Part shown: positions 1-64,000 of the stretch, one piece after another | Position numbering within the stretch: the first letter of the stretch is position 1 | Layout of the letters: the number at the start of each line of letters is the position of its first letter | Assembly: GCA_934747965.1 (NCBI GenBank) | Contig: CAKVHI010000006.1 | Coordinates: forward strand, 14,162 to 78,161 | Reading direction: 5' to 3' | Length of the DNA stretch: 64,000 bases | Source of the DNA: an uncultured Clostridia bacterium | GTDB taxonomy: Bacteria > Bacillota > Clostridia > Christensenellales > UBA1242 | Translations under genes and position numbers: made by a program | The notes under the pieces: generated by a model | Databases searched by the model: none | What the model was told of the DNA's origin: nothing | Seen by the model: the letters and a program-made list of their open reading frames with translations, nothing else

Positions 1-743
1 GACCGTTTTCTGATTCGATTATAAACAAAGAAGTTAAAGGTTTGACAGGTGAGGAATATCAACTTGATCAAGTAAGTCATGAACTTCAAGAATTATTTAA
101 AGATTATAATGTTAAAAGGATAGATTATAAGGAAGAAAGCCAAGGCAAAATTGCAACTTATAACTTTAACATGACTCTGGAGAATGGTCATGAATATTAT
201 TTGCAAGTGTCAAAAAAAGGTGGTGTGATAATCACAATTTCAAGTTATCAAAAATCTGTTAAAGATAATATTTCTTTAGAAGAATGTGAAAAGAAAGCCG
301 AAGAATTTGCAGATATGCTTGAAATTAAAAACATGAAAGCCGTTTGGAGTACTAAAATCAATAATGTGGCATATGTTAATCTTTGCACAATTATAAACGA
401 CACAATAATTTATCCTGAAATGATAAAAGTAAAAATTAGTTGTGATAGTGGAGAAATCATAGGTTGGGAAGCACGAACTTATGCTTATAACAAAACTGAA
501 AGAACAAACACAAAGCCTTCAAAAACAGCAAGTCAAGCTCGTGAAAGAGTTAGCAAACTTTTGGATATAGAAACCGAAAAGAAAGCTCTAATTCCACTTG
601 ATTTTAACCGAGAAGTTTTGTGTTATGAATTTAAGTGCACATATAATAATTATGTTTATTATGTTTATATTAACGCAGACACATTAGAAGAAGAAAATGT
701 TTTAAGAGTAATTGATACCTTAGATGGAAATTTAATGATGTAA
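1..743 (+). CDS. ypeB: YpeB-like germination protein (PepSY repeats); 5' end lies outside the window
   Basis: The frame of the 42..743 ORF stays open back to nt 3, so the TTG at 42 is not the true start. The translation shows PepSY-like modules (YYLQVSKKGGVIITISSY; YEFKCTYNNYVYYVYINADTLEEENVLRVID) arranged as in YpeB. Confidence 0.6.
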   Translation, partial: PFSDSIINKEVKGLTGEEYQLDQVSHELQELFKDYNVKRIDYKEESQGKIATYNFNMTLENGHEYYLQVSKKGGVIITISSYQKSVKDNISLEECEKKAEEFADMLEIKNMKAVWSTKINNVAYVNLCTIINDTIIYPEMIKVKISCDSGEIIGWEARTYAYNKTERTNTKPSKTASQARERVSKLLDIETEKKALIPLDFNREVLCYEFKCTYNNYVYYVYINADTLEEENVLRVIDTLDGNLMM

Positions 744-783
744 ATAATAAAAATTTCAGTCTAAATTATTTCAGATTAATAAA

Positions 784-820
784 AAGGAACTTTGCTTTAT
801 AGCATTGTTCCTTATTTTAT
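784..820. terminator. Bidirectional intrinsic terminator between convergent genes
   Basis: Hairpin AAGGAAC-tt-TGCT-ttat-AGCA-tt-GTTCCTT, with an A-run before it and a T-rich run after it. Confidence 0.6.
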
Positions 821-858
821 TTTGATAGTTTTAATACACTTAACCTTATTTTAAACTT

Positions 859-1194
859 TTAGACCCCTGCAAATTGATAAATATAAGGCAACATAACAGT
901 AGAGTAAATAACAGAAATTATTATAGTAACCCCAAGCGTTATCCCAAAAGTGATTCCCCATGACTTGATAAAAGTTTTTCTTGCAATGGTGTTTTCTGGG
1001 TAAAGGCAAATGCCAATAATCAAACCAATTAAACCAAGAAAAATGCCAAGCAAAACGCCCATGCCAGTTTTAGGCTCTGAATACATCTTTTGATTTATTT
1101 CAGAAATTGGGTCCTCTTTTTTTACGGCACATCCGCAATTAATGCAAACAACAGCGTCATCATTAATTTCTTTTCCACATTTTTGACAATACAT
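859..1194 (-). CDS. Zinc-ribbon membrane protein
   Basis: N-terminal CxxC...CxxC (MYCQKCGKEINDDAVVCINCGC) followed by two hydrophobic helices. Confidence 0.6.
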   Translation of the reverse strand: MYCQKCGKEINDDAVVCINCGCAVKKEDPISEINQKMYSEPKTGMGVLLGIFLGLIGLIIGICLYPENTIARKTFIKSWGITFGITLGVTIIISVIYSTVMLPYIYQFAGV

Positions 1195-1364
1195 ACAAAA
1201 CTCCTTATGAATAAATTATATTATAATTTGTTTTTATTGTCAATTATTTGTTGGTTAAATCTTTTGTAGTAAAATATTTTTGTAAAAAAATGGAAAAATA
1301 TGGAATTATAAATATTTTTGTAAAAAAACTAGACAATTTTAAAAAAAATGTTTATAATAAAATT

Positions 1365-2654
1365 ATGGAAAAGATAAATGAACAAAATTTACAAGAACTT
1401 GGTATATTTGAAATAAGAAATATCGCAAGAGAAGTTGGAGTATACTCTCCAACAACACTAAAAAAACAAGATTTAATTGAAAAAATTATGCAGGTTATAA
1501 ATGGAGAAGTTGAACCTTATGTGAAAAAAACAAAGCAGGGGCGACCTCCAAAAAACATAACAACAATCAACGATTTTATTGATGTTATTGTGCCAAAAAA
1601 AACTTTTGAACAGCGTTTTGATAATGCAAAAAACTACTATAATGTTTTTAATGATAATCAAACAAATTTAAATGTGGATGAAGTTGGAAAAAATGAGTTT
1701 TGTTTTAAAGGGCTTGTAAAAGTTTATAACAAAGAATATGCTTTATGCTTTTTAAGTTGCATTGACGACACAAAAAAGGATATAGTTTTTATAAACAACA
1801 TTCAAACTAGTTTTTATAAACTTAAAACTGGCGATGAAATAAGCGGAAAATATATTTTTGTTGATGAAGAAAAACCTTATATTTTAAAAGAAATATATTC
1901 AGTAAATGAAAATGTTGTTACCGAAGATTTCACAAGGAAAGAAGATTATTTAAATTTGATTGCTATAAGTCCTAATCAGAAATTAAAAACTAATATTTAT
2001 AAAGATGACGATGAGATTTTTGCAGACATTGATTTGTTTTGTCCAATAGCAAAAGGGCAAAGAATTTTGCTTAAATCAAAAGGCAATAATCAACTAAACA
2101 ACACAATTTTACACAGGCTTTCAACAGATGAAAACAACCTTAAAGGTTTGTCGATTTTGATTGATGAATCTCCAGAAAGTTATTATGATTTTCTTGCAAA
2201 TTCAAATTTTAAAGTTTTGAGCAACAACTACAATTCTTGCACAAATTTTGATTTAGAGTTTGATGTAAGGCTATCTAATCTTTTAAGAAAAGTTGAAGAA
2301 GGCTATGATATGGCTTTATACATAAACAGTCTTACAAAACTAGAAAAATATTTTGAAAATCATTCAATTTTGAAAAAACATTCGGTTGATGAAAGCTCTG
2401 TTATTGCATGGAATAACATAAAAGATATTATTTTGCTTGGGAAATATACAACTAATGCAGGAAGTTTAACCGTTATTGTTGGCGAAGATTTTAAAGAAAA
2501 TAACCTTATAGAAAGTTTGTTTAACAATATAATTTGTTATAATTATTCTAAATATGAATACACTCTTTTAACTGAAGATTGTAAAACTTTGAATATAGAA
2601 AAGATTCTAACAAAGTCTGAACTTAACAAACTAAAAGCAAAATTAAAAAATTAA
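1365..2654 (+). CDS. Rho-like protein with degenerate ATPase motifs (Rho_N + CSD-like RNA-binding domain + RecA-like core lacking a P-loop)
   Basis: Collinear with Rho: a Rho_N-like LQELGIFEIRNIAREVGVYSPTTLKKQDLIEKI, then KLKTGDEISGKY (Rho: LRTGDTISGK). DLFCPIAKGQRILLKSKGNNQLN replaces DLxxPIGKGQRGLIVAPPKAGKT. ILIDESPE, DMALYINSLTKL (Rho: DVIILLDSITRL) and AGSLTVIV (Rho: GGSLTII) follow. ATG 1365 is preferred over the track's TTG 1248 because TATAAT at 1353-1358 lies 6 nt upstream. Confidence 0.7.
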   Translation: MEKINEQNLQELGIFEIRNIAREVGVYSPTTLKKQDLIEKIMQVINGEVEPYVKKTKQGRPPKNITTINDFIDVIVPKKTFEQRFDNAKNYYNVFNDNQTNLNVDEVGKNEFCFKGLVKVYNKEYALCFLSCIDDTKKDIVFINNIQTSFYKLKTGDEISGKYIFVDEEKPYILKEIYSVNENVVTEDFTRKEDYLNLIAISPNQKLKTNIYKDDDEIFADIDLFCPIAKGQRILLKSKGNNQLNNTILHRLSTDENNLKGLSILIDESPESYYDFLANSNFKVLSNNYNSCTNFDLEFDVRLSNLLRKVEEGYDMALYINSLTKLEKYFENHSILKKHSVDESSVIAWNNIKDIILLGKYTTNAGSLTVIVGEDFKENNLIESLFNNIICYNYSKYEYTLLTEDCKTLNIEKILTKSELNKLKAKLKN

Positions 2655-2664
2655 GTTTAAAAGC

Positions 2665-2701
2665 AAAAAAAACATACTAACAAAAATTAGTATGTTTTTT
2701 A
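2665..2701. terminator. Bidirectional intrinsic terminator
   Basis: ACATACTAA-caaaaa-TTAGTATGT (9-bp stem) flanked by an A-run and a T-run, between convergent genes. Confidence 0.75.
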
Positions 2702-2712
2702 TTTAATTGTTA

Positions 2713-5700
2713 TTATTTAACTTTCATTTTAGTCCTTAACTTAACAAACAAGAATATTCCTCCTGCAACGACTAAAACAGCAATGACAATAACGATTATT
2801 GAAACTGCAGAAAGAGGCTCTTTTTTGTTTAGAACAAAACTTAATTCTGTATTCCCACTTGATGATTTTACTTGCACGACATATGTTCCTTTTGCATCTT
2901 TTGGAATAACAAAAGTGCTAACATCATTTATGCTTGAATTGTTAATTTCAGCAATCACATTATTGTTGACATAAATCTTACATTCACCAATTTGAGTGAA
3001 AATTAAATAAGGGTTATATGATAAAGTGATTTCTTTAGAAGTTTCTCCACCTTCAGCAAGTGTGGAATTTATTTTTATTTTTGCATCTTTATCTCTAATC
3101 CAAACCTTGAATGAATAATTTTGCTGACCTAAAATCAAATTTTGAGAAGATACAAACACTTCATATTCGCCACCTGCAAGATATTTAGCAAGAGTAACAA
3201 TGTCGTTGCCTTCATCATCTTTTGAAATAGAATTTGTATATTCGATTTCGCTTTTTAATGTTAAATTGTAAAGATATGTTTTTTCAAAATCGGACTCAAG
3301 CAAAACTTTTAATTGTTCAAGACTTGACTGATTATATGTTCCATCTTCTTGTGTGTAGATAGGGAATAAGGCAAGAATACGCTTGATTAAAGTTGTTGCA
3401 TCTTTTCCATCTTTCATTACTTTTGTAATGTTTTGACCATTCAAACTTACAAAACTAAATTCTTTTATAGCTTCATTGCTATTTAATATAGTAAAGAATA
3501 TAGTCTTTTTAATTTCAGGGCCATTAGTTGTCAATCTGCCAGAAACTGTAACTTTATAGAAGCCATAATCAGAGAAAATATAATTTTTGTTATCATCTTT
3601 TTTGATGCTCTTTATTTCATTATTATTTAACCATGCTTCAACTTTAAGACCATTTGCTCCTGTTACATATTGTTTTTCATTTAGTATAGTTAAACTAACA
3701 TCAGAATTAAAGATTTGATAATCTACAGGGATTTCATTATTTAATTGGATAGGGACTTCTTTATAAATTGCTAGATTTAAGAAAGTGTTTCCGCTGAATA
3801 GTTGAATGTTGCCAGCAAGGTCCTCAATATATAAACTGTAAATTCCACTTGGAACATCATCTAGTGTTATGATTTGTTCTTGATTTTCAGAATCAATGCT
3901 ATAAATATTTTCATTTAATTCTAACAACTTGTTGTTATAGAATAATTTTAAAACGATTTTGTTTGATTCATCGCTATTTATAATAGGCAATTTCAAAACA
4001 ATTCCATTCAAACCTGTTACAGTATATCCTTTAATAGCAATTTCAGAGTTATCACTAGCATCTGTAATTGAAAGGTTGCTTTCATTTTCAGTGTTATTCA
4101 AAGAGATGTTCAAAAAGTTTGAATTATAATCAATTTTTTTGATTGCGATGTATTTAAATGTGTCAGTGCCTTTCAAAATTTGATAAAGTTTGTAATCTTT
4201 AAAGGCATCTGTTGGAGTTAATGTTTTTAAATCTAAATTAAAGTCGTGATTTACTATAACTTTAGCCTCATAAATTGAGTAATAAACTTCAAAACTTTGA
4301 GGATTTGTGCTTTCAGTGAATTCAATACTTTTAACTGAGCAAGAAACAAGTTCAAAGTTTGTTATATTTTCTTCATTTGTTTCAACGGTGTAGGTCTTGT
4401 TTGTGGCTGTTGTAATATTGAATTTGTAAGTATTCTTTTTGCCAAGTTCGTTTATTGCAACAATTTCATAATTACCTAGGTCAGAGAATGTGTAATCAGT
4501 TGTTGTTATGTTAAATTCTTGTTTTTGTTCTTTTCCGCTTATTGTGTAAGTTCGCGTTACTGAAATATATTGCAAATTAAACAAAGTGTTGTTAATGAAA
4601 CTTAAATGAACATTTTTAGAAGTTGAAATAATGTTATCTTTTTCATTAGCAAAAATTCTTAAACTGTTTCCAGAGCTGTCTGTAAATTCAATTTGAGGCA
4701 TATAAGGGTAGTAGATATAACTATAAACAGTTTGACTTTGAAGTTCTTCATCTAATTTTGTCAAGTCAGTTAAAGTTACAATAAACTTAATTTGACTGTT
4801 AATGTAATCATCTCCAACTAATGAGAACAAGTCTAATTCTGTAGTTTTTTCTGTGATTTCTTTTTTATTTTTGTAAGTGTTTGGAAGTAGTTGATATTCA
4901 AATTCTATGTTATATAATTCTGGGTTGTATTGGAATTTTATTCCTTCTGAATATTGAGTGTAATTTTCGCCATTTTTAGTTACAAATCCAGCGCCATTTT
5001 CAAATATAAATTTGCTTTCGCTTTTTTCACCCAAATATCTAACAGCACTTTGAATTCTTCCAAAATTATCTTCCCAAACAAAGTAATAAACTTTTATTGC
5101 ATTTCTAATCTGTTCGTTGTTTTCATCATCTAAAACATAACAAGTATCGTTAAAAGTGAAAACATAGTTTTGACTATTAAACAATTCATCAGGTATCTCG
5201 GCTTTATTTGAATCTTTTTTAAGTCTTTCTCCTTTTTTTCCGTCTATTACTGGATAAACACTTAAAGATTTAATGTAAGTTGCGTTTTCACTTGAATTAG
5301 GGATTGTTAAAACGATTTTGTTATTGTCGTAATTTTTAATAAAATCTTTAATTTCAAATTCTTTGTTTGGTGTTGAATTTGTGATTGTTAAAGTTTTTCC
5401 AAATTGATTTGAAATTGTTATTTTGCAAACATTTCCATATTCATTTATTTGTGCAAAATTCTTCATTATGGAGTTAATTCTTTCAACCAACAAATTACAC
5501 TGTGTAAAATAATCAAACTTAGAATCATTAACAGCAAAAGGTAGGTATCTTAAATTAAATTCTTCACTATTATTGCCGTTTTCATTAATCAAAACTTTGA
5601 CAGTAAGAAAATTAAAATCATTATTTGTTGAAATTGCTGTTAACTTAAATTGAGGGTCAATTAAATTTGTTTCACTAGAAGTTGTTGTTTGTTCTTCATT

Positions 5701-8700
5701 ACTACCACTTACGGAATATTTAGCCAACAAACCTTGGCTTTCAGTGTAATAAACGGTGTAAACAGAATAGTTGCCAGCCTCATCTGCTTCTATAATTTCA
5801 TAATAGCCTTCTCCTTGGTCGAAGAATGTTTCAGTAATAGAGTTGTATTCTTTGGTTGAGTAAAGTTTTTTACCATCTGTTGTGTAAGTGTTTATATCAA
5901 AACGGTATCTTGATATTGTTTGGTCAGAAAATCTTGCATCTCCCAAAACTAAACTTTGCATATTTTCAATGTTTTGACCAGCAAATTTTTCATATTTTCT
6001 TATATAAATGTTTGCAGTATCAGTTTCATCTGATTTTGTTGGGGCAGAGTTTACAACAAAAACATAATTGTCAAAATTAATATCATTTGATATATCTTTG
6101 TTAACCAAACTTAGTTTTAATTGTTCTTTTTCTGTGTCAAGTAAGAAATTGTCTTGTTGAAGATATTTAATGAAATTTGTGTTTGGACTTGTGTGGTCTA
6201 TTATCATTTCATAATCACAAGTTGAATAATTATTTTGATATTTACTGTCTATGTTATAAGACAAAATCAAATTATATTTTGCTTCCAAACTTTTTCCATT
6301 TTCGAACAAAACATCACTATTTTTTGAAGGGTCAAGAATTGTTAGTATATATTTAAATCTTGAAAGACCTATTTCTGTGCTCTTAAAATTAAATACATTA
6401 CCAATGCTAGAAATATAGTAAATAGTTTTTCCGTTTTCTAGTGTAAATGAGCCAGTTTTTTGAATGTCATTTTCTTTTGTCGTTCTAAAAATAACATTGC
6501 CGTTTTGTTTTAAAATAATGTTGTTTAGGTCTATTGCATACAAAAATTCATCTTCAGGGTCGGTAAATTCAAAACTTAAAGTGCTTGAATTTGTGCTTTT
6601 AACATTGTCTAATTTCTCATTTTCATCTTTTACAAAATATCCAGACGGTGTATTTTTGTTTGTTTTGATTTTTAGTTCAACATAGTTGGCATATTTTTTG
6701 ATTTGATCATATTTGTCTTTACCAGCCAAGTTGTAGTTATCAAAGTCAAAGAATGTGTTGTCAAAAATCAATAATGAATATTCGCCACTACTCAAAGAGA
6801 AATTAGTTATTCTTTCATATTCTTTTTCATCTGTTTTAAATAAAGCAAAGTTGATTTTTAAATTATCTTTATCTTCATTATTCAAACTTTCATATTTATA
6901 AACAAAATTTTGTTTTTCTGAGTTTTTCCATGCAAAATTTAGCATATTTGTTGATAAAGGAATATTGTTTAAAATTAGTTTGTAAATTTTATCTGCTGAA
7001 AGTTCTTTTGCATCAAGAGTAATATTAATATTTTTGCCAATCAAAGTGCTTTGTAATGATTCAAAATAACTTATAGGTGAGTGTCTGTCTACATAAAATG
7101 TTTGAGTGATAGAAGTTTTGTTCTTATAAGTTTTTGTTATGACATATTTTCCTTCCTTAGAAACATACTTTCCGTCTTTATAAGTCAAAACTATTGATTT
7201 CACAATATAATCGCCATAAGCGTTGTTTTCAAAAACCATGTTGCCACTTTCTTTAAGTTCCAAAAGATTATATTGTTCACTTATGCTAGAGAATTTAATT
7301 TGATTATCCGTTTCAACAAAAGGATAAAAATCAAGTATTAAACTTTCCAAATCAAAGCCGTCATTATTAATTTTGTTTTTAAAAGTAATATAAACATTTT
7401 CACTGTTAGTAGGGTGGGTTTTATAAACTCTTGAAGTTATATTATCTTTCTTTCCAAAAATTAAAATTTGATTTCTATCTGTGTTAAGATTAAACTTTTT
7501 AGAAACATCTTTTAATGAAATTGTGTAAATACAATCAAATTCTTTATTTTCTGTGTTTTTTGAAAGGTCAATGCTAAAGATATTGTGTTCAACTTCACAT
7601 TCAATCGTTTTAATTTCATTTTCACTATGTTTGCTAAAAATCTTTCTTTCAATTTTTATTTTATCTAATTTGCTTTTTAAATAAGTTGTGCCAGTTGTCA
7701 AATTTGTATCATTAAAATATTCTTTTGCAAAACTAAGATTGTTGTCATCAATTTTAAATTCAAGAACCTTATAATCTCCAAAAATAACAGAGTAGTTGTC
7801 GGAAATTAGGTTCAAAGAATTGTCTTTTTCATTAAGAATTGCTTCGTTATTTGATACATCAACTAATTTTTTGCTTTCTGCGAGAGCAGAGACCAAACTA
7901 TTGCTTTCAAGAGCGATGCTTGGAGAATTATCAAACAAAACAAAGAAGGTCTGTTTGTTTCCAGCAAGGTCAGTAATTGTAAATTTATAAAGTGCGTTAA
8001 TGGAAATTATTGCATTTGTATTGTCATCTTTAATTTGAAGATTTGATAGGTTTGAAAGATTGTTTAAAGTGTTATTTGAATAAGTTAAATTTTTTCTAAT
8101 ACTGTTTAGTTGATAGTTGTTATAAATCAACAAGTCTTTATCATCAAAATCATATAGTTTGTCTGCTTTTTGATAATTTAAAGAAATGTAATCATAAGTA
8201 ACAGAAATTAAATTGCTTTTGATTTTTTTGTCTTGAACAAAAACTGCAAAATTTTTGTCTGTGCTTGCTTTATTTTCATTTAATGATATTGAAGATAATG
8301 CAAAACGATTTTCTTTTTTCTCGACACTTACAACATCAAACAAAATTTCAGTGGTGTCAATAACAAATCTTTTTTCTATTGTTACTTCACTTGTGCCATA
8401 AGTTAGTTGTACCAAATATTCGCCATTTGTTTTTTTATCAAAATATATATAGTTTTGTGAATTATTTGATTTAATTGAGTAGTCTTTATTCTCTTGCAAA
8501 ATTGTGCCATTTCTGGTTACTTTAATTTTGCTTGGAAGAACAAACGGATTTGTTTGGTCTTTGTTCCAAACACAATAAACATCTTGATTTGTAAACCCAT
8601 TTGCATTAACTAAAGTGCTAAATTGTTCATCGTTATAGAAGTTTAATTGTGGGGTAGAGTTTTCAATTTTAAATATCAAAACTTTATAAAAAGTATCATC

Positions 8701-10164
8701 TTTATAAGTTTGGAATTTGTAAGGAATTATAACAACATACAAACCTTCTTTTTCAAAACGCTTGCTTGTTGTGAAGTCGGATTCACTTGAGCCAAACTCA
8801 TATTCATTAGTCGAAGAGTTTTTGCTAATTAAATAATATTTTGCTCCGCTTAAATTCTCTGTAACATAACTATTTATTTTGATTGGTGCTTGATTTGTTA
8901 CTGCAACTTTGTCTAAAAAATTAGCATTGTTGTTTAAATAAGAAATCACATTATTAATTGTTGCTACATTTTTATCATCTATTTTTTCATAAAAATCTTC
9001 AATATAACTAAAATCACTTTGATATAAATCATTATACAAACATTTGTAATCTTGATTTAAGCGTTTAATATCGTTGTTTGTTTCTTGATAATTTTTATAT
9101 AATGCTTCGTATCCAAAATTGTAAAGCAAAGGAGTTTTAAGGCTTTTAACATTGCTTGATTTTTCTTCATCAAGAATTGTTAAATTTTTGTTTTCACCTA
9201 TGCAAATCAAATATTTTATTTCATATTTTCCAATTCTGTTAAGTTCTAATTTAAGTTTTGATTCATTCAAAGTTAAAATTTTGCTTTCATAAATATTGTT
9301 GTCGGAAGATACTAATTTAAATTTAGTAACATTATTTTCTTCCATACTTTCAATTTTTAAAGTAACAGAAGTTTCGTTGTATGTATAATTTATAATTGGC
9401 GAAAATTTGTATGGATCAAAAGTTATAGTAGGGTAGTTTGCATTACTCTTATTGTAAAAATACACATCAGTTTCATTTCCATTTTGCAGACAATTTTCAA
9501 TTTTAGGGCTATTTTCACCATTTTTGCCAAAGTAAATTGTTTCATCTATTAAATAAAAATCAAACGAAGTTGAGTCGCTTATAATATTAGTGCCGTTTGT
9601 GGTGTAGGAATAATTAAATGTAAGATCGATATGAGCACTTTCTGAATATTCAACATTTGAAAGAGTTGTTTGAATTGTTGAAAAATCAAATGCTTTTATT
9701 AACACAAAATTTTGTGAGCCTGATATTACATTGTATGAATCAAGCAAGAAAGATTTTTTATCGTTTTTAGTGTAAATCGTAAGGCTTGTAGACAACATTT
9801 TGATAAAAGTTGTGTTTTGGCTTGGAGATAAATATACCAAAACGGCTTCGTAATTATCAGGATTAATAGATGCTACATTGCCACTAGAAATTAAATTGTC
9901 ATCTTCTGTGCTGTTTAAAATGCTATCTTTTTTATTATAAAGTTCTTCTTCAGTATATTCACCAAGATGTTTTGGAATGTTTTGCCCCTCTTCATCTTTT
10001 GAAATATTATTATCGCTATATTTCACTTTTTTTACAGTCAAACTTACACTAGTGGATGCTGCTTCAAGGCTTACTGTGTTTATTGGATTTATAACGCCAA
10101 ATAAACCAGCAAATAATGCTAGTGCAAAAACAATGATAAAAGACATTTTTTTAAATTTACTCAT
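2713..10164 (-). CDS. Giant (2483 aa) secreted, C-terminally membrane-anchored surface protein; putative adhesin built from divergent beta-sandwich modules
   Basis: A 7.45-kb uninterrupted ORF in AT-rich DNA. Signal peptide MSKFKKMSFIIVFALALFAGLFGVINPINTVSLEAAS. C-terminal helix plus basic tail VSIIVIVIAVLVVAGGIFLFVKLRTKMKVK, and no LPXTG. Recurrent G-x-Y-x-hydrophobic strand signature, three times followed by D/E-x-AGN. Confidence 0.85.
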   Translation of the reverse strand: MSKFKKMSFIIVFALALFAGLFGVINPINTVSLEAASTSVSLTVKKVKYSDNNISKDEEGQNIPKHLGEYTEEELYNKKDSILNSTEDDNLISSGNVASINPDNYEAVLVYLSPSQNTTFIKMLSTSLTIYTKNDKKSFLLDSYNVISGSQNFVLIKAFDFSTIQTTLSNVEYSESAHIDLTFNYSYTTNGTNIISDSTSFDFYLIDETIYFGKNGENSPKIENCLQNGNETDVYFYNKSNANYPTITFDPYKFSPIINYTYNETSVTLKIESMEENNVTKFKLVSSDNNIYESKILTLNESKLKLELNRIGKYEIKYLICIGENKNLTILDEEKSSNVKSLKTPLLYNFGYEALYKNYQETNNDIKRLNQDYKCLYNDLYQSDFSYIEDFYEKIDDKNVATINNVISYLNNNANFLDKVAVTNQAPIKINSYVTENLSGAKYYLISKNSSTNEYEFGSSESDFTTSKRFEKEGLYVVIIPYKFQTYKDDTFYKVLIFKIENSTPQLNFYNDEQFSTLVNANGFTNQDVYCVWNKDQTNPFVLPSKIKVTRNGTILQENKDYSIKSNNSQNYIYFDKKTNGEYLVQLTYGTSEVTIEKRFVIDTTEILFDVVSVEKKENRFALSSISLNENKASTDKNFAVFVQDKKIKSNLISVTYDYISLNYQKADKLYDFDDKDLLIYNNYQLNSIRKNLTYSNNTLNNLSNLSNLQIKDDNTNAIISINALYKFTITDLAGNKQTFFVLFDNSPSIALESNSLVSALAESKKLVDVSNNEAILNEKDNSLNLISDNYSVIFGDYKVLEFKIDDNNLSFAKEYFNDTNLTTGTTYLKSKLDKIKIERKIFSKHSENEIKTIECEVEHNIFSIDLSKNTENKEFDCIYTISLKDVSKKFNLNTDRNQILIFGKKDNITSRVYKTHPTNSENVYITFKNKINNDGFDLESLILDFYPFVETDNQIKFSSISEQYNLLELKESGNMVFENNAYGDYIVKSIVLTYKDGKYVSKEGKYVITKTYKNKTSITQTFYVDRHSPISYFESLQSTLIGKNINITLDAKELSADKIYKLILNNIPLSTNMLNFAWKNSEKQNFVYKYESLNNEDKDNLKINFALFKTDEKEYERITNFSLSSGEYSLLIFDNTFFDFDNYNLAGKDKYDQIKKYANYVELKIKTNKNTPSGYFVKDENEKLDNVKSTNSSTLSFEFTDPEDEFLYAIDLNNIILKQNGNVIFRTTKENDIQKTGSFTLENGKTIYYISSIGNVFNFKSTEIGLSRFKYILTILDPSKNSDVLFENGKSLEAKYNLILSYNIDSKYQNNYSTCDYEMIIDHTSPNTNFIKYLQQDNFLLDTEKEQLKLSLVNKDISNDINFDNYVFVVNSAPTKSDETDTANIYIRKYEKFAGQNIENMQSLVLGDARFSDQTISRYRFDINTYTTDGKKLYSTKEYNSITETFFDQGEGYYEIIEADEAGNYSVYTVYYTESQGLLAKYSVSGSNEEQTTTSSETNLIDPQFKLTAISTNNDFNFLTVKVLINENGNNSEEFNLRYLPFAVNDSKFDYFTQCNLLVERINSIMKNFAQINEYGNVCKITISNQFGKTLTITNSTPNKEFEIKDFIKNYDNNKIVLTIPNSSENATYIKSLSVYPVIDGKKGERLKKDSNKAEIPDELFNSQNYVFTFNDTCYVLDDENNEQIRNAIKVYYFVWEDNFGRIQSAVRYLGEKSESKFIFENGAGFVTKNGENYTQYSEGIKFQYNPELYNIEFEYQLLPNTYKNKKEITEKTTELDLFSLVGDDYINSQIKFIVTLTDLTKLDEELQSQTVYSYIYYPYMPQIEFTDSSGNSLRIFANEKDNIISTSKNVHLSFINNTLFNLQYISVTRTYTISGKEQKQEFNITTTDYTFSDLGNYEIVAINELGKKNTYKFNITTATNKTYTVETNEENITNFELVSCSVKSIEFTESTNPQSFEVYYSIYEAKVIVNHDFNLDLKTLTPTDAFKDYKLYQILKGTDTFKYIAIKKIDYNSNFLNISLNNTENESNLSITDASDNSEIAIKGYTVTGLNGIVLKLPIINSDESNKIVLKLFYNNKLLELNENIYSIDSENQEQIITLDDVPSGIYSLYIEDLAGNIQLFSGNTFLNLAIYKEVPIQLNNEIPVDYQIFNSDVSLTILNEKQYVTGANGLKVEAWLNNNEIKSIKKDDNKNYIFSDYGFYKVTVSGRLTTNGPEIKKTIFFTILNSNEAIKEFSFVSLNGQNITKVMKDGKDATTLIKRILALFPIYTQEDGTYNQSSLEQLKVLLESDFEKTYLYNLTLKSEIEYTNSISKDDEGNDIVTLAKYLAGGEYEVFVSSQNLILGQQNYSFKVWIRDKDAKIKINSTLAEGGETSKEITLSYNPYLIFTQIGECKIYVNNNVIAEINNSSINDVSTFVIPKDAKGTYVVQVKSSSGNTELSFVLNKKEPLSAVSIIVIVIAVLVVAGGIFLFVKLRTKMKVK

Positions 10165-10348
10165 AATAACTCCTACTTTAATATGAATATTTTAACATAT
10201 TTTCAAATTTCAAATCAAACAAATAAATATATTATTTAAAAATAATTTATATATAATATACATTCTTATTTTTTGTTAAATTTTTATTTTTATCAAATTA
10301 ATTAAGTTATTGTAAAAAATTTTTTATAAAGCATTGAAATTATCCAAA

Positions 10349-19452: not shown

Positions 19453-20347
19453 TATTGTTATCTCCTTTATCATTCAAAATTTTTAAAATATATTCAGCAA
19501 AAGTGTTATCACTTTCGTTTAAAAGATTATGGCGTTTGTTGTTAAAAATAATATGTTCGTTATTAATTTTCAGGTGCTTTAATTTATGTGCAAGTTTGTG
19601 AGTTTTAGAGCCAAAGTTTGTTATTACATCAAATTCTCCACTTGTTATAAAAAACTTTTTATTGGTGGAAATTTTTTGCAAATTTTTTCTTAAAAAAGTT
19701 TGAATATTTCCTTTATAAATGCTATTTAGAATATTTGCAGACAAGTTAAAATTGCAAAATTTATCATTTCTTATCTTTTGAATGTATGCTTTGTTTGTGC
19801 TTTCAAAAGCATTCTCTTCAAACTTTTTGCCATTATTTTTATTAATTGCTCTGTTAAGCCACTTTATTTCAGAGTTTTTGTTAATAAACACTAAAGTTAA
19901 TCGTGTTAAACACAACAAAACATAGTTTTTTACATTAAATTGTTCAAAATTTGTTCCAACCAAAAAGTTTGTTGTTGAAAAGTCAATAAACTGATTTGCT
20001 CTTGTAAGTATCGTTGAACCTATCCCAATTCCAATATTAGTTATTGGTAATTCATATTTTTTTGATAGATATTTGTTAAGATAAACCAAATCTCTTACAC
20101 AATCATTGAAAAAATTGCCAGAATAAGTGCCAAAAGGGTCTTTTGCACTGCTTTTGTGAGCACGAAGGTCATAAGTGAAAACATTATAACCATTTTCGTT
20201 CATAAATTGTGCAAAATTTTCATACAGACCTGCATATTCTTTTATGTCTGTAGAAATTATTATTTCGCCTTTTGGATTTTCGCAAATATATTCTTTAGCA
20301 TACAATAATTCGCCATCAAAACTTTTAATATATTTTTCATCTTGCAT
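19442..20347 (-). CDS. Alpha/beta-hydrolase fold protein (lysophospholipase-like)
   Basis: Length and layout fit the fold (..FTYDLRAHKSS.., nucleophile-elbow-like NIGIGIGSTI). It overlaps the downstream yqeY-like gene by 11 nt. Confidence 0.5.
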   Translation of the reverse strand: MQDEKYIKSFDGELLYAKEYICENPKGEIIISTDIKEYAGLYENFAQFMNENGYNVFTYDLRAHKSSAKDPFGTYSGNFFNDCVRDLVYLNKYLSKKYELPITNIGIGIGSTILTRANQFIDFSTTNFLVGTNFEQFNVKNYVLLCLTRLTLVFINKNSEIKWLNRAINKNNGKKFEENAFESTNKAYIQKIRNDKFCNFNLSANILNSIYKGNIQTFLRKNLQKISTNKKFFITSGEFDVITNFGSKTHKLAHKLKHLKINNEHIIFNNKRHNLLNESDNTFAEYILKILNDKGDNNNDL

Positions 20348-20446
20348 AAATTTATTATATCACAAAATTTTAAACAATAAAACAAAATAGAAACTTTTGC
20401 CAAAAAAAATATACATATAAAACAAAAAAATGCAAAAAATATTTTT

Positions 20447-21457
20447 ATGAAAAAATATATATCCTGTTTAGTTATTTTATGTCTGATTATTCTTTCGGGT
20501 TGCTTTGAAACAAATAATAATGCAATAGTTTCTAAAGAAGAAATGAAACCTCGATTGATTGAAAGCACAAATTACACGAGCACCACTGATATAGTTAAAA
20601 GTGTAAGTCCGGCAGTGGTTGGAATTTACAGCGAAACTTATTCATCGGGTTCTATCGGAACGGGTGTTGCTATAAGTAAAGGTGGCTATGTTTTAACAAA
20701 TTCTCATGTTGTTACAACAGATAATGTTACGCTTTATCTAGCTAGTGGTGAAACCTGCAAGGCAACACTAAAATATCGTGATAAAAGCCAAGATTTGGCA
20801 ATTTTAAAAAGTGCTATAGACCTTCCGTATCTTGAAGTTGCTAGCATTGGAAGTTATTTTGTTGGCGAAGATGTTTTGGCAATAGGAACACCTCTTGCTC
20901 TTCAATTCAAACATACAGTAACAAAGGGTATAATTTCTGCAACAAATCGAACAATAAGAGTTGATAACTCAGACGGCGCAACTCTTTATAATCTAATTCA
21001 ACATGATGCTTCAATAAATCCGGGGAATTCTGGTGGACCACTTATAAATTTAAAAGGGCAAGTGATAGGCATCAACACTGTTAAAGTTGAGGATGCGGAA
21101 GGTCTAGGCTTTGCAATTCCGACCGATACAATTACACCAATTTTTTCAAAACTTAGTGCAAACGGCGATTATAAACCTGCTTTTTTAGGTTTGAGTGGAT
21201 ATGATGCTAGCATCTTTAGTGGCAATCAGTTTGATAAAGGCGTGTATGTATATTGCGTTAAAGAAAACAGCAGTTTAAACAAAATAGGCATAAAAAAAGG
21301 TGATATAATCACCAAAATAAACAATGTTGATGTTGATAATATGTTGACTTTGCGAAAAATTTTGTATTCGCTTGATATTGGTCAAGAAATTACAATTCAT
21401 TATATTAAAGATAATTTTGAAAATGAAGCAAAATTAATTTTGTGCGAAAATTGTTAA
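20447..21457 (+). CDS. HtrA/DegP-family serine protease lipoprotein with a PDZ domain
   Basis: Lipobox LIILSGC. Catalytic triad contexts LTNSHVV, DLAILK and GNSGGPLINLKGQVIGINT. C-terminal PDZ-like GIKKGDIITKINNVDV. Confidence 0.85.
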   Translation: MKKYISCLVILCLIILSGCFETNNNAIVSKEEMKPRLIESTNYTSTTDIVKSVSPAVVGIYSETYSSGSIGTGVAISKGGYVLTNSHVVTTDNVTLYLASGETCKATLKYRDKSQDLAILKSAIDLPYLEVASIGSYFVGEDVLAIGTPLALQFKHTVTKGIISATNRTIRVDNSDGATLYNLIQHDASINPGNSGGPLINLKGQVIGINTVKVEDAEGLGFAIPTDTITPIFSKLSANGDYKPAFLGLSGYDASIFSGNQFDKGVYVYCVKENSSLNKIGIKKGDIITKINNVDVDNMLTLRKILYSLDIGQEITIHYIKDNFENEAKLILCENC

Positions 21458-21466
21458 AACAATATT

Positions 21467-21685
21467 CTACCTTTCAAGACCTATTAATCTATCAATGCTA
21501 ACATTAAAATATTGAGAGTATTTCACAAGAGTTATTAAGTCTGGCATATTTTGACCTGCTTCTAATCTAACAATCGAAGATTGTGCAATTTTTAATTCTT
21601 TAGCAAGTTTGTTTTTGGATAGATTTTTTGATAGTCTTAAATCGGTTATATATTCACTAAAATATTTTATTATTTCTTCTTCCAT
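21467..21685 (-). CDS. XRE-family helix-turn-helix regulator (72 aa)
   Basis: HTH_3 pattern LSKNKLAKELKIAQSSIVRLEAGQNMPDLITLVKYSQYFNVSIDRLI. Confidence 0.8.
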   Translation of the reverse strand: MEEEIIKYFSEYITDLRLSKNLSKNKLAKELKIAQSSIVRLEAGQNMPDLITLVKYSQYFNVSIDRLIGLER

Positions 21686-21694
21686 AATTTTATA

Positions 21695-21747
21695 TTATCT
21701 GTTTATAGATAAAAATACTTGACTTATCTATACATAGATAATATAAT
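21695..21747. promoter_or_regulatory. Two 18-bp palindromic operators plus a promoter in the divergent XRE/XRE spacer
   Basis: O1 is TTATCTGTTTATAGATAA (21695-21712). O2 is TTATCTAT-AC-ATAGATAA (21724-21741), with perfect 8-bp arms. O2 fills the 17-nt spacer between TTGACT (21719-24) and TATAAT (21742-47). Confidence 0.65.
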
Positions 21748-21754
21748 TATTAAC

Positions 21755-21961
21755 ATGGAAATCAATTATCAAACGCAATATATTGAAGAATTTATCAAAA
21801 AAAACAAATTAACAAAAAAAGAATTTGCAAAAAAGGCAGAAATATCTGATTATATGCTAAATCAAATTTTAAACAAAAAAAGTGTGGGAAGTCGTTTTTT
21901 GGTTAAAGTGCTAAAAACAATTAATTTGTCCTCAGACAAATTTTTGTTAGTAAAAAAGTAA
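21755..21961 (+). CDS. XRE-family helix-turn-helix regulator (68 aa)
   Basis: HTH pattern LTKKEFAKKAEISDYMLNQILNKK. ATG 21755 lies 7 nt after TATAAT with no SD, so it is probably leaderless. Confidence 0.65.
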   Translation: MEINYQTQYIEEFIKKNKLTKKEFAKKAEISDYMLNQILNKKSVGSRFLVKVLKTINLSSDKFLLVKK

Positions 21962-22033
21962 CTACAATATATTTTGTAAAAATTTGTATTCTTACTTGAC
22001 AAATAAAAAAAATATGGTTATCATAATGTGATT

Positions 22034-22987
22034 ATGAGTTTTTTTGAGGGTTTATGGGAAGCATTTAAAGATGCTTCAGTTGATTGTTTAAAGTTGTTAC
22101 CAATTTTGTTTTTAGTGTATTTATTAATAGAATATCTTTCTCACAAAAAGGAAGAAAAGTTTGTTAATCTTTTAAGTAAAAACAAAAAAACAGGGGTTTT
22201 GATGGGGGCTTTATTAGGCTGTATTCCTCAGTGTGGTTTTTCAACTGTTATGGCGGACATGTTCAATCATAAATTGATTGGAATTGGAACATTAATCGCG
22301 GTTTTTGTTGCCACAAGTGATGAGGCAATTCCTATCATGATAAACTATCCAAACCAAATTTTAAACATTTTAATGCTTGTTGGAATTAAATTTTTGCTAG
22401 CGCTTGTTTGGGGTTATTTGTTTTATTTTGTTTATTCATTAATAAGCAAGGCAGAACACAAAAAAGTGAACCTTGCTCAAACGGGGGCAAGTATAAATAC
22501 GCAAGAATATTTGCACAACCATGAATGTTTGATTGATGAAAAGCATATTCATCATCATGAGCATGACCACGACTTAAACAAGCCTTGTGATTGTTGCACC
22601 GATAACATTTTTTTAAGTGCATTAAAACATAGTTTGATGATAGCATTATTTGTTTTTATTGCAAATATGATTATTAATCTAATTTTTGTTTTTGTGGGTG
22701 AGGAAGTTTTGATTAACGCTCTAATGGTTTCACCTGCTCTTCAAATTTTGTTAAGTCCATTAATTGGAATGATTCCAAATTGTGTTTCAAGCGTAGTTTT
22801 GATTGAATTATATTTGAATGGTGCACTAATTTTTCCAGCATTGATTGGTGGTTTAAGTGCTGGAAGTGGGGTTGGACTTATAGTGTTGTTTAAAAACGCA
22901 AAAAACTTAAAACAAAATTTGTTGATTTTGTTATCGCTTTATCTAATAGGTGTTTCAACGGGATTTTTGTTAACGATATTTTTCTAA
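22034..22987 (+). CDS. Polytopic permease with a His/Cys-rich loop (putative metal-ion transporter, ArsP_2-like)
   Basis: About 8-10 TM helices. GCIPQCGFS and ATSDEAIPIM motifs recalled from the putative heavy-metal/manganese exporter family. Central loop HNHECLIDEKHIHHHEHDHDLNKPCDCC. Confidence 0.5.
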   Translation: MSFFEGLWEAFKDASVDCLKLLPILFLVYLLIEYLSHKKEEKFVNLLSKNKKTGVLMGALLGCIPQCGFSTVMADMFNHKLIGIGTLIAVFVATSDEAIPIMINYPNQILNILMLVGIKFLLALVWGYLFYFVYSLISKAEHKKVNLAQTGASINTQEYLHNHECLIDEKHIHHHEHDHDLNKPCDCCTDNIFLSALKHSLMIALFVFIANMIINLIFVFVGEEVLINALMVSPALQILLSPLIGMIPNCVSSVVLIELYLNGALIFPALIGGLSAGSGVGLIVLFKNAKNLKQNLLILLSLYLIGVSTGFLLTIFF

Positions 22988-23023
22988 AATTACACACAAA
23001 ATTGATTATTGCTTAAAATTGAA

Positions 23024-23056
23024 AATAGTAGCATTTATTTGGCTACTATTTTTTTA
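23024..23056 (+). terminator. Intrinsic terminator
   Basis: AATAGTAGC-atttatttg-GCTACTATT plus a T-run. Confidence 0.75.
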
Positions 23057-23085
23057 AAATTATCTATTTTTTATGGTAAAAACTA

Positions 23086-23114
23086 TTGCAATGGAAAAAA
23101 TTATTTGATATAAT
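23086..23114 (+). promoter_or_regulatory. Sigma-A-type promoter of the DAC-like/RHH operon
   Basis: TTGCAA (23086-91), 17 nt, then TATAAT (23109-14). A strong SD AAGGGAGGG follows. Confidence 0.6.
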
Positions 23115-23136
23115 GAAAAAATAAGGGAGGGAATTC

Positions 23137-24213
23137 ATGGAAGAACAAAAAATTGAGAAAAAAGAAGAAAATATTTTTTATCTTGAAGCCAAAGATTGCT
23201 TGGATGAATTTATATTAAATGAATTTCCTGATTTTTCAAAAAAACTTCAAAATCACCTTGTAAATTTTATTCCTTCAATGGGTAATTATGAGGAAGAAGG
23301 TGTAAAATATCGTCCTGTGTTGTTATTTACAAATGATATTTCAACCATTGCAAAAACAATTCCAAATTCATATAAGGTTGCCATGTTTGATGATGAAAAT
23401 GAGGCATTATTTTCTCAAAGAATGAAAAGTTTGAGTGTGTTTTGTAAAAATGATTGGTGTATTTATGTTCAGCAAAAAGACAATATGTTTCAATATGGCT
23501 TAATTAAAGCAACAAATTCAATTAAAGAACGCAATTTTCAAGCGCTCGTTGGATTAAGTGAAACATTGAAAGAAAAAACAAAAATTTACAGTTTTTTTGT
23601 TTATGCTTTAAACAATTTTACGATTAGATTAAAGAGTAAATCTGGAAATAAACTTAACATTAATTTTTCACTAGAAACAAAAAAAATAACAAGTTGGACG
23701 GAAGAAATTTCTGAATTTGTTGATGCGAGTTTTTCTAAACTTAGAACAACTAAGAAAAAACTTGGCGAAGTTAAAACAATGTTTTATAATATTTTTGATA
23801 AAGCAATTAAAAATGTATCTGGTGCTATTTGTGTTGTGGTCGACAAAGATTATGTAGACAAAGGTTTTTTAAGTGATGGAATTTGGCTTAGTGAACCTAT
23901 TGAATTTAACAAATTATTTTTGCAAACTAAGTGCTATAACGAGCAAAAATTGTTGTCTATATGTGAATTATTTATTTCAATGCTAAATTATGACGGAATA
24001 ACTGTTATTGACAATCTAGGCAGAATTAGGGCGTATAATTGTTTTGTTGAAACTTCAATGAATAATGAGAAAAACTTGCTTGGCGGTGCCAGAAAGCGTG
24101 CGGCATACACAATTATAAACACAAAGATTAAAAAGATAGTGGGTGTATATTTTCAATCTCACGAAGGCGAAATGTTCTATATCCCAGTAAGAAAAAACAA
24201 AGGAAAGATTTAA
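23137..24213 (+). CDS. Cytosolic protein with a C-terminal divergent diadenylate-cyclase (DisA_N/DAC)-like domain
   Basis: The C-terminal roughly 140 aa align motif by motif with the CdaA/DisA DAC domain. SGAICVVV matches GALIVI, YDGITVID matches HDGAVI, and GRIRAYNCFV matches IAAAACYL. LLGGARKRAAYTI matches LGTRHRAAxGI, and VGVYFQSHEGEMF matches IIVSEETGxIS. No TM helices. Confidence 0.55.
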   Translation: MEEQKIEKKEENIFYLEAKDCLDEFILNEFPDFSKKLQNHLVNFIPSMGNYEEEGVKYRPVLLFTNDISTIAKTIPNSYKVAMFDDENEALFSQRMKSLSVFCKNDWCIYVQQKDNMFQYGLIKATNSIKERNFQALVGLSETLKEKTKIYSFFVYALNNFTIRLKSKSGNKLNINFSLETKKITSWTEEISEFVDASFSKLRTTKKKLGEVKTMFYNIFDKAIKNVSGAICVVVDKDYVDKGFLSDGIWLSEPIEFNKLFLQTKCYNEQKLLSICELFISMLNYDGITVIDNLGRIRAYNCFVETSMNNEKNLLGGARKRAAYTIINTKIKKIVGVYFQSHEGEMFYIPVRKNKGKI

Positions 24214-24214
24214 T

Positions 24215-24526
24215 ATGAAAAACTATAAACAATGTCAATTTAATATCTCTTCAGAAGAATTAGACAGACTTAATGAAATTTGCACTAAATTTAATCTTAA
24301 GCAAGCGCAAGCGATTGAAAAATGCGTTAAGAGTTATTTAAACGGCGAATTAGAAGAAAAACTTTATAGTGAAGTTAATGTTGAAGGCTGGTCTAAAAAA
24401 ATTATAAACATAGAAGAAGAAACTTATAATCTTTTTATGCAAGAAGCAGATTTTCGTTGTCGAACCTTGGTGTCGTTAATAAGATATTCAATAAATGCTT
24501 TTTATGAGCACGAATTTATGTTATAA
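24215..24526 (+). CDS. Tandem ribbon-helix-helix (CopG/Arc-like x2) protein
   Basis: Two RHH-like units: QFNISSEELDRLNEICTKFNLKQAQAIEKCVKSYL and KIINIEEETYNLFMQEADFRCRTLVSLIRYSINAFY. The ATG lies 1 nt after the upstream stop, so it is translationally coupled. Confidence 0.5.
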   Translation: MKNYKQCQFNISSEELDRLNEICTKFNLKQAQAIEKCVKSYLNGELEEKLYSEVNVEGWSKKIINIEEETYNLFMQEADFRCRTLVSLIRYSINAFYEHEFML

Positions 24527-24530
24527 ATCA

Positions 24531-24562
24531 AAACATAGTTAAACTTTTAACTATGTTTTTTT
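24531..24562 (+). terminator. Intrinsic terminator
   Basis: AAACATAGTTAA-actt-TTAACTATGTTT plus a T-run. Confidence 0.8.
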
Positions 24563-24611
24563 AATTTCTAATCAAAATAGTAATGAAATCTATCATCAAA
24601 ATGTTTTTTAT

Positions 24612-24637
24612 AAAAAAAGAGTGCTATAGAGCACTCT
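24612..24637 (-). terminator. Intrinsic terminator of the 24654..25289 gene
   Basis: AGAGTGCT-atag-AGCACTCT, with the T-run on the minus strand (plus-strand A7 at 24612-18). Confidence 0.75.
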
Positions 24638-24653
24638 CTTTAGTTTTATTTTA

Positions 24654-25289
24654 TTAAACTGGATATATTGGCAAGTCAAAGAACCCCGGACAAACATCGT
24701 TAGTACTGTAGTCTTGGCAAGGCGGAATAGGACAATAGCCATAGCTTGGAACCAAAATATTTGTGTTTACAATAACCCTTAATATAATTTGGATGCAAGC
24801 ATCGCAACTGAATGTGTTATCGCCAAGATAAGTAGCATCTGCTATTGCAAGACCAGCAAACACATCAATAGTGAATGGAACTACTGAAGGTTGAGGGACA
24901 AATAAAATTACATCTTGGTTGAAAGATAAAACTGTTGTTCCACTGCCTTCTTTTCCTGTGCTGTCTGTAAAGTTTACAATGATTGGCACATTAACTGTTC
25001 CGCTAACTCGTGCAAAATTTGGTCTGTCTGGAAAACGGTCAATAACTAAGTTAGAAAAATATGCGTCCCCATTAGTTTGTGCACTAACAAAAGTATAAGG
25101 CTCAACTAAGTCTTGAGGAGTGATATTTGTTAAAGTAAATGTTAAACCTGTTTCTGAGATTTGTTTTCGGCAACTGTCAAAAACTTTGTTAGTTTGTATA
25201 CAAACTCTTTCGCATAAACCGTTTAATGGATTTCCCGTGATAGGTCCTGGACATCTGTTGTCTGCTTTAGTGTTTGAAAAAAATGACAT
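24654..25289 (-). CDS. Hypothetical Cys/Pro/Gly-containing protein (211 aa), probably highly expressed
   Basis: Strong SD (GGAGG) and a dedicated terminator. Ten Cys residues, including NRCPGP, GLCERVCIQT, DSCRK, SCDACIQ, GYCPIPPCQD and DVCPGF. No family recognised with confidence. Confidence 0.6.
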   Translation of the reverse strand: MSFFSNTKADNRCPGPITGNPLNGLCERVCIQTNKVFDSCRKQISETGLTFTLTNITPQDLVEPYTFVSAQTNGDAYFSNLVIDRFPDRPNFARVSGTVNVPIIVNFTDSTGKEGSGTTVLSFNQDVILFVPQPSVVPFTIDVFAGLAIADATYLGDNTFSCDACIQIILRVIVNTNILVPSYGYCPIPPCQDYSTNDVCPGFFDLPIYPV

Positions 25290-25381
25290 ATGTATTTTTA
25301 CCTCCTATATTTTATGATATTCAATGTTTTGCTTAATTGTTACAGATAAAATAAAAACGAACAAAATTTATTAATAAGTTT

Positions 25382-26158
25382 TTAAAATAAATGAAATAAA
25401 AATTGATTTAATATCAAAAATATAGAAAGAATGATTAAGTAAATTGCAAAATAAGAGTAAGTATTATTTTTTATTATTTTTATCATAAATTTTATAGAGA
25501 AAATTCCAAACAATAAGCTTGCCAAAAATCCCGTCAAAATTTGCCCAAAACCAATCGAAGAAAGGGTTATAGGGGAAAATATTAACTCATACAACAAACT
25601 TGCTAAAATGATTGGAATAGACAATAAAAATGAATATTCTAAAGCTTCTTCTTTCTTTACACTCAAAACAAGAGCCGAAGTTGTTGTGCTTCCACTTCGA
25701 CTTAATCCCGGAAAAATTGCTAAGCCCTGAAATATGCCCATAACAGAAATTAAAGAATAATTCATGGTTTTGTAGTTTTTATATTTTTTGCTACAATAAT
25801 CTGCAATAATCAGTAACAGACTCGTTGCCAGAAATCCAACAAAAAGCAAACTTCCAGAAAAAGCATTTTCGAAAAAGTCTTTAAATAACAAGGCGATAAT
25901 GAGTGTAGGAATTGTACCAACAACCAAAAATCTCATCTTTTTAGAAAAAGGATGCTTTATTAAGTCTATTAAACTTTTTCTGTAAACAATTATAACAGCA
26001 AAAAGCGTTCCTAGATGAAGAATTATATCAAACAAAATAACATCACAAGATATTCCAAATATGTTTTGAAGCAAAACTAAATGTCCGCTAGAACTGACTG
26101 GTAAAAATTCGGTCAAACCTTGCATTATACCTAAAATTAAAGCAACAATTAAACTCAT
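25382..26158 (-). CDS. uppP: Undecaprenyl-diphosphate phosphatase
   Basis: GLTEFLPVSSSGHLVL and PGLSRSGST motifs, with eight hydrophobic segments. Confidence 0.9.
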   Translation of the reverse strand: MSLIVALILGIMQGLTEFLPVSSSGHLVLLQNIFGISCDVILFDIILHLGTLFAVIIVYRKSLIDLIKHPFSKKMRFLVVGTIPTLIIALLFKDFFENAFSGSLLFVGFLATSLLLIIADYCSKKYKNYKTMNYSLISVMGIFQGLAIFPGLSRSGSTTTSALVLSVKKEEALEYSFLLSIPIILASLLYELIFSPITLSSIGFGQILTGFLASLLFGIFSIKFMIKIIKNNTYSYFAIYLIILSIFLILNQFLFHLF

Positions 26159-26259
26159 AATGCTATTTTATTCACAATAATAATTAATATGAAGCAATCG
26201 CTTTGTTTTTTTAAATCAAATTTGCTTTCTCATGACTTTTGATAATTTTAACAAAACTA

Positions 26260-26287
26260 TTGACATTTTTTTGTTTTGTGGTATACT
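26260..26287 (+). promoter_or_regulatory. Sigma-A-type promoter
   Basis: TTGACA (26260-65), 16 nt ending in TGg, then TATACT (26282-87). Confidence 0.6.
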
Positions 26288-26306
26288 TTTGATAAAGGAT
26301 ACGAGT

Positions 26307-26867
26307 ATGAAAAAAGTAATAAAAAATCAAACAAAGTCAAATCAAATTAACAAAAAAACAAATCAAACAAAAAAGCAAGCCATTAAAGCAACAAACAGAC
26401 CTCAAAAACAAGAGAAATTTACAAAAATTCAAATAGTTTCTTTTGTTAGAGAATTAAAGAAACAATTTAAAAAATATAAAAATATTGAAAAATTAACTGT
26501 AATTGACACTGTTGAATCAGGGCTTCCAAAAATGAAAACCGATGAAAAATATTTTCTTTGTGCAAATCAAAATGGAAGGCCAGTTGTAAAAACAGGCTTT
26601 ATGCTTAATTATGGCTATAAAAAACTTGCAAGTGGTTGCTTTGTTCCTGTTGATAGACCTGCTGTTTTGGCACTAAGAACTTCAAAAAATATTGAATTTT
26701 CAGATTCTTTTGGTGCAAACACAAAACTTAGAGCAGGAGATTATGTTGTGGTTTACAATAAAAATATAATTGGTATGAAAAAATCAGAATTTGAAGAAAA
26801 TTATAAACCAGACAAAACTGCAAAATCTATTTTAAATTCTTATGAAAATCGAGAAAAAACTTTATAG
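26307..26867 (+). CDS. Hypothetical protein with a Lys/Gln/Thr-rich N-terminus
   Basis: ATG 26307 is preceded by AAAGGA. The C-terminal half contains ...LRAGDYVVVYN..., weakly reminiscent of the PGDYG motif. The track's start at 26232 precedes the promoter. Confidence 0.5.
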   Translation: MKKVIKNQTKSNQINKKTNQTKKQAIKATNRPQKQEKFTKIQIVSFVRELKKQFKKYKNIEKLTVIDTVESGLPKMKTDEKYFLCANQNGRPVVKTGFMLNYGYKKLASGCFVPVDRPAVLALRTSKNIEFSDSFGANTKLRAGDYVVVYNKNIIGMKKSEFEENYKPDKTAKSILNSYENREKTL

Positions 26868-26885
26868 TTTTTTGTTAATAAAAAA

Positions 26886-26915
26886 AGTTGAAGCGTGTTG
26901 CTTCAACTTTTTTTC
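26886..26915. terminator. Bidirectional intrinsic terminator (serves groEL on the minus strand)
   Basis: AGTTGAAGC-gtgtt-GCTTCAACT flanked by an A-run and a T-run. Confidence 0.8.
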
Positions 26916-26973
26916 AAAATATAAACATTTAAAAATTTAATAATAATAAAATAAAAGAAAAATTGTTATTTTT

Positions 26974-28632
<1,659 letters not shown>

Positions 28633-28647
28633 CTAATTTTTGAATAA

Positions 28648-28935
28648 TTAATCTTCAATAACAGCCAAAATATCTGCTTGACGAACAACAACAAATTCTT
28701 CGCCATCAATTTTTATATTGCTTCCAGCATATTTGCTAAAAACAACTTTGTCGCCAACTTTAACTACCATTTTAACATCTTTTCCGTCAACAAAACCGCC
28801 TTCGCCCACGCTGATGACTGTTGCAATTTGTGGTTTTTCTTTGTCAGACACAGGCAAAAAAATTCCGCTGTTAGTTGTTTCACTCATTTTTTCTTCTTTC
28901 AAAACAACTTTGTCAAATAAAGGTTTTAATTTCAT
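28648..28935 (-). CDS. groS: Co-chaperonin GroES
   Basis: MKLKPLFDKVVLK...GIFLP...VISVGEG. Start at the ATG preceded by GGAGGG; the track's start is 5 codons upstream. Confidence 0.95.
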   Translation of the reverse strand: MKLKPLFDKVVLKEEKMSETTNSGIFLPVSDKEKPQIATVISVGEGGFVDGKDVKMVVKVGDKVVFSKYAGSNIKIDGEEFVVVRQADILAVIED

Positions 28936-28952
28936 AGTCCCTCCTATCAAAA

Positions 28953-28994
28953 ATTATAAATATATTTTTTTTAATTGTAAAGAATTAGTGCCAA
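28953..28994 (-). promoter_or_regulatory. groESL promoter with an upstream TTGGCACTAAT box; no full CIRCE
   Basis: On the minus strand: TTGGCACTAAT (28994-28984), tc, TTTACA (28981-76), 17 nt, then TATAAT (28958-53). Confidence 0.6.
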
Positions 28995-29135
28995 CTTTTT
29001 TTAATTTTTTGCTTTTTTGTCAAAATTTTTAAGATATTTTTTTATTTAGGTGTTATTTTATTTTTTTAAAAAATATATTATAGAAAACTAAAATTTTTTT
29101 ATTGTTAACTAATATTAAAAATTAAAGGAATAAAT

Positions 29136-29945
29136 ATGAAAAAAAATAATTATGATGCCTATGCAAAATATAGATATAATTATAAACCGCAAAAATATAG
29201 CAAAAAAGGTAACAAAGTTTTTGCAATTTTGTTTGTGCTTTTATGTGTTTCTGTTGTTATTTTTTTCTCTATTAGTTTTTCAAATTTTTTGGTGGTAGGA
29301 AAAGTTGTCAACATAAATTCATCCTATTTGCTAGACACAAAAACTCTTTATGCTTTAAGTTTAGATAGTGTGAATAGTTTGGAAGATGCAAATAAAAAAA
29401 GCCTAGAGCAACAAAAGCAAGGCGGGGCAGGGTTTGTTTATGCAGTAAGTAACAGTTACTATCTTGTAAGTTCAATTTATGCTTCGCAAAAAGATGCTCA
29501 AAAGGTCTTAGAAAACCTAAAATCTTCTAACATTTTTGCCAAAGTAATAAAAATAAATCTTCCAGCAATAAATTTGAAAGTTAGTTTAAACTCTAATTCA
29601 ACAAAAATATTGTCTGACGGATTAAACTTATTTTATCAGAATTATCAGTCTTTATATAACTATTCACTAGATTTTGATAAACAAAATATAGATTTAATAA
29701 AATTAAAAAGTTTAATAAAGGACCGACAAAACCAAAATTTAAAGATTATAAATGAATTTTCAAGCCATTTTGAAAAAAGTTCAAATATCGCAATTTTATA
29801 CACAAAAATATATTTGAATAAACTAAATCAAAGCCTTGAAAATTTACAACTTCAAGATGAAAGCGTAAATTTATCAAGTCAAATTAAGCAAACTTATTGC
29901 AAAATAATAAATGAATACTTAAATTTGTGCAAAGAGATAAACTAA
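29136..29945 (+). CDS. Membrane-anchored protein with a possible SPOR-like domain
   Basis: One N-terminal TM helix (VFAILFVLLCVSVVIFFSI). GGAGFVYAVSNSYYLVSSIYASQKDAQKVLENLK resembles a SPOR repeat. Confidence 0.45.
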   Translation: MKKNNYDAYAKYRYNYKPQKYSKKGNKVFAILFVLLCVSVVIFFSISFSNFLVVGKVVNINSSYLLDTKTLYALSLDSVNSLEDANKKSLEQQKQGGAGFVYAVSNSYYLVSSIYASQKDAQKVLENLKSSNIFAKVIKINLPAINLKVSLNSNSTKILSDGLNLFYQNYQSLYNYSLDFDKQNIDLIKLKSLIKDRQNQNLKIINEFSSHFEKSSNIAILYTKIYLNKLNQSLENLQLQDESVNLSSQIKQTYCKIINEYLNLCKEIN

Positions 29946-30113
29946 TTATAGCCAAATTGTTTATTAGAATAATGTTAAATTATATGAAATGTAATGTTCT
30001 TGAAGATAAAAATTAGTGTTTTAAAAACTATTTCATAAAATAAAAAGAATAATAATTTAAATTTCATTTTAAAAAATTTTTATTCTTTTTTTGTTTTGTG
30101 TTATAATAATTAC

Positions 30114-32075
30114 ATGGATTATTCGCATAAATTTGAAGTGGTCAGCAAGTTTATTCCAAGTGGCGACCAACCCAAAGCAATAGAAAGTTTATCTCAAGGC
30201 ATTTTAGACGGTCTTAAAAGTCAAGTTTTGGTGGGAGTTACAGGAAGTGGTAAGACTTACACAATGGCAAAAGTTATTGAAAAACTAAACCGACCAGTTT
30301 TGGTGCTTGCTCATAACAAAACATTGGCAGCGCAACTTTGCAATGAATTTAGGGAGTTTTTTCCAAACAATAGAGTAGAGTTTTTTGTTTCTTATTATGA
30401 TTACTATCAACCTGAAGCATACATTGTTTCTAGCGACACATATATAGAAAAAGATATGAGCATAAATGACGATATAGACAAACTTCGTCATAGTGCCACC
30501 TGTTCGCTTTTAGAGCGTAATGACACAATCGTTGTGGCATCTGTGTCGTGCATATATGGTCTTGGGAGCCCCGAGGAATATTCAGGACTTCAAATTTCGC
30601 TACGCCCGGGCGATAAAATTGAACGAGATGAAGTAATTTCTAGGCTTGTGAACATTCAGTATGAAAGAAATGACATAGATTTTAAACGCGCCACTTTCAG
30701 AGTTAGGGGGGATATTGTTGAAGTTATCCCGGCTTATTCTAGTGTAACCGCCTACAGAATTGAATTTTTTGGCGATGAAATTGATAAATTAAGTGAAATT
30801 GACATAGTATCAGGGAAAGTTATATGTGTGCTTTCACATATTGCCATATATCCCGCAAGCCATTATGCGGTTGGAAGCGAAAAACTTTTGAATGTTTTAA
30901 AGATAATTGAAAAAGACGCTGAAATTGAAGTTGAAGAAATGCGAAACAAGGGCAAACTTTTAGAGGCGGAAAGATTAAAACAACGCACAAGTTATGACAT
31001 TGAAATGATGAGAGAAATGGGTTATTGCAATGGAATTGAAAACTATTCTCGATATTTTGACGGAAGAAGTGTTGGAGAACCCCCATTTACTCTTTTAGAC
31101 TATTTTAATAAAAATTTTGTTTTGTTTGTTGATGAAAGCCACATAACCATTCCGCAAATTCGGGCAATGTATAACGGAGATAGAAGCCGAAAGGTTAATC
31201 TTGTTGATTACGGATTTAGGCTAAAATCGAGTTTTGATAATCGTCCTCTTACATTTGATGAGTTTAATGAAAAATTAGGACAAGTTATTTATGTTTCAGC
31301 AACACCAAATGAATATGAACTTAAAAAAGCCGATAATGTTGTTGAACAAATAATCAGGCCAACAGGATTGTTAGACCCTCAAGTTGAAGTAAGAAAAATT
31401 GAAGGTCAGATTGATGACCTTATTTCAGAAATTCATAAAACAATAATCAAAGGTGGGCGGATTTTGGTTACGACTTTAACCAAAAAAATGAGTGAATCTT
31501 TAACAAACTATTTGATAGATTATGGAATTAAAGTTAAATATCTTCACAGTGAAATAGACACGCTTGAACGAATTGATATAATAAATTCTCTTCGAGAAGG
31601 TGAAATTGATGTTGTTGTGGGAATTAATCTGTTGAGAGAAGGCTTAGATATTCCTGAAGTTATGCTTGTTTGTATTTTAGATGCCGATAAAGAAGGCTTT
31701 TTGCGAAGTGAAACTTCTCTTATCCAAACTATTGGCCGTGCTGCCAGAAATAGTGAAGCAAAAGTTATTATGTATGCCGATTGCATCACAAAAAGCATGA
31801 AAAGGGCCATTGATGAAACTAACAGGCGTAGGCAAATTCAAATGGAATATAATAAAGAGCATAATATTGTTCCAAAAACTATCAAAAAAGAAATTAAAAA
31901 TACTCTTGATATTGGAAAGAAAGTTGACGGAGAGCGACAAAAAATTGATGTTAAAGACATTCCAAAGCAAATTGAACTTTTGAAAGGTTTGATGAATGAG
32001 GCAAGCAAAAACCTTGATTTTGAAAAAGCAATTTTGCTTAGAGAACAAATTAAAGAACTTAAAAAGTTGATTTAA
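30114..32075 (+). CDS. uvrB: Excinuclease ABC subunit B
   Basis: [17 protein letters not shown], Walker [13 protein letters not shown], and a C-terminal UVR domain ([17 protein letters not shown]). ATG 30114 sits 6 nt after TGtTATAAT. Confidence 0.97.
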
Positions 32076-32089
32076 ATTATCAGTGTTGC

Positions 32090-32201
32090 GTGGCTTGGGC
32101 TTTAAGGCATAAAATTTAACGCATTTCATGCGTTAAATTTGGCTTTCACTTTGTGAAAGTAACTTTGCAAAGCAAAGTATGCCTTAAAGCCCAAAAACCA
32201 C
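32090..32201. repeat. Nested perfect palindromes forming a four-way junction (outer stem plus three hairpins) in the uvrB-uvrA spacer
   Basis: Outer stem GGGCTTTAAGGCAT (32097-110) pairs with ATGCCTTAAAGCCC (32179-192) and extends to GTGG/CCAC. HP1 is AAATTTAACGCAT-ttc-ATGCGTTAAATTT (32112-140). HP2 is CTTTCAC-ttt-GTGAAAG (32143-159). HP3 is ACTTTGC-aaa-GCAAAGT (32162-178). Confidence 0.9.
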
Positions 32202-32215
32202 AAAAGGATATAAAA

Positions 32216-35047
32216 ATGGAAGAATTTATAAAAATAAAAGGCGCAAAAGAAAATAACTTGCAAAACATAGATTTAACTCTTCCCAGAAACAAACTTATTG
32301 TTTTTACAGGGGTAAGTGGAAGTGGAAAAAGCACTCTTGCTTTTGACACAATTTTTGCCGAGGGGCAACGCAAATTTATGGAAAGTTTGTCAAGTTATGC
32401 TCGAATGTTTTTGGGTCAGATGCAAAAACCAAATGTTGATTCGATTGAAGGGTTATCTCCAGCAATCTCTATAGACCAGAAAAGCACATCGCAAAATCCA
32501 AGGTCAACGGTTGGCACGGTTACAGAAATTTATGATTATTTAAGACTTTTGTATGCAAATATTGGTATACCTTTTTGTCCTAATTGCCATAAGCCAATCA
32601 AAAAACAAACAGTAGATCAGATTGTCGACAAAGTTAAGGAACTTGGGCTTGGCGAAAAAATATTGATTGAATCTCCAATTATCAGTGGTGAAAAAGGCAC
32701 TCATGCAAAAACGCTTGAAAGTTTGAATAAAAGTGGATTTATTCGTGTTAAAATTGATGGAAATATTTATACTCTCGATGAAGAAATAAGTTTAGACAAA
32801 AACATAAAACATACGATAAATGTAGTTATAGACAGAATTATCATCAAGGAAGATAATTTGGGAAGAATAGAAGAATCTATTGAAAACGCAATTAAGCTTT
32901 CAAAAGGCAAAGTTATAATCACTCATAATGAAATTGAGATGTTATACTCAACAAATTTTGCTTGTCCAGAATGTGGGTATAGTTATTCAGAAATATCGCC
33001 AAGATTATTTAGTTTTAATAATCCATTTGGGGCTTGCAAACATTGCTTAGGTCTTGGTTTTAAACAACAAATTAGTGAAGACTTAATTTTGTCTAAGCCT
33101 AATTTAACCTTAAATGAAGGCGGACTTACAATTTCAGGTTGGAACATGGATGCAGGCTCGATTTCATTTTCTCAATTCAAAGCACTTTCAAAAAAATATG
33201 GTTTCAGTATGGATGTTCCCGTAAAAGACTTACCAAAAGATGTTATAAAACTTTTGCTTTATGGAACGAACGATGAAATAGAAGTTAACTATAAATCAAG
33301 CAAGTGGGAAACAACTTACAAAACAAAATTTGAAGGAATCATCCCCAATTTGGAAAGGCGTTTTAGGGAAACGACAAGTGATTATATAAAAGGTGAAATC
33401 TCAAAATATATGGTGCAAACCCCTTGCCCAGAATGTAAGGGTAAAAGACTTAATAAAGAAGCCTTGAATGTTTTTATCAACAACAAAAATATTGATGATT
33501 TTTGCAGTTTGAGTGTTGAAGATGCTCTTAAGTTTTTAGATGATTTAAAGTTGAATGAAAGTGAAAAAATAATAAGTGAAAGCATTTTGAAAGAAGTTAG
33601 GGCAAGATTAAACTTCTTGAAGAATGTTGGACTTAACTATTTAACTTTGTCGCGTGCTTCAAACACTTTAAGCGGGGGCGAAAGTCAACGAATAAGACTT
33701 GCTACGCAAATAGGCAGTGGTCTTGTTGGTGTTTTATATATTTTGGATGAGCCTTCGATAGGGCTTCATCAAAAAGACAACGATAAACTTATTCAAACAT
33801 TAAAAAATTTAAGAGATTTAGGAAATACAGTTATTGTTGTTGAACATGATGAGGACACAATTAAAAGTGCTGACTACATTGTTGATATTGGACCTCTAGC
33901 CGGAAGCCATGGCGGACGCGTTGTGGCACAAGGGACCTTAGAAGAAGTTTTAAAAAGTAAAGATAGCATAACAGCAAAGTTTTTGCGAGGGGAAGAAAAA
34001 ATTGAAGTCCCAAAAATAAGGCGTAAAGCAAACAAAGGTTACATTGAGATTAAAGGAGCAAATCAAAATAATCTTAAAAACATAAATGTTAAGTTTCCAC
34101 TTGGCGTTTTGACCGTTGTTACTGGGGTAAGCGGAAGTGGTAAGAGTACCTTAGTTAATCAAACCTTGTTTCCAAATGCTTATAAATTAACAAATAATAA
34201 AAATTCTTTAAGTCCTATTGGTTGCAAATCAGTTGAAGGTATTAATGACAACACTATAGATAAAGTTATCAACATAGACCAATCACCAATCGGCAGAACT
34301 CCTCGAAGCAATCCGGCAACATACACGGGTTTATTCACTTTAATTCGTGAACTTTACAGTCAAACTGAATTGAGCAAAATGAGAGGATACACGGCTGGAA
34401 GATTTAGTTTTAATATTCCGGGTGGAAGATGTGAAGCGTGCAGTGGAGATGGAATTAAAAAAATTGAAATGTACTTTTTGCCAGATGTTTATGTGCCTTG
34501 CGAAGTTTGCGGTGGCAAAAGATATAACAGGGAAACTTTAGAAGTTAAATACAAAGGCAAGTCTATCAGCGATGTTTTGGACATGACTATTGAACAGGCC
34601 TTAATCTTTTTTGAAAATTTCCCACAACTAAAAACGAAACTACAAACACTTTATGATGTAGGTCTTGGATATATCAAACTTGGTCAAAGTGCAACAACTT
34701 TAAGTGGTGGGGAAGCACAAAGGGTTAAACTTGCAACTGAACTTTGTCGAAAGTCGACAGGAAGAACCTTATATATTTTGGATGAACCAACAACTGGGCT
34801 TCATATGTATGATGTAAAAAAACTTTCACAAATCTTACAGCGTCTAGTTGAAGGCGGAAATACTTGTATTGTTATTGAGCATAATCTTGATATTATCAAG
34901 ACTGCCGACTATATCATAGATATGGGCCCTGATGGCGGTAAAAACGGCGGACAGGTTATTGCTAAAGGCACTCCAGAAGAAATTATTAAATGTGAAAAAA
35001 GTTACACAGGTCAGTATCTTAAAAATTTGTTACAACCAAAAAACTAA
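32216..35047 (+). CDS. uvrA: Excinuclease ABC subunit A
   Basis: Two ABC modules (GVSGSGKSTLAFDTI; GVSGSGKSTLVNQTL; LSGGESQR; LSGGEAQR) and zinc-finger CxxC pairs. ATG 32216 chosen; the track's start at 32153 lies inside the palindromic element. Confidence 0.97.
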   Translation: MEEFIKIKGAKENNLQNIDLTLPRNKLIVFTGVSGSGKSTLAFDTIFAEGQRKFMESLSSYARMFLGQMQKPNVDSIEGLSPAISIDQKSTSQNPRSTVGTVTEIYDYLRLLYANIGIPFCPNCHKPIKKQTVDQIVDKVKELGLGEKILIESPIISGEKGTHAKTLESLNKSGFIRVKIDGNIYTLDEEISLDKNIKHTINVVIDRIIIKEDNLGRIEESIENAIKLSKGKVIITHNEIEMLYSTNFACPECGYSYSEISPRLFSFNNPFGACKHCLGLGFKQQISEDLILSKPNLTLNEGGLTISGWNMDAGSISFSQFKALSKKYGFSMDVPVKDLPKDVIKLLLYGTNDEIEVNYKSSKWETTYKTKFEGIIPNLERRFRETTSDYIKGEISKYMVQTPCPECKGKRLNKEALNVFINNKNIDDFCSLSVEDALKFLDDLKLNESEKIISESILKEVRARLNFLKNVGLNYLTLSRASNTLSGGESQRIRLATQIGSGLVGVLYILDEPSIGLHQKDNDKLIQTLKNLRDLGNTVIVVEHDEDTIKSADYIVDIGPLAGSHGGRVVAQGTLEEVLKSKDSITAKFLRGEEKIEVPKIRRKANKGYIEIKGANQNNLKNINVKFPLGVLTVVTGVSGSGKSTLVNQTLFPNAYKLTNNKNSLSPIGCKSVEGINDNTIDKVINIDQSPIGRTPRSNPATYTGLFTLIRELYSQTELSKMRGYTAGRFSFNIPGGRCEACSGDGIKKIEMYFLPDVYVPCEVCGGKRYNRETLEVKYKGKSISDVLDMTIEQALIFFENFPQLKTKLQTLYDVGLGYIKLGQSATTLSGGEAQRVKLATELCRKSTGRTLYILDEPTTGLHMYDVKKLSQILQRLVEGGNTCIVIEHNLDIIKTADYIIDMGPDGGKNGGQVIAKGTPEEIIKCEKSYTGQYLKNLLQPKN

Positions 35048-35156
35048 TAAAAAATTAATAATTTGTCATAATTTGTAAAATAATGTTAAATTTTAAACAA
35101 AAATTAAGTTATTATTTAATAATTATAAAAATTTATAAAAATTTTTGAAAAACCTA

Positions 35157-35268
35157 TTGACAACATTGATTTTGCATGGTATTATATCGTTACCATTTAA
35201 GAAGAAATCAAAAACTTTTTAAATTTAATAATTTTTTATTGAAACTCACACCATCAGGTGTGTTTTTT
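35157..35268 (+). ncRNA. Candidate roughly 75-nt transcription unit (promoter plus intrinsic terminator) upstream of cysS; possible sRNA or attenuating leader
   Basis: TTGACA (35157-62), 17 nt with TGg, then TATTAT (35180-85). About 60 nt downstream lies CACACC-atca-GGTGTG plus T6 (35247-35268). No start codon or ORF lies within it. Confidence 0.35.
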
Positions 35269-35338
35269 ATTTTAACAAGAATTTATTTGTTACAATTTGT
35301 TTTTAAGTTTCATAATAATTATAAATGTTACTATTTAT

Positions 35339-35367
35339 TTGACAAATTTGATAAAATTTTTTATTAT
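35339..35367 (+). promoter_or_regulatory. Proximal cysS promoter
   Basis: TTGACA (35339-44), 17 nt, then TATTAT (35362-67), followed by SD AGGAG. Confidence 0.6.
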
Positions 35368-35382
35368 TAATTAGGAGTTTTT

Positions 35383-36774
35383 ATGAAAATTTATAATAGT
35401 TTAACAAGACAAAAAGAAGAATTTAAACCACTAGAAGATGGAAAAGTTAAAATGTATGCTTGCGGAATTACCGTAAGTGGCAAGGCACATATTGGTCATG
35501 CAATTCAAGCAATGGTCTTTGATATTATTCGCAAATATCTTGAAAAAAAAGGTTATGATGTTGTTTATGCAAGAAATTACACCGATGTTGATGATAAAAT
35601 AATTTTGAATGCTCAAAAACTTGGTGTTGATGCTCTTCAATTTGCAAAAACAAATATGCAAGCAATAGATAAGTCTATGAAAAACCTTGCAGTTGACAAG
35701 CCAACACTAGAATTAAAGGCAACTGAAACTATCCCACAAATTATTGAATTTATTGGCAAATTAATTGAAAAAGGATATGCATATTCAACTCCTGAAGGTG
35801 ATGTTTACTATGATGTAAAAAAATTTGCTGAGTATGGAAAGTTAAGCCACAGAAATTTGGAGGATACTTTAGATGGCGTTAGAAAAGAAAATTTAGAAAA
35901 CAAGCATAGCCCGCTTGATTTTGCTTTATGGAAAAGTGCCAAACCTAATGAAATTTTTTGGGAGAGCCCTTGGGGTAAAGGTAGACCGGGTTGGCATATT
36001 GAGTGTAGTGCAATGAATTATTACAATCTTGGCGAGCAGATTGACATTCATGGTGGCGGAAGAGATTTGTTGTTTCCTCATCATGAAAATGAAATTGCTC
36101 AAACAGAAGCATTAACGGGCAAACAATTTGCAAAATATTGGATTCATAATGGTCTTGTTAAAATCAATGGTCAAAAGATGAGTAAATCACTCAACAACAG
36201 CATATTTTTGGATGATTTGTTAGAAAAATATAATAATGAAGTTATTAGATTTGCCTTGCTACAAACAAATTATAAAAACGATATTAATATCGTTGACGGT
36301 TTGTTTGATGAAGCCGAAAAACAACTTACGAATTTTTATCAGATAATTTTTAATGTAGAAAGTAAATTTAAGTCAAACAATCTAAATATGAAAATAGATG
36401 AAGATTTTAATAACTCAATGGACGATGACTTTAACACATCAAAAGCAATTTCAAATTTGTTTGGATATTTTAAGACAATAAATAGTAAATTAAAGTCTAA
36501 TAACGAATCATGCATTGAAGATGTAAATGCGATTAAACAAACTTATAGTTTGCTAGGTTTGTTTAAATGTGATGCTAAAAAATTTTTGGATGAAGTTAAA
36601 AACAAAAAATTATCAAGCAACATTCCACAACAAGTTTTGGACCTTGCACAACTAAGATGGCTTGCAAAACAATCAAAAGATTTTGCAAAAGCCGATGAAT
36701 ATCGAAATCAAATAACAAATTTAGGATACACAATTAAAGACAATAAAGAAGGATATGAAATTGTTAAAAATTAA
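35383..36774 (+). CDS. cysS: Cysteinyl-tRNA synthetase
   Basis: Class I signatures HIGHA and KMSKS, plus the CGITVSGKAHIGH context. Confidence 0.95.
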   Translation: MKIYNSLTRQKEEFKPLEDGKVKMYACGITVSGKAHIGHAIQAMVFDIIRKYLEKKGYDVVYARNYTDVDDKIILNAQKLGVDALQFAKTNMQAIDKSMKNLAVDKPTLELKATETIPQIIEFIGKLIEKGYAYSTPEGDVYYDVKKFAEYGKLSHRNLEDTLDGVRKENLENKHSPLDFALWKSAKPNEIFWESPWGKGRPGWHIECSAMNYYNLGEQIDIHGGGRDLLFPHHENEIAQTEALTGKQFAKYWIHNGLVKINGQKMSKSLNNSIFLDDLLEKYNNEVIRFALLQTNYKNDINIVDGLFDEAEKQLTNFYQIIFNVESKFKSNNLNMKIDEDFNNSMDDDFNTSKAISNLFGYFKTINSKLKSNNESCIEDVNAIKQTYSLLGLFKCDAKKFLDEVKNKKLSSNIPQQVLDLAQLRWLAKQSKDFAKADEYRNQITNLGYTIKDNKEGYEIVKN

Positions 36775-36803
36775 CTTAAAAAAACTATATCAAAAAATTA
36801 ACA

Positions 36804-36879
36804 ATGCAACCAAATTCGGTTAATGTCCGAATTTGGTTGCATATTTTTAAAACGAACCACAACTTTTGTGGTTTTTTTT
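36804..36879 (+). terminator. Tandem terminators after cysS
   Basis: A perfect 16-bp hairpin ATGCAACCAAATTCGG-ttaatgt-CCGAATTTGGTTGCAT (36804-42) plus ATTTTT. It is followed by AACCACAA-ctt-TTGTGGTT plus T8 (36855-79). Confidence 0.8.
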
Positions 36880-36950
36880 CATTAAAAATTAAACAGATTT
36901 TTTGTAACAAAAGTTGTTTAAAAAATTTTTAAATGTAAATTATTTAATGT

Positions 36951-37670
36951 ATGTTTACATTAATTGCAAGATGTGTGATAATTTATTTAATTGTTTTGTG
37001 TGTTTTCAGACTTATGGGTAAGCGTCAACTTGGAGAACTTCAACCATTTGAATTTGTCATAACCTTGATTGTCGCAGATTTGGCGACACTTCCTATGGCA
37101 GACACGGCAATTCCATTAATTCATGGAATTGTTCCATTAATTACGCTTTTGTTGATACATTTTGGTATTTCAGTTTTAATTCAAAAAAGTCTGTTTTTTC
37201 GAAAAGTTATAAGCGGTAAACCTGTTATAATTATTTCTCCAAAAGGTATAGATTATGAAAATCTAAAAAAATTAAACTTAAACCTTAACGATGTTCAAGA
37301 AAGTTTAAGAAATTTGAATTTCTTTAATTTTGAAGATATTGAATATGCAATCGTTGAAACCAATGGTAAAATTACTGTAATTCCAAAAGTTGCATCAACT
37401 CCTGTTACATGTGAAGATTTGCAAATAAACAAGCCTGAAAACAGGTTAATCACAATGCTTATTTCGGATGGAAAACTTGTTAAAGAAAACTTGGAATTAT
37501 GCGGAGTGGATGAAAACTTTATTTTGAGAAATATCAAAAGAGCAGGAGAAAGTAAAATTAAAAATATTTTAATTTTTACACTAGACAATGATGGTAATAT
37601 GTATATACAGCCAAAAAATAAGCAATATGTAACATTAAAAACAACTTTTGAAGGTGGTAATAACTGGTGA
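36951..37670 (+). CDS. DUF421 (YetF-like) membrane protein
   Basis: N-terminal IIYLIVLCVFRLMGKRQLGELQPFEFVITLIVADLA is typical of the YetF/DUF421 family. Confidence 0.7.
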   Translation: MFTLIARCVIIYLIVLCVFRLMGKRQLGELQPFEFVITLIVADLATLPMADTAIPLIHGIVPLITLLLIHFGISVLIQKSLFFRKVISGKPVIIISPKGIDYENLKKLNLNLNDVQESLRNLNFFNFEDIEYAIVETNGKITVIPKVASTPVTCEDLQINKPENRLITMLISDGKLVKENLELCGVDENFILRNIKRAGESKIKNILIFTLDNDGNMYIQPKNKQYVTLKTTFEGGNNW

Positions 37671-38056
37671 AGCGCGGTTTTGTAATAATATCTATTTTTT
37701 TGATTTTGATAGGTTTATGTGTGTGGGAAGATGTTTATTTAAGCTCGAATTTAAAACTACTGAATGAAAAAGCCACAGAACTTGCTCAAATTGTTAGAAA
37801 TTCTGAGGATGTAAATACGGAAGAAGTAAAAAACAAAATTAAAGAACTAGATGACTTTTGGGTAAAAACTGAAAATCGTTTTTGCCTTGTGGTTAATCAT
37901 ATAAACATGGAAGAAGCAGGCGAGCAAATTACAAAAATAAAAACATTTTCTGAACTTAACAAAAAAGAAGAACTTTTGGTCGAGATAGATTTGTTAGTTT
38001 ATTTTTCTGAAAGTTATGAGCATATTATTGTTCCACACATCCAAAATATTTTGTAA
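37667..38056 (+). CDS. DUF4363-like small membrane protein
   Basis: The GTG start overlaps the upstream stop (GTGA). One N-terminal TM helix. Commonly paired with DUF421 in spore formers. Confidence 0.55.
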   Translation: MKRGFVIISIFLILIGLCVWEDVYLSSNLKLLNEKATELAQIVRNSEDVNTEEVKNKIKELDDFWVKTENRFCLVVNHINMEEAGEQITKIKTFSELNKKEELLVEIDLLVYFSESYEHIIVPHIQNIL

Positions 38057-38106
38057 GTATTCTATTATTAAAGGTATAAAAAAAGTTTAAAAAATTAGTA
38101 TAAAAA

Positions 38107-38136
38107 AAGAACACAAATTTATAGTGTGTTCTTTTT
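38107..38136. terminator. Bidirectional intrinsic terminator
   Basis: AAGAACACA-aatttatag-TGTGTTCTT flanked by an A-run and a T-run. Confidence 0.75.
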
Positions 38137-38151
38137 TGTTAGATATTAAAA

Positions 38152-38538
38152 CTAGAACAAATTTTCATCCTTAGAAACTTTTTTGTTTGACTTTGCTTTA
38201 TATTTTTTTTCTGTTTCTACAGTTATAAAATCAGAGTAATCTTTTGAGTATTTTGGAAAAAATTTTGACATAATTTTTCGATATTTAACAGACAAATCTT
38301 TTCCGAAATCATCAAATGCTTCAAATTCTTTTAAAGTTATTGCAGAAAAATTAATAGCATTTTTTTGAAATGAAAAATTATTGTCCTCTCTCCAAATAAT
38401 AATAAATCTATTTTTTCTGTCGACAAAAGTTTTTGCAGTAACATTCATTGGCTCTAAGCCCAAAATTGTGGCAATTTCAACTAATTTTTTGTTTGAAAAT
38501 TTTTTTAATCTGTTGATGTATTGATTTCTTTTATACAT
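38152..38538 (-). CDS. Hypothetical protein (128 aa)
   Basis: ORF sitting between a terminator and the upstream flippase gene. No motif recognised. Confidence 0.45.
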   Translation of the reverse strand: MYKRNQYINRLKKFSNKKLVEIATILGLEPMNVTAKTFVDRKNRFIIIWREDNNFSFQKNAINFSAITLKEFEAFDDFGKDLSVKYRKIMSKFFPKYSKDYSDFITVETEKKYKAKSNKKVSKDENLF

Positions 38539-38603
38539 ATTTCACCTAAAAAATATTATATAAACTTTTAATATATCTGTCAATAGTCAAAATAAATATT
38601 TTT

Positions 38604-40136
38604 CTAACTTTTCTTCTTTGATTTTTTCTTTAAAATTTTAATATTTTTGAAGTTTACAAGCAGAGCATTAAGTGTGAAGATTTTAAAGATTAGGCATAAA
38701 ATAACAAAAAATACTGCACCGATTATTGAACTTAACGCAATAGAGAAAAATGTTGTGAAGAATTTGCTAAGAATTCCGAAAGTAAATTGATTTATTAAAA
38801 TAGATGGTATTAGAAATAAACACATTTCAAAAGTTTCTTTTAAAATAACTTTTTCGATTTTTAATTCTTTTTTAATCATTTTTAAGTTTAAAAAGCCTGA
38901 AATAGTAAGGGAACCAGCCATGCCAATTAGAAGGGAATATATACCAAAATTTTTTGGAAGCAGAATAATAGATAATATTAAAAATATACTGCCAAATACA
39001 TAATTTTTAAAACTTTTAACTTCAAAACCCAGAGAATTTAAAACGCTAGAAGCAATATCATTTATTCCCATAGGAAGCATAATCATAGCTGAATATTGAA
39101 GCATTATTCCACTTAATTCATTGTTGTAAACAAACGAACCAATTTCTTTTCCAACAGCACAAAAACAAGGAACAAGGAATAAAGAAATAAAAACTGAAAA
39201 AACGAAACTTGTTTTAACTTTTTTTGAAAATTCTTGCATATTATTTTCGGCTTTAAGTTTTGCTAAATCTGGAATTAGTGCCGTGCAAAGCGAGCCTACT
39301 AGGGTGTTAGGTAGATATAAAAGTGGTAATGTCATTCCAAGAGCAATTCCGAAAAGTGAAATTGCTTGGTCGCTTGTGTAACCGACCCGCACAAGCATTA
39401 TTGGCATAATAAAAGATATAAACATTCCACCCAAACTTGAGGCTATTCTAAGCATAGTTATTGGTGTTGATTTTTTTAAAAGAGGTTTGAAATATCCTTT
39501 TGGGTTAGAAAATCTACCTTTGTTTTTAAAATAAAACAGCATACTTAATGTGGTTGCAACAACACACGCTATACTTACAGAAATTGCACAATAAACAATG
39601 CCTTGTTCAACACTTGTCGATGAAGAAACCAAAACGATAATCAAAACAAATTTTATGATTTGTTCAACAAAGTCAACAAGACAGTTTTCAAAATGTTTTT
39701 GTAATCCCCATAAATAGCCCTTAAAACCAACATTTAAACTTGTGGCAATTATGGTAGGAAGAAGAGCGATTAAAACTGAAACTACCAATTCTGAAGATGA
39801 AAGTTTGATAATTAATGGTTTAAAAATCAAAGTGAAGATGCATATAACAACTGCAAGAAGAGTAGAGATAATTGTACCGCTTGTTATGGTTTTACTACTT
39901 TTTACGTAGTCTTTTTCAGCCAAAAAGGTTGCCGAAAATCTTGAAATCGTGAGAGGAATACCACTTGAAACAATAGTAAGGAACACTCCCATTATGCTGC
40001 AAGCAATTTGATAAATTCCAATAATTTCGGCACCGAGTGTTCGACTCATAAATATACGAATAAAAAAGCCTATAATTCGAGTTAAAATAGAAAAAAATGT
40101 GATTATGAAAACGGCTTTAAACAAATTTTTAAACAT
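38604..40136 (-). CDS. MOP-superfamily flippase (SpoVB/MurJ-like polysaccharide or lipid II flippase)
   Basis: About 14 TM helices. N-terminal FFSILTRIIGFFIRIFMSRTLGAEIIGIYQIA is typical of SpoVB/MurJ-type proteins. Confidence 0.7.
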   Translation of the reverse strand: MFKNLFKAVFIITFFSILTRIIGFFIRIFMSRTLGAEIIGIYQIACSIMGVFLTIVSSGIPLTISRFSATFLAEKDYVKSSKTITSGTIISTLLAVVICIFTLIFKPLIIKLSSSELVVSVLIALLPTIIATSLNVGFKGYLWGLQKHFENCLVDFVEQIIKFVLIIVLVSSSTSVEQGIVYCAISVSIACVVATTLSMLFYFKNKGRFSNPKGYFKPLLKKSTPITMLRIASSLGGMFISFIMPIMLVRVGYTSDQAISLFGIALGMTLPLLYLPNTLVGSLCTALIPDLAKLKAENNMQEFSKKVKTSFVFSVFISLFLVPCFCAVGKEIGSFVYNNELSGIMLQYSAMIMLPMGINDIASSVLNSLGFEVKSFKNYVFGSIFLILSIILLPKNFGIYSLLIGMAGSLTISGFLNLKMIKKELKIEKVILKETFEMCLFLIPSILINQFTFGILSKFFTTFFSIALSSIIGAVFFVILCLIFKIFTLNALLVNFKNIKILKKKSKKKS

Positions 40137-40188
40137 AATTAATTATATTGTGATGTTTTTCAAAATATAATAATTCTAAGGAGTTTTT

Positions 40189-40500
40189 ATGGAAATTAAA
40201 GTAATAAAAAACAAAAATTTTATTTATAAAGTTAAAAAAGATGATACGCTTTTAAGCGTATCAACAAAATTTAAAACATTAGAGAGCAAGTTAATAGAAG
40301 ATAATTGCTTGCAGTCAAATGAAATTATGGAAGGAGATTTACTTTATATTTCATGCGAGAATGCTTATATATATGTTGTAAAACCACTTGATAATTTAAA
40401 AAGCATTGCACAAAAATATAATGTTAGCACAAGTTATATTCAAGAAAAAAATGACTTAAAAACTAATAATCTTTTTATAGGTCAAAAGTTGGTAATATAG
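40189..40500 (+). CDS. Protein with two LysM domains
   Basis: YKVKKDDTLLSVSTKF... and YVVKPLDNLKSIAQKYNVSTSYIQEKNDL..IGQKLVI. Confidence 0.75.
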   Translation: MEIKVIKNKNFIYKVKKDDTLLSVSTKFKTLESKLIEDNCLQSNEIMEGDLLYISCENAYIYVVKPLDNLKSIAQKYNVSTSYIQEKNDLKTNNLFIGQKLVI

Positions 40501-40574
40501 TTTGTTTGTTTATTAAAGATTATAGAAATTTCATTCAAAACTTTTTGGTAAAGTAGTTTTGGATATTTGTGTTA

Positions 40575-41153
40575 TTAAATATTTTGTTGGTTAATCTTTT
40601 GGTTAAAATCAAAGCATCTATATCCACCATGCCCAAGTTCAAAGCTTATATAGTTGCTATTTTTTGGAATGCCAAAAAAATAACTCATAAACACAAGTCC
40701 CACACCACCGTGAGAAACAATCAAAACATTTTGATTAGGGTTTTTGCTTAATTCATCAAGCAAGTTAAAAACTCTTTTTTCAACATTAGAGATTGTTTCG
40801 GCTTTTGTATATTTTGTTTTAGAGTTAATATTCCAAAAATCGGTGAAATCAAATTCTTTTCTGGTTAAGCCTTCAAATTCACCAAAATCACGTTCAATAA
40901 GCCTTAAATCTGTTTCAATTTTATAATTCTTGTTGCATATAATTTCGCAAGTTTGCCTTGCTCTTAAAAGTGGGCTAGACAAAACTCTGTCAAATTTAAC
41001 ATCTTTTAAAGTTTCTCTAAGTTTATATGCTTGCTCTAAACCATGGTTATTTAGGGCTAAGTCTTTAAGACCTTGACATTTAGGGTCTATTTTTCCATTT
41101 TCATTTACATAATCATTCCAGTCTGTTGACCCATGTCTGACAAAATAAATCAT
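40575..41153 (-). CDS. Histidine phosphatase family protein (phosphoglycerate mutase-like)
   Basis: N-terminal IYFVRHGSTDWN (RHG motif), SSPLLRARQT, and a distal VSHGG. Confidence 0.8.
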   Translation of the reverse strand: MIYFVRHGSTDWNDYVNENGKIDPKCQGLKDLALNNHGLEQAYKLRETLKDVKFDRVLSSPLLRARQTCEIICNKNYKIETDLRLIERDFGEFEGLTRKEFDFTDFWNINSKTKYTKAETISNVEKRVFNLLDELSKNPNQNVLIVSHGGVGLVFMSYFFGIPKNSNYISFELGHGGYRCFDFNQKINQQNI

Positions 41154-41231
41154 AATTATCCTTTGTTGTTAATTTTTATTATTATTGCAATTATAATAAA
41201 ATTTGTCAATTAAATATTCTAATAATTTATT

Positions 41232-41260
41232 AAAAAGCGAGAGGTTTTAAACCTCTCGCT
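41232..41260 (-). terminator. Intrinsic terminator of the 1065-aa gene
   Basis: AGCGAGAGGTT-tta-AACCTCTCGCT (11-bp stem), with the T-run on the minus strand. Confidence 0.85.
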
Positions 41261-41265
41261 AACTA

Positions 41266-44200
41266 TTATTTCTTTTTATTTTTTAACTTTTTTTCTCTTT
41301 TTTCTTTTTTCTCTTGCTTAAGTTGTTTTTTGTAAGCTTTCCATTCTTCAACAAGTAGGCGTTCTTCTTCAAGAATTGCATCAATTTCTTTTTCAATTTC
41401 AAGATATTTTTGCATTAATTCTTCACGATTTGCTTGATATTTTTCTTTTCTTAATTGTTTAACCCTATTTTTAGCTTCAAGTTTAAACCTTTTGGCTTCG
41501 TTTTTAGCTTCTAAAGTGTTTACATCAGAGTAAGATTGCTTAATCTTAGCATCAACTTTTTCGTGTTCTTCTTTAATTTCTTGTTTTAAAGATTTACTGT
41601 TTTTGTATTCGTTTTTATTTTGTTGAATTTCATTTTCAAGCTCTTCTAAACGTTTTCTTAATTCGTTTAGTTTTTCTTCTCGTTGTTTTATTCTTTCACG
41701 CTTTTCATATTCTTTCACAACAGTTTTTGCTCTGTCATAATCTTTAACTTTTGCCTTAACTGGCATTTTGAAGTTAATTTTTCTGATTAACAAGCCAATC
41801 ATAGCAATTAACAATGCAATACCAATTATCAAACTTGGAACAACAAGCCAGTCAAAATTTAATGCGCTTGAATTATCTTGATTGTTGTTATTGTCGTTAT
41901 TTGTTGTGTTTGTATCGCCAATTATTAAAGTTTTTGTGTCATTTTCTGTTTTATTTTTCTTGGCTTCATTAAAAGCATCTTCGCTAATTTGATTTACAGT
42001 TAAGTTGTCAAAGAATGCATAGCCACTTGTCAATGCATTTTCATTTCCAAGGCTTAAATTGAAATAAATTGTTGTATCATTTGTTGCACTAACAAAGAAA
42101 GTGTAGGTAGAGAAGTTATCATTTTCTTGAATTTCTGCGATTTCAGCATTAATTCCACTTAAACTTACTTTAGCACCGATTTTATAAAGATTTCCTTTAT
42201 CGTCATATTGTTTGTTTGCATCATCTTGTTTTAAGTTATATGTTCTTACACTTGCAGTAATTTTGTAATAATTTTCATTTGAAAGTTTGTAACCATTTGA
42301 TTTTAAAGTGTAATAAGCATCTTGCTTGTTGTGAATAACCAAAACATAATCGTTATCTCCACTAACATCGGCAGGGTAGGTGTTAATATTAACAATACCT
42401 GCTTCAATTTCGGCTGTTAGGCTTGAATTTTTTGTGCCTGTGAAATTGTCCGCAGAGAATATTTTGTTTGTGCTATTTTCGCTTCTTAGGCTAAAATCAA
42501 TTTTTGTTAAATCACATTTTTGAGTTAAATTAGAATTTGTTATATTGTTGAACACTTCTTCAGTAGAATCGGCAATAGAGAAGTTGTCGATATAACAATA
42601 GCCTTTTTCTTGTTTTTGGTTGTTTCCTAAACTTACTGTAATGTTTGCCTCTAAATCGCTAGTAGAAGTTAAAACATAAAAACTTACAGTTTGCCAAGCA
42701 TTATTTGTGTTTATATTAAATAATTTTCCAATAGAATTTCCGTCTGAATTTTTAACAACAACATCAACGCCGTTAAACAAAATTGCATTTGTGTTAATTT
42801 CAAAACTAATTTTGTAGTATTTTTTAGTTTCTAGGGTAGAAGCAGTTAATGCAAAATTACTGCTTTTTAAACTTTGATAACCAGCATCTTGGTTTGCCAT
42901 AACAAAAACATTTTGATAATCTAAATATTCATTAATAATTCCGTTATAGTTGTTGCTGTTATCATCTTTTGTTACAGTCCAATCTTTTGCTTTGAATGGG
43001 CTAGTTTCGTTCGTTGTTTCAAAATCTATATTGTTAAATGAACTGTTTGTAATGCTGTCTGTTCCACTAAAACCAGTAAAATCGGCAGTTTTACAATTTG
43101 AACTTGATGAATTGTTACTAAAATCTTTTGAAGTTATTTCAAAAAGTTTGATGTTATCAAAAAATACATAACCAATGGCTTTTTCTTCTAAGCCAAGTGT
43201 TAAAGTAGCATAAGAATCTTTAAAAGCATTGCCAGTAATAAAGAATGAGTAGGTAATCCAATCGTTTGTGGCTTCATTAGTTTTGTCGCTTGTTGAAACT
43301 CCTGAAAAACTTACGCTTGCTGGTGTAAATTTATATCCTTCGCTGTAAGGATTTTTTTGTTCAAGTTTAATTTCAGCCCCGCCATTTGAGAAACTTGAAG
43401 TTTTAACATCTATTGAAAGTTTATAAAGTTTATGTCTTTCAATTAAAATGTCATTAGATACAAAAGCAGTGTAAGCTGAATTGTAGTGGCTAATTAACAA
43501 TGCTTTTGTGTTGTTGGCTCTGTTTGCACTTGTAGGGTCAACTACATTATTGATTGTGTTGTCAAAATTATTTCCAATACCAACAACTTTTGCAACATTG
43601 TTAACTGTGCTTGTTGAAGATGAAGAAGAAATTGTAAAGTCCAGGCCAGAGTTTTCAAAGTCCCCATTCAAAATTCCGTTAGAAGCAGAAACATCTTTAT
43701 TTGTTAAAGTAATAACTTTGTTTGTTGTTAAAGTGCTTCCAATTTCATTATAATATTGTTTTTCATTCAATTTGTATGCGTTAATGTTGTCAAAGAATAC
43801 TGCGCCAGCGCTTGAGTAGCTGTTTTTAGAGCCAATAAACATAACAAATTTTACAGTTTGACTTTGGTCGTTAGTGTGAATGTAAAAACGATATTCTTTC
43901 CAGTTTCCACGAGTTGAAATATTTTCCATCTTGCTGTTTTCAAGATTGTCTAGTGTTTCATTTGAAAGATACAAACTAGCAGAACTTGCAATGCCATCAG
44001 TTTCAAATTGAGTGTAAACTAAGCAACTAACAAAATAATAACTATTTTTTTCTAGGTTAAATGTTGATGATTCATAACCATAACTAGATTTTAAATTTTT
44101 GTTGTTTATCATCAAAATTTTGTTATCTTCGCAAACTTTTGGTTTTGATGGGTTAAAGTCTAGTTTATAATCTTCTTTATAATCATTGAATTTATTAACA

Positions 44201-44463
44201 TCAACATCAATAACCCCGCTTACTGTGCTGTTTTCAGAGCCAACGGCGGTAAATGAATTAGGCTTAGATAAACCCGATTGAGTGTTGCTAGTAAAATCTG
44301 AATTTGGTATGCTAATTTGTTTATAGGATGCAACATCTGCAAAAACTTCATTTTTGGATATGCCCACATAAGAAAGCACACCCATAAAACTTGTAAAAAC
44401 TAGCAATAAAACTAAAATTGAAATTAGAAATTGTTTTTTAATATTTGTTGTAATTTTTTTCAT
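41266..44463 (-). CDS. Type I membrane protein (1065 aa): signal peptide, four CBM-like jelly-roll modules, TM helix, and a roughly 200-aa Lys/Glu-rich coiled-coil cytoplasmic tail
   Basis: There are four module ends: GAVFFDNINAYKL, GYVFFDNIKLFEI, GYCYIDNFSIADS and GYAFFDNLTVNQI. Module starts look like NSDF/NGDFEN/NSSFNN. An Asn-rich linker precedes the TM helix LVVPSLIIGIALLIAMIGLLI, and the tail is KE-rich. Confidence 0.8.
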   Translation of the reverse strand: MKKITTNIKKQFLISILVLLLVFTSFMGVLSYVGISKNEVFADVASYKQISIPNSDFTSNTQSGLSKPNSFTAVGSENSTVSGVIDVDVNKFNDYKEDYKLDFNPSKPKVCEDNKILMINNKNLKSSYGYESSTFNLEKNSYYFVSCLVYTQFETDGIASSASLYLSNETLDNLENSKMENISTRGNWKEYRFYIHTNDQSQTVKFVMFIGSKNSYSSAGAVFFDNINAYKLNEKQYYNEIGSTLTTNKVITLTNKDVSASNGILNGDFENSGLDFTISSSSSTSTVNNVAKVVGIGNNFDNTINNVVDPTSANRANNTKALLISHYNSAYTAFVSNDILIERHKLYKLSIDVKTSSFSNGGAEIKLEQKNPYSEGYKFTPASVSFSGVSTSDKTNEATNDWITYSFFITGNAFKDSYATLTLGLEEKAIGYVFFDNIKLFEITSKDFSNNSSSSNCKTADFTGFSGTDSITNSSFNNIDFETTNETSPFKAKDWTVTKDDNSNNYNGIINEYLDYQNVFVMANQDAGYQSLKSSNFALTASTLETKKYYKISFEINTNAILFNGVDVVVKNSDGNSIGKLFNINTNNAWQTVSFYVLTSTSDLEANITVSLGNNQKQEKGYCYIDNFSIADSTEEVFNNITNSNLTQKCDLTKIDFSLRSENSTNKIFSADNFTGTKNSSLTAEIEAGIVNINTYPADVSGDNDYVLVIHNKQDAYYTLKSNGYKLSNENYYKITASVRTYNLKQDDANKQYDDKGNLYKIGAKVSLSGINAEIAEIQENDNFSTYTFFVSATNDTTIYFNLSLGNENALTSGYAFFDNLTVNQISEDAFNEAKKNKTENDTKTLIIGDTNTTNNDNNNNQDNSSALNFDWLVVPSLIIGIALLIAMIGLLIRKINFKMPVKAKVKDYDRAKTVVKEYEKRERIKQREEKLNELRKRLEELENEIQQNKNEYKNSKSLKQEIKEEHEKVDAKIKQSYSDVNTLEAKNEAKRFKLEAKNRVKQLRKEKYQANREELMQKYLEIEKEIDAILEEERLLVEEWKAYKKQLKQEKKEKREKKLKNKKK

Positions 44464-44568
44464 AATAACTTCCTTTAATTTGATTAACTAACTAAGTATA
44501 TATTAAATATAAATTTTTTGCAAATAAATTTAATTATAAAAATATTTTTTTTGTTAAAAATTTTTAAT

Positions 44569-44943
44569 ATGTCAAATTCAAAGTCTAAAAAATCTTTAAT
44601 AATAATTAGTTTGATTAGCGGTGTGTTTGTTGGTTTTGTAAACGGTTTTTTTGGTGGCGGTGGCGGAATGATTGTCGTTCCTGTGCTAATATTTTTGTTA
44701 GGTCTTGAAGAAAAAGTGGCACATGCAACCGCAATATTGATTATTTTACCATTAAGTATAACCAGTTCAATAATTTATATAACAAAAGGCGGATTTGAAT
44801 TTTCAAATTTGGCTTTAACAACAGTAGGTGTTATATTAGGTGGAATAATAGGCTCGTTTGCTTTAAAAAAAATAAATAACACGGCTTTAAGATTTGTTTT
44901 TGCCTTTATTATGATCGTGGCGGGAATAAAATTAATGTTTTAG
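44569..44943 (+). CDS. TauE/SafE (TSUP) family half-size permease, subunit 1
   Basis: GFFGGGGGMIVVPVLIF motif, about 4 TM helices. ATG 44569 chosen over the track's upstream start. Confidence 0.65.
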   Translation: MSNSKSKKSLIIISLISGVFVGFVNGFFGGGGGMIVVPVLIFLLGLEEKVAHATAILIILPLSITSSIIYITKGGFEFSNLALTTVGVILGGIIGSFALKKINNTALRFVFAFIMIVAGIKLMF

Positions 44944-44974
44944 AAACTTATGGGTTAAAAAATAAAGGGAAATT

Positions 44975-45379
44975 ATGGAATTTTTATTAATTTTGTTTGG
45001 GTTAATTGGTGGAATTTTGGGTGGAATGGGAATGGGCGGAGGCACATTACTAATTCCTCTTCTTACAATATTTGGTGGGTTAAATCAAATTGAAAGTCAA
45101 GCAATAAATTTGATTTCTTTTTCAATAATGGCAATAATTTCAATAATAATCCATGCAAAAAACAAATTGATTAATTTTAAAGTTGCCCTTCCATTAATTC
45201 TTTCAGGTGTGGCATTTTCAGTGCTTGGCTCGCTGATTGCAAATTCAATTAACACAACAACACTAAAAAGTTTGTTTGGCGTTTTTTTGGTTGCCCTTGG
45301 CTTGTTTCAAGGGGCAAGTTTTTTCATATTTGACAATAAAAAAACAAAAACGAAAGCGAAAAAGCCAAATAAAAAATAA
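44975..45379 (+). CDS. TauE/SafE (TSUP) family half-size permease, subunit 2
   Basis: GGMGMGGGTLLIPLLTIF motif, about 4 TM helices, SD AAAGGGA. Confidence 0.65.
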   Translation: MEFLLILFGLIGGILGGMGMGGGTLLIPLLTIFGGLNQIESQAINLISFSIMAIISIIIHAKNKLINFKVALPLILSGVAFSVLGSLIANSINTTTLKSLFGVFLVALGLFQGASFFIFDNKKTKTKAKKPNKK

Positions 45380-45451
45380 TTTTTTCTTTAAAAATTGTAG
45401 AAAACTTAAAAATAGTAGATTTTGTTCTTGAAATTTTGTTATAATTTTACT

Positions 45452-46576
45452 ATGAGGAAATTTAGAATAAAAAATTTTAAAGTTGATAATTTTGAAATAA
45501 AAACTTTTGCACCAAACAAAGTTTTTGTAAGCAATTATTTGCTAAATTTAAGTTTTGATATTTTAATTAAAACGGGTGATTATGTTGAAGAAGGACAAGT
45601 TTTGATGCAAAAAAACAACCAAAAAATTTTTAGCCCTATAAGTGGTAAAGTTTTGGGTGTTAAACTTGATAAAGATATAAAAAATGAACTTGTTTATTAC
45701 ATAGAAATTGAAAATGATTTTAAAAGAAAACAAGTTTTTTTTGAAAAACCCAAACTAGAAAATAAAGATGATTTAATTAACATCTGTGAAAATTTTGGAT
45801 TAGTTTCTTGTTATGATTTTGCATCAAATTTAGTCAAAAAAACAAAAAAAACTTTGATTGTTAATGCTTATGATTTGCCCTTTGTTTTTAACAATAAAAC
45901 TATCATCACTAATCACGAAAGTAGCATCAAAGAAGTGTTGAATCTGATTTCAAAAAAGTGTGGTTATAAAAAGATTTTATTTTGTTGCAATAGGCAAGAT
46001 AAAAATATGTATAAATCAATCTTTAAAAACAAAAAAAGTTTTTTAAACACGCAAAAATTAGTTATAATTTCATTACAAAATAAAAATGGATTAACTTTGT
46101 TTGATTTGCTGAATATATTTAATGCTTTAAGTGGAAAGTGCCAAACCGAAACGCTTGTTAGTGTTTTTGGAGGGAGTATTAAAAATAGTGGTGTTTTGAA
46201 AATTAAATTCGGAACAAAAATTTGTGATATAATCTCTTTTTTGGGTGGATTTAAACAAAACATAGAAGAGATAGAAGATTTTAAATATATGAGCATGGTT
46301 GCATTTAATGATGAAATGAAATTAAAACAGAAAATAAAGGCTTCAAAAAATTTGCTTGACAAGCAAAAACTTGAAAAAATGCTTGAAGAAAAACAGCATG
46401 AAGCCTATAACAATATTTTTTCTAAGATTGATGAATACCACACTAAATATTTAAATTGTTTGTCGGCTTGCTTATTAGACAGCAAAAAATCAAGAATGTT
46501 TACAAAAAATTTTGATTTGTCATTGTCGCTTAATAATTTCGGACTTTATTTTCTAAGTTTTAATGAATTTAATTAA
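45452..46576 (+). CDS. RnfC-like protein lacking all cofactor-binding motifs
   Basis: It keeps an RnfC_N barrel (IKTGDYVEEGQVL...FSPISGKVLGVK) and an SLBB-like LVSVFGGSIKNSGVLKIKFGTKICDIISFLGG. GLVSCYDFASNL replaces GIVGLGGAxFPT, LIVNAYDLPF replaces IINGAECEPY, and there are no CxxCxxCxxxCP clusters. Confidence 0.6.
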   Translation: MRKFRIKNFKVDNFEIKTFAPNKVFVSNYLLNLSFDILIKTGDYVEEGQVLMQKNNQKIFSPISGKVLGVKLDKDIKNELVYYIEIENDFKRKQVFFEKPKLENKDDLINICENFGLVSCYDFASNLVKKTKKTLIVNAYDLPFVFNNKTIITNHESSIKEVLNLISKKCGYKKILFCCNRQDKNMYKSIFKNKKSFLNTQKLVIISLQNKNGLTLFDLLNIFNALSGKCQTETLVSVFGGSIKNSGVLKIKFGTKICDIISFLGGFKQNIEEIEDFKYMSMVAFNDEMKLKQKIKASKNLLDKQKLEKMLEEKQHEAYNNIFSKIDEYHTKYLNCLSACLLDSKKSRMFTKNFDLSLSLNNFGLYFLSFNEFN

Positions 46577-46720
46577 AAATTTTGAACTTTGTTTAATAAA
46601 AACCAGTAATTATTTGTTTAAAATATGATGTGTTTTGTAAAAAAACATTAAATAATTTATTAAAAAAGGTTGAAAAAATTTTTTTATATGATATAATAAA
46701 CATAGATTTTAGGAGATATT

Positions 46721-46918
46721 ATGAAATCAACCAAAGATTTGGAAAATGAAGTTAAAGGGCTTCTTGCTGGTTTTAATTGCGGGGCCTGTGGATATGGCGA
46801 TTGTGCAGGGCTTGCCAAAGCGATTGTTTGCAAAAAAGCAACAGCAAGTGAATGTTTGCCTATTGATGAAGAAAATATTGAAAAAGTAGACAAACTTATT
46901 GAGAATAATAAAGATTAA
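46721..46918 (+). CDS. Small Fe-S cluster protein (RnfB N-terminal-type 4Fe-4S domain)
   Basis: NCGACGYGDCAGLAKAIVCKKATASEC, i.e. the CxxCx4C...C signature of the RnfB/putative Fe-S domain. SD AGGAG. Confidence 0.65.
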   Translation: MKSTKDLENEVKGLLAGFNCGACGYGDCAGLAKAIVCKKATASECLPIDEENIEKVDKLIENNKD

Positions 46919-46974
46919 TAAACTAAATTTGACAAACATTTTTTGTTTGCAAATATTGATAAAGGAAGAATTAT

Positions 46975-48486
46975 ATGAAAAACATAGCAGTTATTGAACT
47001 TGATATGACAAATATTAAATTAACCATTGCGAGTGTTGTTAAAAACTCTGTTGTAGTCTTAAATCAAGTTAATGAACCAATTAATTTTGTTGATGATATG
47101 GACAAAGATGAAATTATCAAGGCACCAAAAATTAACGAAACTATTGAAATATGCCAAAGTTTTAAGAGCTTATGCGATGCTTACGAAGTTGTTGAAATAA
47201 CTTGTTTAAGCCACAGAGATTTTTATGATTTTAAAAACGAAGTTAGTTTTTACGAACAAATTTATGCAAAATGCGGTTTAAAATTTAAAGAAATGACCGA
47301 GGAAGAAGAAGTTAATGGCTTTTATTTTGCGGCAATAAACAGTGTTGATGTTTCAAGAGGAATTTTGTTTTGTGTTAACTTAACAGACACAGTTATTTTG
47401 AATTTTTCAAAGCGTAGTGTTTTTGAAAAATCAGTTTTAAAGTATGGAACTTTGAACACTCTTAAAAAATTAGGTCTTGAAAATGTTGCACCAAATGAAA
47501 TGCTAGACAAAGTTTACAAATTCTTTATTAATGAACTTTCAAAAATAAGTTGGCTTAAAAATATCGAACCCGAGGTTTCTGTTATTGGAATGGGAAAATA
47601 TTTTTTAAGTATTTCAAAACTTGCCAGGAAGTTAACAAAATATCCACTAGATATTGAAAATATGTATGCATTAAACAAATCAGACTTTGATTTGACTTAT
47701 AATTTCGTGTCTGGTTTAGATCTTGACAAATCTAAAAAAATCAAAGGTATTTCTCAAGACAGGGCAGACTTGTTTGCTTGCAGTCTTGCAATTTACAAAG
47801 CCATTTTTGAAGTGTTTAGTTATTCAACACTTTATGCTTCAAAACTAGATTTTAGTGAAGGCGAACTTCATTATTTGGCTAATCCAAGTTTAACAGACAA
47901 GCCTTATCCTGATATTTTGGGAAATTCACTTGATATTATCAACGAATTTTACACACCAAAACCTAATAATAACGCTCATGTGTATTACTTGACAGTTATA
48001 TTATACAAACAACTTAAAGTGCTTCACAAACTTCCAAGAACTTATGTTAAAGCATTAAGAATTGCTTCTAATTTGTATAATTGTGGTATGCGTGTTAATT
48101 TCTACGAAAAAAACAGAGCAGGCTACAGCATTGTTTTAAATTCGCACATTATGGGTGCAAGTCATAGAGATATTGTTCTTGCTGCTTTTATTTTGCTTTG
48201 TACAAAACTTGACGATTTTAATTTGTCTGAATGGGTTAGATATAAGAATTTATTAACAGAAGAAGATATTGATGCTGTAAAAAAACTTGCTGTGATTGTC
48301 AACTTGGCTGAAAGTCTTGACAAATTTAGAAAGAGCAGAATAATAGACATGACTTGTGATTTGTTAGGAGATTCTATTATAATAAAAACTCAAACAGAAA
48401 GCCCTGCTACATTGGAAATTAGGGAAGGAATGAAAAACATATCTGATTTTAAAAAGGTGTTTAAAAAAAATTTAGAATTGTTATAA
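46975..48486 (+). CDS. Ppx/GppA-family homologue with degenerate phosphate-binding and HD motifs
   Basis: Collinear with Ppx/GppA. IAVIELDMTNIKLTIA replaces AAIDIGSNSxRL, CVNLTDTVIL replaces DIGGGSTE, and ASNLYNCGMRVN replaces AALLHDIGK. Confidence 0.55.
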   Translation: MKNIAVIELDMTNIKLTIASVVKNSVVVLNQVNEPINFVDDMDKDEIIKAPKINETIEICQSFKSLCDAYEVVEITCLSHRDFYDFKNEVSFYEQIYAKCGLKFKEMTEEEEVNGFYFAAINSVDVSRGILFCVNLTDTVILNFSKRSVFEKSVLKYGTLNTLKKLGLENVAPNEMLDKVYKFFINELSKISWLKNIEPEVSVIGMGKYFLSISKLARKLTKYPLDIENMYALNKSDFDLTYNFVSGLDLDKSKKIKGISQDRADLFACSLAIYKAIFEVFSYSTLYASKLDFSEGELHYLANPSLTDKPYPDILGNSLDIINEFYTPKPNNNAHVYYLTVILYKQLKVLHKLPRTYVKALRIASNLYNCGMRVNFYEKNRAGYSIVLNSHIMGASHRDIVLAAFILLCTKLDDFNLSEWVRYKNLLTEEDIDAVKKLAVIVNLAESLDKFRKSRIIDMTCDLLGDSIIIKTQTESPATLEIREGMKNISDFKKVFKKNLELL

Positions 48487-48508
48487 AATTTGCTAATATT
48501 AATAAAAA

Positions 48509-48536
48509 ATAATCAACAGGAAGTTGATTATTTTTT
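48509..48536 (+). terminator. Intrinsic terminator
   Basis: ATAATCAAC-aggaa-GTTGATTAT plus T-run. Confidence 0.8.
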
Positions 48537-48746
48537 ATATTAATCTTTTTTATGTTTTTGTAACATCGTTACAACCTTATAATATCACATATTTTTAATA
48601 AAATCAACCAATTTTTATATTTTTTTAAAAAATATTTATTTTTTTACAAAATTATTGAAAAAAGAAAAATGATATATACATTAAAAGTTTTAGAAAACTA
48701 TTAAAAATTTGTAAAAAATAATCAATATTTATGCTAAAATAAAACT

Positions 48747-49877
48747 ATGGCAAAAGAACTCAGTTTATATGTGCATATTCCGTTTTGTGAAAGTAAGTGT
48801 TATTACTGCAATTTTGTTTCAAAAAAAGCAACATTAAAAGAGAAAAGAAATTATGTTAATTTTTTGCTTAGAGAAATAGAACTAAATCAAAACAAGGATT
48901 ATATTATAAAAACTATATTTATAGGTGGTGGAACGCCAAGTTGTTTGGATGCACAATGCATAGAAAAAATTTTGTTAAAGATAAAAGAAAATTTTGTTTT
49001 GGATGAAAACTGTGAAATAACAATAGAAGCAAATCCGAATAGTTTTGACAAGAATAAGGCAACAAAATATAAACAGATTGGAATAAATCGAATAAGTTTT
49101 GGGCTTCAAAGCGCAAGCAACAAGTTGCTTAAAAAAATAAACAGAATTCACACAAAAGATGATTTTGTTAATTCTGTTAAGATTGCAAAAGAGATTGGTC
49201 TTAATAATATAAACGCAGACATTTTGGTTGGACTACCATATCAAAGATTGTTTCATGTTAAAAGCACTCTTAGACTATTAAAAAAACTTGATATTGTACA
49301 TATTTCATGTTATAGTTTGATTTTGGAAGAAAATACACCATTATATTTGATGATTAAAAACAAAAAATTTTGTTTGCCAAGTGAAGAAAAAACACTAAAA
49401 ATGTTTGATTATTGCAACAAATTTTTAACAAAAAATAATATTTATAGATACGAAGTTTCTAATTTTGCAAAAGCGGGTCAAGAGTGCAAACACAATTTGG
49501 CTTATTGGAATTTGGATGACTATCTTGGGTTAGGTCTTAATTCACATAGCAAAATAGGAGAAAGTAGGTTTGAAAATTTTTCTGATTTTGAAAGTTATTA
49601 TCAATCTTTAAGAAATAATAAAAAACCTATTAAAAGCATACAAAAATTAAGTTTATCAGAGCAAAAAGAAGAATTTATAATGCTAGGTTTAAGAAAAACA
49701 TCGGGCATAAATTTGGATGAATTTAAAGCTAAATTTAATGAAGATTTAAAAATTTGCAAAGCAAAAGAGATTGAATTTTTTGAAAAAAACTCTTTCATAA
49801 AACTCGAAAATAATTTTTTGAAAGCAACCGATTTAGGTTTTAAAGTTTTAAATCAAATTATATTAGATTTGTTGTGA
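48747..49877 (+). CDS. hemW: Radical SAM heme chaperone HemW (HemN-like)
   Basis: LYVHIPFCESKCYYCNF (CxxxCxxC), GGGTPS and the HemN_C-like C-terminus. Confidence 0.85.
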   Translation: MAKELSLYVHIPFCESKCYYCNFVSKKATLKEKRNYVNFLLREIELNQNKDYIIKTIFIGGGTPSCLDAQCIEKILLKIKENFVLDENCEITIEANPNSFDKNKATKYKQIGINRISFGLQSASNKLLKKINRIHTKDDFVNSVKIAKEIGLNNINADILVGLPYQRLFHVKSTLRLLKKLDIVHISCYSLILEENTPLYLMIKNKKFCLPSEEKTLKMFDYCNKFLTKNNIYRYEVSNFAKAGQECKHNLAYWNLDDYLGLGLNSHSKIGESRFENFSDFESYYQSLRNNKKPIKSIQKLSLSEQKEEFIMLGLRKTSGINLDEFKAKFNEDLKICKAKEIEFFEKNSFIKLENNFLKATDLGFKVLNQIILDLL

Positions 49878-49899
49878 TTAAATTTGATTTTCAATAAAA

Positions 49900-49936
49900 A
49901 AGGTAAAATTAATTTTTAAAATTTTACCTTTTTTTG
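49900..49936. terminator. Bidirectional intrinsic terminator
   Basis: AAGGTAAAAT...ATTTTACCTT (10-bp arms) flanked by an A-run and a T-run. Confidence 0.7.
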
Positions 49937-50027
49937 TAGTTTTATAAGTGTGTTTTGTATTAACTTTAAAACTTTATATATTTTTAGCACTAATTTTTTA
50001 AAATAAACTTTTTAAACTTTTTATTTT

Positions 50028-50402
50028 TTAATCTTGTTTTTCAGACTTACTATTTGTTTTTGGTGCAACTTTTGCGTTCTCTTTTTTTGCGGGTGCTTTT
50101 TTTACGGGGGCAGATGCAACTTGAACTTTTTTTGGCTTTTCTGATGAATCTGTTTTGCCAATAATTTCTGATTTTTTGGCTTCAACAACTTTTTCGTTAG
50201 AACTTTCTTTTATATTTATGTTGTTGCTTTCCAAAAATTTTTTGGCACTTTCTATTGTCCAAGATTTTGTTTGAACATTGTTTTTATTTTTCTTTTCAGA
50301 AACTAAATACCAAAGCAAAATCACACAAAAGGCACAAAAACAGACAACGGCAAGGATATAAAAAATTAAACTTGTTTTGATTAATAATGATGAAATATTC
50401 AT
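50028..50402 (-). CDS. Membrane-anchored Lys/Ala/Pro-rich protein
   Basis: ATG 50402 is preceded by GGGAG. One TM helix (LIFYILAVVCFCAFCVILLWYL) and a basic low-complexity tail. Confidence 0.55.
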   Translation of the reverse strand: MNISSLLIKTSLIFYILAVVCFCAFCVILLWYLVSEKKNKNNVQTKSWTIESAKKFLESNNINIKESSNEKVVEAKKSEIIGKTDSSEKPKKVQVASAPVKKAPAKKENAKVAPKTNSKSEKQD

Positions 50403-50494
50403 AAAGACTCCCAAATCTATTTAAGTATACCAAATGAAAATGATTTTGCCAAACAAAGTGTAATAATTTTTTAAAAAATTTAATAATTTATTGT

Positions 50495-51214
50495 ATGAAA
50501 AAAATTAATTTTAAAAAAAACTTGGAAGTTGTTGTTACCAATGCAATTTTGATAACACTGATTGTAGGAATGTTCTTTTTGGCTTTTACTGGGGGTGTAA
50601 AGTCAGCTTTTGCAAATAAAACAAATCTCGAAGCAGTTTATAGAGGTAATGCTGAAAAAAATAATGTCAGTTTGATGATTAATGTTTATTGGGGCACTGA
50701 ATTTATTGAACCTATGCTTGAAGTTTTGAAAAATGAAGAAGTTAAAACTACTTTTTTTGTGGGAGGCACTTGGGCAAATTCTAACACAGAGATATTGCAG
50801 AAAATTGTAGAGGATGGTCATGAAATTGCGAATCATGGATATTATCACAAAGACCATAAATATTTGTCTGATGAGCGTAATCAGGAAGAAATTTACATAA
50901 CACATAAATTGATAAAAGAACTTGTTAATGTTGAAATGAATTTATTTGCCCCTCCTAGCGGAAGTTATAATGCTAAAACCTTAGAAATTGCCAATAACCT
51001 TGGATATAAAACTATTATGTGGACAAAAGACACAATAGATTGGCGAGATAAGGATAGTAGTTTGGCTTTTTCAAGAGCAACAAAAAATCCAAAGAATGGC
51101 GACCTTATTTTGATGCATCCAACAGCACATACTTTGAAAGCCCTTCCTGAAATAATAAAATTTTATAAAGAAAAAGGTTTTAATTTGACCACGGTTAGTG
51201 AAACAATAGCATAG
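50495..51214 (+). CDS. Polysaccharide deacetylase (NodB fold), PdaB-like sporulation type
   Basis: N-terminal TM helix. VSLMINVYWGTEFIEPMLEVLK, TFFVGGTWA, DGHEIANHGYYH and GDLILMH are collinear with B. subtilis PdaB. Confidence 0.7.
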   Translation: MKKINFKKNLEVVVTNAILITLIVGMFFLAFTGGVKSAFANKTNLEAVYRGNAEKNNVSLMINVYWGTEFIEPMLEVLKNEEVKTTFFVGGTWANSNTEILQKIVEDGHEIANHGYYHKDHKYLSDERNQEEIYITHKLIKELVNVEMNLFAPPSGSYNAKTLEIANNLGYKTIMWTKDTIDWRDKDSSLAFSRATKNPKNGDLILMHPTAHTLKALPEIIKFYKEKGFNLTTVSETIA

Positions 51215-51421
51215 TTTCAAAATTTTTGTAAAACTTAAAAATAAATTAAAGCATAATTTGTTATGAAATTTTGATTAAATTTGATATAATATATTAACTT
51301 TTTAACTTTAAACCTTGAATGTGATATTTTGCTTTAAAAATAATTTGCAAAAAAGTTTTTTAAAGTTTAAAAATGTTTATAGAAAATAAAAATATATTTA
51401 TACTATTTTTAAGAGGAAATT

Positions 51422-52693
51422 ATGATAAAATCAAAAACTATGCCAAGTGGCCTTACAGTCGCAGTAAATTCTATGAAAGGTTTTGAAGGTGTTTCGTTCA
51501 AAATGTTTGTATTTACAGGAAGTGCTTATGAAGATGATCCAAAAGATTATGGAATTAGCCATTTAATTGAACATATGTTTTTTAAGGGAACAAACAAGCG
51601 TTCTAGTTTTGACATTGTTAAAGAATTTGATGAATTTGGAATTCAATCAAATGCTTACACAAGCACAGAAACAACTTGTTACTACACTTATGGTACGGGC
51701 GAAAGTTTGGAAAAAAGTGTTGAAATTATGAGTGATATGTTTTTCAATTCAATTTTTGATAAAAAGGAACTTGAGCGTGAGAAAGAAGTTGTTGTTGAAG
51801 AAATTAAAATGTATCAAGATAAGCCCGATTCTGTGTGTGAAATGGCAATGAATTCATTATTTTTCGAAAACACTCCTTATGCTCATGATATTGCAGGAGA
51901 TATTGATGGGGTTAGAAAAATAACTCGTGAACAAATTTTAAATTACTTAAAAAAGAGATATACTCCAGAAAATATTATTTTAAGTTTTGCTGGCAACGTT
52001 AATTTTGAAAATGTTTTGAAGTTGACAGAAAAATATTTTGAGCAATTTTTTGACCAAAAAAATTTCAAACAAGATAATAAAACAAAAAATGCTTGCAGTT
52101 TTAACATAAAAAAGAGTGCAAAAATTGTTGTTAAAGACACAAATCAGGCTCAACTTATGATTTCTTTTGTTTCTCCTAATAGGTTTGAAAGAAAACCGCT
52201 TATTGTAAATAATCTTTTAAGTTTCATGCTTGGTGGCTCTATGGGAAGCCGGCTTTTTCAAGAAGTGCGAGAAAAGTTGGGGCTTGTTTACACAATAAAT
52301 TCTTTTAATGATGTGGCACAAATTTCGGGGATGTTTTCAATAAGTTTGGGAACAAGTTTAGATAAAGTGAAACTAGCGTTAAAGACAATAAGAAGAGTTT
52401 TGAACGAGGTTTGTGAAAAAGGTTTTACGATTGAAGAATTAAATCACGCTAAAAACAGTTTAATTTCGTCAATAAAATTAAGGTCAGACAGCCCTAGTGG
52501 AGAGGCAACTACTGTTGCAACTCAATTACGCTACAGAAAGAAAATTTGTTCAAAAAAGTCAATGATAAAAGAATATGAAAAAATAACCCTTGATGATATC
52601 AATATAAGTGCAAAAAAATTGTTTACAAAACCTTATTGCATTACAATGGTTGGAAATAGTAACAATTTTGATTTGATTAAAATTTTTGATTAA
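51422..52693 (+). CDS. M16-family (pitrilysin-like) zinc peptidase
   Basis: Inverted zinc motif HLIEHMFFKGT (HxxEH) and a downstream EREKEVVVEEI. Confidence 0.8.
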   Translation: MIKSKTMPSGLTVAVNSMKGFEGVSFKMFVFTGSAYEDDPKDYGISHLIEHMFFKGTNKRSSFDIVKEFDEFGIQSNAYTSTETTCYYTYGTGESLEKSVEIMSDMFFNSIFDKKELEREKEVVVEEIKMYQDKPDSVCEMAMNSLFFENTPYAHDIAGDIDGVRKITREQILNYLKKRYTPENIILSFAGNVNFENVLKLTEKYFEQFFDQKNFKQDNKTKNACSFNIKKSAKIVVKDTNQAQLMISFVSPNRFERKPLIVNNLLSFMLGGSMGSRLFQEVREKLGLVYTINSFNDVAQISGMFSISLGTSLDKVKLALKTIRRVLNEVCEKGFTIEELNHAKNSLISSIKLRSDSPSGEATTVATQLRYRKKICSKKSMIKEYEKITLDDINISAKKLFTKPYCITMVGNSNNFDLIKIFD

Positions 52694-52697
52694 TGAA

Positions 52698-52723
52698 AAA
52701 CACAATTAAGTTTGTGTTTTTTT
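52698..52723 (+). terminator. Intrinsic terminator
   Basis: AAACACAA-ttaag-TTGTGTTT plus T-run. Confidence 0.75.
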
Positions 52724-52804
52724 GTTGAAAAAATTAGTAACTTAATTTTGTTAATTTCTTGTTGCTTTTGTTTAAATAAAAAAATTTTAAAATTTTTAAA
52801 AAAT

Positions 52805-52877
52805 TTGGCACTAATGGTTGACTTTGCTTAAAACTTAGCATATAATAGTGCTAGCAGTCTTGAAGCAAGAGTGCTAA
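52805..52877 (+). promoter_or_regulatory. hrcA operon promoter with a TTGGCACTAAT box and a CIRCE operator
   Basis: TTGGCACTAAT (52805-15), gg, TTGACT (52818-23), 17 nt, TATAAT (52841-46). The CIRCE is CTAGCAGTC-N9-GAGTGCTAA (52851-77), matching 7/9 and 9/9 of the consensus TTAGCACTC-N9-GAGTGCTAA. Confidence 0.8.
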
Positions 52878-52893
52878 AATTTAAAAGGAATTT

Positions 52894-54012
52894 ATGGAAA
52901 GAGTAAATCTAACAGAAAGACGAAAAGAAATTTTGTTTTCATCAATCGAAGATTACATTCGTTTGGCGCTTCCAATAACAAGCTTGTCTGTTCAAACAAA
53001 TCATCTTCATAATGTTAGCACGGCAACGCTCAGAAGCGAGCTTAACACGCTTGAAGCCATGGGGCTTTTAAAACAACTTCACACTTCAAGTGGAAGAGTT
53101 CCAACAAGCAAGGCGTATAGGGTTTATGTTGATGAAATTATGAAAGAAAACAAATTTAGCAAAAAAAAATTAAGCATAATTAAAGATTTGTTTTCTAAAC
53201 GCTCTAATATGTTAAGTGATATAATAGGGCAGATTGCAAAAACGGTAAGCGAAATTACAAATTGTCCTACGGTTGTAAAACTTAATGGTTTTGACAATTT
53301 AATTGTTCAAAACATAAAGTTAATTCCGCTGATTGATAATTCAATTTTATTGTTAATTTCAACTCCTACGGGTGTGATTAATAATAATATTAAATTTGAA
53401 GGTGTTGTTTCTGAGCAAAACTGTGTGGATGCTAGCAATTTTTTAACCAACAAATTTATGGGTAAAACAATTTTTTGTATGTTAAAAACAATGAAAAAGT
53501 TGGTTTCTACCCTAGATGATGAAATTAAAGAATATGAAAGTATTTTTAATGTTTTGATTGACGGATTGATTGATTTGTCGGAAAAAAATTCTAAAGAATT
53601 TTCGGTTAGAGGAGCAACAAAACTTTTGCAAAATCCAGAATATTCAAATATTGACAATGCAAAAAAGGTGCTTGATGTTTTGGAAGATGAAAAAAAACTT
53701 GACAAACTTTTTGATTGTGATTGTGCTGATGAAATTACTTTTTCGATTGGCGAAGAAAATAATAGTTTTGATTTAAACTCTTGTTCTGTAATAAAGGCTC
53801 AATACAATATTAACGGCAATGCCGTTGCGCAAATTGGTGTGATAGGTCCGGAAAGGATGGATTATGCTAAGATAGCAGGGGCATTAAAATATATTGTTGA
53901 TGAGATGAAAAATTTGAATAAACTTGAAAAGGAGGGTATTATTATGGATAAAAAATGTGATGGAAATTGCAATGGATGCAAAGGTTGCGACAATGGAAAT
54001 GATGATGAATAA
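52894..54012 (+). CDS. hrcA: Heat-inducible transcription repressor HrcA, with a C-terminal four-Cys extension
   Basis: N-terminal winged helix (LTERRKEILFSSIEDYI...GLLKQLHTSSGRVPTSKAY), ...GVIGPERMDY, and an extra tail DKKCDGNCNGCKGCDNGNDDE. Confidence 0.9.
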   Translation: MERVNLTERRKEILFSSIEDYIRLALPITSLSVQTNHLHNVSTATLRSELNTLEAMGLLKQLHTSSGRVPTSKAYRVYVDEIMKENKFSKKKLSIIKDLFSKRSNMLSDIIGQIAKTVSEITNCPTVVKLNGFDNLIVQNIKLIPLIDNSILLLISTPTGVINNNIKFEGVVSEQNCVDASNFLTNKFMGKTIFCMLKTMKKLVSTLDDEIKEYESIFNVLIDGLIDLSEKNSKEFSVRGATKLLQNPEYSNIDNAKKVLDVLEDEKKLDKLFDCDCADEITFSIGEENNSFDLNSCSVIKAQYNINGNAVAQIGVIGPERMDYAKIAGALKYIVDEMKNLNKLEKEGIIMDKKCDGNCNGCKGCDNGNDDE

Positions 54013-54177
54013 TTAAATTCTAAATTGAAACTGATAAGGAAGAGAAATTATGATTGAAGATTTTGATTTGATTTATAATTATAATCCGTGTGAAAATGAC
54101 TATTCGTTAGAATATTTTGATGACTTTATCATAAATCTAGAGGATAACAAAAAAAATGATGATTAACGAGGGAAATT

Positions 54178-54765
54178 ATGACAAAAAATTTTGACCAAAA
54201 AACTTTTAAAGAAAATTCTAAGCATGATTCTTATCATCATCATTCACAACACAAAAATTTTGAGCATAAAAACAATTTAGAAAGCAAAGAAGAAGATTGT
54301 ATTGTGGATGAAAATGATAGCGTTGAAACTGAAAAAGTTGAAAATTGCAGAGAAGAAGAATTTAAAGAAACTTTACAACGTTTGCAAGCTGAGTTTGATA
54401 ATTACAGAAAGCGAACAGATGCTAATATGATTAAGGTTAAAGAAGACGGAATTATTTTTGCAATTAACAAATTGCTTCCAGTTTTAGATAGTTTTAAAAG
54501 TGCTAAAATGCTTGTTAAAGATGAAGAATTTTTAAAAAGTTTAGACCTTATTGAAAAACAATTTTTGGACGGACTTTTGGGACTTAATGTTACCAAAATA
54601 GAGGCTGAAAATCAACAATTTAATCCTAATTTTCATAATGCGGTGATGATGGGAACAGACCCCGACAAACAAGACGATGAAATTTTGGAAGTTTTTCAAG
54701 ATGGATATAAAATGGGCGACAGAGTGATAAGACATTCGGTTGTTAAAATAAACAAATTGTCTTAG
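54178..54765 (+). CDS. grpE: Nucleotide exchange factor GrpE
   Basis: LQRLQAEFDNYRKR, LLPVLDSF and a C-terminal GYKMGDRVIRHSVVKI. Confidence 0.93.
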   Translation: MTKNFDQKTFKENSKHDSYHHHSQHKNFEHKNNLESKEEDCIVDENDSVETEKVENCREEEFKETLQRLQAEFDNYRKRTDANMIKVKEDGIIFAINKLLPVLDSFKSAKMLVKDEEFLKSLDLIEKQFLDGLLGLNVTKIEAENQQFNPNFHNAVMMGTDPDKQDDEILEVFQDGYKMGDRVIRHSVVKINKLS

Positions 54766-54900
54766 ACTTATGCTTTAGTTATGCAAAAATTTGCATAAAA
54801 AATTTAAAATGATTAACAAAATTGAATTATTATTCGATTTTATTAATAAATATTCAAATTTAATAGATTTGAAACAAAATGAAGGAGATTTTATTTAATT

Positions 54901-56751
54901 ATGGGAAAAGTTATTGGTATTGACTTAGGAACAACAAACAGTTGCGTTGCAGTTATGGAAGGTGGAAAGCCAACAGTAATTGCAAATGCAGAGGGCGATA
55001 GAACAACCCCTAGTGTTGTTGGTTTTACAAAAGATGGAGAAAGACTTGTTGGTCAAGTTGCAAAACGACAAGCTGTTGCCAACAGTGAAAACACTGTTCT
55101 TTCTATTAAAAGAGAAATGGGAACAAATTATACAGTTAAACTTCAAGGAAAAGACTATACACCTCAAGAAATTTCTGCTATGATTCTTCAAAAATTAAAA
55201 CAAGATGCAGAAAGTTATTTGGGAAGCAAAGTTACAGATGCAGTTATCACTGTTCCTGCTTACTTTACTGATAGTCAGCGTCAAGCAACAAAGGATGCAG
55301 GCAAAATTGCTGGTTTAAATGTTTTAAGAATTATTAACGAACCAACTGCTGCAGCACTTGCATACGGGCTTGATAAAGGCGAAAATGCAAACCAAAAAAT
55401 TTTGGTTTATGACCTTGGTGGTGGCACATTCGATGTTTCTATTTTGGAAATTGGCGATGGTGTGTTTGAAGTTTTGGCAACCGCTGGTAATAATAGGCTT
55501 GGTGGTGATGATTTTGATAACAGAATTATTGACCTTTTGGTTGAAGATTTCAAATCTAAAAACAATATTGATTTAAGAAATGACAAAATGGCTATGCAAA
55601 GACTTAAAGAAGCTGCTGAAAAAGCAAAAATTGATTTAAGTGCTTCAACTAAAACTAATATCAATTTGCCTTATATCACTGCTGACAGCACAGGTCCAAA
55701 ACATCTTGAATATGATTTGTCAAGAGCTAAATTTGACCAAATAACTGAAGATTTGGTTAAATCTACAATCACAAAAATGACTCAAGCCTTAGATGATGCA
55801 AAACTAAGCAAAAATGATATTAATAAAGTTATTCTTGTTGGTGGCTCAACTCGTATTCCTGCAGTTGTTGAAACTGTAAAAGAATTTATGGGCAAAGAAC
55901 CTTTCAAAGGTATTAACCCTGACGAATGTGTTGCTATTGGTGCCGCAATTCAAGGTGGCGTTTTGGCTGGCGAAGTTAAAGATGTTTTGCTTTTGGATGT
56001 AACTCCATTAAGTTTGGGTATTGAAACATTAGGCGGAGTGTTCACAAAATTAATTGAAAGAAACACAACTATTCCTACAAAGAAAAGTCAAATTTTCTCT
56101 ACTGCTGTTGACAATCAACCAGGTGTTGATATTCATGTTCTTCAAGGTGAAAGAGAATTTGCTTCTGGAAACAAAACTTTAGGAAGATTTAGTTTAACAG
56201 ATATTCCACCTGCACCTCGTGGTGTTCCTCAAATTGAAGTTACTTTTGATATTGATGCAAATGGTATCGTTAAAGTTTCTGCAAAAGATTTGGGAACTAA
56301 CAAAGAACAAAACATAACTATTACTGCTTCTACAAATCTAAAAGAAGAAGATATTGACAAAGCGATTAAAGAAGCAGAACAATTTGCTGAGGAAGATAAA
56401 AAACGCAGAGAACTTGTTGATACAAAAAATAACGCTGACAACTTTGTATTCCAAATTGAAAAAATGCTTAAAGAAAACGGCGATAAAATTAGTGAAGAAG
56501 ATAAAACAAAATTAAATGCTGAAATTGAAGAAAGCAAAAAAGTTTTTGCTGGTGAAAATATTGATGAAATCAAAGCAGAACTTGAAAAATTAACTCAAAT
56601 TTCAAATGAAGTTTTCTCTAAACTTTACCAAAATGCTGGTGCTAACGCTGGTGCTGGTCAAAATGCTGGAAACAACCAAGGCGAAAATCAAACAGGTAAC
56701 AATGCTGGCGATAACATTGATGTTAAAGACGGCGATTATAAAACTGAATAG
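54901..56751 (+). CDS. dnaK: Chaperone DnaK (Hsp70)
   Basis: [17 protein letters not shown] and [10 protein letters not shown]. Confidence 0.98.
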
Positions 56752-56759
56752 GATTTATT

Positions 56760-57869
56760 ATGGCAAAAAATTATTATGAAACCTTAGGTGTTGATAAAAA
56801 CGCTAGCAGTGATGAAATAAAATCGGCTTACAGAAAATTAGCAAAACAATATCATCCCGACCTTAATAAAAGCGAGGACGCAGCTACAAAATTTAAGGAA
56901 ATTAACGAAGCCTACGAATGTCTTTCTGACCCTCAAAAAAAGGCTAATTATGACCAATTTGGCTCAAGTGAGGGTCCTCAAGGCTTCGGCTCTAATGCTG
57001 GTGGAGGCTTTTCTGGATTTGGCGGTTTTGAAGACATTTTTAATATGTTTTCTGGATTTGGTGGTAATGGCGCAAGGGCTAGTAGCAAAACTCAAGGTGA
57101 AGATATAAATGTAAGAATTAACATTTCGTTCAAGGAAGCGTGCCTTGGTGGGTCAAAATCAATTTCTATTAGCAGAATAGAATCGTGTGATGACTGCAAA
57201 GGGACTGGAGCAAAAAACGGAAAAGAATTTACTACTTGTTCATCTTGTGGCGGAACGGGTCAAGTTAAAAAAGTGCAAAATACATTGTTTGGTCAAATGG
57301 TTAATGTTACAACTTGTTCACAGTGCGGAGGAACTGGAAAAATTATCAAGGAAAAATGTTCTTCTTGCGGAGGAAAAGGTTATAACAAGCGAGCAAGGAC
57401 TATGACCATAAATATTCCGGCTGGGGTTAATGATGGTCAAATTTTAACTTTAAGAAACGAGGGAAACTCTAGCCTAAATGGTGGACCTAATGGAAATTTG
57501 AATATTATCTTAACCGTTGGCACACATGAATTGCTAACAAGGAAAGATTGTAATCTTTACATTACAATTCCTATACCTTTTACGGTTGCAATGCTTGGCG
57601 GAGAAGTTAAAGTGCCTACTGTGAATGAAATTGTTGCTTTAAAAATACCAGAACTTACACAATCTGGCACAGTCTTTAAACTTAAAGGTAAAGGCGTTAA
57701 AATGTTAAGACGAGATTCTTATGGAGATTTGTTTGTTACAATTACAACGGAATTTCCAAAATCACTAGACAAAAAGACTAAAGATAGTTTGCAAGAAATT
57801 GCTTCAAATGTTAGTGATGGAAGTTATCAGAAATATCGTGATTATGTTTTGAAACTAAATAAACTTTAA
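56760..57869 (+). CDS. dnaJ: Co-chaperone DnaJ
   Basis: J domain with HPD (KQYHPDLNK), a G/F region, and four CxxCxGxG repeats ([32 protein letters not shown]). Confidence 0.97.
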
Positions 57870-57871
57870 AA

Positions 57872-57894
57872 AAGACCCATGAGGGTCTTTTTTG
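57872..57894 (+). terminator. Intrinsic terminator of the dnaK operon
   Basis: AAGACCC-atga-GGGTCTT plus T-run. Confidence 0.85.
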
Positions 57895-57957
57895 TAAAAT
57901 TTAATATTTTAGTTTACAAAAGTCGTTTAATTTTGTATAATATTAAAGAGGTAGAAT

Positions 57958-58212
57958 ATGGATATGTTTTTTCTTGTTCCAATAATTTTTGTTTCGGTAT
58001 TTTTTGTTGTGTTTATTATAATTGCCGTTTTTGTGTTTAAAAACGCAAAAAGTAATATAAAAACTGCACAAAAAACTTTTCAAAATATGCAAAATTTGAA
58101 TGAAAAAGAAACAAAAAAAGACAAATCAAAAATTTGCGATTATTGTGGAAGTGCGATTGATAATACTGGGAAGTGTGAAAGTTGTGGGGCAACCAAAAAG
58201 ATAGAAAAATAA
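57958..58212 (+). CDS. Small membrane protein with a C-terminal zinc ribbon
   Basis: One TM helix (FFLVPIIFVSVFFVVFIIIAVFVF) and CDYCGSAIDNTGKCESCG. Preceded by TTTACA-17-TATAAT and SD AGAGG. Confidence 0.6.
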   Translation: MDMFFLVPIIFVSVFFVVFIIIAVFVFKNAKSNIKTAQKTFQNMQNLNEKETKKDKSKICDYCGSAIDNTGKCESCGATKKIEK

Positions 58213-58287
58213 TAGTTAATGCTATTATTTTTTTCTTTTTATGTTAAAAATATTGCTAATAACATCAAAAATGATTATAATTTTTCT

Positions 58288-59036
58288 ATGGCTAGGAAAT
58301 TTTTTATTGAAAGTGAAAAAAGTTTTGAATTAGGTCAGCAATTTAATGTTGATGGTTATGAATTCAATCATATAGTAAATGTCTTAAGATACAACATCGG
58401 CGATGAAATTTGTGTTATAAACGGCTCGGGAACAGATTATTTTTGCAAAATTAAAGAAATTTGCAAAAAATATATTGTTTTAAAAGTTGTTGATATGAAA
58501 GATAATAACAGTGAAACTATTTCAAATGTTACGATGTTTCAAGCACTTGTGAAAGGAGAAAAATTTGAATTTATTATTCAAAAATTAACAGAACTTGGAG
58601 TTAAAAATTTTGTTCCATTTGAAAGTGAATTTTGCCAAGTGAAAAAAAATACTACGAAGTTGGCAAGGCTTGAAAAAATTAGTATTGAGGCTTTGAAACA
58701 ATGTGGAAGAAGCAAAAAAGTTGAAATAAGTGATATTTTGAGTTTTGATGAAATGATTGAAAAACTTAAAAATTTTGATAAAGTTATTTTTGCTTATGAA
58801 AAATCTAATGAAGAATTAAAAAAAGAGGATTTTTTTAATTGTGAAGGAAAACTTGTCAGTAATGTTGCAATCATTGTTGGAAGTGAAGGTGGCTTTAGTG
58901 AAAGAGAAAACGAGAAAATTTCTAAGTTAAATAATGTTAAGCAAGTGTCGTTAGGGAACAGAATTTTGAGGGCGGAAACTGCAAGTATAAGTTTGACTAG
59001 TGTTGTTATGTTTTTGCTTAATGAGTGGGTGAAGAG

Positions 59037-59040
<4 letters not shown>
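58288..59040 (+). CDS. rsmE: 16S rRNA (uracil1498-N3)-methyltransferase RsmE
   Basis: MARKFFIE..., HIVNVLRYNIGDEI, and C-terminal GSEGGFSERE...LGNRILRAETA. ATG 58288 chosen over the track's 58219. Confidence 0.85.
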
Positions 59041-61360
<2,320 letters not shown>

Positions 61361-61575
61361 CTTTTTAAACTAAAAAAAGTTACAAAAAATTATACTAACT
61401 TTTTTAACTAAAAAGTTACAAAAAGCTTGGTGGTTGCGATTCCACCAACCCTACAAACGCTTTAAAAGCAAAACTTTTTTAAATTGCTGTAACATAATGA
61501 ATATTCTTAAAATAAATTTGGTCACTTTTTGCCACAAAGCAATGTTTTAACATTAATTTTATGCAGGTATAAAAA

Positions 61576-61603
61576 ATCTCAACTTAATTGTTGAGATTTT
61601 TTT
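61576..61603. terminator. Bidirectional intrinsic terminator
   Basis: ATCTCAAC-ttaatt-GTTGAGAT flanked by A6 and T7. Confidence 0.8.
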
Positions 61604-61628
61604 ATGTGATGTAAATATCATTCAATTT

Positions 61629-64000: not shown

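What the first reader, a model, noticed from the sequence alone, without database searches (positions are those of the whole stretch)
1365..2654. Rho paralogue with intact RNA-binding architecture but destroyed Walker A and B motifs
The protein is collinear with transcription terminator Rho from end to end. It has a Rho_N helical domain, a CSD-like RNA-binding region (KLKTGDEISGKY versus LRTGDTISGK) and a RecA-like core (PIAKGQR, LIDESPE, AGSLTVIV). However, the P-loop PPKAGKT is replaced by KSKGNNQ, and the Walker B DVIILLDSITR is replaced by DMALYINSLTK. As read, it cannot hydrolyse ATP like Rho, yet the ORF is intact in stop-rich AT-rich DNA, so it is probably maintained by selection. A pseudo-ATPase Rho could act as an RNA-binding regulator or as a modulator or poison subunit of a canonical Rho hexamer.
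Basis: partly seen in the sequence, partly recalled or inferred. Interest (0 to 1): 0.55.

Follow-up and report, generated by a model that had tools for sequence, protein, structure and literature searches.

The report
Motor-dead Rho-derived protein family
This gene encodes a protein that descends from the bacterial transcription terminator Rho and keeps its shape but has lost every part of the ATP motor; it belongs to a large unnamed family in uncultured gut Clostridia that selection clearly maintains, so it must do something other than Rho's job.

Summary
Window 1365-2654 (+) encodes a 429-aa protein homologous to Rho over its whole length by sequence, profile and predicted fold. The Walker A loop is deleted. 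The Walker B Asp, Arg valve, Arg finger, Q-loop and R-loop are gone. The key RNA-contact residues of the OB domain are also replaced.

It is not a pseudogene. dN/dS is about 0.16-0.20, and intact orthologues occur in 56 species genomes and 637 sequence clusters. Nearly all come from uncultured gut Christensenellales-like Clostridia.

The best-conserved part is the N-terminus: the Rho_N helical domain plus an invariant KQGRPPK motif in a disordered linker. This module also occurs alone and in tandem arrays. A related form is found in one clade of fully canonical clostridial Rho, which is the family's sister group.

The gene sits at a conserved sporulation locus (sipL-spoIIR-sleB-ypeB-gene), not at the canonical rho loci seen. 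In 49 of 56 species it is preceded by a palindrome (TTTTGTACAAAA) or by Spo0A boxes.

I read it as a non-motor binding or scaffold regulator tied to Spo0A-type control. I could not determine whether a canonical rho coexists in the same genome. That leaves "paralogue" and "poison subunit" untested.

The parts
1365..2654 (+). CDS of the Rho-derived pseudo-ATPase (429 aa plus stop)
1365..1502 (+). Residues 1-46: Rho_N helix-extension-helix domain
   Evidence: Pfam Rho_N residues 9-43, E 4.5e-7. Weak HeH/SAP matches. dN/dS 0.05-0.07 together with the motif.
1503..1562 (+). Residues 47-66: GEVEPYVKKTKQGRPPKNIT. Family-invariant G47, T56, G59, R60, P61, K63 (GRPPK = nt 1539-1553). This is the only basic segment (pI 9.8).
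   Evidence: It lies at the start of the low-confidence (disordered) stretch 59-108 of the model.
1563..1688 (+). Residues 67-108: variable acidic linker, predicted disordered
   Evidence: pLDDT below 50. dN/dS 0.19-1.5.
1689..1919 (+). Residues 109-185: Rho-type OB fold with the primary RNA-site residues replaced (R66 to F, D78 to I; aromatic residues kept: F62 to Y, Y80 to F; E108 aligns to K in MAFFT, to E in hhalign)
2040..2651 (+). Residues 226-429: RecA-like domain without catalytic or RNA-translocation elements
   Evidence: pLDDT above 90. dN/dS 0.17-0.31.
2055..2093 (+). Residues 231-243, GQRILLKSKGNNQ: the GQR motif is kept and the Walker A loop is deleted
2157..2180 (+). Residues 265-272, LIDESPES: catalytic Glu position kept (E211 equivalent), Arg valve R212 replaced by S
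2307..2339 (+). Residues 315-325, DMALYINSLTK: Walker B remnant, D265 replaced by N321
1330..1358 (+). Promoter-like site TAGACA-17-TATAAT (11 of 12). The -10 ends 6 nt before the ATG and there is no Shine-Dalgarno sequence, so the mRNA is probably leaderless.
   Evidence: The same layout is seen in L002-L007.
1278..1289 (+). Distal copy of the conserved upstream element TTTTGTAAAAAA
1316..1327 (+). Proximal copy of TTTTGTAAAAAA, abutting the -35. In most relatives it is the perfect palindrome TTTTGTACAAAA.
42..743 (+). 3' part of ypeB (germination protein). Conserved upstream neighbour that defines the orthologous locus.
   Evidence: Pfam YPEB_PepSY1-2 E 1.8e-28. Synteny.
2713..10164 (-). 2483-aa protein with no Pfam match. 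Conserved convergent downstream neighbour.

Best explanation
SHOWN.
- The gene encodes a descendant of transcription terminator Rho. It keeps the Rho fold (N-terminal helical domain, OB domain, RecA-like domain).
- It has lost every element needed to bind and hydrolyse ATP and to pull RNA through a ring.
- It belongs to a large family that purifying selection maintains. The family is found almost only in uncultured, AT-rich, spore-gene-carrying gut Clostridia labelled Christensenellales.
- The family sits at a conserved locus among sporulation and germination genes.
- By far the most constrained part is the N-terminal module: Rho_N plus an invariant (K/Q/R)GRP[PA]K motif in a disordered linker. 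This module also exists as stand-alone small proteins and as tandem arrays. A GAPPK form is present in the canonical Rho clade that is the family's sister.
- A conserved operator sits next to the promoter.

INFERRED.
- The protein works by binding, not by motor action.
- The Rho-like body serves as a folded, probably oligomeric scaffold that displays several copies of the N-terminal module.
- That module grips a conserved ligand: a nucleic acid or a transcription-machinery partner inherited from its Rho ancestor.
- Expression is set by Spo0A or a Spo0A-like DNA-binding protein. The protein would therefore act as a passive regulator of transcription or RNA around the switch to sporulation.

I cannot say which ligand it binds, or whether it acts alone or against a canonical Rho.
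For: Rho ancestry and fold. The most divergent 385-aa subtype also folds as Rho (pLDDT 86.8; Foldseek E 4e-20).

Motor loss across the family.
- 57 of 57 close and intermediate members lack the P-loop.
- Only 4 of 157 full-length representatives keep one, and those four lack the catalytic Glu and the Arg finger.

Selection.
- dN/dS 0.16-0.20 overall, 0.05-0.07 in the N-terminal module.
- 56 GTDB species carry it.
- 637 clusters at 50% identity match the module at E<=1e-10.

The module is autonomous.
- Stand-alone proteins of about 100-120 aa, and 2x and 3x tandem arrays.
- A stand-alone copy (L055) lies in the same genome as a full-length member (L013).

The module is shared with a canonical clade. 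The module profile scores a median 41 bits on P0060-like Rho, running through the motif in 97% of them. On P0057-like Rho it scores 20 bits and covers Rho_N only. An NJ tree places the family as sister to that clade.

Orthologous locus. sipL-spoIIR-sleB-ypeB-gene-giant protein-TraG in the window and in L060, L068 and L069. In the wider clade the order is spo0A_C-spmA-spmB-arsP_2-mazF-gene.

Operator.
- The palindrome occurs at 5.3 per kb in the 150 nt upstream of the gene, against 0.051 per kb elsewhere (38 of 56 loci).
- TGTCGAA occurs at 2.5 against 0.088 per kb (15 of 56 loci). One or the other is present in 49 of 56.
- The only other recurrent place for the palindrome is a pair directly upstream of a Spo0A_C-only gene.
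- TGTCGAA is the Spo0A box (PMC3485338).

Context from the literature. Rho levels are linked to entry into and progress of sporulation in B. subtilis (PMC11599450, PMC5540618).
Against: - No binding, oligomer or expression data exist. Every family member comes from a metagenome.
- The protein is acidic overall (pI 5.3). Only about 20 residues are basic, which is weak for a nucleic-acid binder.
- The canonical RNA-contact residues of the OB domain are replaced.
- In the canonical sister clade the motif is mostly GAPPK, without the arginine. The motif's ancestral role is therefore probably not an AT-hook.
- The window has no canonical TGTCGAA near the gene. Its element is the imperfect TTTTGTAAAAAA, which occurs 4 times in the window against 1.7 expected by chance.
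- The regulator that reads the palindrome is unknown.
- Synteny with sporulation genes may reflect inherited gene order only.
Confidence: 0.5

Rival explanations
1. Antagonist of a co-resident canonical Rho. This covers a poison subunit in mixed hexamers and a decoy that competes for the ligand of the shared N-terminal module. Either way it would lower Rho-dependent termination when expressed.
For: - The N-terminal module is homologous to that of a fully canonical clostridial Rho clade, which is the family's sister.
- The locus differs from the canonical rho loci seen, as expected for a duplicate.
- Spo0A-type sites lie upstream, and B. subtilis needs Rho to fall for sporulation to start (PMC11599450).
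- The Rho fold is kept.
Against: - Coexistence with a canonical rho was never shown. There is none in the 64-kb window. No shared contig was found among 240 canonical clusters. No adjacent NCBI accessions were found.
- The C-terminal body diverges until E. coli Rho is no longer detectable by sequence in most short members. The residues that build the inter-subunit ATP pocket are gone. Both argue against a conserved mixed-ring interface.
- Stand-alone modules show that the N-terminus can act without a ring.
Confidence: 0.15
2. DNA-binding, nucleoid-associated or promoter-binding protein. The HeH domain plus the K/Q/R-G-R-P motif would act as an AT-hook-like minor-groove reader of the very AT-rich genome, multimerised by the Rho-like body. 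It might bind its own upstream AT-rich palindrome.
For: - The core is QGRP (76), KGRP (40) or RGRP (12) among 142 representatives. It is flanked by lysines and lies in a disordered segment.
- Q/RGR is the AT-hook-like motif of H-NS and Lsr2, and RGRP is the classical AT-hook (PMC4466236).
- The N-terminal domain gives weak HeH/SAP matches, including a SAP DNA-binding domain in the PDB.
- Tandem arrays of the module exist.
- Host genomes are 25-38% GC.
Against: - The canonical sister clade has GAPPK at this position, so the arginine is a derived feature and the motif predates any AT-hook role.
- The protein is acidic.
- There is no structural or binding evidence.
- In Rho itself, Rho_N contributes to single-stranded nucleic-acid binding, not to duplex binding (established knowledge).
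Confidence: 0.15
3. Still a transcription terminator, and the lineage's only Rho. It would act without ATP (allosteric trapping of RNA polymerase) or use nucleotide bound in some other way.
For: - D210, E211, P213, E214, N340, S363 and T365 equivalents and the GQR motif are kept.
- Four orthologues keep a P-loop and a Walker B DD.
- No canonical rho was found in any fetched sequence from these genomes.
- Small AT-rich Bacillota often lack Rho (PMC11347177).
Against: - Walker A is physically deleted. The Arg finger, Arg valve, Q-loop and R-loop are absent.
- The primary RNA-site residues are replaced.
- The score is far below the curated Rho cut-offs.
- The long branches point to a changed function.
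Confidence: 0.08
4. A decaying gene with no function.
For: Catalytic motifs are lost and sequence evolution is fast.
Against: - Intact ORFs in 56 species.
- dN/dS well below 1 in every folded domain.
- Confidently predicted folds even in the most diverged subtype.
- A conserved promoter and operator.
Confidence: 0.02

Closest known systems
Canonical transcription termination factor Rho (E. coli 1PV4/3ICE, Thermotoga 3L0O; TIGR00767, PRK09376)
   Same: Same three-domain order and fold from end to end. Rho_N is detected. It retains the GQR motif, the D-E-x-P-E segment, GSLT, and the N340 and S363-T365 equivalents.
   Different: No Walker A. D265 is N, R212 is S, R366 is L. The Q-loop and R-loop are deleted. 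Primary RNA-site residues R66 and D78 are replaced (E108: K in the MAFFT alignment, kept as E in hhalign). It scores 88 and 75 bits against curated cut-offs of 315 and 509. It has an extra invariant GRPPK motif and a roughly 45-residue disordered linker.
[quoted passage not shown]
   Same: Homologous N-terminal module, including the ...G..xP......G[AR]P[PQ]K motif. It is the nearest canonical relative in the NJ tree.
   Different: These proteins keep all ATPase and RNA-loop motifs. They mostly have GAPPK rather than GRPPK. They sit at a different locus: argS-HAD-HI0933-rho-uvrBA.
'Rho-like sequences' of Moreira et al. 2024 (PMC11347177): proteins with only one Rho domain, or with the N-terminal plus RNA-binding domains
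   Same: A domain search would score this protein the same way, with Rho_N and a weak RNA-binding domain and no Rho ATPase call.
   Different: That category is operational and is described only in a supplement I could not read. The paper covers 2730 complete genomes, not these metagenome-derived lineages. Here the ATPase domain is present as a fold but is dead.
Non-catalytic members of RecA-fold and other ring ATPase families (for example the F1-ATPase alpha subunit and clamp-loader delta/delta-prime). Recalled from established knowledge, not tested here.
   Same: An ATPase fold is kept under selection without catalysis. In those systems it serves assembly or regulation.
   Different: Those proteins work inside defined hetero-oligomers with active partners. 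No partner is known here.
AT-hook-like minor-groove motifs of H-NS (QGR) and Lsr2 (RGR), and the eukaryotic AT-hook RGRP (PMC4466236)
   Same: A Q/K/R-G-R-P core flanked by basic residues in a flexible segment.
   Different: The surrounding fold is unrelated. The canonical sister clade has Ala in place of the Arg. Binding was not tested.

Membership tests
Functional transcription termination factor Rho | Homology and collinearity with Rho over all three domains | tested here: met
   hhalign probability 100%, E 3e-46, full length. Foldseek top hits are all Rho.
Functional transcription termination factor Rho | Score above the curated equivalog cut-offs (TIGR00767, PRK09376) | tested here: not met
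   75 bits against 509.45, and 88 bits against 315.
Functional transcription termination factor Rho | Walker A P-loop (PPKAGKT; K181, K184, T185) | tested here: not met
   Three-residue deletion and no GK[ST] anywhere in the protein.
Functional transcription termination factor Rho | Walker B Asp265, catalytic Glu211, Arg valve R212, Arg finger R366 | tested here: not met
   D265 to N, R212 to S, R366 to L. Only the E211 equivalent is kept.
Functional transcription termination factor Rho | Secondary RNA-binding site (Q-loop and R-loop) | tested here: not met
   Both loops are deleted or replaced in the window protein and across 57 members.
Functional transcription termination factor Rho | Primary RNA-binding site residues of the OB domain (G61, G63, R66, D78 invariant; F64, Y80, E108 nearly invariant in canonical Rho) | tested here: not met
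   G61 to E, G63 to A, F64 to L, R66 to F, D78 to I; E108 is K in the MAFFT alignment but E in the hhalign alignment. The aromatic character at F62 and Y80 is kept. Pfam Rho_RNA_bind scores 16.7 bits, below the gathering score of 27.
Functional transcription termination factor Rho | Homohexameric ring | not testable with these tools
   Only monomer prediction is offered.
Pseudoenzyme (catalytically dead homologue kept by selection) | Clear homology to an enzyme family, catalytic residues missing, and purifying selection | tested here: met
NCBIfam NF041509 paralog_Rho2 (Rho, short form) | Score above the model cut-off | tested here: not met
   41.4 bits against 628.
AT-hook / AT-hook-like DNA-binding motif | G-R-P core flanked by basic residues in a flexible region | tested here: met
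   KKTKQGRPPK. G59, R60, P61 and K63 are invariant. pLDDT is below 50 from residue 59.
AT-hook / AT-hook-like DNA-binding motif | [quoted passage not shown] | not testable with these tools
   Needs gel-shift assays or NMR. Canonical relatives carry GAPPK here, which argues for caution.
Spo0A regulon | 0A boxes (TGTCGAA) at the promoter | tested here: inconclusive
   The window has no TGTCGAA near the gene, only two TTTTGTAAAAAA copies. Fifteen of 56 orthologous loci have 0A boxes at this place and 38 of 56 have the palindrome.

The most novel reading that the evidence does not exclude
The family is a Spo0A-controlled, ATPase-dead 'anti-Rho'. It would be a duplicate of the clostridial Rho that kept the ligand-binding N-terminal module and the ring scaffold but lost the motor. 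It would be produced at the transition to sporulation to compete with, or co-assemble with, the canonical Rho. That would lower Rho-dependent termination, which is the outcome B. subtilis reaches by shutting off the rho promoter.
Probability: 0.12. Interest if true: 0.85.

Novelty: new variant of a known kind. Interest (0 to 1): 0.6.

Why it matters
Rho is treated as a conserved ATP-driven motor. Surveys of its diversity have concentrated on insertions and on presence or absence.

This finding is a large, selected family in which the motor is gone but the fold and the N-terminal module stay. It shows that the Rho scaffold has been reused for a non-motor job in a major group of uncultured gut bacteria.

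It also points at a short motif (G-R/A-P-P-K after Rho_N) that is shared with fully active clostridial Rho proteins. No function is known for that motif, so the family gives a handle on how those atypical Rho factors load or dock.

The conserved operator and the sporulation-gene neighbourhood give a concrete, testable link between Rho-type proteins and Spo0A control outside Bacillus.

For annotation, these proteins are currently called either 'hypothetical' or 'transcription termination factor Rho'. The second name is misleading.

Tried and rejected
1. A shifted P-loop. Rejected: the protein has no GK[ST] anywhere, and the alignment shows a deletion.

2. A pseudogene. Rejected by dN/dS and by intact orthologues.

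3. A canonical rho in the window. None found by phmmer over all six frames. yabP-yabQ-divIC, the canonical-locus neighbours, are also absent. uvrB and uvrA are present but have no rho beside them, unlike in L061.

4. Coexistence with a canonical rho in the same genome. Three indirect attempts gave nothing.
- Record prefixes of canonical Rho contigs against the 56 family genomes: no match.
- Neighbouring NCBI protein accessions: no match.
These results are inconclusive. They are not evidence of absence.

5. Fold search against the AlphaFold database. The library was not available.

6. Multimer modelling.

7. Supplement of PMC11347177 describing 'Rho-like' sequences. Not held.

8. Literature search for a pseudo-ATPase Rho. 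No paper found.

9. The two other TTTTGTAAAAAA sites in the window (46633, 48640). They lie upstream of ppx-like and hemN-like genes and are compatible with chance.

10. The E. coli Rho reference. Its length (419 aa) and the positions of K181, K184, T185, E211, R212, D265 and R366 as invariant columns in the canonical alignment agree with the published numbering.
Full report
WHAT IS THERE

The ORF runs from ATG 1365 to the stop at 2652-2654 on the + strand and encodes 429 aa. The window is 27% GC. About one random codon in twelve would be a stop, so an open frame of this length is not a chance event (my arithmetic, about 1e-16). Upstream in-frame starts exist (TTG 1248, ATG 1290). Homologues begin at the residue matching 1365, and the residues after it are conserved.

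IT IS A RHO HOMOLOGUE FROM END TO END

- Pfam finds Rho_N above its gathering score (E 4.5e-7). It finds Rho_RNA_bind only weakly (16.7 bits against 27).
- NCBIfam Rho models match at E 5e-25 and 5e-21, but far below their curated cut-offs (88 against 315; 75 against 509).
- The best solved relative by sequence is Thermotoga Rho 3L0O (E 5.5e-13).
- A profile of 44 family members aligns with a profile of 15 canonical Rho proteins at probability 100%, E 3e-46, over the full length of both.
- The AlphaFold2 model has pLDDT 81.5 and pTM 0.71. Residues 59-108 are disordered. Its first 50 PDB matches are all Rho, with rmsd about 3.3 A over about 345 columns for the OB plus RecA-like body.

I used E. 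coli numbering. It agrees with the invariant columns K181, K184, T185, E211, R212, D265 and R366 of the canonical alignment.

- Walker A is physically deleted: GQRGLIVAPPKAGKT corresponds to GQRILLKSKG---NNQ.
- D265 is N, the Arg valve R212 is S, and the Arg finger R366 is L.
- The Q-loop and R-loop that hold RNA in the central channel are deleted.
- The protein has no GK[ST] anywhere (sequence), so the loop is not shifted.
- In the OB domain the fold is kept, but residues invariant in canonical Rho are replaced: G61 to E, G63 to A, R66 to F, D78 to I. E108 is K in the MAFFT alignment but is kept as E in the hhalign alignment. Only the aromatic character at F62 and Y80 survives.
- Kept from Rho are GQR, the D-E-x-P-E segment, GSLT, and the N340 and S363-T365 equivalents.

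IT IS ONE MEMBER OF A LARGE, SELECTED FAMILY

- A search of 5.8 billion proteins returned 57 P-loop-less relatives, from 74% down to about 22% identity, followed by canonical Rho.
- A scan of one genome per species found the gene in 56 species. Nearly all are metagenome-assembled genomes labelled Christensenella, Christensenellales, Clostridia or Candidatus Onthoplasma, from animal and human guts, at 25-40% GC.
- A profile of the N-terminal 74 residues finds 637 clusters at 50% identity with E<=1e-10 among 1.8 billion representatives.
- Against its closest relatives, dN/dS is 0.16-0.20 overall, 0.05-0.07 for residues 1-66, 0.16-0.24 for the OB domain and 0.17-0.31 for the dead RecA-like domain. 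Synonymous sites are near saturation, so these values are rough.
- The most diverged subtype (about 360-385 aa) often no longer matches E. coli Rho by sequence. It is still predicted with pLDDT 86.8 to have the Rho fold (Foldseek E 4e-20, rmsd 2.8 A over about 300 columns).

So the body is kept as a fold while its sequence drifts, and the N-terminus is kept as a sequence.

THE N-TERMINAL MODULE

Residues 1-46 are the Rho_N helix-extension-helix domain. Residues 47-66 read GEVEPYVKKTKQGRPPKNIT. G47, T56, G59, R60, P61 and K63 are invariant in 44 sequences. This is the only basic stretch of an otherwise acidic protein (pI 5.3). The motif core is QGRP in 76, KGRP in 40 and RGRP in 12 of 142 representatives.

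The module also occurs in three other settings.
- On its own, in proteins of about 100-120 aa with a short C-terminal helix.
- As 2x and 3x tandem arrays (P0326, P0219).
- As a stand-alone gene (L055) in the same genome as a full-length member (L013).

One clade of fully canonical clostridial Rho proteins (P0060-like, about 470 aa) carries a homologous module. It ends in G[AR]P[PQ]K and is mostly GAPPK. The family's module profile scores a median 41 bits on them and runs through the motif in 97%. On another AT-rich canonical clade (P0057-like) it scores 20 bits and covers Rho_N only.

A neighbour-joining tree puts the whole family as a long-branched sister of that canonical clade. This is a rough method and long-branch effects are possible.

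The motif therefore predates the loss of the motor. [quoted passage not shown] However, the arginine is a derived feature, so I treat minor-groove DNA binding as one possibility only.

LOCUS AND ORTHOLOGY

The window order is: ypeB (42-743), a small zinc-ribbon membrane protein on the minus strand (859-1194), the gene, a convergent 2483-aa protein with no Pfam match (2713-10164), and a TraG/VirD4 coupling protein (11332-13362).

- P0045 is 31-33% identical. It still has DERPED and an S-x-T-R-K Arg-finger segment but no P-loop. It lies in spo0A-x-veg-sipL-spoIIR-sleB-ypeB-gene-2471-aa protein-TraG, which is the same on both flanks.
- P0243 is one of only four of 157 full-length representatives that keep a P-loop (GERGSGKT) and a Walker B DD. 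It still lacks the catalytic Glu and the Arg finger. It lies in sipL-spoIIR-sleB-ypeB-gene.
- In the wider, shorter subtype the order is tex-spo0A_C-only gene-x-spmA-spmB-arsP_2-DUF2383-like-mazF-gene.
- Canonical rho genes of AT-rich relatives lie elsewhere: after yabP-yabQ-divIC, or in argS-HAD-HI0933-rho-uvrBA.

Together these give a series at one locus, from ATP-loop-bearing to fully stripped forms. The tree nests the P-loop-bearing four inside the family, so the loop may have been lost more than once.

A CONSERVED OPERATOR

In the window a near-consensus promoter (TAGACA-17-TATAAT, 1330-1358) ends 6 nt before the ATG, with no Shine-Dalgarno sequence. The same layout is found in the closest relatives, while more distant ones have AGGAG. 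This suggests a leaderless mRNA in this subclade.

Directly upstream of the -35 lies TTTTGTAAAAAA (1316-1327), with a second copy at 1278-1289. In most relatives the element is the perfect palindrome TTTTGTACAAAA at the same place.

Across 56 loci (846 kb):
- 44 of 87 copies fall in the 150 nt upstream of the gene (5.3 against 0.051 per kb; 38 loci);
- canonical Spo0A boxes TGTCGAA are enriched there too (2.5 against 0.088 per kb; 15 loci);
- one or the other is present in 49 of 56 loci.

The only other recurrent location of the palindrome is a pair 20 bp apart, directly upstream of a gene that encodes just a Spo0A C-terminal DNA-binding domain. TGTCGAA is the recognised Spo0A box (PMC3485338). 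I infer control by Spo0A or by that Spo0A-like protein. This inference is not tested, and the window has only the imperfect element.

WHAT I COULD NOT SETTLE

I could not establish whether the same genomes also hold a canonical rho. None is in the window or in any fetched flank. Matching contig lengths, record prefixes and neighbouring protein accessions between family members and canonical clusters gave no hit. These tests have low power, so 'paralogue' remains likely but unproven.

MOST LIKELY MECHANISM

Shown: Rho ancestry and fold, complete loss of motor elements, purifying selection, an extremely constrained and autonomous N-terminal module, a conserved locus and a conserved operator.

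Inferred: the protein acts by binding rather than by translocation. The Rho-like body would serve as a (probably oligomeric) scaffold that displays several copies of the module to a conserved ligand inherited from its Rho ancestor. Its expression would be tied to Spo0A-type control at the transition to sporulation. Rho levels matter for that transition in B. subtilis (PMC11599450, PMC5540618).

Rivals:
- an antagonist of a co-resident Rho (poison subunit or decoy);
- an AT-hook-type DNA binder;
- a residual ATP-independent terminator;
- gene decay, which the data contradict.

COMPARISON WITH WHAT IS KNOWN, AND NOVELTY

It is not a member of functional Rho as curated models or the literature define it, because most defining features were tested and not met. 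It would fall in the operational 'Rho-like' bin of PMC11347177. That bin is not characterised in the text available to me.

NCBI calls family members 'hypothetical protein' or 'Rho termination factor N-terminal domain-containing protein'. JGI calls one 'transcription termination factor Rho'. I found no paper on an ATPase-dead Rho family.

I rate it a new variant of a known kind and moderately to clearly interesting. Its value would rise sharply if the antagonist reading or the Spo0A link were confirmed.

Noticed in passing
window 1330-1367; L002-L007 upstream of the gene: The -10 box TATAAT ends 5-7 nt before the ATG and there is no Shine-Dalgarno sequence, in the window and its closest relatives. 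More distant orthologues have AGGAG. The gene is probably translated from a leaderless mRNA in this subclade.
   Followed up: partly
L025 4378-4409, L028 4646-4677, L034 4880-4911, L045 5862-5894, L046 6391-6423 and others: Two copies of the palindrome TTTTGTACAAAA, 20 bp apart, sit directly upstream of a roughly 131-aa gene that encodes only a Spo0A C-terminal DNA-binding domain with no receiver domain. This looks like an autoregulated stand-alone Spo0A-like factor whose site is shared with the Rho-derived gene.
   Followed up: partly
P0219 (186 aa), P0326 (184 aa), L055 3012-3314, and many proteins of about 100-120 aa: The Rho_N plus GRP module exists as stand-alone small proteins with a C-terminal helix, and as 2x and 3x tandem arrays. 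This is an undescribed small-protein family in the same bacteria.
   Followed up: partly
P0218, P0241, P0243, P0267; L060 4485-5891: Four orthologues at the same sleB-ypeB locus keep a classical P-loop (GERGSGKT, unlike Rho's PPKAGKT) and a Walker B DD. They have Lys at the catalytic Glu position and no Arg finger, so they may bind nucleotide without hydrolysing it.
   Followed up: partly
P0060, P0353-P0470 (canonical Rho of uncultured Clostridia): A clade of fully canonical Rho proteins carries a conserved N-terminal insertion ending in K/R-G-A-P-P-K-I-K-I-D. No function is known for this motif.
   Followed up: partly
window 2713-10164 (-), 11332-13362 (-), 13749-14117 (+); L068 11446-21075: A 2483-aa protein with no Pfam match, with an N-terminal signal-like and a C-terminal membrane-anchor-like segment, lies next to a TraG/VirD4 coupling protein and a type IV secretion pilin. 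The pairing of the giant protein with TraG is conserved in a distant relative, so it is a stable chromosomal feature and not a recent insertion.
   Followed up: no
window 859-1194 (-), promoter 1243-1215: A 111-aa zinc-ribbon membrane protein is inserted between ypeB and the gene in this lineage only. It has a perfect TTGACA-17-TATAAT promoter that diverges from the gene's own promoter.
   Followed up: no
window 22028-22987 (+): An ArsP_2-type permease lies here. In the wider family its homologue sits about 2 kb upstream of the Rho-derived gene, in spmA-spmB-arsP_2-x-mazF-gene. The locus has been rearranged in the window's lineage.
   Followed up: no
window 41266-44463 (-), 10334-11248 (+), 24654-25289 (-), 26232-26867 (+), 29136-29945 (+): Several sizeable ORFs (1065, 304, 211, 211 and 269 aa) have no Pfam match.
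   Followed up: no
L008, L018, L057, L056 (record titles): Some family-bearing assemblies are labelled Spirochaetales or Lachnospiraceae. Given the conserved locus, these labels probably reflect binning or naming problems and not a wider host range. L056 (Opitutales) is an ordinary canonical Rho picked up by a pattern match.
   Followed up: no

Follow-up and report, generated by a model that had tools for sequence, protein, structure and literature searches.

The intergenic region between uvrB and uvrA in an uncultured gut species of Christensenellales contains a 133-nt stretch of DNA without an ORF of its own. The balance of the evidence tilts towards reading this stretch as a young, species-specific fold-back (nested-palindrome) DNA insertion into a translationally coupled uvrB–uvrA junction with overlapping stop and start codons. 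A sequence-only reading of the window (the whole 64,000-nt stretch of DNA that was analysed) had drawn attention to a nested palindrome at positions 32090–32201 and had offered three kinds of explanation for it: a young or mobile element, a DNA-level site, or an RNA element acting on uvrB and uvrA. All coordinates and pairings given there for the palindrome are present in the sequence, as is the 140-nt spacer between the uvrB stop codon (32073–32075) and the uvrA ATG (32216).

Structure and boundaries of the element

The features of the region are listed below by position in the window, with the evidence for each in brackets.

30114–32075, + strand: uvrB, 653 aa, ending ...KELKKLI followed by the stop codon (translation; homologues with UvrB Pfam domains)
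32072–32204, + strand: whole lineage-specific insertion, 133 nt, between ...TTGAT and AGGAT..., 35 % GC (BLAST breakpoints and relatives' junctions)
32072–32089, + strand: left part of the insertion, 18 nt unpaired, TTAAATTATCAGTGTTGC, holding the new uvrB stop TAA at 32073–32075 (unpaired in the centroid)
32090–32093, + strand: basal stem, left arm GTGG, pairing with CCAC (sequence, RNA and DNA fold)
32095–32111, + strand: outer stem, left arm TTGGGCTTTAAGGCATA (17 nt, 100 % complementary inverted repeat)
32112–32140, + strand: hairpin 1, AAATTTAACGCAT-TTC-ATGCGTTAAATTT, 13-bp perfect stem (inverted-repeat search, fold)
32143–32159, + strand: hairpin 2, CTTTCAC-TTT-GTGAAAG, 7-bp perfect stem (sequence, fold)
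32162–32178, + strand: hairpin 3, ACTTTGC-AAA-GCAAAGT, 7-bp perfect stem (sequence, fold)
32178–32194, + strand: outer stem, right arm TATGCCTTAAAGCCCAA (inverted-repeat search)
32198–32201, + strand: basal stem, right arm CCAC (sequence, fold)
32205–32215, + strand: remnant of the ancestral junction, an AGGAT Shine-Dalgarno-like motif and the spacer to the uvrA ATG (homology resumes at 32205; unpaired in the centroid)
32216–35047, + strand: uvrA, 943 aa (exact protein in a public collection; orthologues with Pfam UvrA_DNA-bind and UvrA_inter)

That the flanking genes are uvrB and uvrA is supported by Pfam domains precomputed for homologues of both. The truncated 653-aa UvrB of the window (...KKLI) is an exact entry in a public collection, where it lies on a contig of 221,583 bp.

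The outer stem pairs GGGCTTTAAGGCAT (32097–32110) with ATGCCTTAAAGCCC (32179–32192) and at its full extent is a perfect 17-bp inverted repeat (32095–32111 with 32178–32194). The proposed four-way junction was borne out by RNA and DNA folding with ViennaRNA, in which the minimum free energy (MFE) structure and the centroid were identical and corresponded exactly to the described structure. The core pairs were all Watson–Crick (41 of 41), with no mismatch and no G–U pair. Folded as RNA, the + strand gave −60.1 kcal/mol (z −9.14, with 0 of 200 shuffles as good) and was about equal in stability to the − strand (−58.5 kcal/mol, z −9.41), while the DNA fold gave −40.8 kcal/mol (z −9.58). Among 3,195 overlapping 120-nt windows of the 64 kb, the element was the extreme, at −55.6 compared with a mean of −16.9 (sd 5.2) and a next-best value of −39.5; the best value in 65 kb of sequence from four related genomes was −32.8. 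The outer stem, hairpin 2 and hairpin 3 share a CTTT/AAAG motif, and no similarity as direct repeats was found between any two of the four stems. The absence of G–U pairs and the strict strand symmetry indicate that the arms originated at the level of DNA. Together with the flawless pairing and the equal stability of both strands, this would be a sign of youth and not of selection on an RNA.

The insertion had no detectable target-site duplication: no direct repeat was found at the TTGAT|...|AGGA boundaries, around the base of the GTGG/CCAC stem or next to the termini of the 17-bp repeat, in a comparison for which the empty sites came from other species at ~82 % nucleotide identity. The inverted repeat is subterminal: the paired structure begins 18 nt from the left boundary and ends 3 nt short of the right one. 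The GC content of the insert was 0.353 vs 0.184 for the other intergenic DNA of the window (range 10.7–25.9 %) and 29.8 % for coding sequence. The insert is thus compositionally foreign to the local intergenic DNA, with about twice its GC content.

Comparison with related uvrB–uvrA junctions

In all seven of the related loci (L001–L006, L180–L182; UvrB 87–93 % identical), the uvrB stop codon abuts or overlaps the uvrA start codon, and the junctions read ...TAGGAGAAAAATA(G/A)(A)TGG. A BLAST comparison with L002 placed the breakpoints at contiguous positions of the relative (7389|7390, equivalent to window positions 32071|32205), with no loss of sequence from the relative. As the junction is compact in seven of seven relatives, the window carries a clean 133-nt insertion. 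On these alignments, the ancestral uvrB–uvrA junction is shown to have had no spacer, and the element, judged by the same comparison, is not an ancestral regulator. The sequence-only reading had suggested that absence of the element from close relatives, with uvrBA expression unchanged, would argue for a neutral insertion. At species level it is absent from every one of the seven related junctions, and the absence part of that reasoning favours a neutral insertion over a regulator.

The flanks record what the insertion changed. The AGGAT of the window descends from an AGGAG that in the relatives sits within the final uvrB codons. UvrB of the window is three residues (GEK) shorter than in all relatives, whose proteins end in L/I-GEK; the last three codons were lost because the insertion brings a new stop codon. 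Translational bypass of the insert was ruled out, as the remnant of the old C-terminal codons lacks its frame and stop. A foreign recombined tract spanning the junction was also ruled out, since the flanks show ordinary identity to the relatives as far as the junction itself.

Variation among conspecific strains

Three conspecific assemblies carry the element, namely the window and two independent Logan assemblies (SRR25477775 and SRR31227746) with 98.5–99.0 % nucleotide identity to it. Assembly errors can yield palindromes, but an assembly or sequencing artefact is hardly credible here: the three assemblies are independent, derive from different samples and assemblers, have the element inside 3.3–13.7 kb of collinear sequence and differ in their flanks by ordinary strain-level substitutions. 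A planted feature was likewise rejected, on the strength of the public entry identical to the truncated UvrB and of the two Logan assemblies.

The conspecific strains have GGGG in the left arm of the outer stem, where the window has GGG, producing a 1-nt bulge, and L178 also lacks one T in the right arm, producing a second bulge. Across these natural variants the MFE moves from −59.6 to −57.4 to −52.7 kcal/mol, and such uncompensated 1-nt indels are the only variants inside the structure. Hairpins 1, 2 and 3 are invariant in L177 and L178. A single substitution, 32081 C>T, was found in the unpaired left part in the conspecific strains. There were no substitutions in the 112 paired nucleotides across the three strains; this could reflect constraint, with only ~1.6 substitutions expected and hence no significance at 1–1.5 % divergence. 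The idea of the palindrome as an indel hotspot was dropped, as every indel that separates the strains falls in intergenic DNA and their number in the element agrees with what is expected.

These data bear on the reading of the element as an RNA feature under selection in the uvrBA mRNA, where it would stabilise the message or direct its processing between the cistrons and would set the UvrB:UvrA ratio by decoupling the two genes. Such a role would be in keeping with the extremely stable predicted RNA fold, with a structure foot that lies 14 nt past the uvrB stop codon while the uvrA ribosome-binding motif is unpaired in the predicted fold, with the unchanged state of the three inner hairpins in three strains and with fixation in all available conspecific assemblies; REP and Correia elements provide precedents for effects of this kind. 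However, a zero-length junction suffices in seven relatives, the lack of G–U pairs and the equal folding of both strands are atypical of evolved RNAs, the invariance of the hairpins falls short of significance at this divergence, and no Rfam family matches the element. Maintenance by selection for such a role is considered unlikely. The earlier suggestion of a uvr-specific RNA processing or stability element is not upheld in the sense of an evolved regulator, given that the ancestral and prevailing junction is spacerless and that the only natural variation loosens the outer stem with no compensating change.

Searches for further copies and known RNA families

The sequence-only reading had noted that many identical copies in intergenic regions would make the element a member of a repeat family. 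The searches revealed no second copy in the window, in ~130 kb of relatives, in GTDB representatives, in JGI metagenomes, in IMG/VR or in phage and plasmid collections. Within the 64-kb window, the element arms had no second occurrence at ≤2 mismatches. Searching the insert with blastn-short against the masked window and the relatives returned only chance matches of 10–14 nt, and a covariance model (R1), applied without filters to the window and ~130 kb of relatives, gave a top non-self match of 19 bits, which lay in a coding region and is attributed to chance. The 17-mer arm had 50 single matches in unrelated taxa among 185,579 GTDB species-representative genomes, none of them paired and none extending past the 17-mer, as would be expected by chance. 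In the JGI metagenomes, the two-arm pattern matched once, by chance, within a histidine-kinase gene. IMG/VR yielded only chance 14-mer matches, with no match to the two-arm or hairpin-1 patterns, and blastn of phage and plasmid collections gave nothing relevant. Since neither a second copy nor a donor was found in the collections searched, the case for mobility is one of form. Of the earlier description as a young or mobile nested palindrome, youth is strongly supported, the element being absent from seven of seven related junctions and present in three conspecific assemblies, while mobile or repetitive character is not, there being no second copy in the collections searched and no detectable target-site duplication.

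The Rfam check recommended in the sequence-only reading found no family match to the element. With Rfam 15 at the gathering threshold, the sole match in the whole window was an L10 leader at 17179–17305, and a permissive scan of 31900–32400 gave chance-level matches only (≤20 bits). A tRNA had been excluded on stem lengths, and this stands: ARAGORN found none in the window, and the stems of the element measure 17, 13, 7 and 7 bp and its loops 3 nt. A Pfam scan of 30 window ORFs revealed no transposase, HUH, RAYT, tnpA/tnpB, recombinase or integrase gene. A literature search on nested palindromes, on MITEs in Clostridia and on EFAR produced nothing usable.

Comparison with known mobile and repetitive elements

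The element resembles Correia (CREE/NEMIS), ERIC, RUP and bcr1 MITEs in being within ~100–155 nt, in having no ORF and in having terminal inverted repeats (here 17 bp, perfect, with a 4-bp extension). The siting is also similar, as Correia- and ERIC-type MITEs are inserted near or between genes and are co-transcribed with them. Their terminal inverted repeats pair into a long RNA helix, which RNase III can cleave or which changes mRNA stability; RNase III cuts Correia terminal inverted repeats in mRNAs, and ERIC insertions alter transcript levels (PMC10969869, PMC2649163). A genome may carry just one copy of a prokaryotic MITE (PMC10969869). In terms of MITE traits, an inverted repeat is present, though subterminal, starting 18 nt inside the left insertion boundary, and the element is small (<~300 bp), non-coding and intergenic. 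However, MITEs are multi-copy with a target-site duplication (TA for Correia), and here no second copy was found in the collections searched and no duplication is detectable, the latter arguing against a DDE-type MITE. Three perfect internal hairpins with 3-nt loops, arranged as a four-way junction, are not among the described traits of the MITE families that could be documented.

REP, BIME and REPIN sequences are likewise extragenic palindromes between operon cistrons, and nested palindromy is inherent to REP doublets. REP sequences act as a barrier to 3'-exonucleases, by which the upstream cistron comes to be expressed more strongly than the downstream one, as in the malE–malF case. They differ in being imperfect palindromes of 20–40 nt, with tens to hundreds of copies and a link to RAYT genes, none of which is seen here; the element occurs once in 64 kb, no RAYT gene was found among the 30 window ORFs scanned, and the other intergenic hairpins of the window are unrelated to it in sequence. 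An integron attC site was also rejected, as attC sites are imperfect palindromes with extrahelical bases, the pairing here is perfect, and no integrase was found among the scanned neighbours.

A route that creates no target duplication is provided by the IS200/IS605 family, which includes ISDra2 and ISGst relatives. On this account the insert would be a non-autonomous element of the PATE type, moved as single-stranded DNA by a Y1 HUH transposase to a position 3' of a short motif, with hairpins that are, or derive from, the transposase-binding ends. The insertion lies directly 3' of TTGAT (32067–32071) with no detectable duplication, its ends are asymmetric in their distance to the structure (18 nt left, 3 nt right), and as single-stranded DNA it folds very stably. 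Motif and element both lie on the G-rich + strand (positive GC skew), which is presumably the lagging-strand template favoured by this family. PATEs are IS200/IS605 derivatives without genes (PMC10055086), and TTGAT is the exact target of ISDra2, which inserts 3' of the motif and whose subterminal secondary structures lie no further than ~40 nt from either end (PMC2806898). The match to TTGAT was, however, spotted post hoc, and the ancestral motif is uncertain: TTGAT occurs at the empty site in only one of six related lineages (L002), while L003 has CTAATA and the 93 % relatives have TTGTTA or TTATTA. Family members end in two similar, separate hairpins on the same strand, whereas the ends of this element are complementary and pair with each other, and no two of its hairpins are alike. 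The searches also revealed no other copy, no parent IS with these ends in 185,579 genomes and no tnpA/tnpB in the scanned part of the window. A PATE origin is accordingly viewed as doubtful. The best reading is that the element belongs to no known family, being MITE-like and PATE-like in form and lacking properties by which membership was tested.

The strict dyad symmetry on both strands, and the operator-like form of hairpin 1 as a 29-bp perfect palindrome, could be taken to indicate a role in the DNA itself, either as a cruciform or as a cluster of twofold-symmetric protein-binding or recombination sites (a regulator operator or the site of a site-specific recombinase). This is very improbable, given that no recombinase or integrase gene was found nearby among the scanned window ORFs, a LexA-type GAAC-N4-GTTC box is absent, the site is missing in all relatives, and no similar sequence was found at other loci of the window or in ~130 kb of relatives.

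Origin of the insertion

Perfect inverted repeats arise naturally from template switching and from hairpin-primed fill-in. The element could on this basis have been made de novo at the locus by replication or repair errors, in which the template was switched several times or a broken junction was filled in from a hairpin primer. In favour of this, every arm has a perfect complement, the collections searched yielded no donor sequence, target-site duplication is undetectable, the CTTT/AAAG motif recurs in three of the stems, and the locus is one of repair genes in a region that also has a nearby inversion. Such an origin leaves the unpaired 18-nt leader unaccounted for and needs several successive events within 133 nt for four independent perfect stems. 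No local template was found either, as a blastn-short comparison of the insert with the remaining window sequence gave only chance matches of 10–13 nt, and the insert is twice as GC-rich as the non-coding DNA around it. De novo formation is, on this evidence, improbable.

A fold-back DNA insertion, as favoured here, would have arrived by a route that leaves no target duplication, which could be HUH-type transposition of a non-autonomous element as a single strand, or an insertion that was templated or illegitimate. At longer odds still, the element may represent a class of tiny DNA elements not described before and be the first example of it to be noticed; such elements would consist of a self-folded four-way junction, be mobilised as single-stranded DNA or made by fold-back synthesis, have no terminal duplications and occur at very low copy number. 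Very low copy number would explain why repeat-based surveys missed such elements.

Predicted consequences for uvrBA expression

The insertion supplied the uvrB stop codon, and the former AGGA ribosome-binding motif was left immediately downstream of the structure. The structure is probably co-transcribed in the uvrBA mRNA, with no promoter or terminator consensus inside it, and would be expected to abolish translational coupling between uvrB and uvrA. If there is a further effect, it may by analogy be that of a REP- or Correia-type intercistronic stem-loop, in which a barrier to 3'-exonucleases would stabilise the uvrB part of the message, and the 21-bp quasi-continuous basal helix might serve as a substrate for RNase III, a double-strand RNase. 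An effect on processing or stability is possible as a by-product of the insertion, and its fitness effect is most likely neutral or mild.

If the insertion reading is true, the locus is a clean natural case of a tightly coupled operon junction that was opened by one structured-DNA insertion and yet tolerated, with UvrB minus three residues and uvrA with its old ribosome-binding motif, and with the empty sites of sibling species available for comparison. It would also mean that perfect multi-branch palindromes can be single-copy orphans, invisible to repeat finders based on copy number. The element occurs only in a single uncultured gut species of Christensenellales and provides no new regulatory principle of nucleotide-excision repair.

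The statement that the palindrome is not an ordinary terminator was confirmed. A perfect, fairly G+C-rich hairpin right after a stop codon is a likeness to intrinsic terminators, but the element is multi-branched and has no T-run on either strand, and a consensus scan of 31500–32700 found zero terminator-like sites on both strands. A search for the sigma-70 promoter consensus in or beside the element found none on either strand. Elsewhere, the window commonly has bidirectional hairpins of the A-run/stem/T-run type, and its other listed intergenic perfect hairpins are mostly flanked by A or T runs.

A four-way junction between uvrB and uvrA

The spacer between uvrB and uvrA holds a feature that is real and striking in form, and inspection of 32076–32215 bore out its description in the sequence-only reading. 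The features concerned are:

30114–32075, + strand, uvrB
32090–32201, nested palindrome (the element)
32095–32111 with 32178–32194, outer stem of the element
32112–32140, hairpin 1 of the element
32216–35047, + strand, uvrA

A repeat search returned the outer arms as a 17 bp inverted repeat with 100 % complementarity and hairpin 1 as a perfect 13 bp repeat with a 3 nt spacer. Folding as RNA and as single-stranded DNA, as that reading had proposed, gave results far beyond chance, with a four-way junction as both the minimum free energy (MFE) and the centroid structure (ViennaRNA). Energies were −60.1 kcal/mol for + strand RNA (z −9.14; equalled by 0 of 200 shuffles), −58.5 kcal/mol for − strand RNA (z −9.41) and −40.8 kcal/mol for single-stranded DNA (z −9.58). 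A sliding 120 nt scan of the whole window placed the element (−55.6) as an extreme outlier (mean −16.9, sd 5.2; runner-up −39.5), and the 65 kb examined in four related genomes held no fold below −32.8. The observed structure is thereby confirmed and lies well outside chance expectation. Watson–Crick pairing of 41 of 41 core pairs, the lack of any core G-U pair and the equal folding of both strands argue for a DNA-level origin and youth of the arms rather than RNA-level selection.

Consensus scans detected neither a terminator nor a promoter at the element, no tRNA was found there and an Rfam search matched it to no family, in agreement with the earlier view that it is not an ordinary terminator or a tRNA. 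The sole Rfam match in the window was a ribosomal protein L10 leader (RF00557; 17179–17305, 75.9 bits) upstream of rplJ–rplL. The missing T-run at the uvr element stands out because several other perfect intergenic hairpins of at least 9 bp have a symmetric A-run/stem/T-run arrangement, i.e. are bidirectional terminator-like. Six of this type are:

2667–2700, symmetric hairpin
11301–11332, symmetric hairpin
18226–18254, symmetric hairpin
26880–26914, symmetric hairpin
57868–57893, symmetric hairpin
61571–61602, symmetric hairpin

Occurrence and variation among conspecific strains

The window has a GC content of 28 %, and its UvrB homologues come from low-GC uncultured gut Christensenellales/Clostridia. 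Ten window proteins are exact entries in public collections, all from one 221,583 bp contig. UvrB read from the ATG at 30114 (653 aa, ending KELKKLI) also has an exact public entry, and two further 653 aa UvrB sequences (99.4–99.7 % identical, ending KELKRLI) derive from independent Logan assemblies. The same-species contigs that encode these two, L177 (SRR25477775; 13.7 kb, 98.5 % nucleotide identity) and L178 (SRR31227746; 3.3 kb, 99.0 %), carry the same element in the same position. The exact UvrB entry and these two independent assemblies rule out both a planted feature and an assembly artefact. The uvrB start is ambiguous between TTG 30096 and ATG 30114, neither preceded by a clear Shine–Dalgarno motif (region 30096–30116); public gene calls in relatives are split between both starts (656 and 662 aa), and the window UvrB is recorded publicly only from the ATG.

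There were 192 substitutions between the window and L177 over 13.7 kb. The 112 paired nucleotides contained none, which is not significant as only ~1.6 were expected. Differences within the structure were confined to single-base indels, GGG to GGGG (L177 and L178) and TT to T (L178). Both lie in the outer stem, each adds a bulge and neither is compensated, with MFE moving from −59.6 to −57.4 to −52.7 kcal/mol across the variants. In these three strains, the uncompensated bulges are what a young palindrome would show at the start of neutral decay, and not what is expected of a selected helix. An indel hotspot was rejected, as all inter-strain indels were intergenic and the element's count was within expectation.

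Insertion into an ancestral overlapping junction

The element is a young, species-specific, compositionally foreign and clean nested-palindrome DNA insertion into a formerly overlapping stop/start junction. Orthologous spacers, whose alignment had been suggested earlier, were compared across seven related loci (L001–L006 and L180–L182; six lineages, UvrB 87–93 % identical), and all lacked the element. Their junction reads ...(A/T)TAGGAGAAAAATA(G/A)(A)TGGAAGA..., with the uvrB stop abutting or overlapping the uvrA start at every locus and the Shine–Dalgarno AGGAG within the last uvrB codons. BLAST alignment with L002 placed the break between its adjacent positions 7389 and 7390, corresponding to 32071 and 32205 of the window, and hence defined a clean 133 nt insertion (32072–32204) with nothing lost. 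The first bases of the insert create a new stop (T TAA), so UvrB is short of its final three residues only (GEK). From AGGAT, the former ribosome-binding motif 8 nt before the uvrA ATG, the sequence is homologous again.

Insert GC is 35 %, compared with a mean of 18.4 % for other intergenic DNA (6.7 kb, 31 spacers, range 10.7–25.9 %) and 29.8 % for coding sequence. Identity to relatives was normal up to the junction (0.76–0.83 for the uvrB 3′ end, 0.85–0.92 for the uvrA 5′ end), with no indication that a foreign tract had recombined across it. The earlier proposal of a uvr regulator was not upheld, since comparisons with relatives point instead to recent insertion in one uncultured species.

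In two other lineages (UvrB homologues P0074/P0077/P0082 and P0034/P0035, 75–77 % identical), near-identical UvrBs differ only in C-terminal extensions or truncations, e.g. ...KFDE versus ...KFDEWQNSCCWSKGEQ..., which suggests that stop codons or reading frames have changed repeatedly between strains at the overlapping junction.

Insert boundaries and mode of arrival

The palindromic body is shorter than the insert, with 18 unpaired nucleotides before it and three after. Direct repeats flanked neither the ends of the insertion, nor the base of the basal stem, nor the 17 bp repeat, and no target-site duplication was detectable against empty sites from other species at ~82 % nucleotide identity. 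This absence argues against DDE-type MITEs; single-strand insertion of the HUH type, or an insertion that was templated or illegitimate, is the more probable route of arrival. The left flank of the insert is TTGAT, and ISDra2 of the IS200/IS605 family inserts 3′ of TTGAT without duplication (PMC2806898). The coincidence is suggestive but weak: at the empty site TTGAT occurs only in L002, L003 has the same ATA codon after CTA, and three 93 % relatives have TTGTTA or TTATTA. The IS200/IS605 hallmark, two similar hairpins with one at each end of one strand, is absent from the insert.

Searches for further copies

The species' own genome was represented in these searches by the 64 kb window. No second copy of the arms was present there (≤2 mismatches), and blastn-short of the rest of the window and relatives yielded only chance matches of 10–14 nt, with no local template or source. 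A covariance model of the element (R1; 121 positions, 48 pairs), run with filters off on the window and ~130 kb of relatives, recovered the element alone; the best other match (19 bits) lay within a coding region and was partial on inspection. Among 185,579 species-representative genomes, the 17-mer arm gave 50 single matches in unrelated phyla, none paired and none extending past the 17-mer. The two-arm pattern had one chance match in JGI metagenomes, in a histidine-kinase gene, and neither IMG/VR nor phage and plasmid collections held a relative. Of the suggested 'young or mobile element', youth stands, as the element is absent from all relatives' junctions; no family or copies appeared in the collections searched. 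No relatives of this single-species insertion are detectable in them.

Relation to known elements and possible consequences

The element most resembles a bacterial MITE or fold-back element in shape, and its behaviour is likely to be closest to that of intercistronic hairpins of the REP or Correia type. Of the features that define these groups, no target duplication was detected, and the collections searched held no family. The end architecture of IS200/IS605-PATEs is lacking as well, and no described family is known to have a four-way junction in which a perfect outer stem carries three perfect triloop hairpins. The element is filed as an orphan palindromic insertion; it is improbable that it belongs to a so far undescribed class of self-folded elements with low copy number.

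As it contains no promoter or terminator, the element is presumably transcribed as part of the uvrBA mRNA. Insertion would have placed a −60 kcal/mol structure 14 nt past the uvrB stop and made uvrA translation, formerly coupled, start independently at the AGGA motif, which was retained and is unpaired in the predicted fold. The example of REP and Correia/ERIC elements (PMC10969869, PMC2649163) suggests that the structure may keep 3′ exonucleases from degrading the uvrB segment, and that it may also present RNase III with a 21 bp quasi-continuous helix, made up of 4 bp and 17 bp with a small internal loop between them.

Other features of the window

A second perfect palindrome (36804–36842; ATGCAACCAAATTCGG-ttaatgt-CCGAATTTGGTTGCAT, 16 bp stem), without sequence relation to the uvr element, is found 30 nt 3′ of cysS, shortly before a canonical terminator (36853–36880). 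It is kept in L177 (8471–8509) with a lone substitution, in the loop, and homology to L005 ends exactly at its first base. At 36918–38056, BLAST showed a DUF421 gene and the 129 aa gene after it to be inverted with respect to L003 and L005, a difference in orientation that is also seen in the gene calls of L180. This inverted segment is not flanked by long inverted repeats; it adjoins an extra 128 aa ORF without Pfam match (38152–38538).

A conjugation-type gene set at 2713–14117 suggests that an integrated conjugative element, or what remains of one, adjoins the ribosomal-protein region:

2713–10164, − strand, 2,483 aa ORF
11332–13362, − strand, VirD4/TraG-type coupling protein
13749–14117, T4SS pilin-like gene

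Two neighbouring half-size TauE/SafE genes lie at 44518–45379, the first (141 aa) matching the C-terminal and the second (134 aa) the N-terminal half of the Pfam profile. They may form a pair that was split or permuted, or encode two half-transporters.
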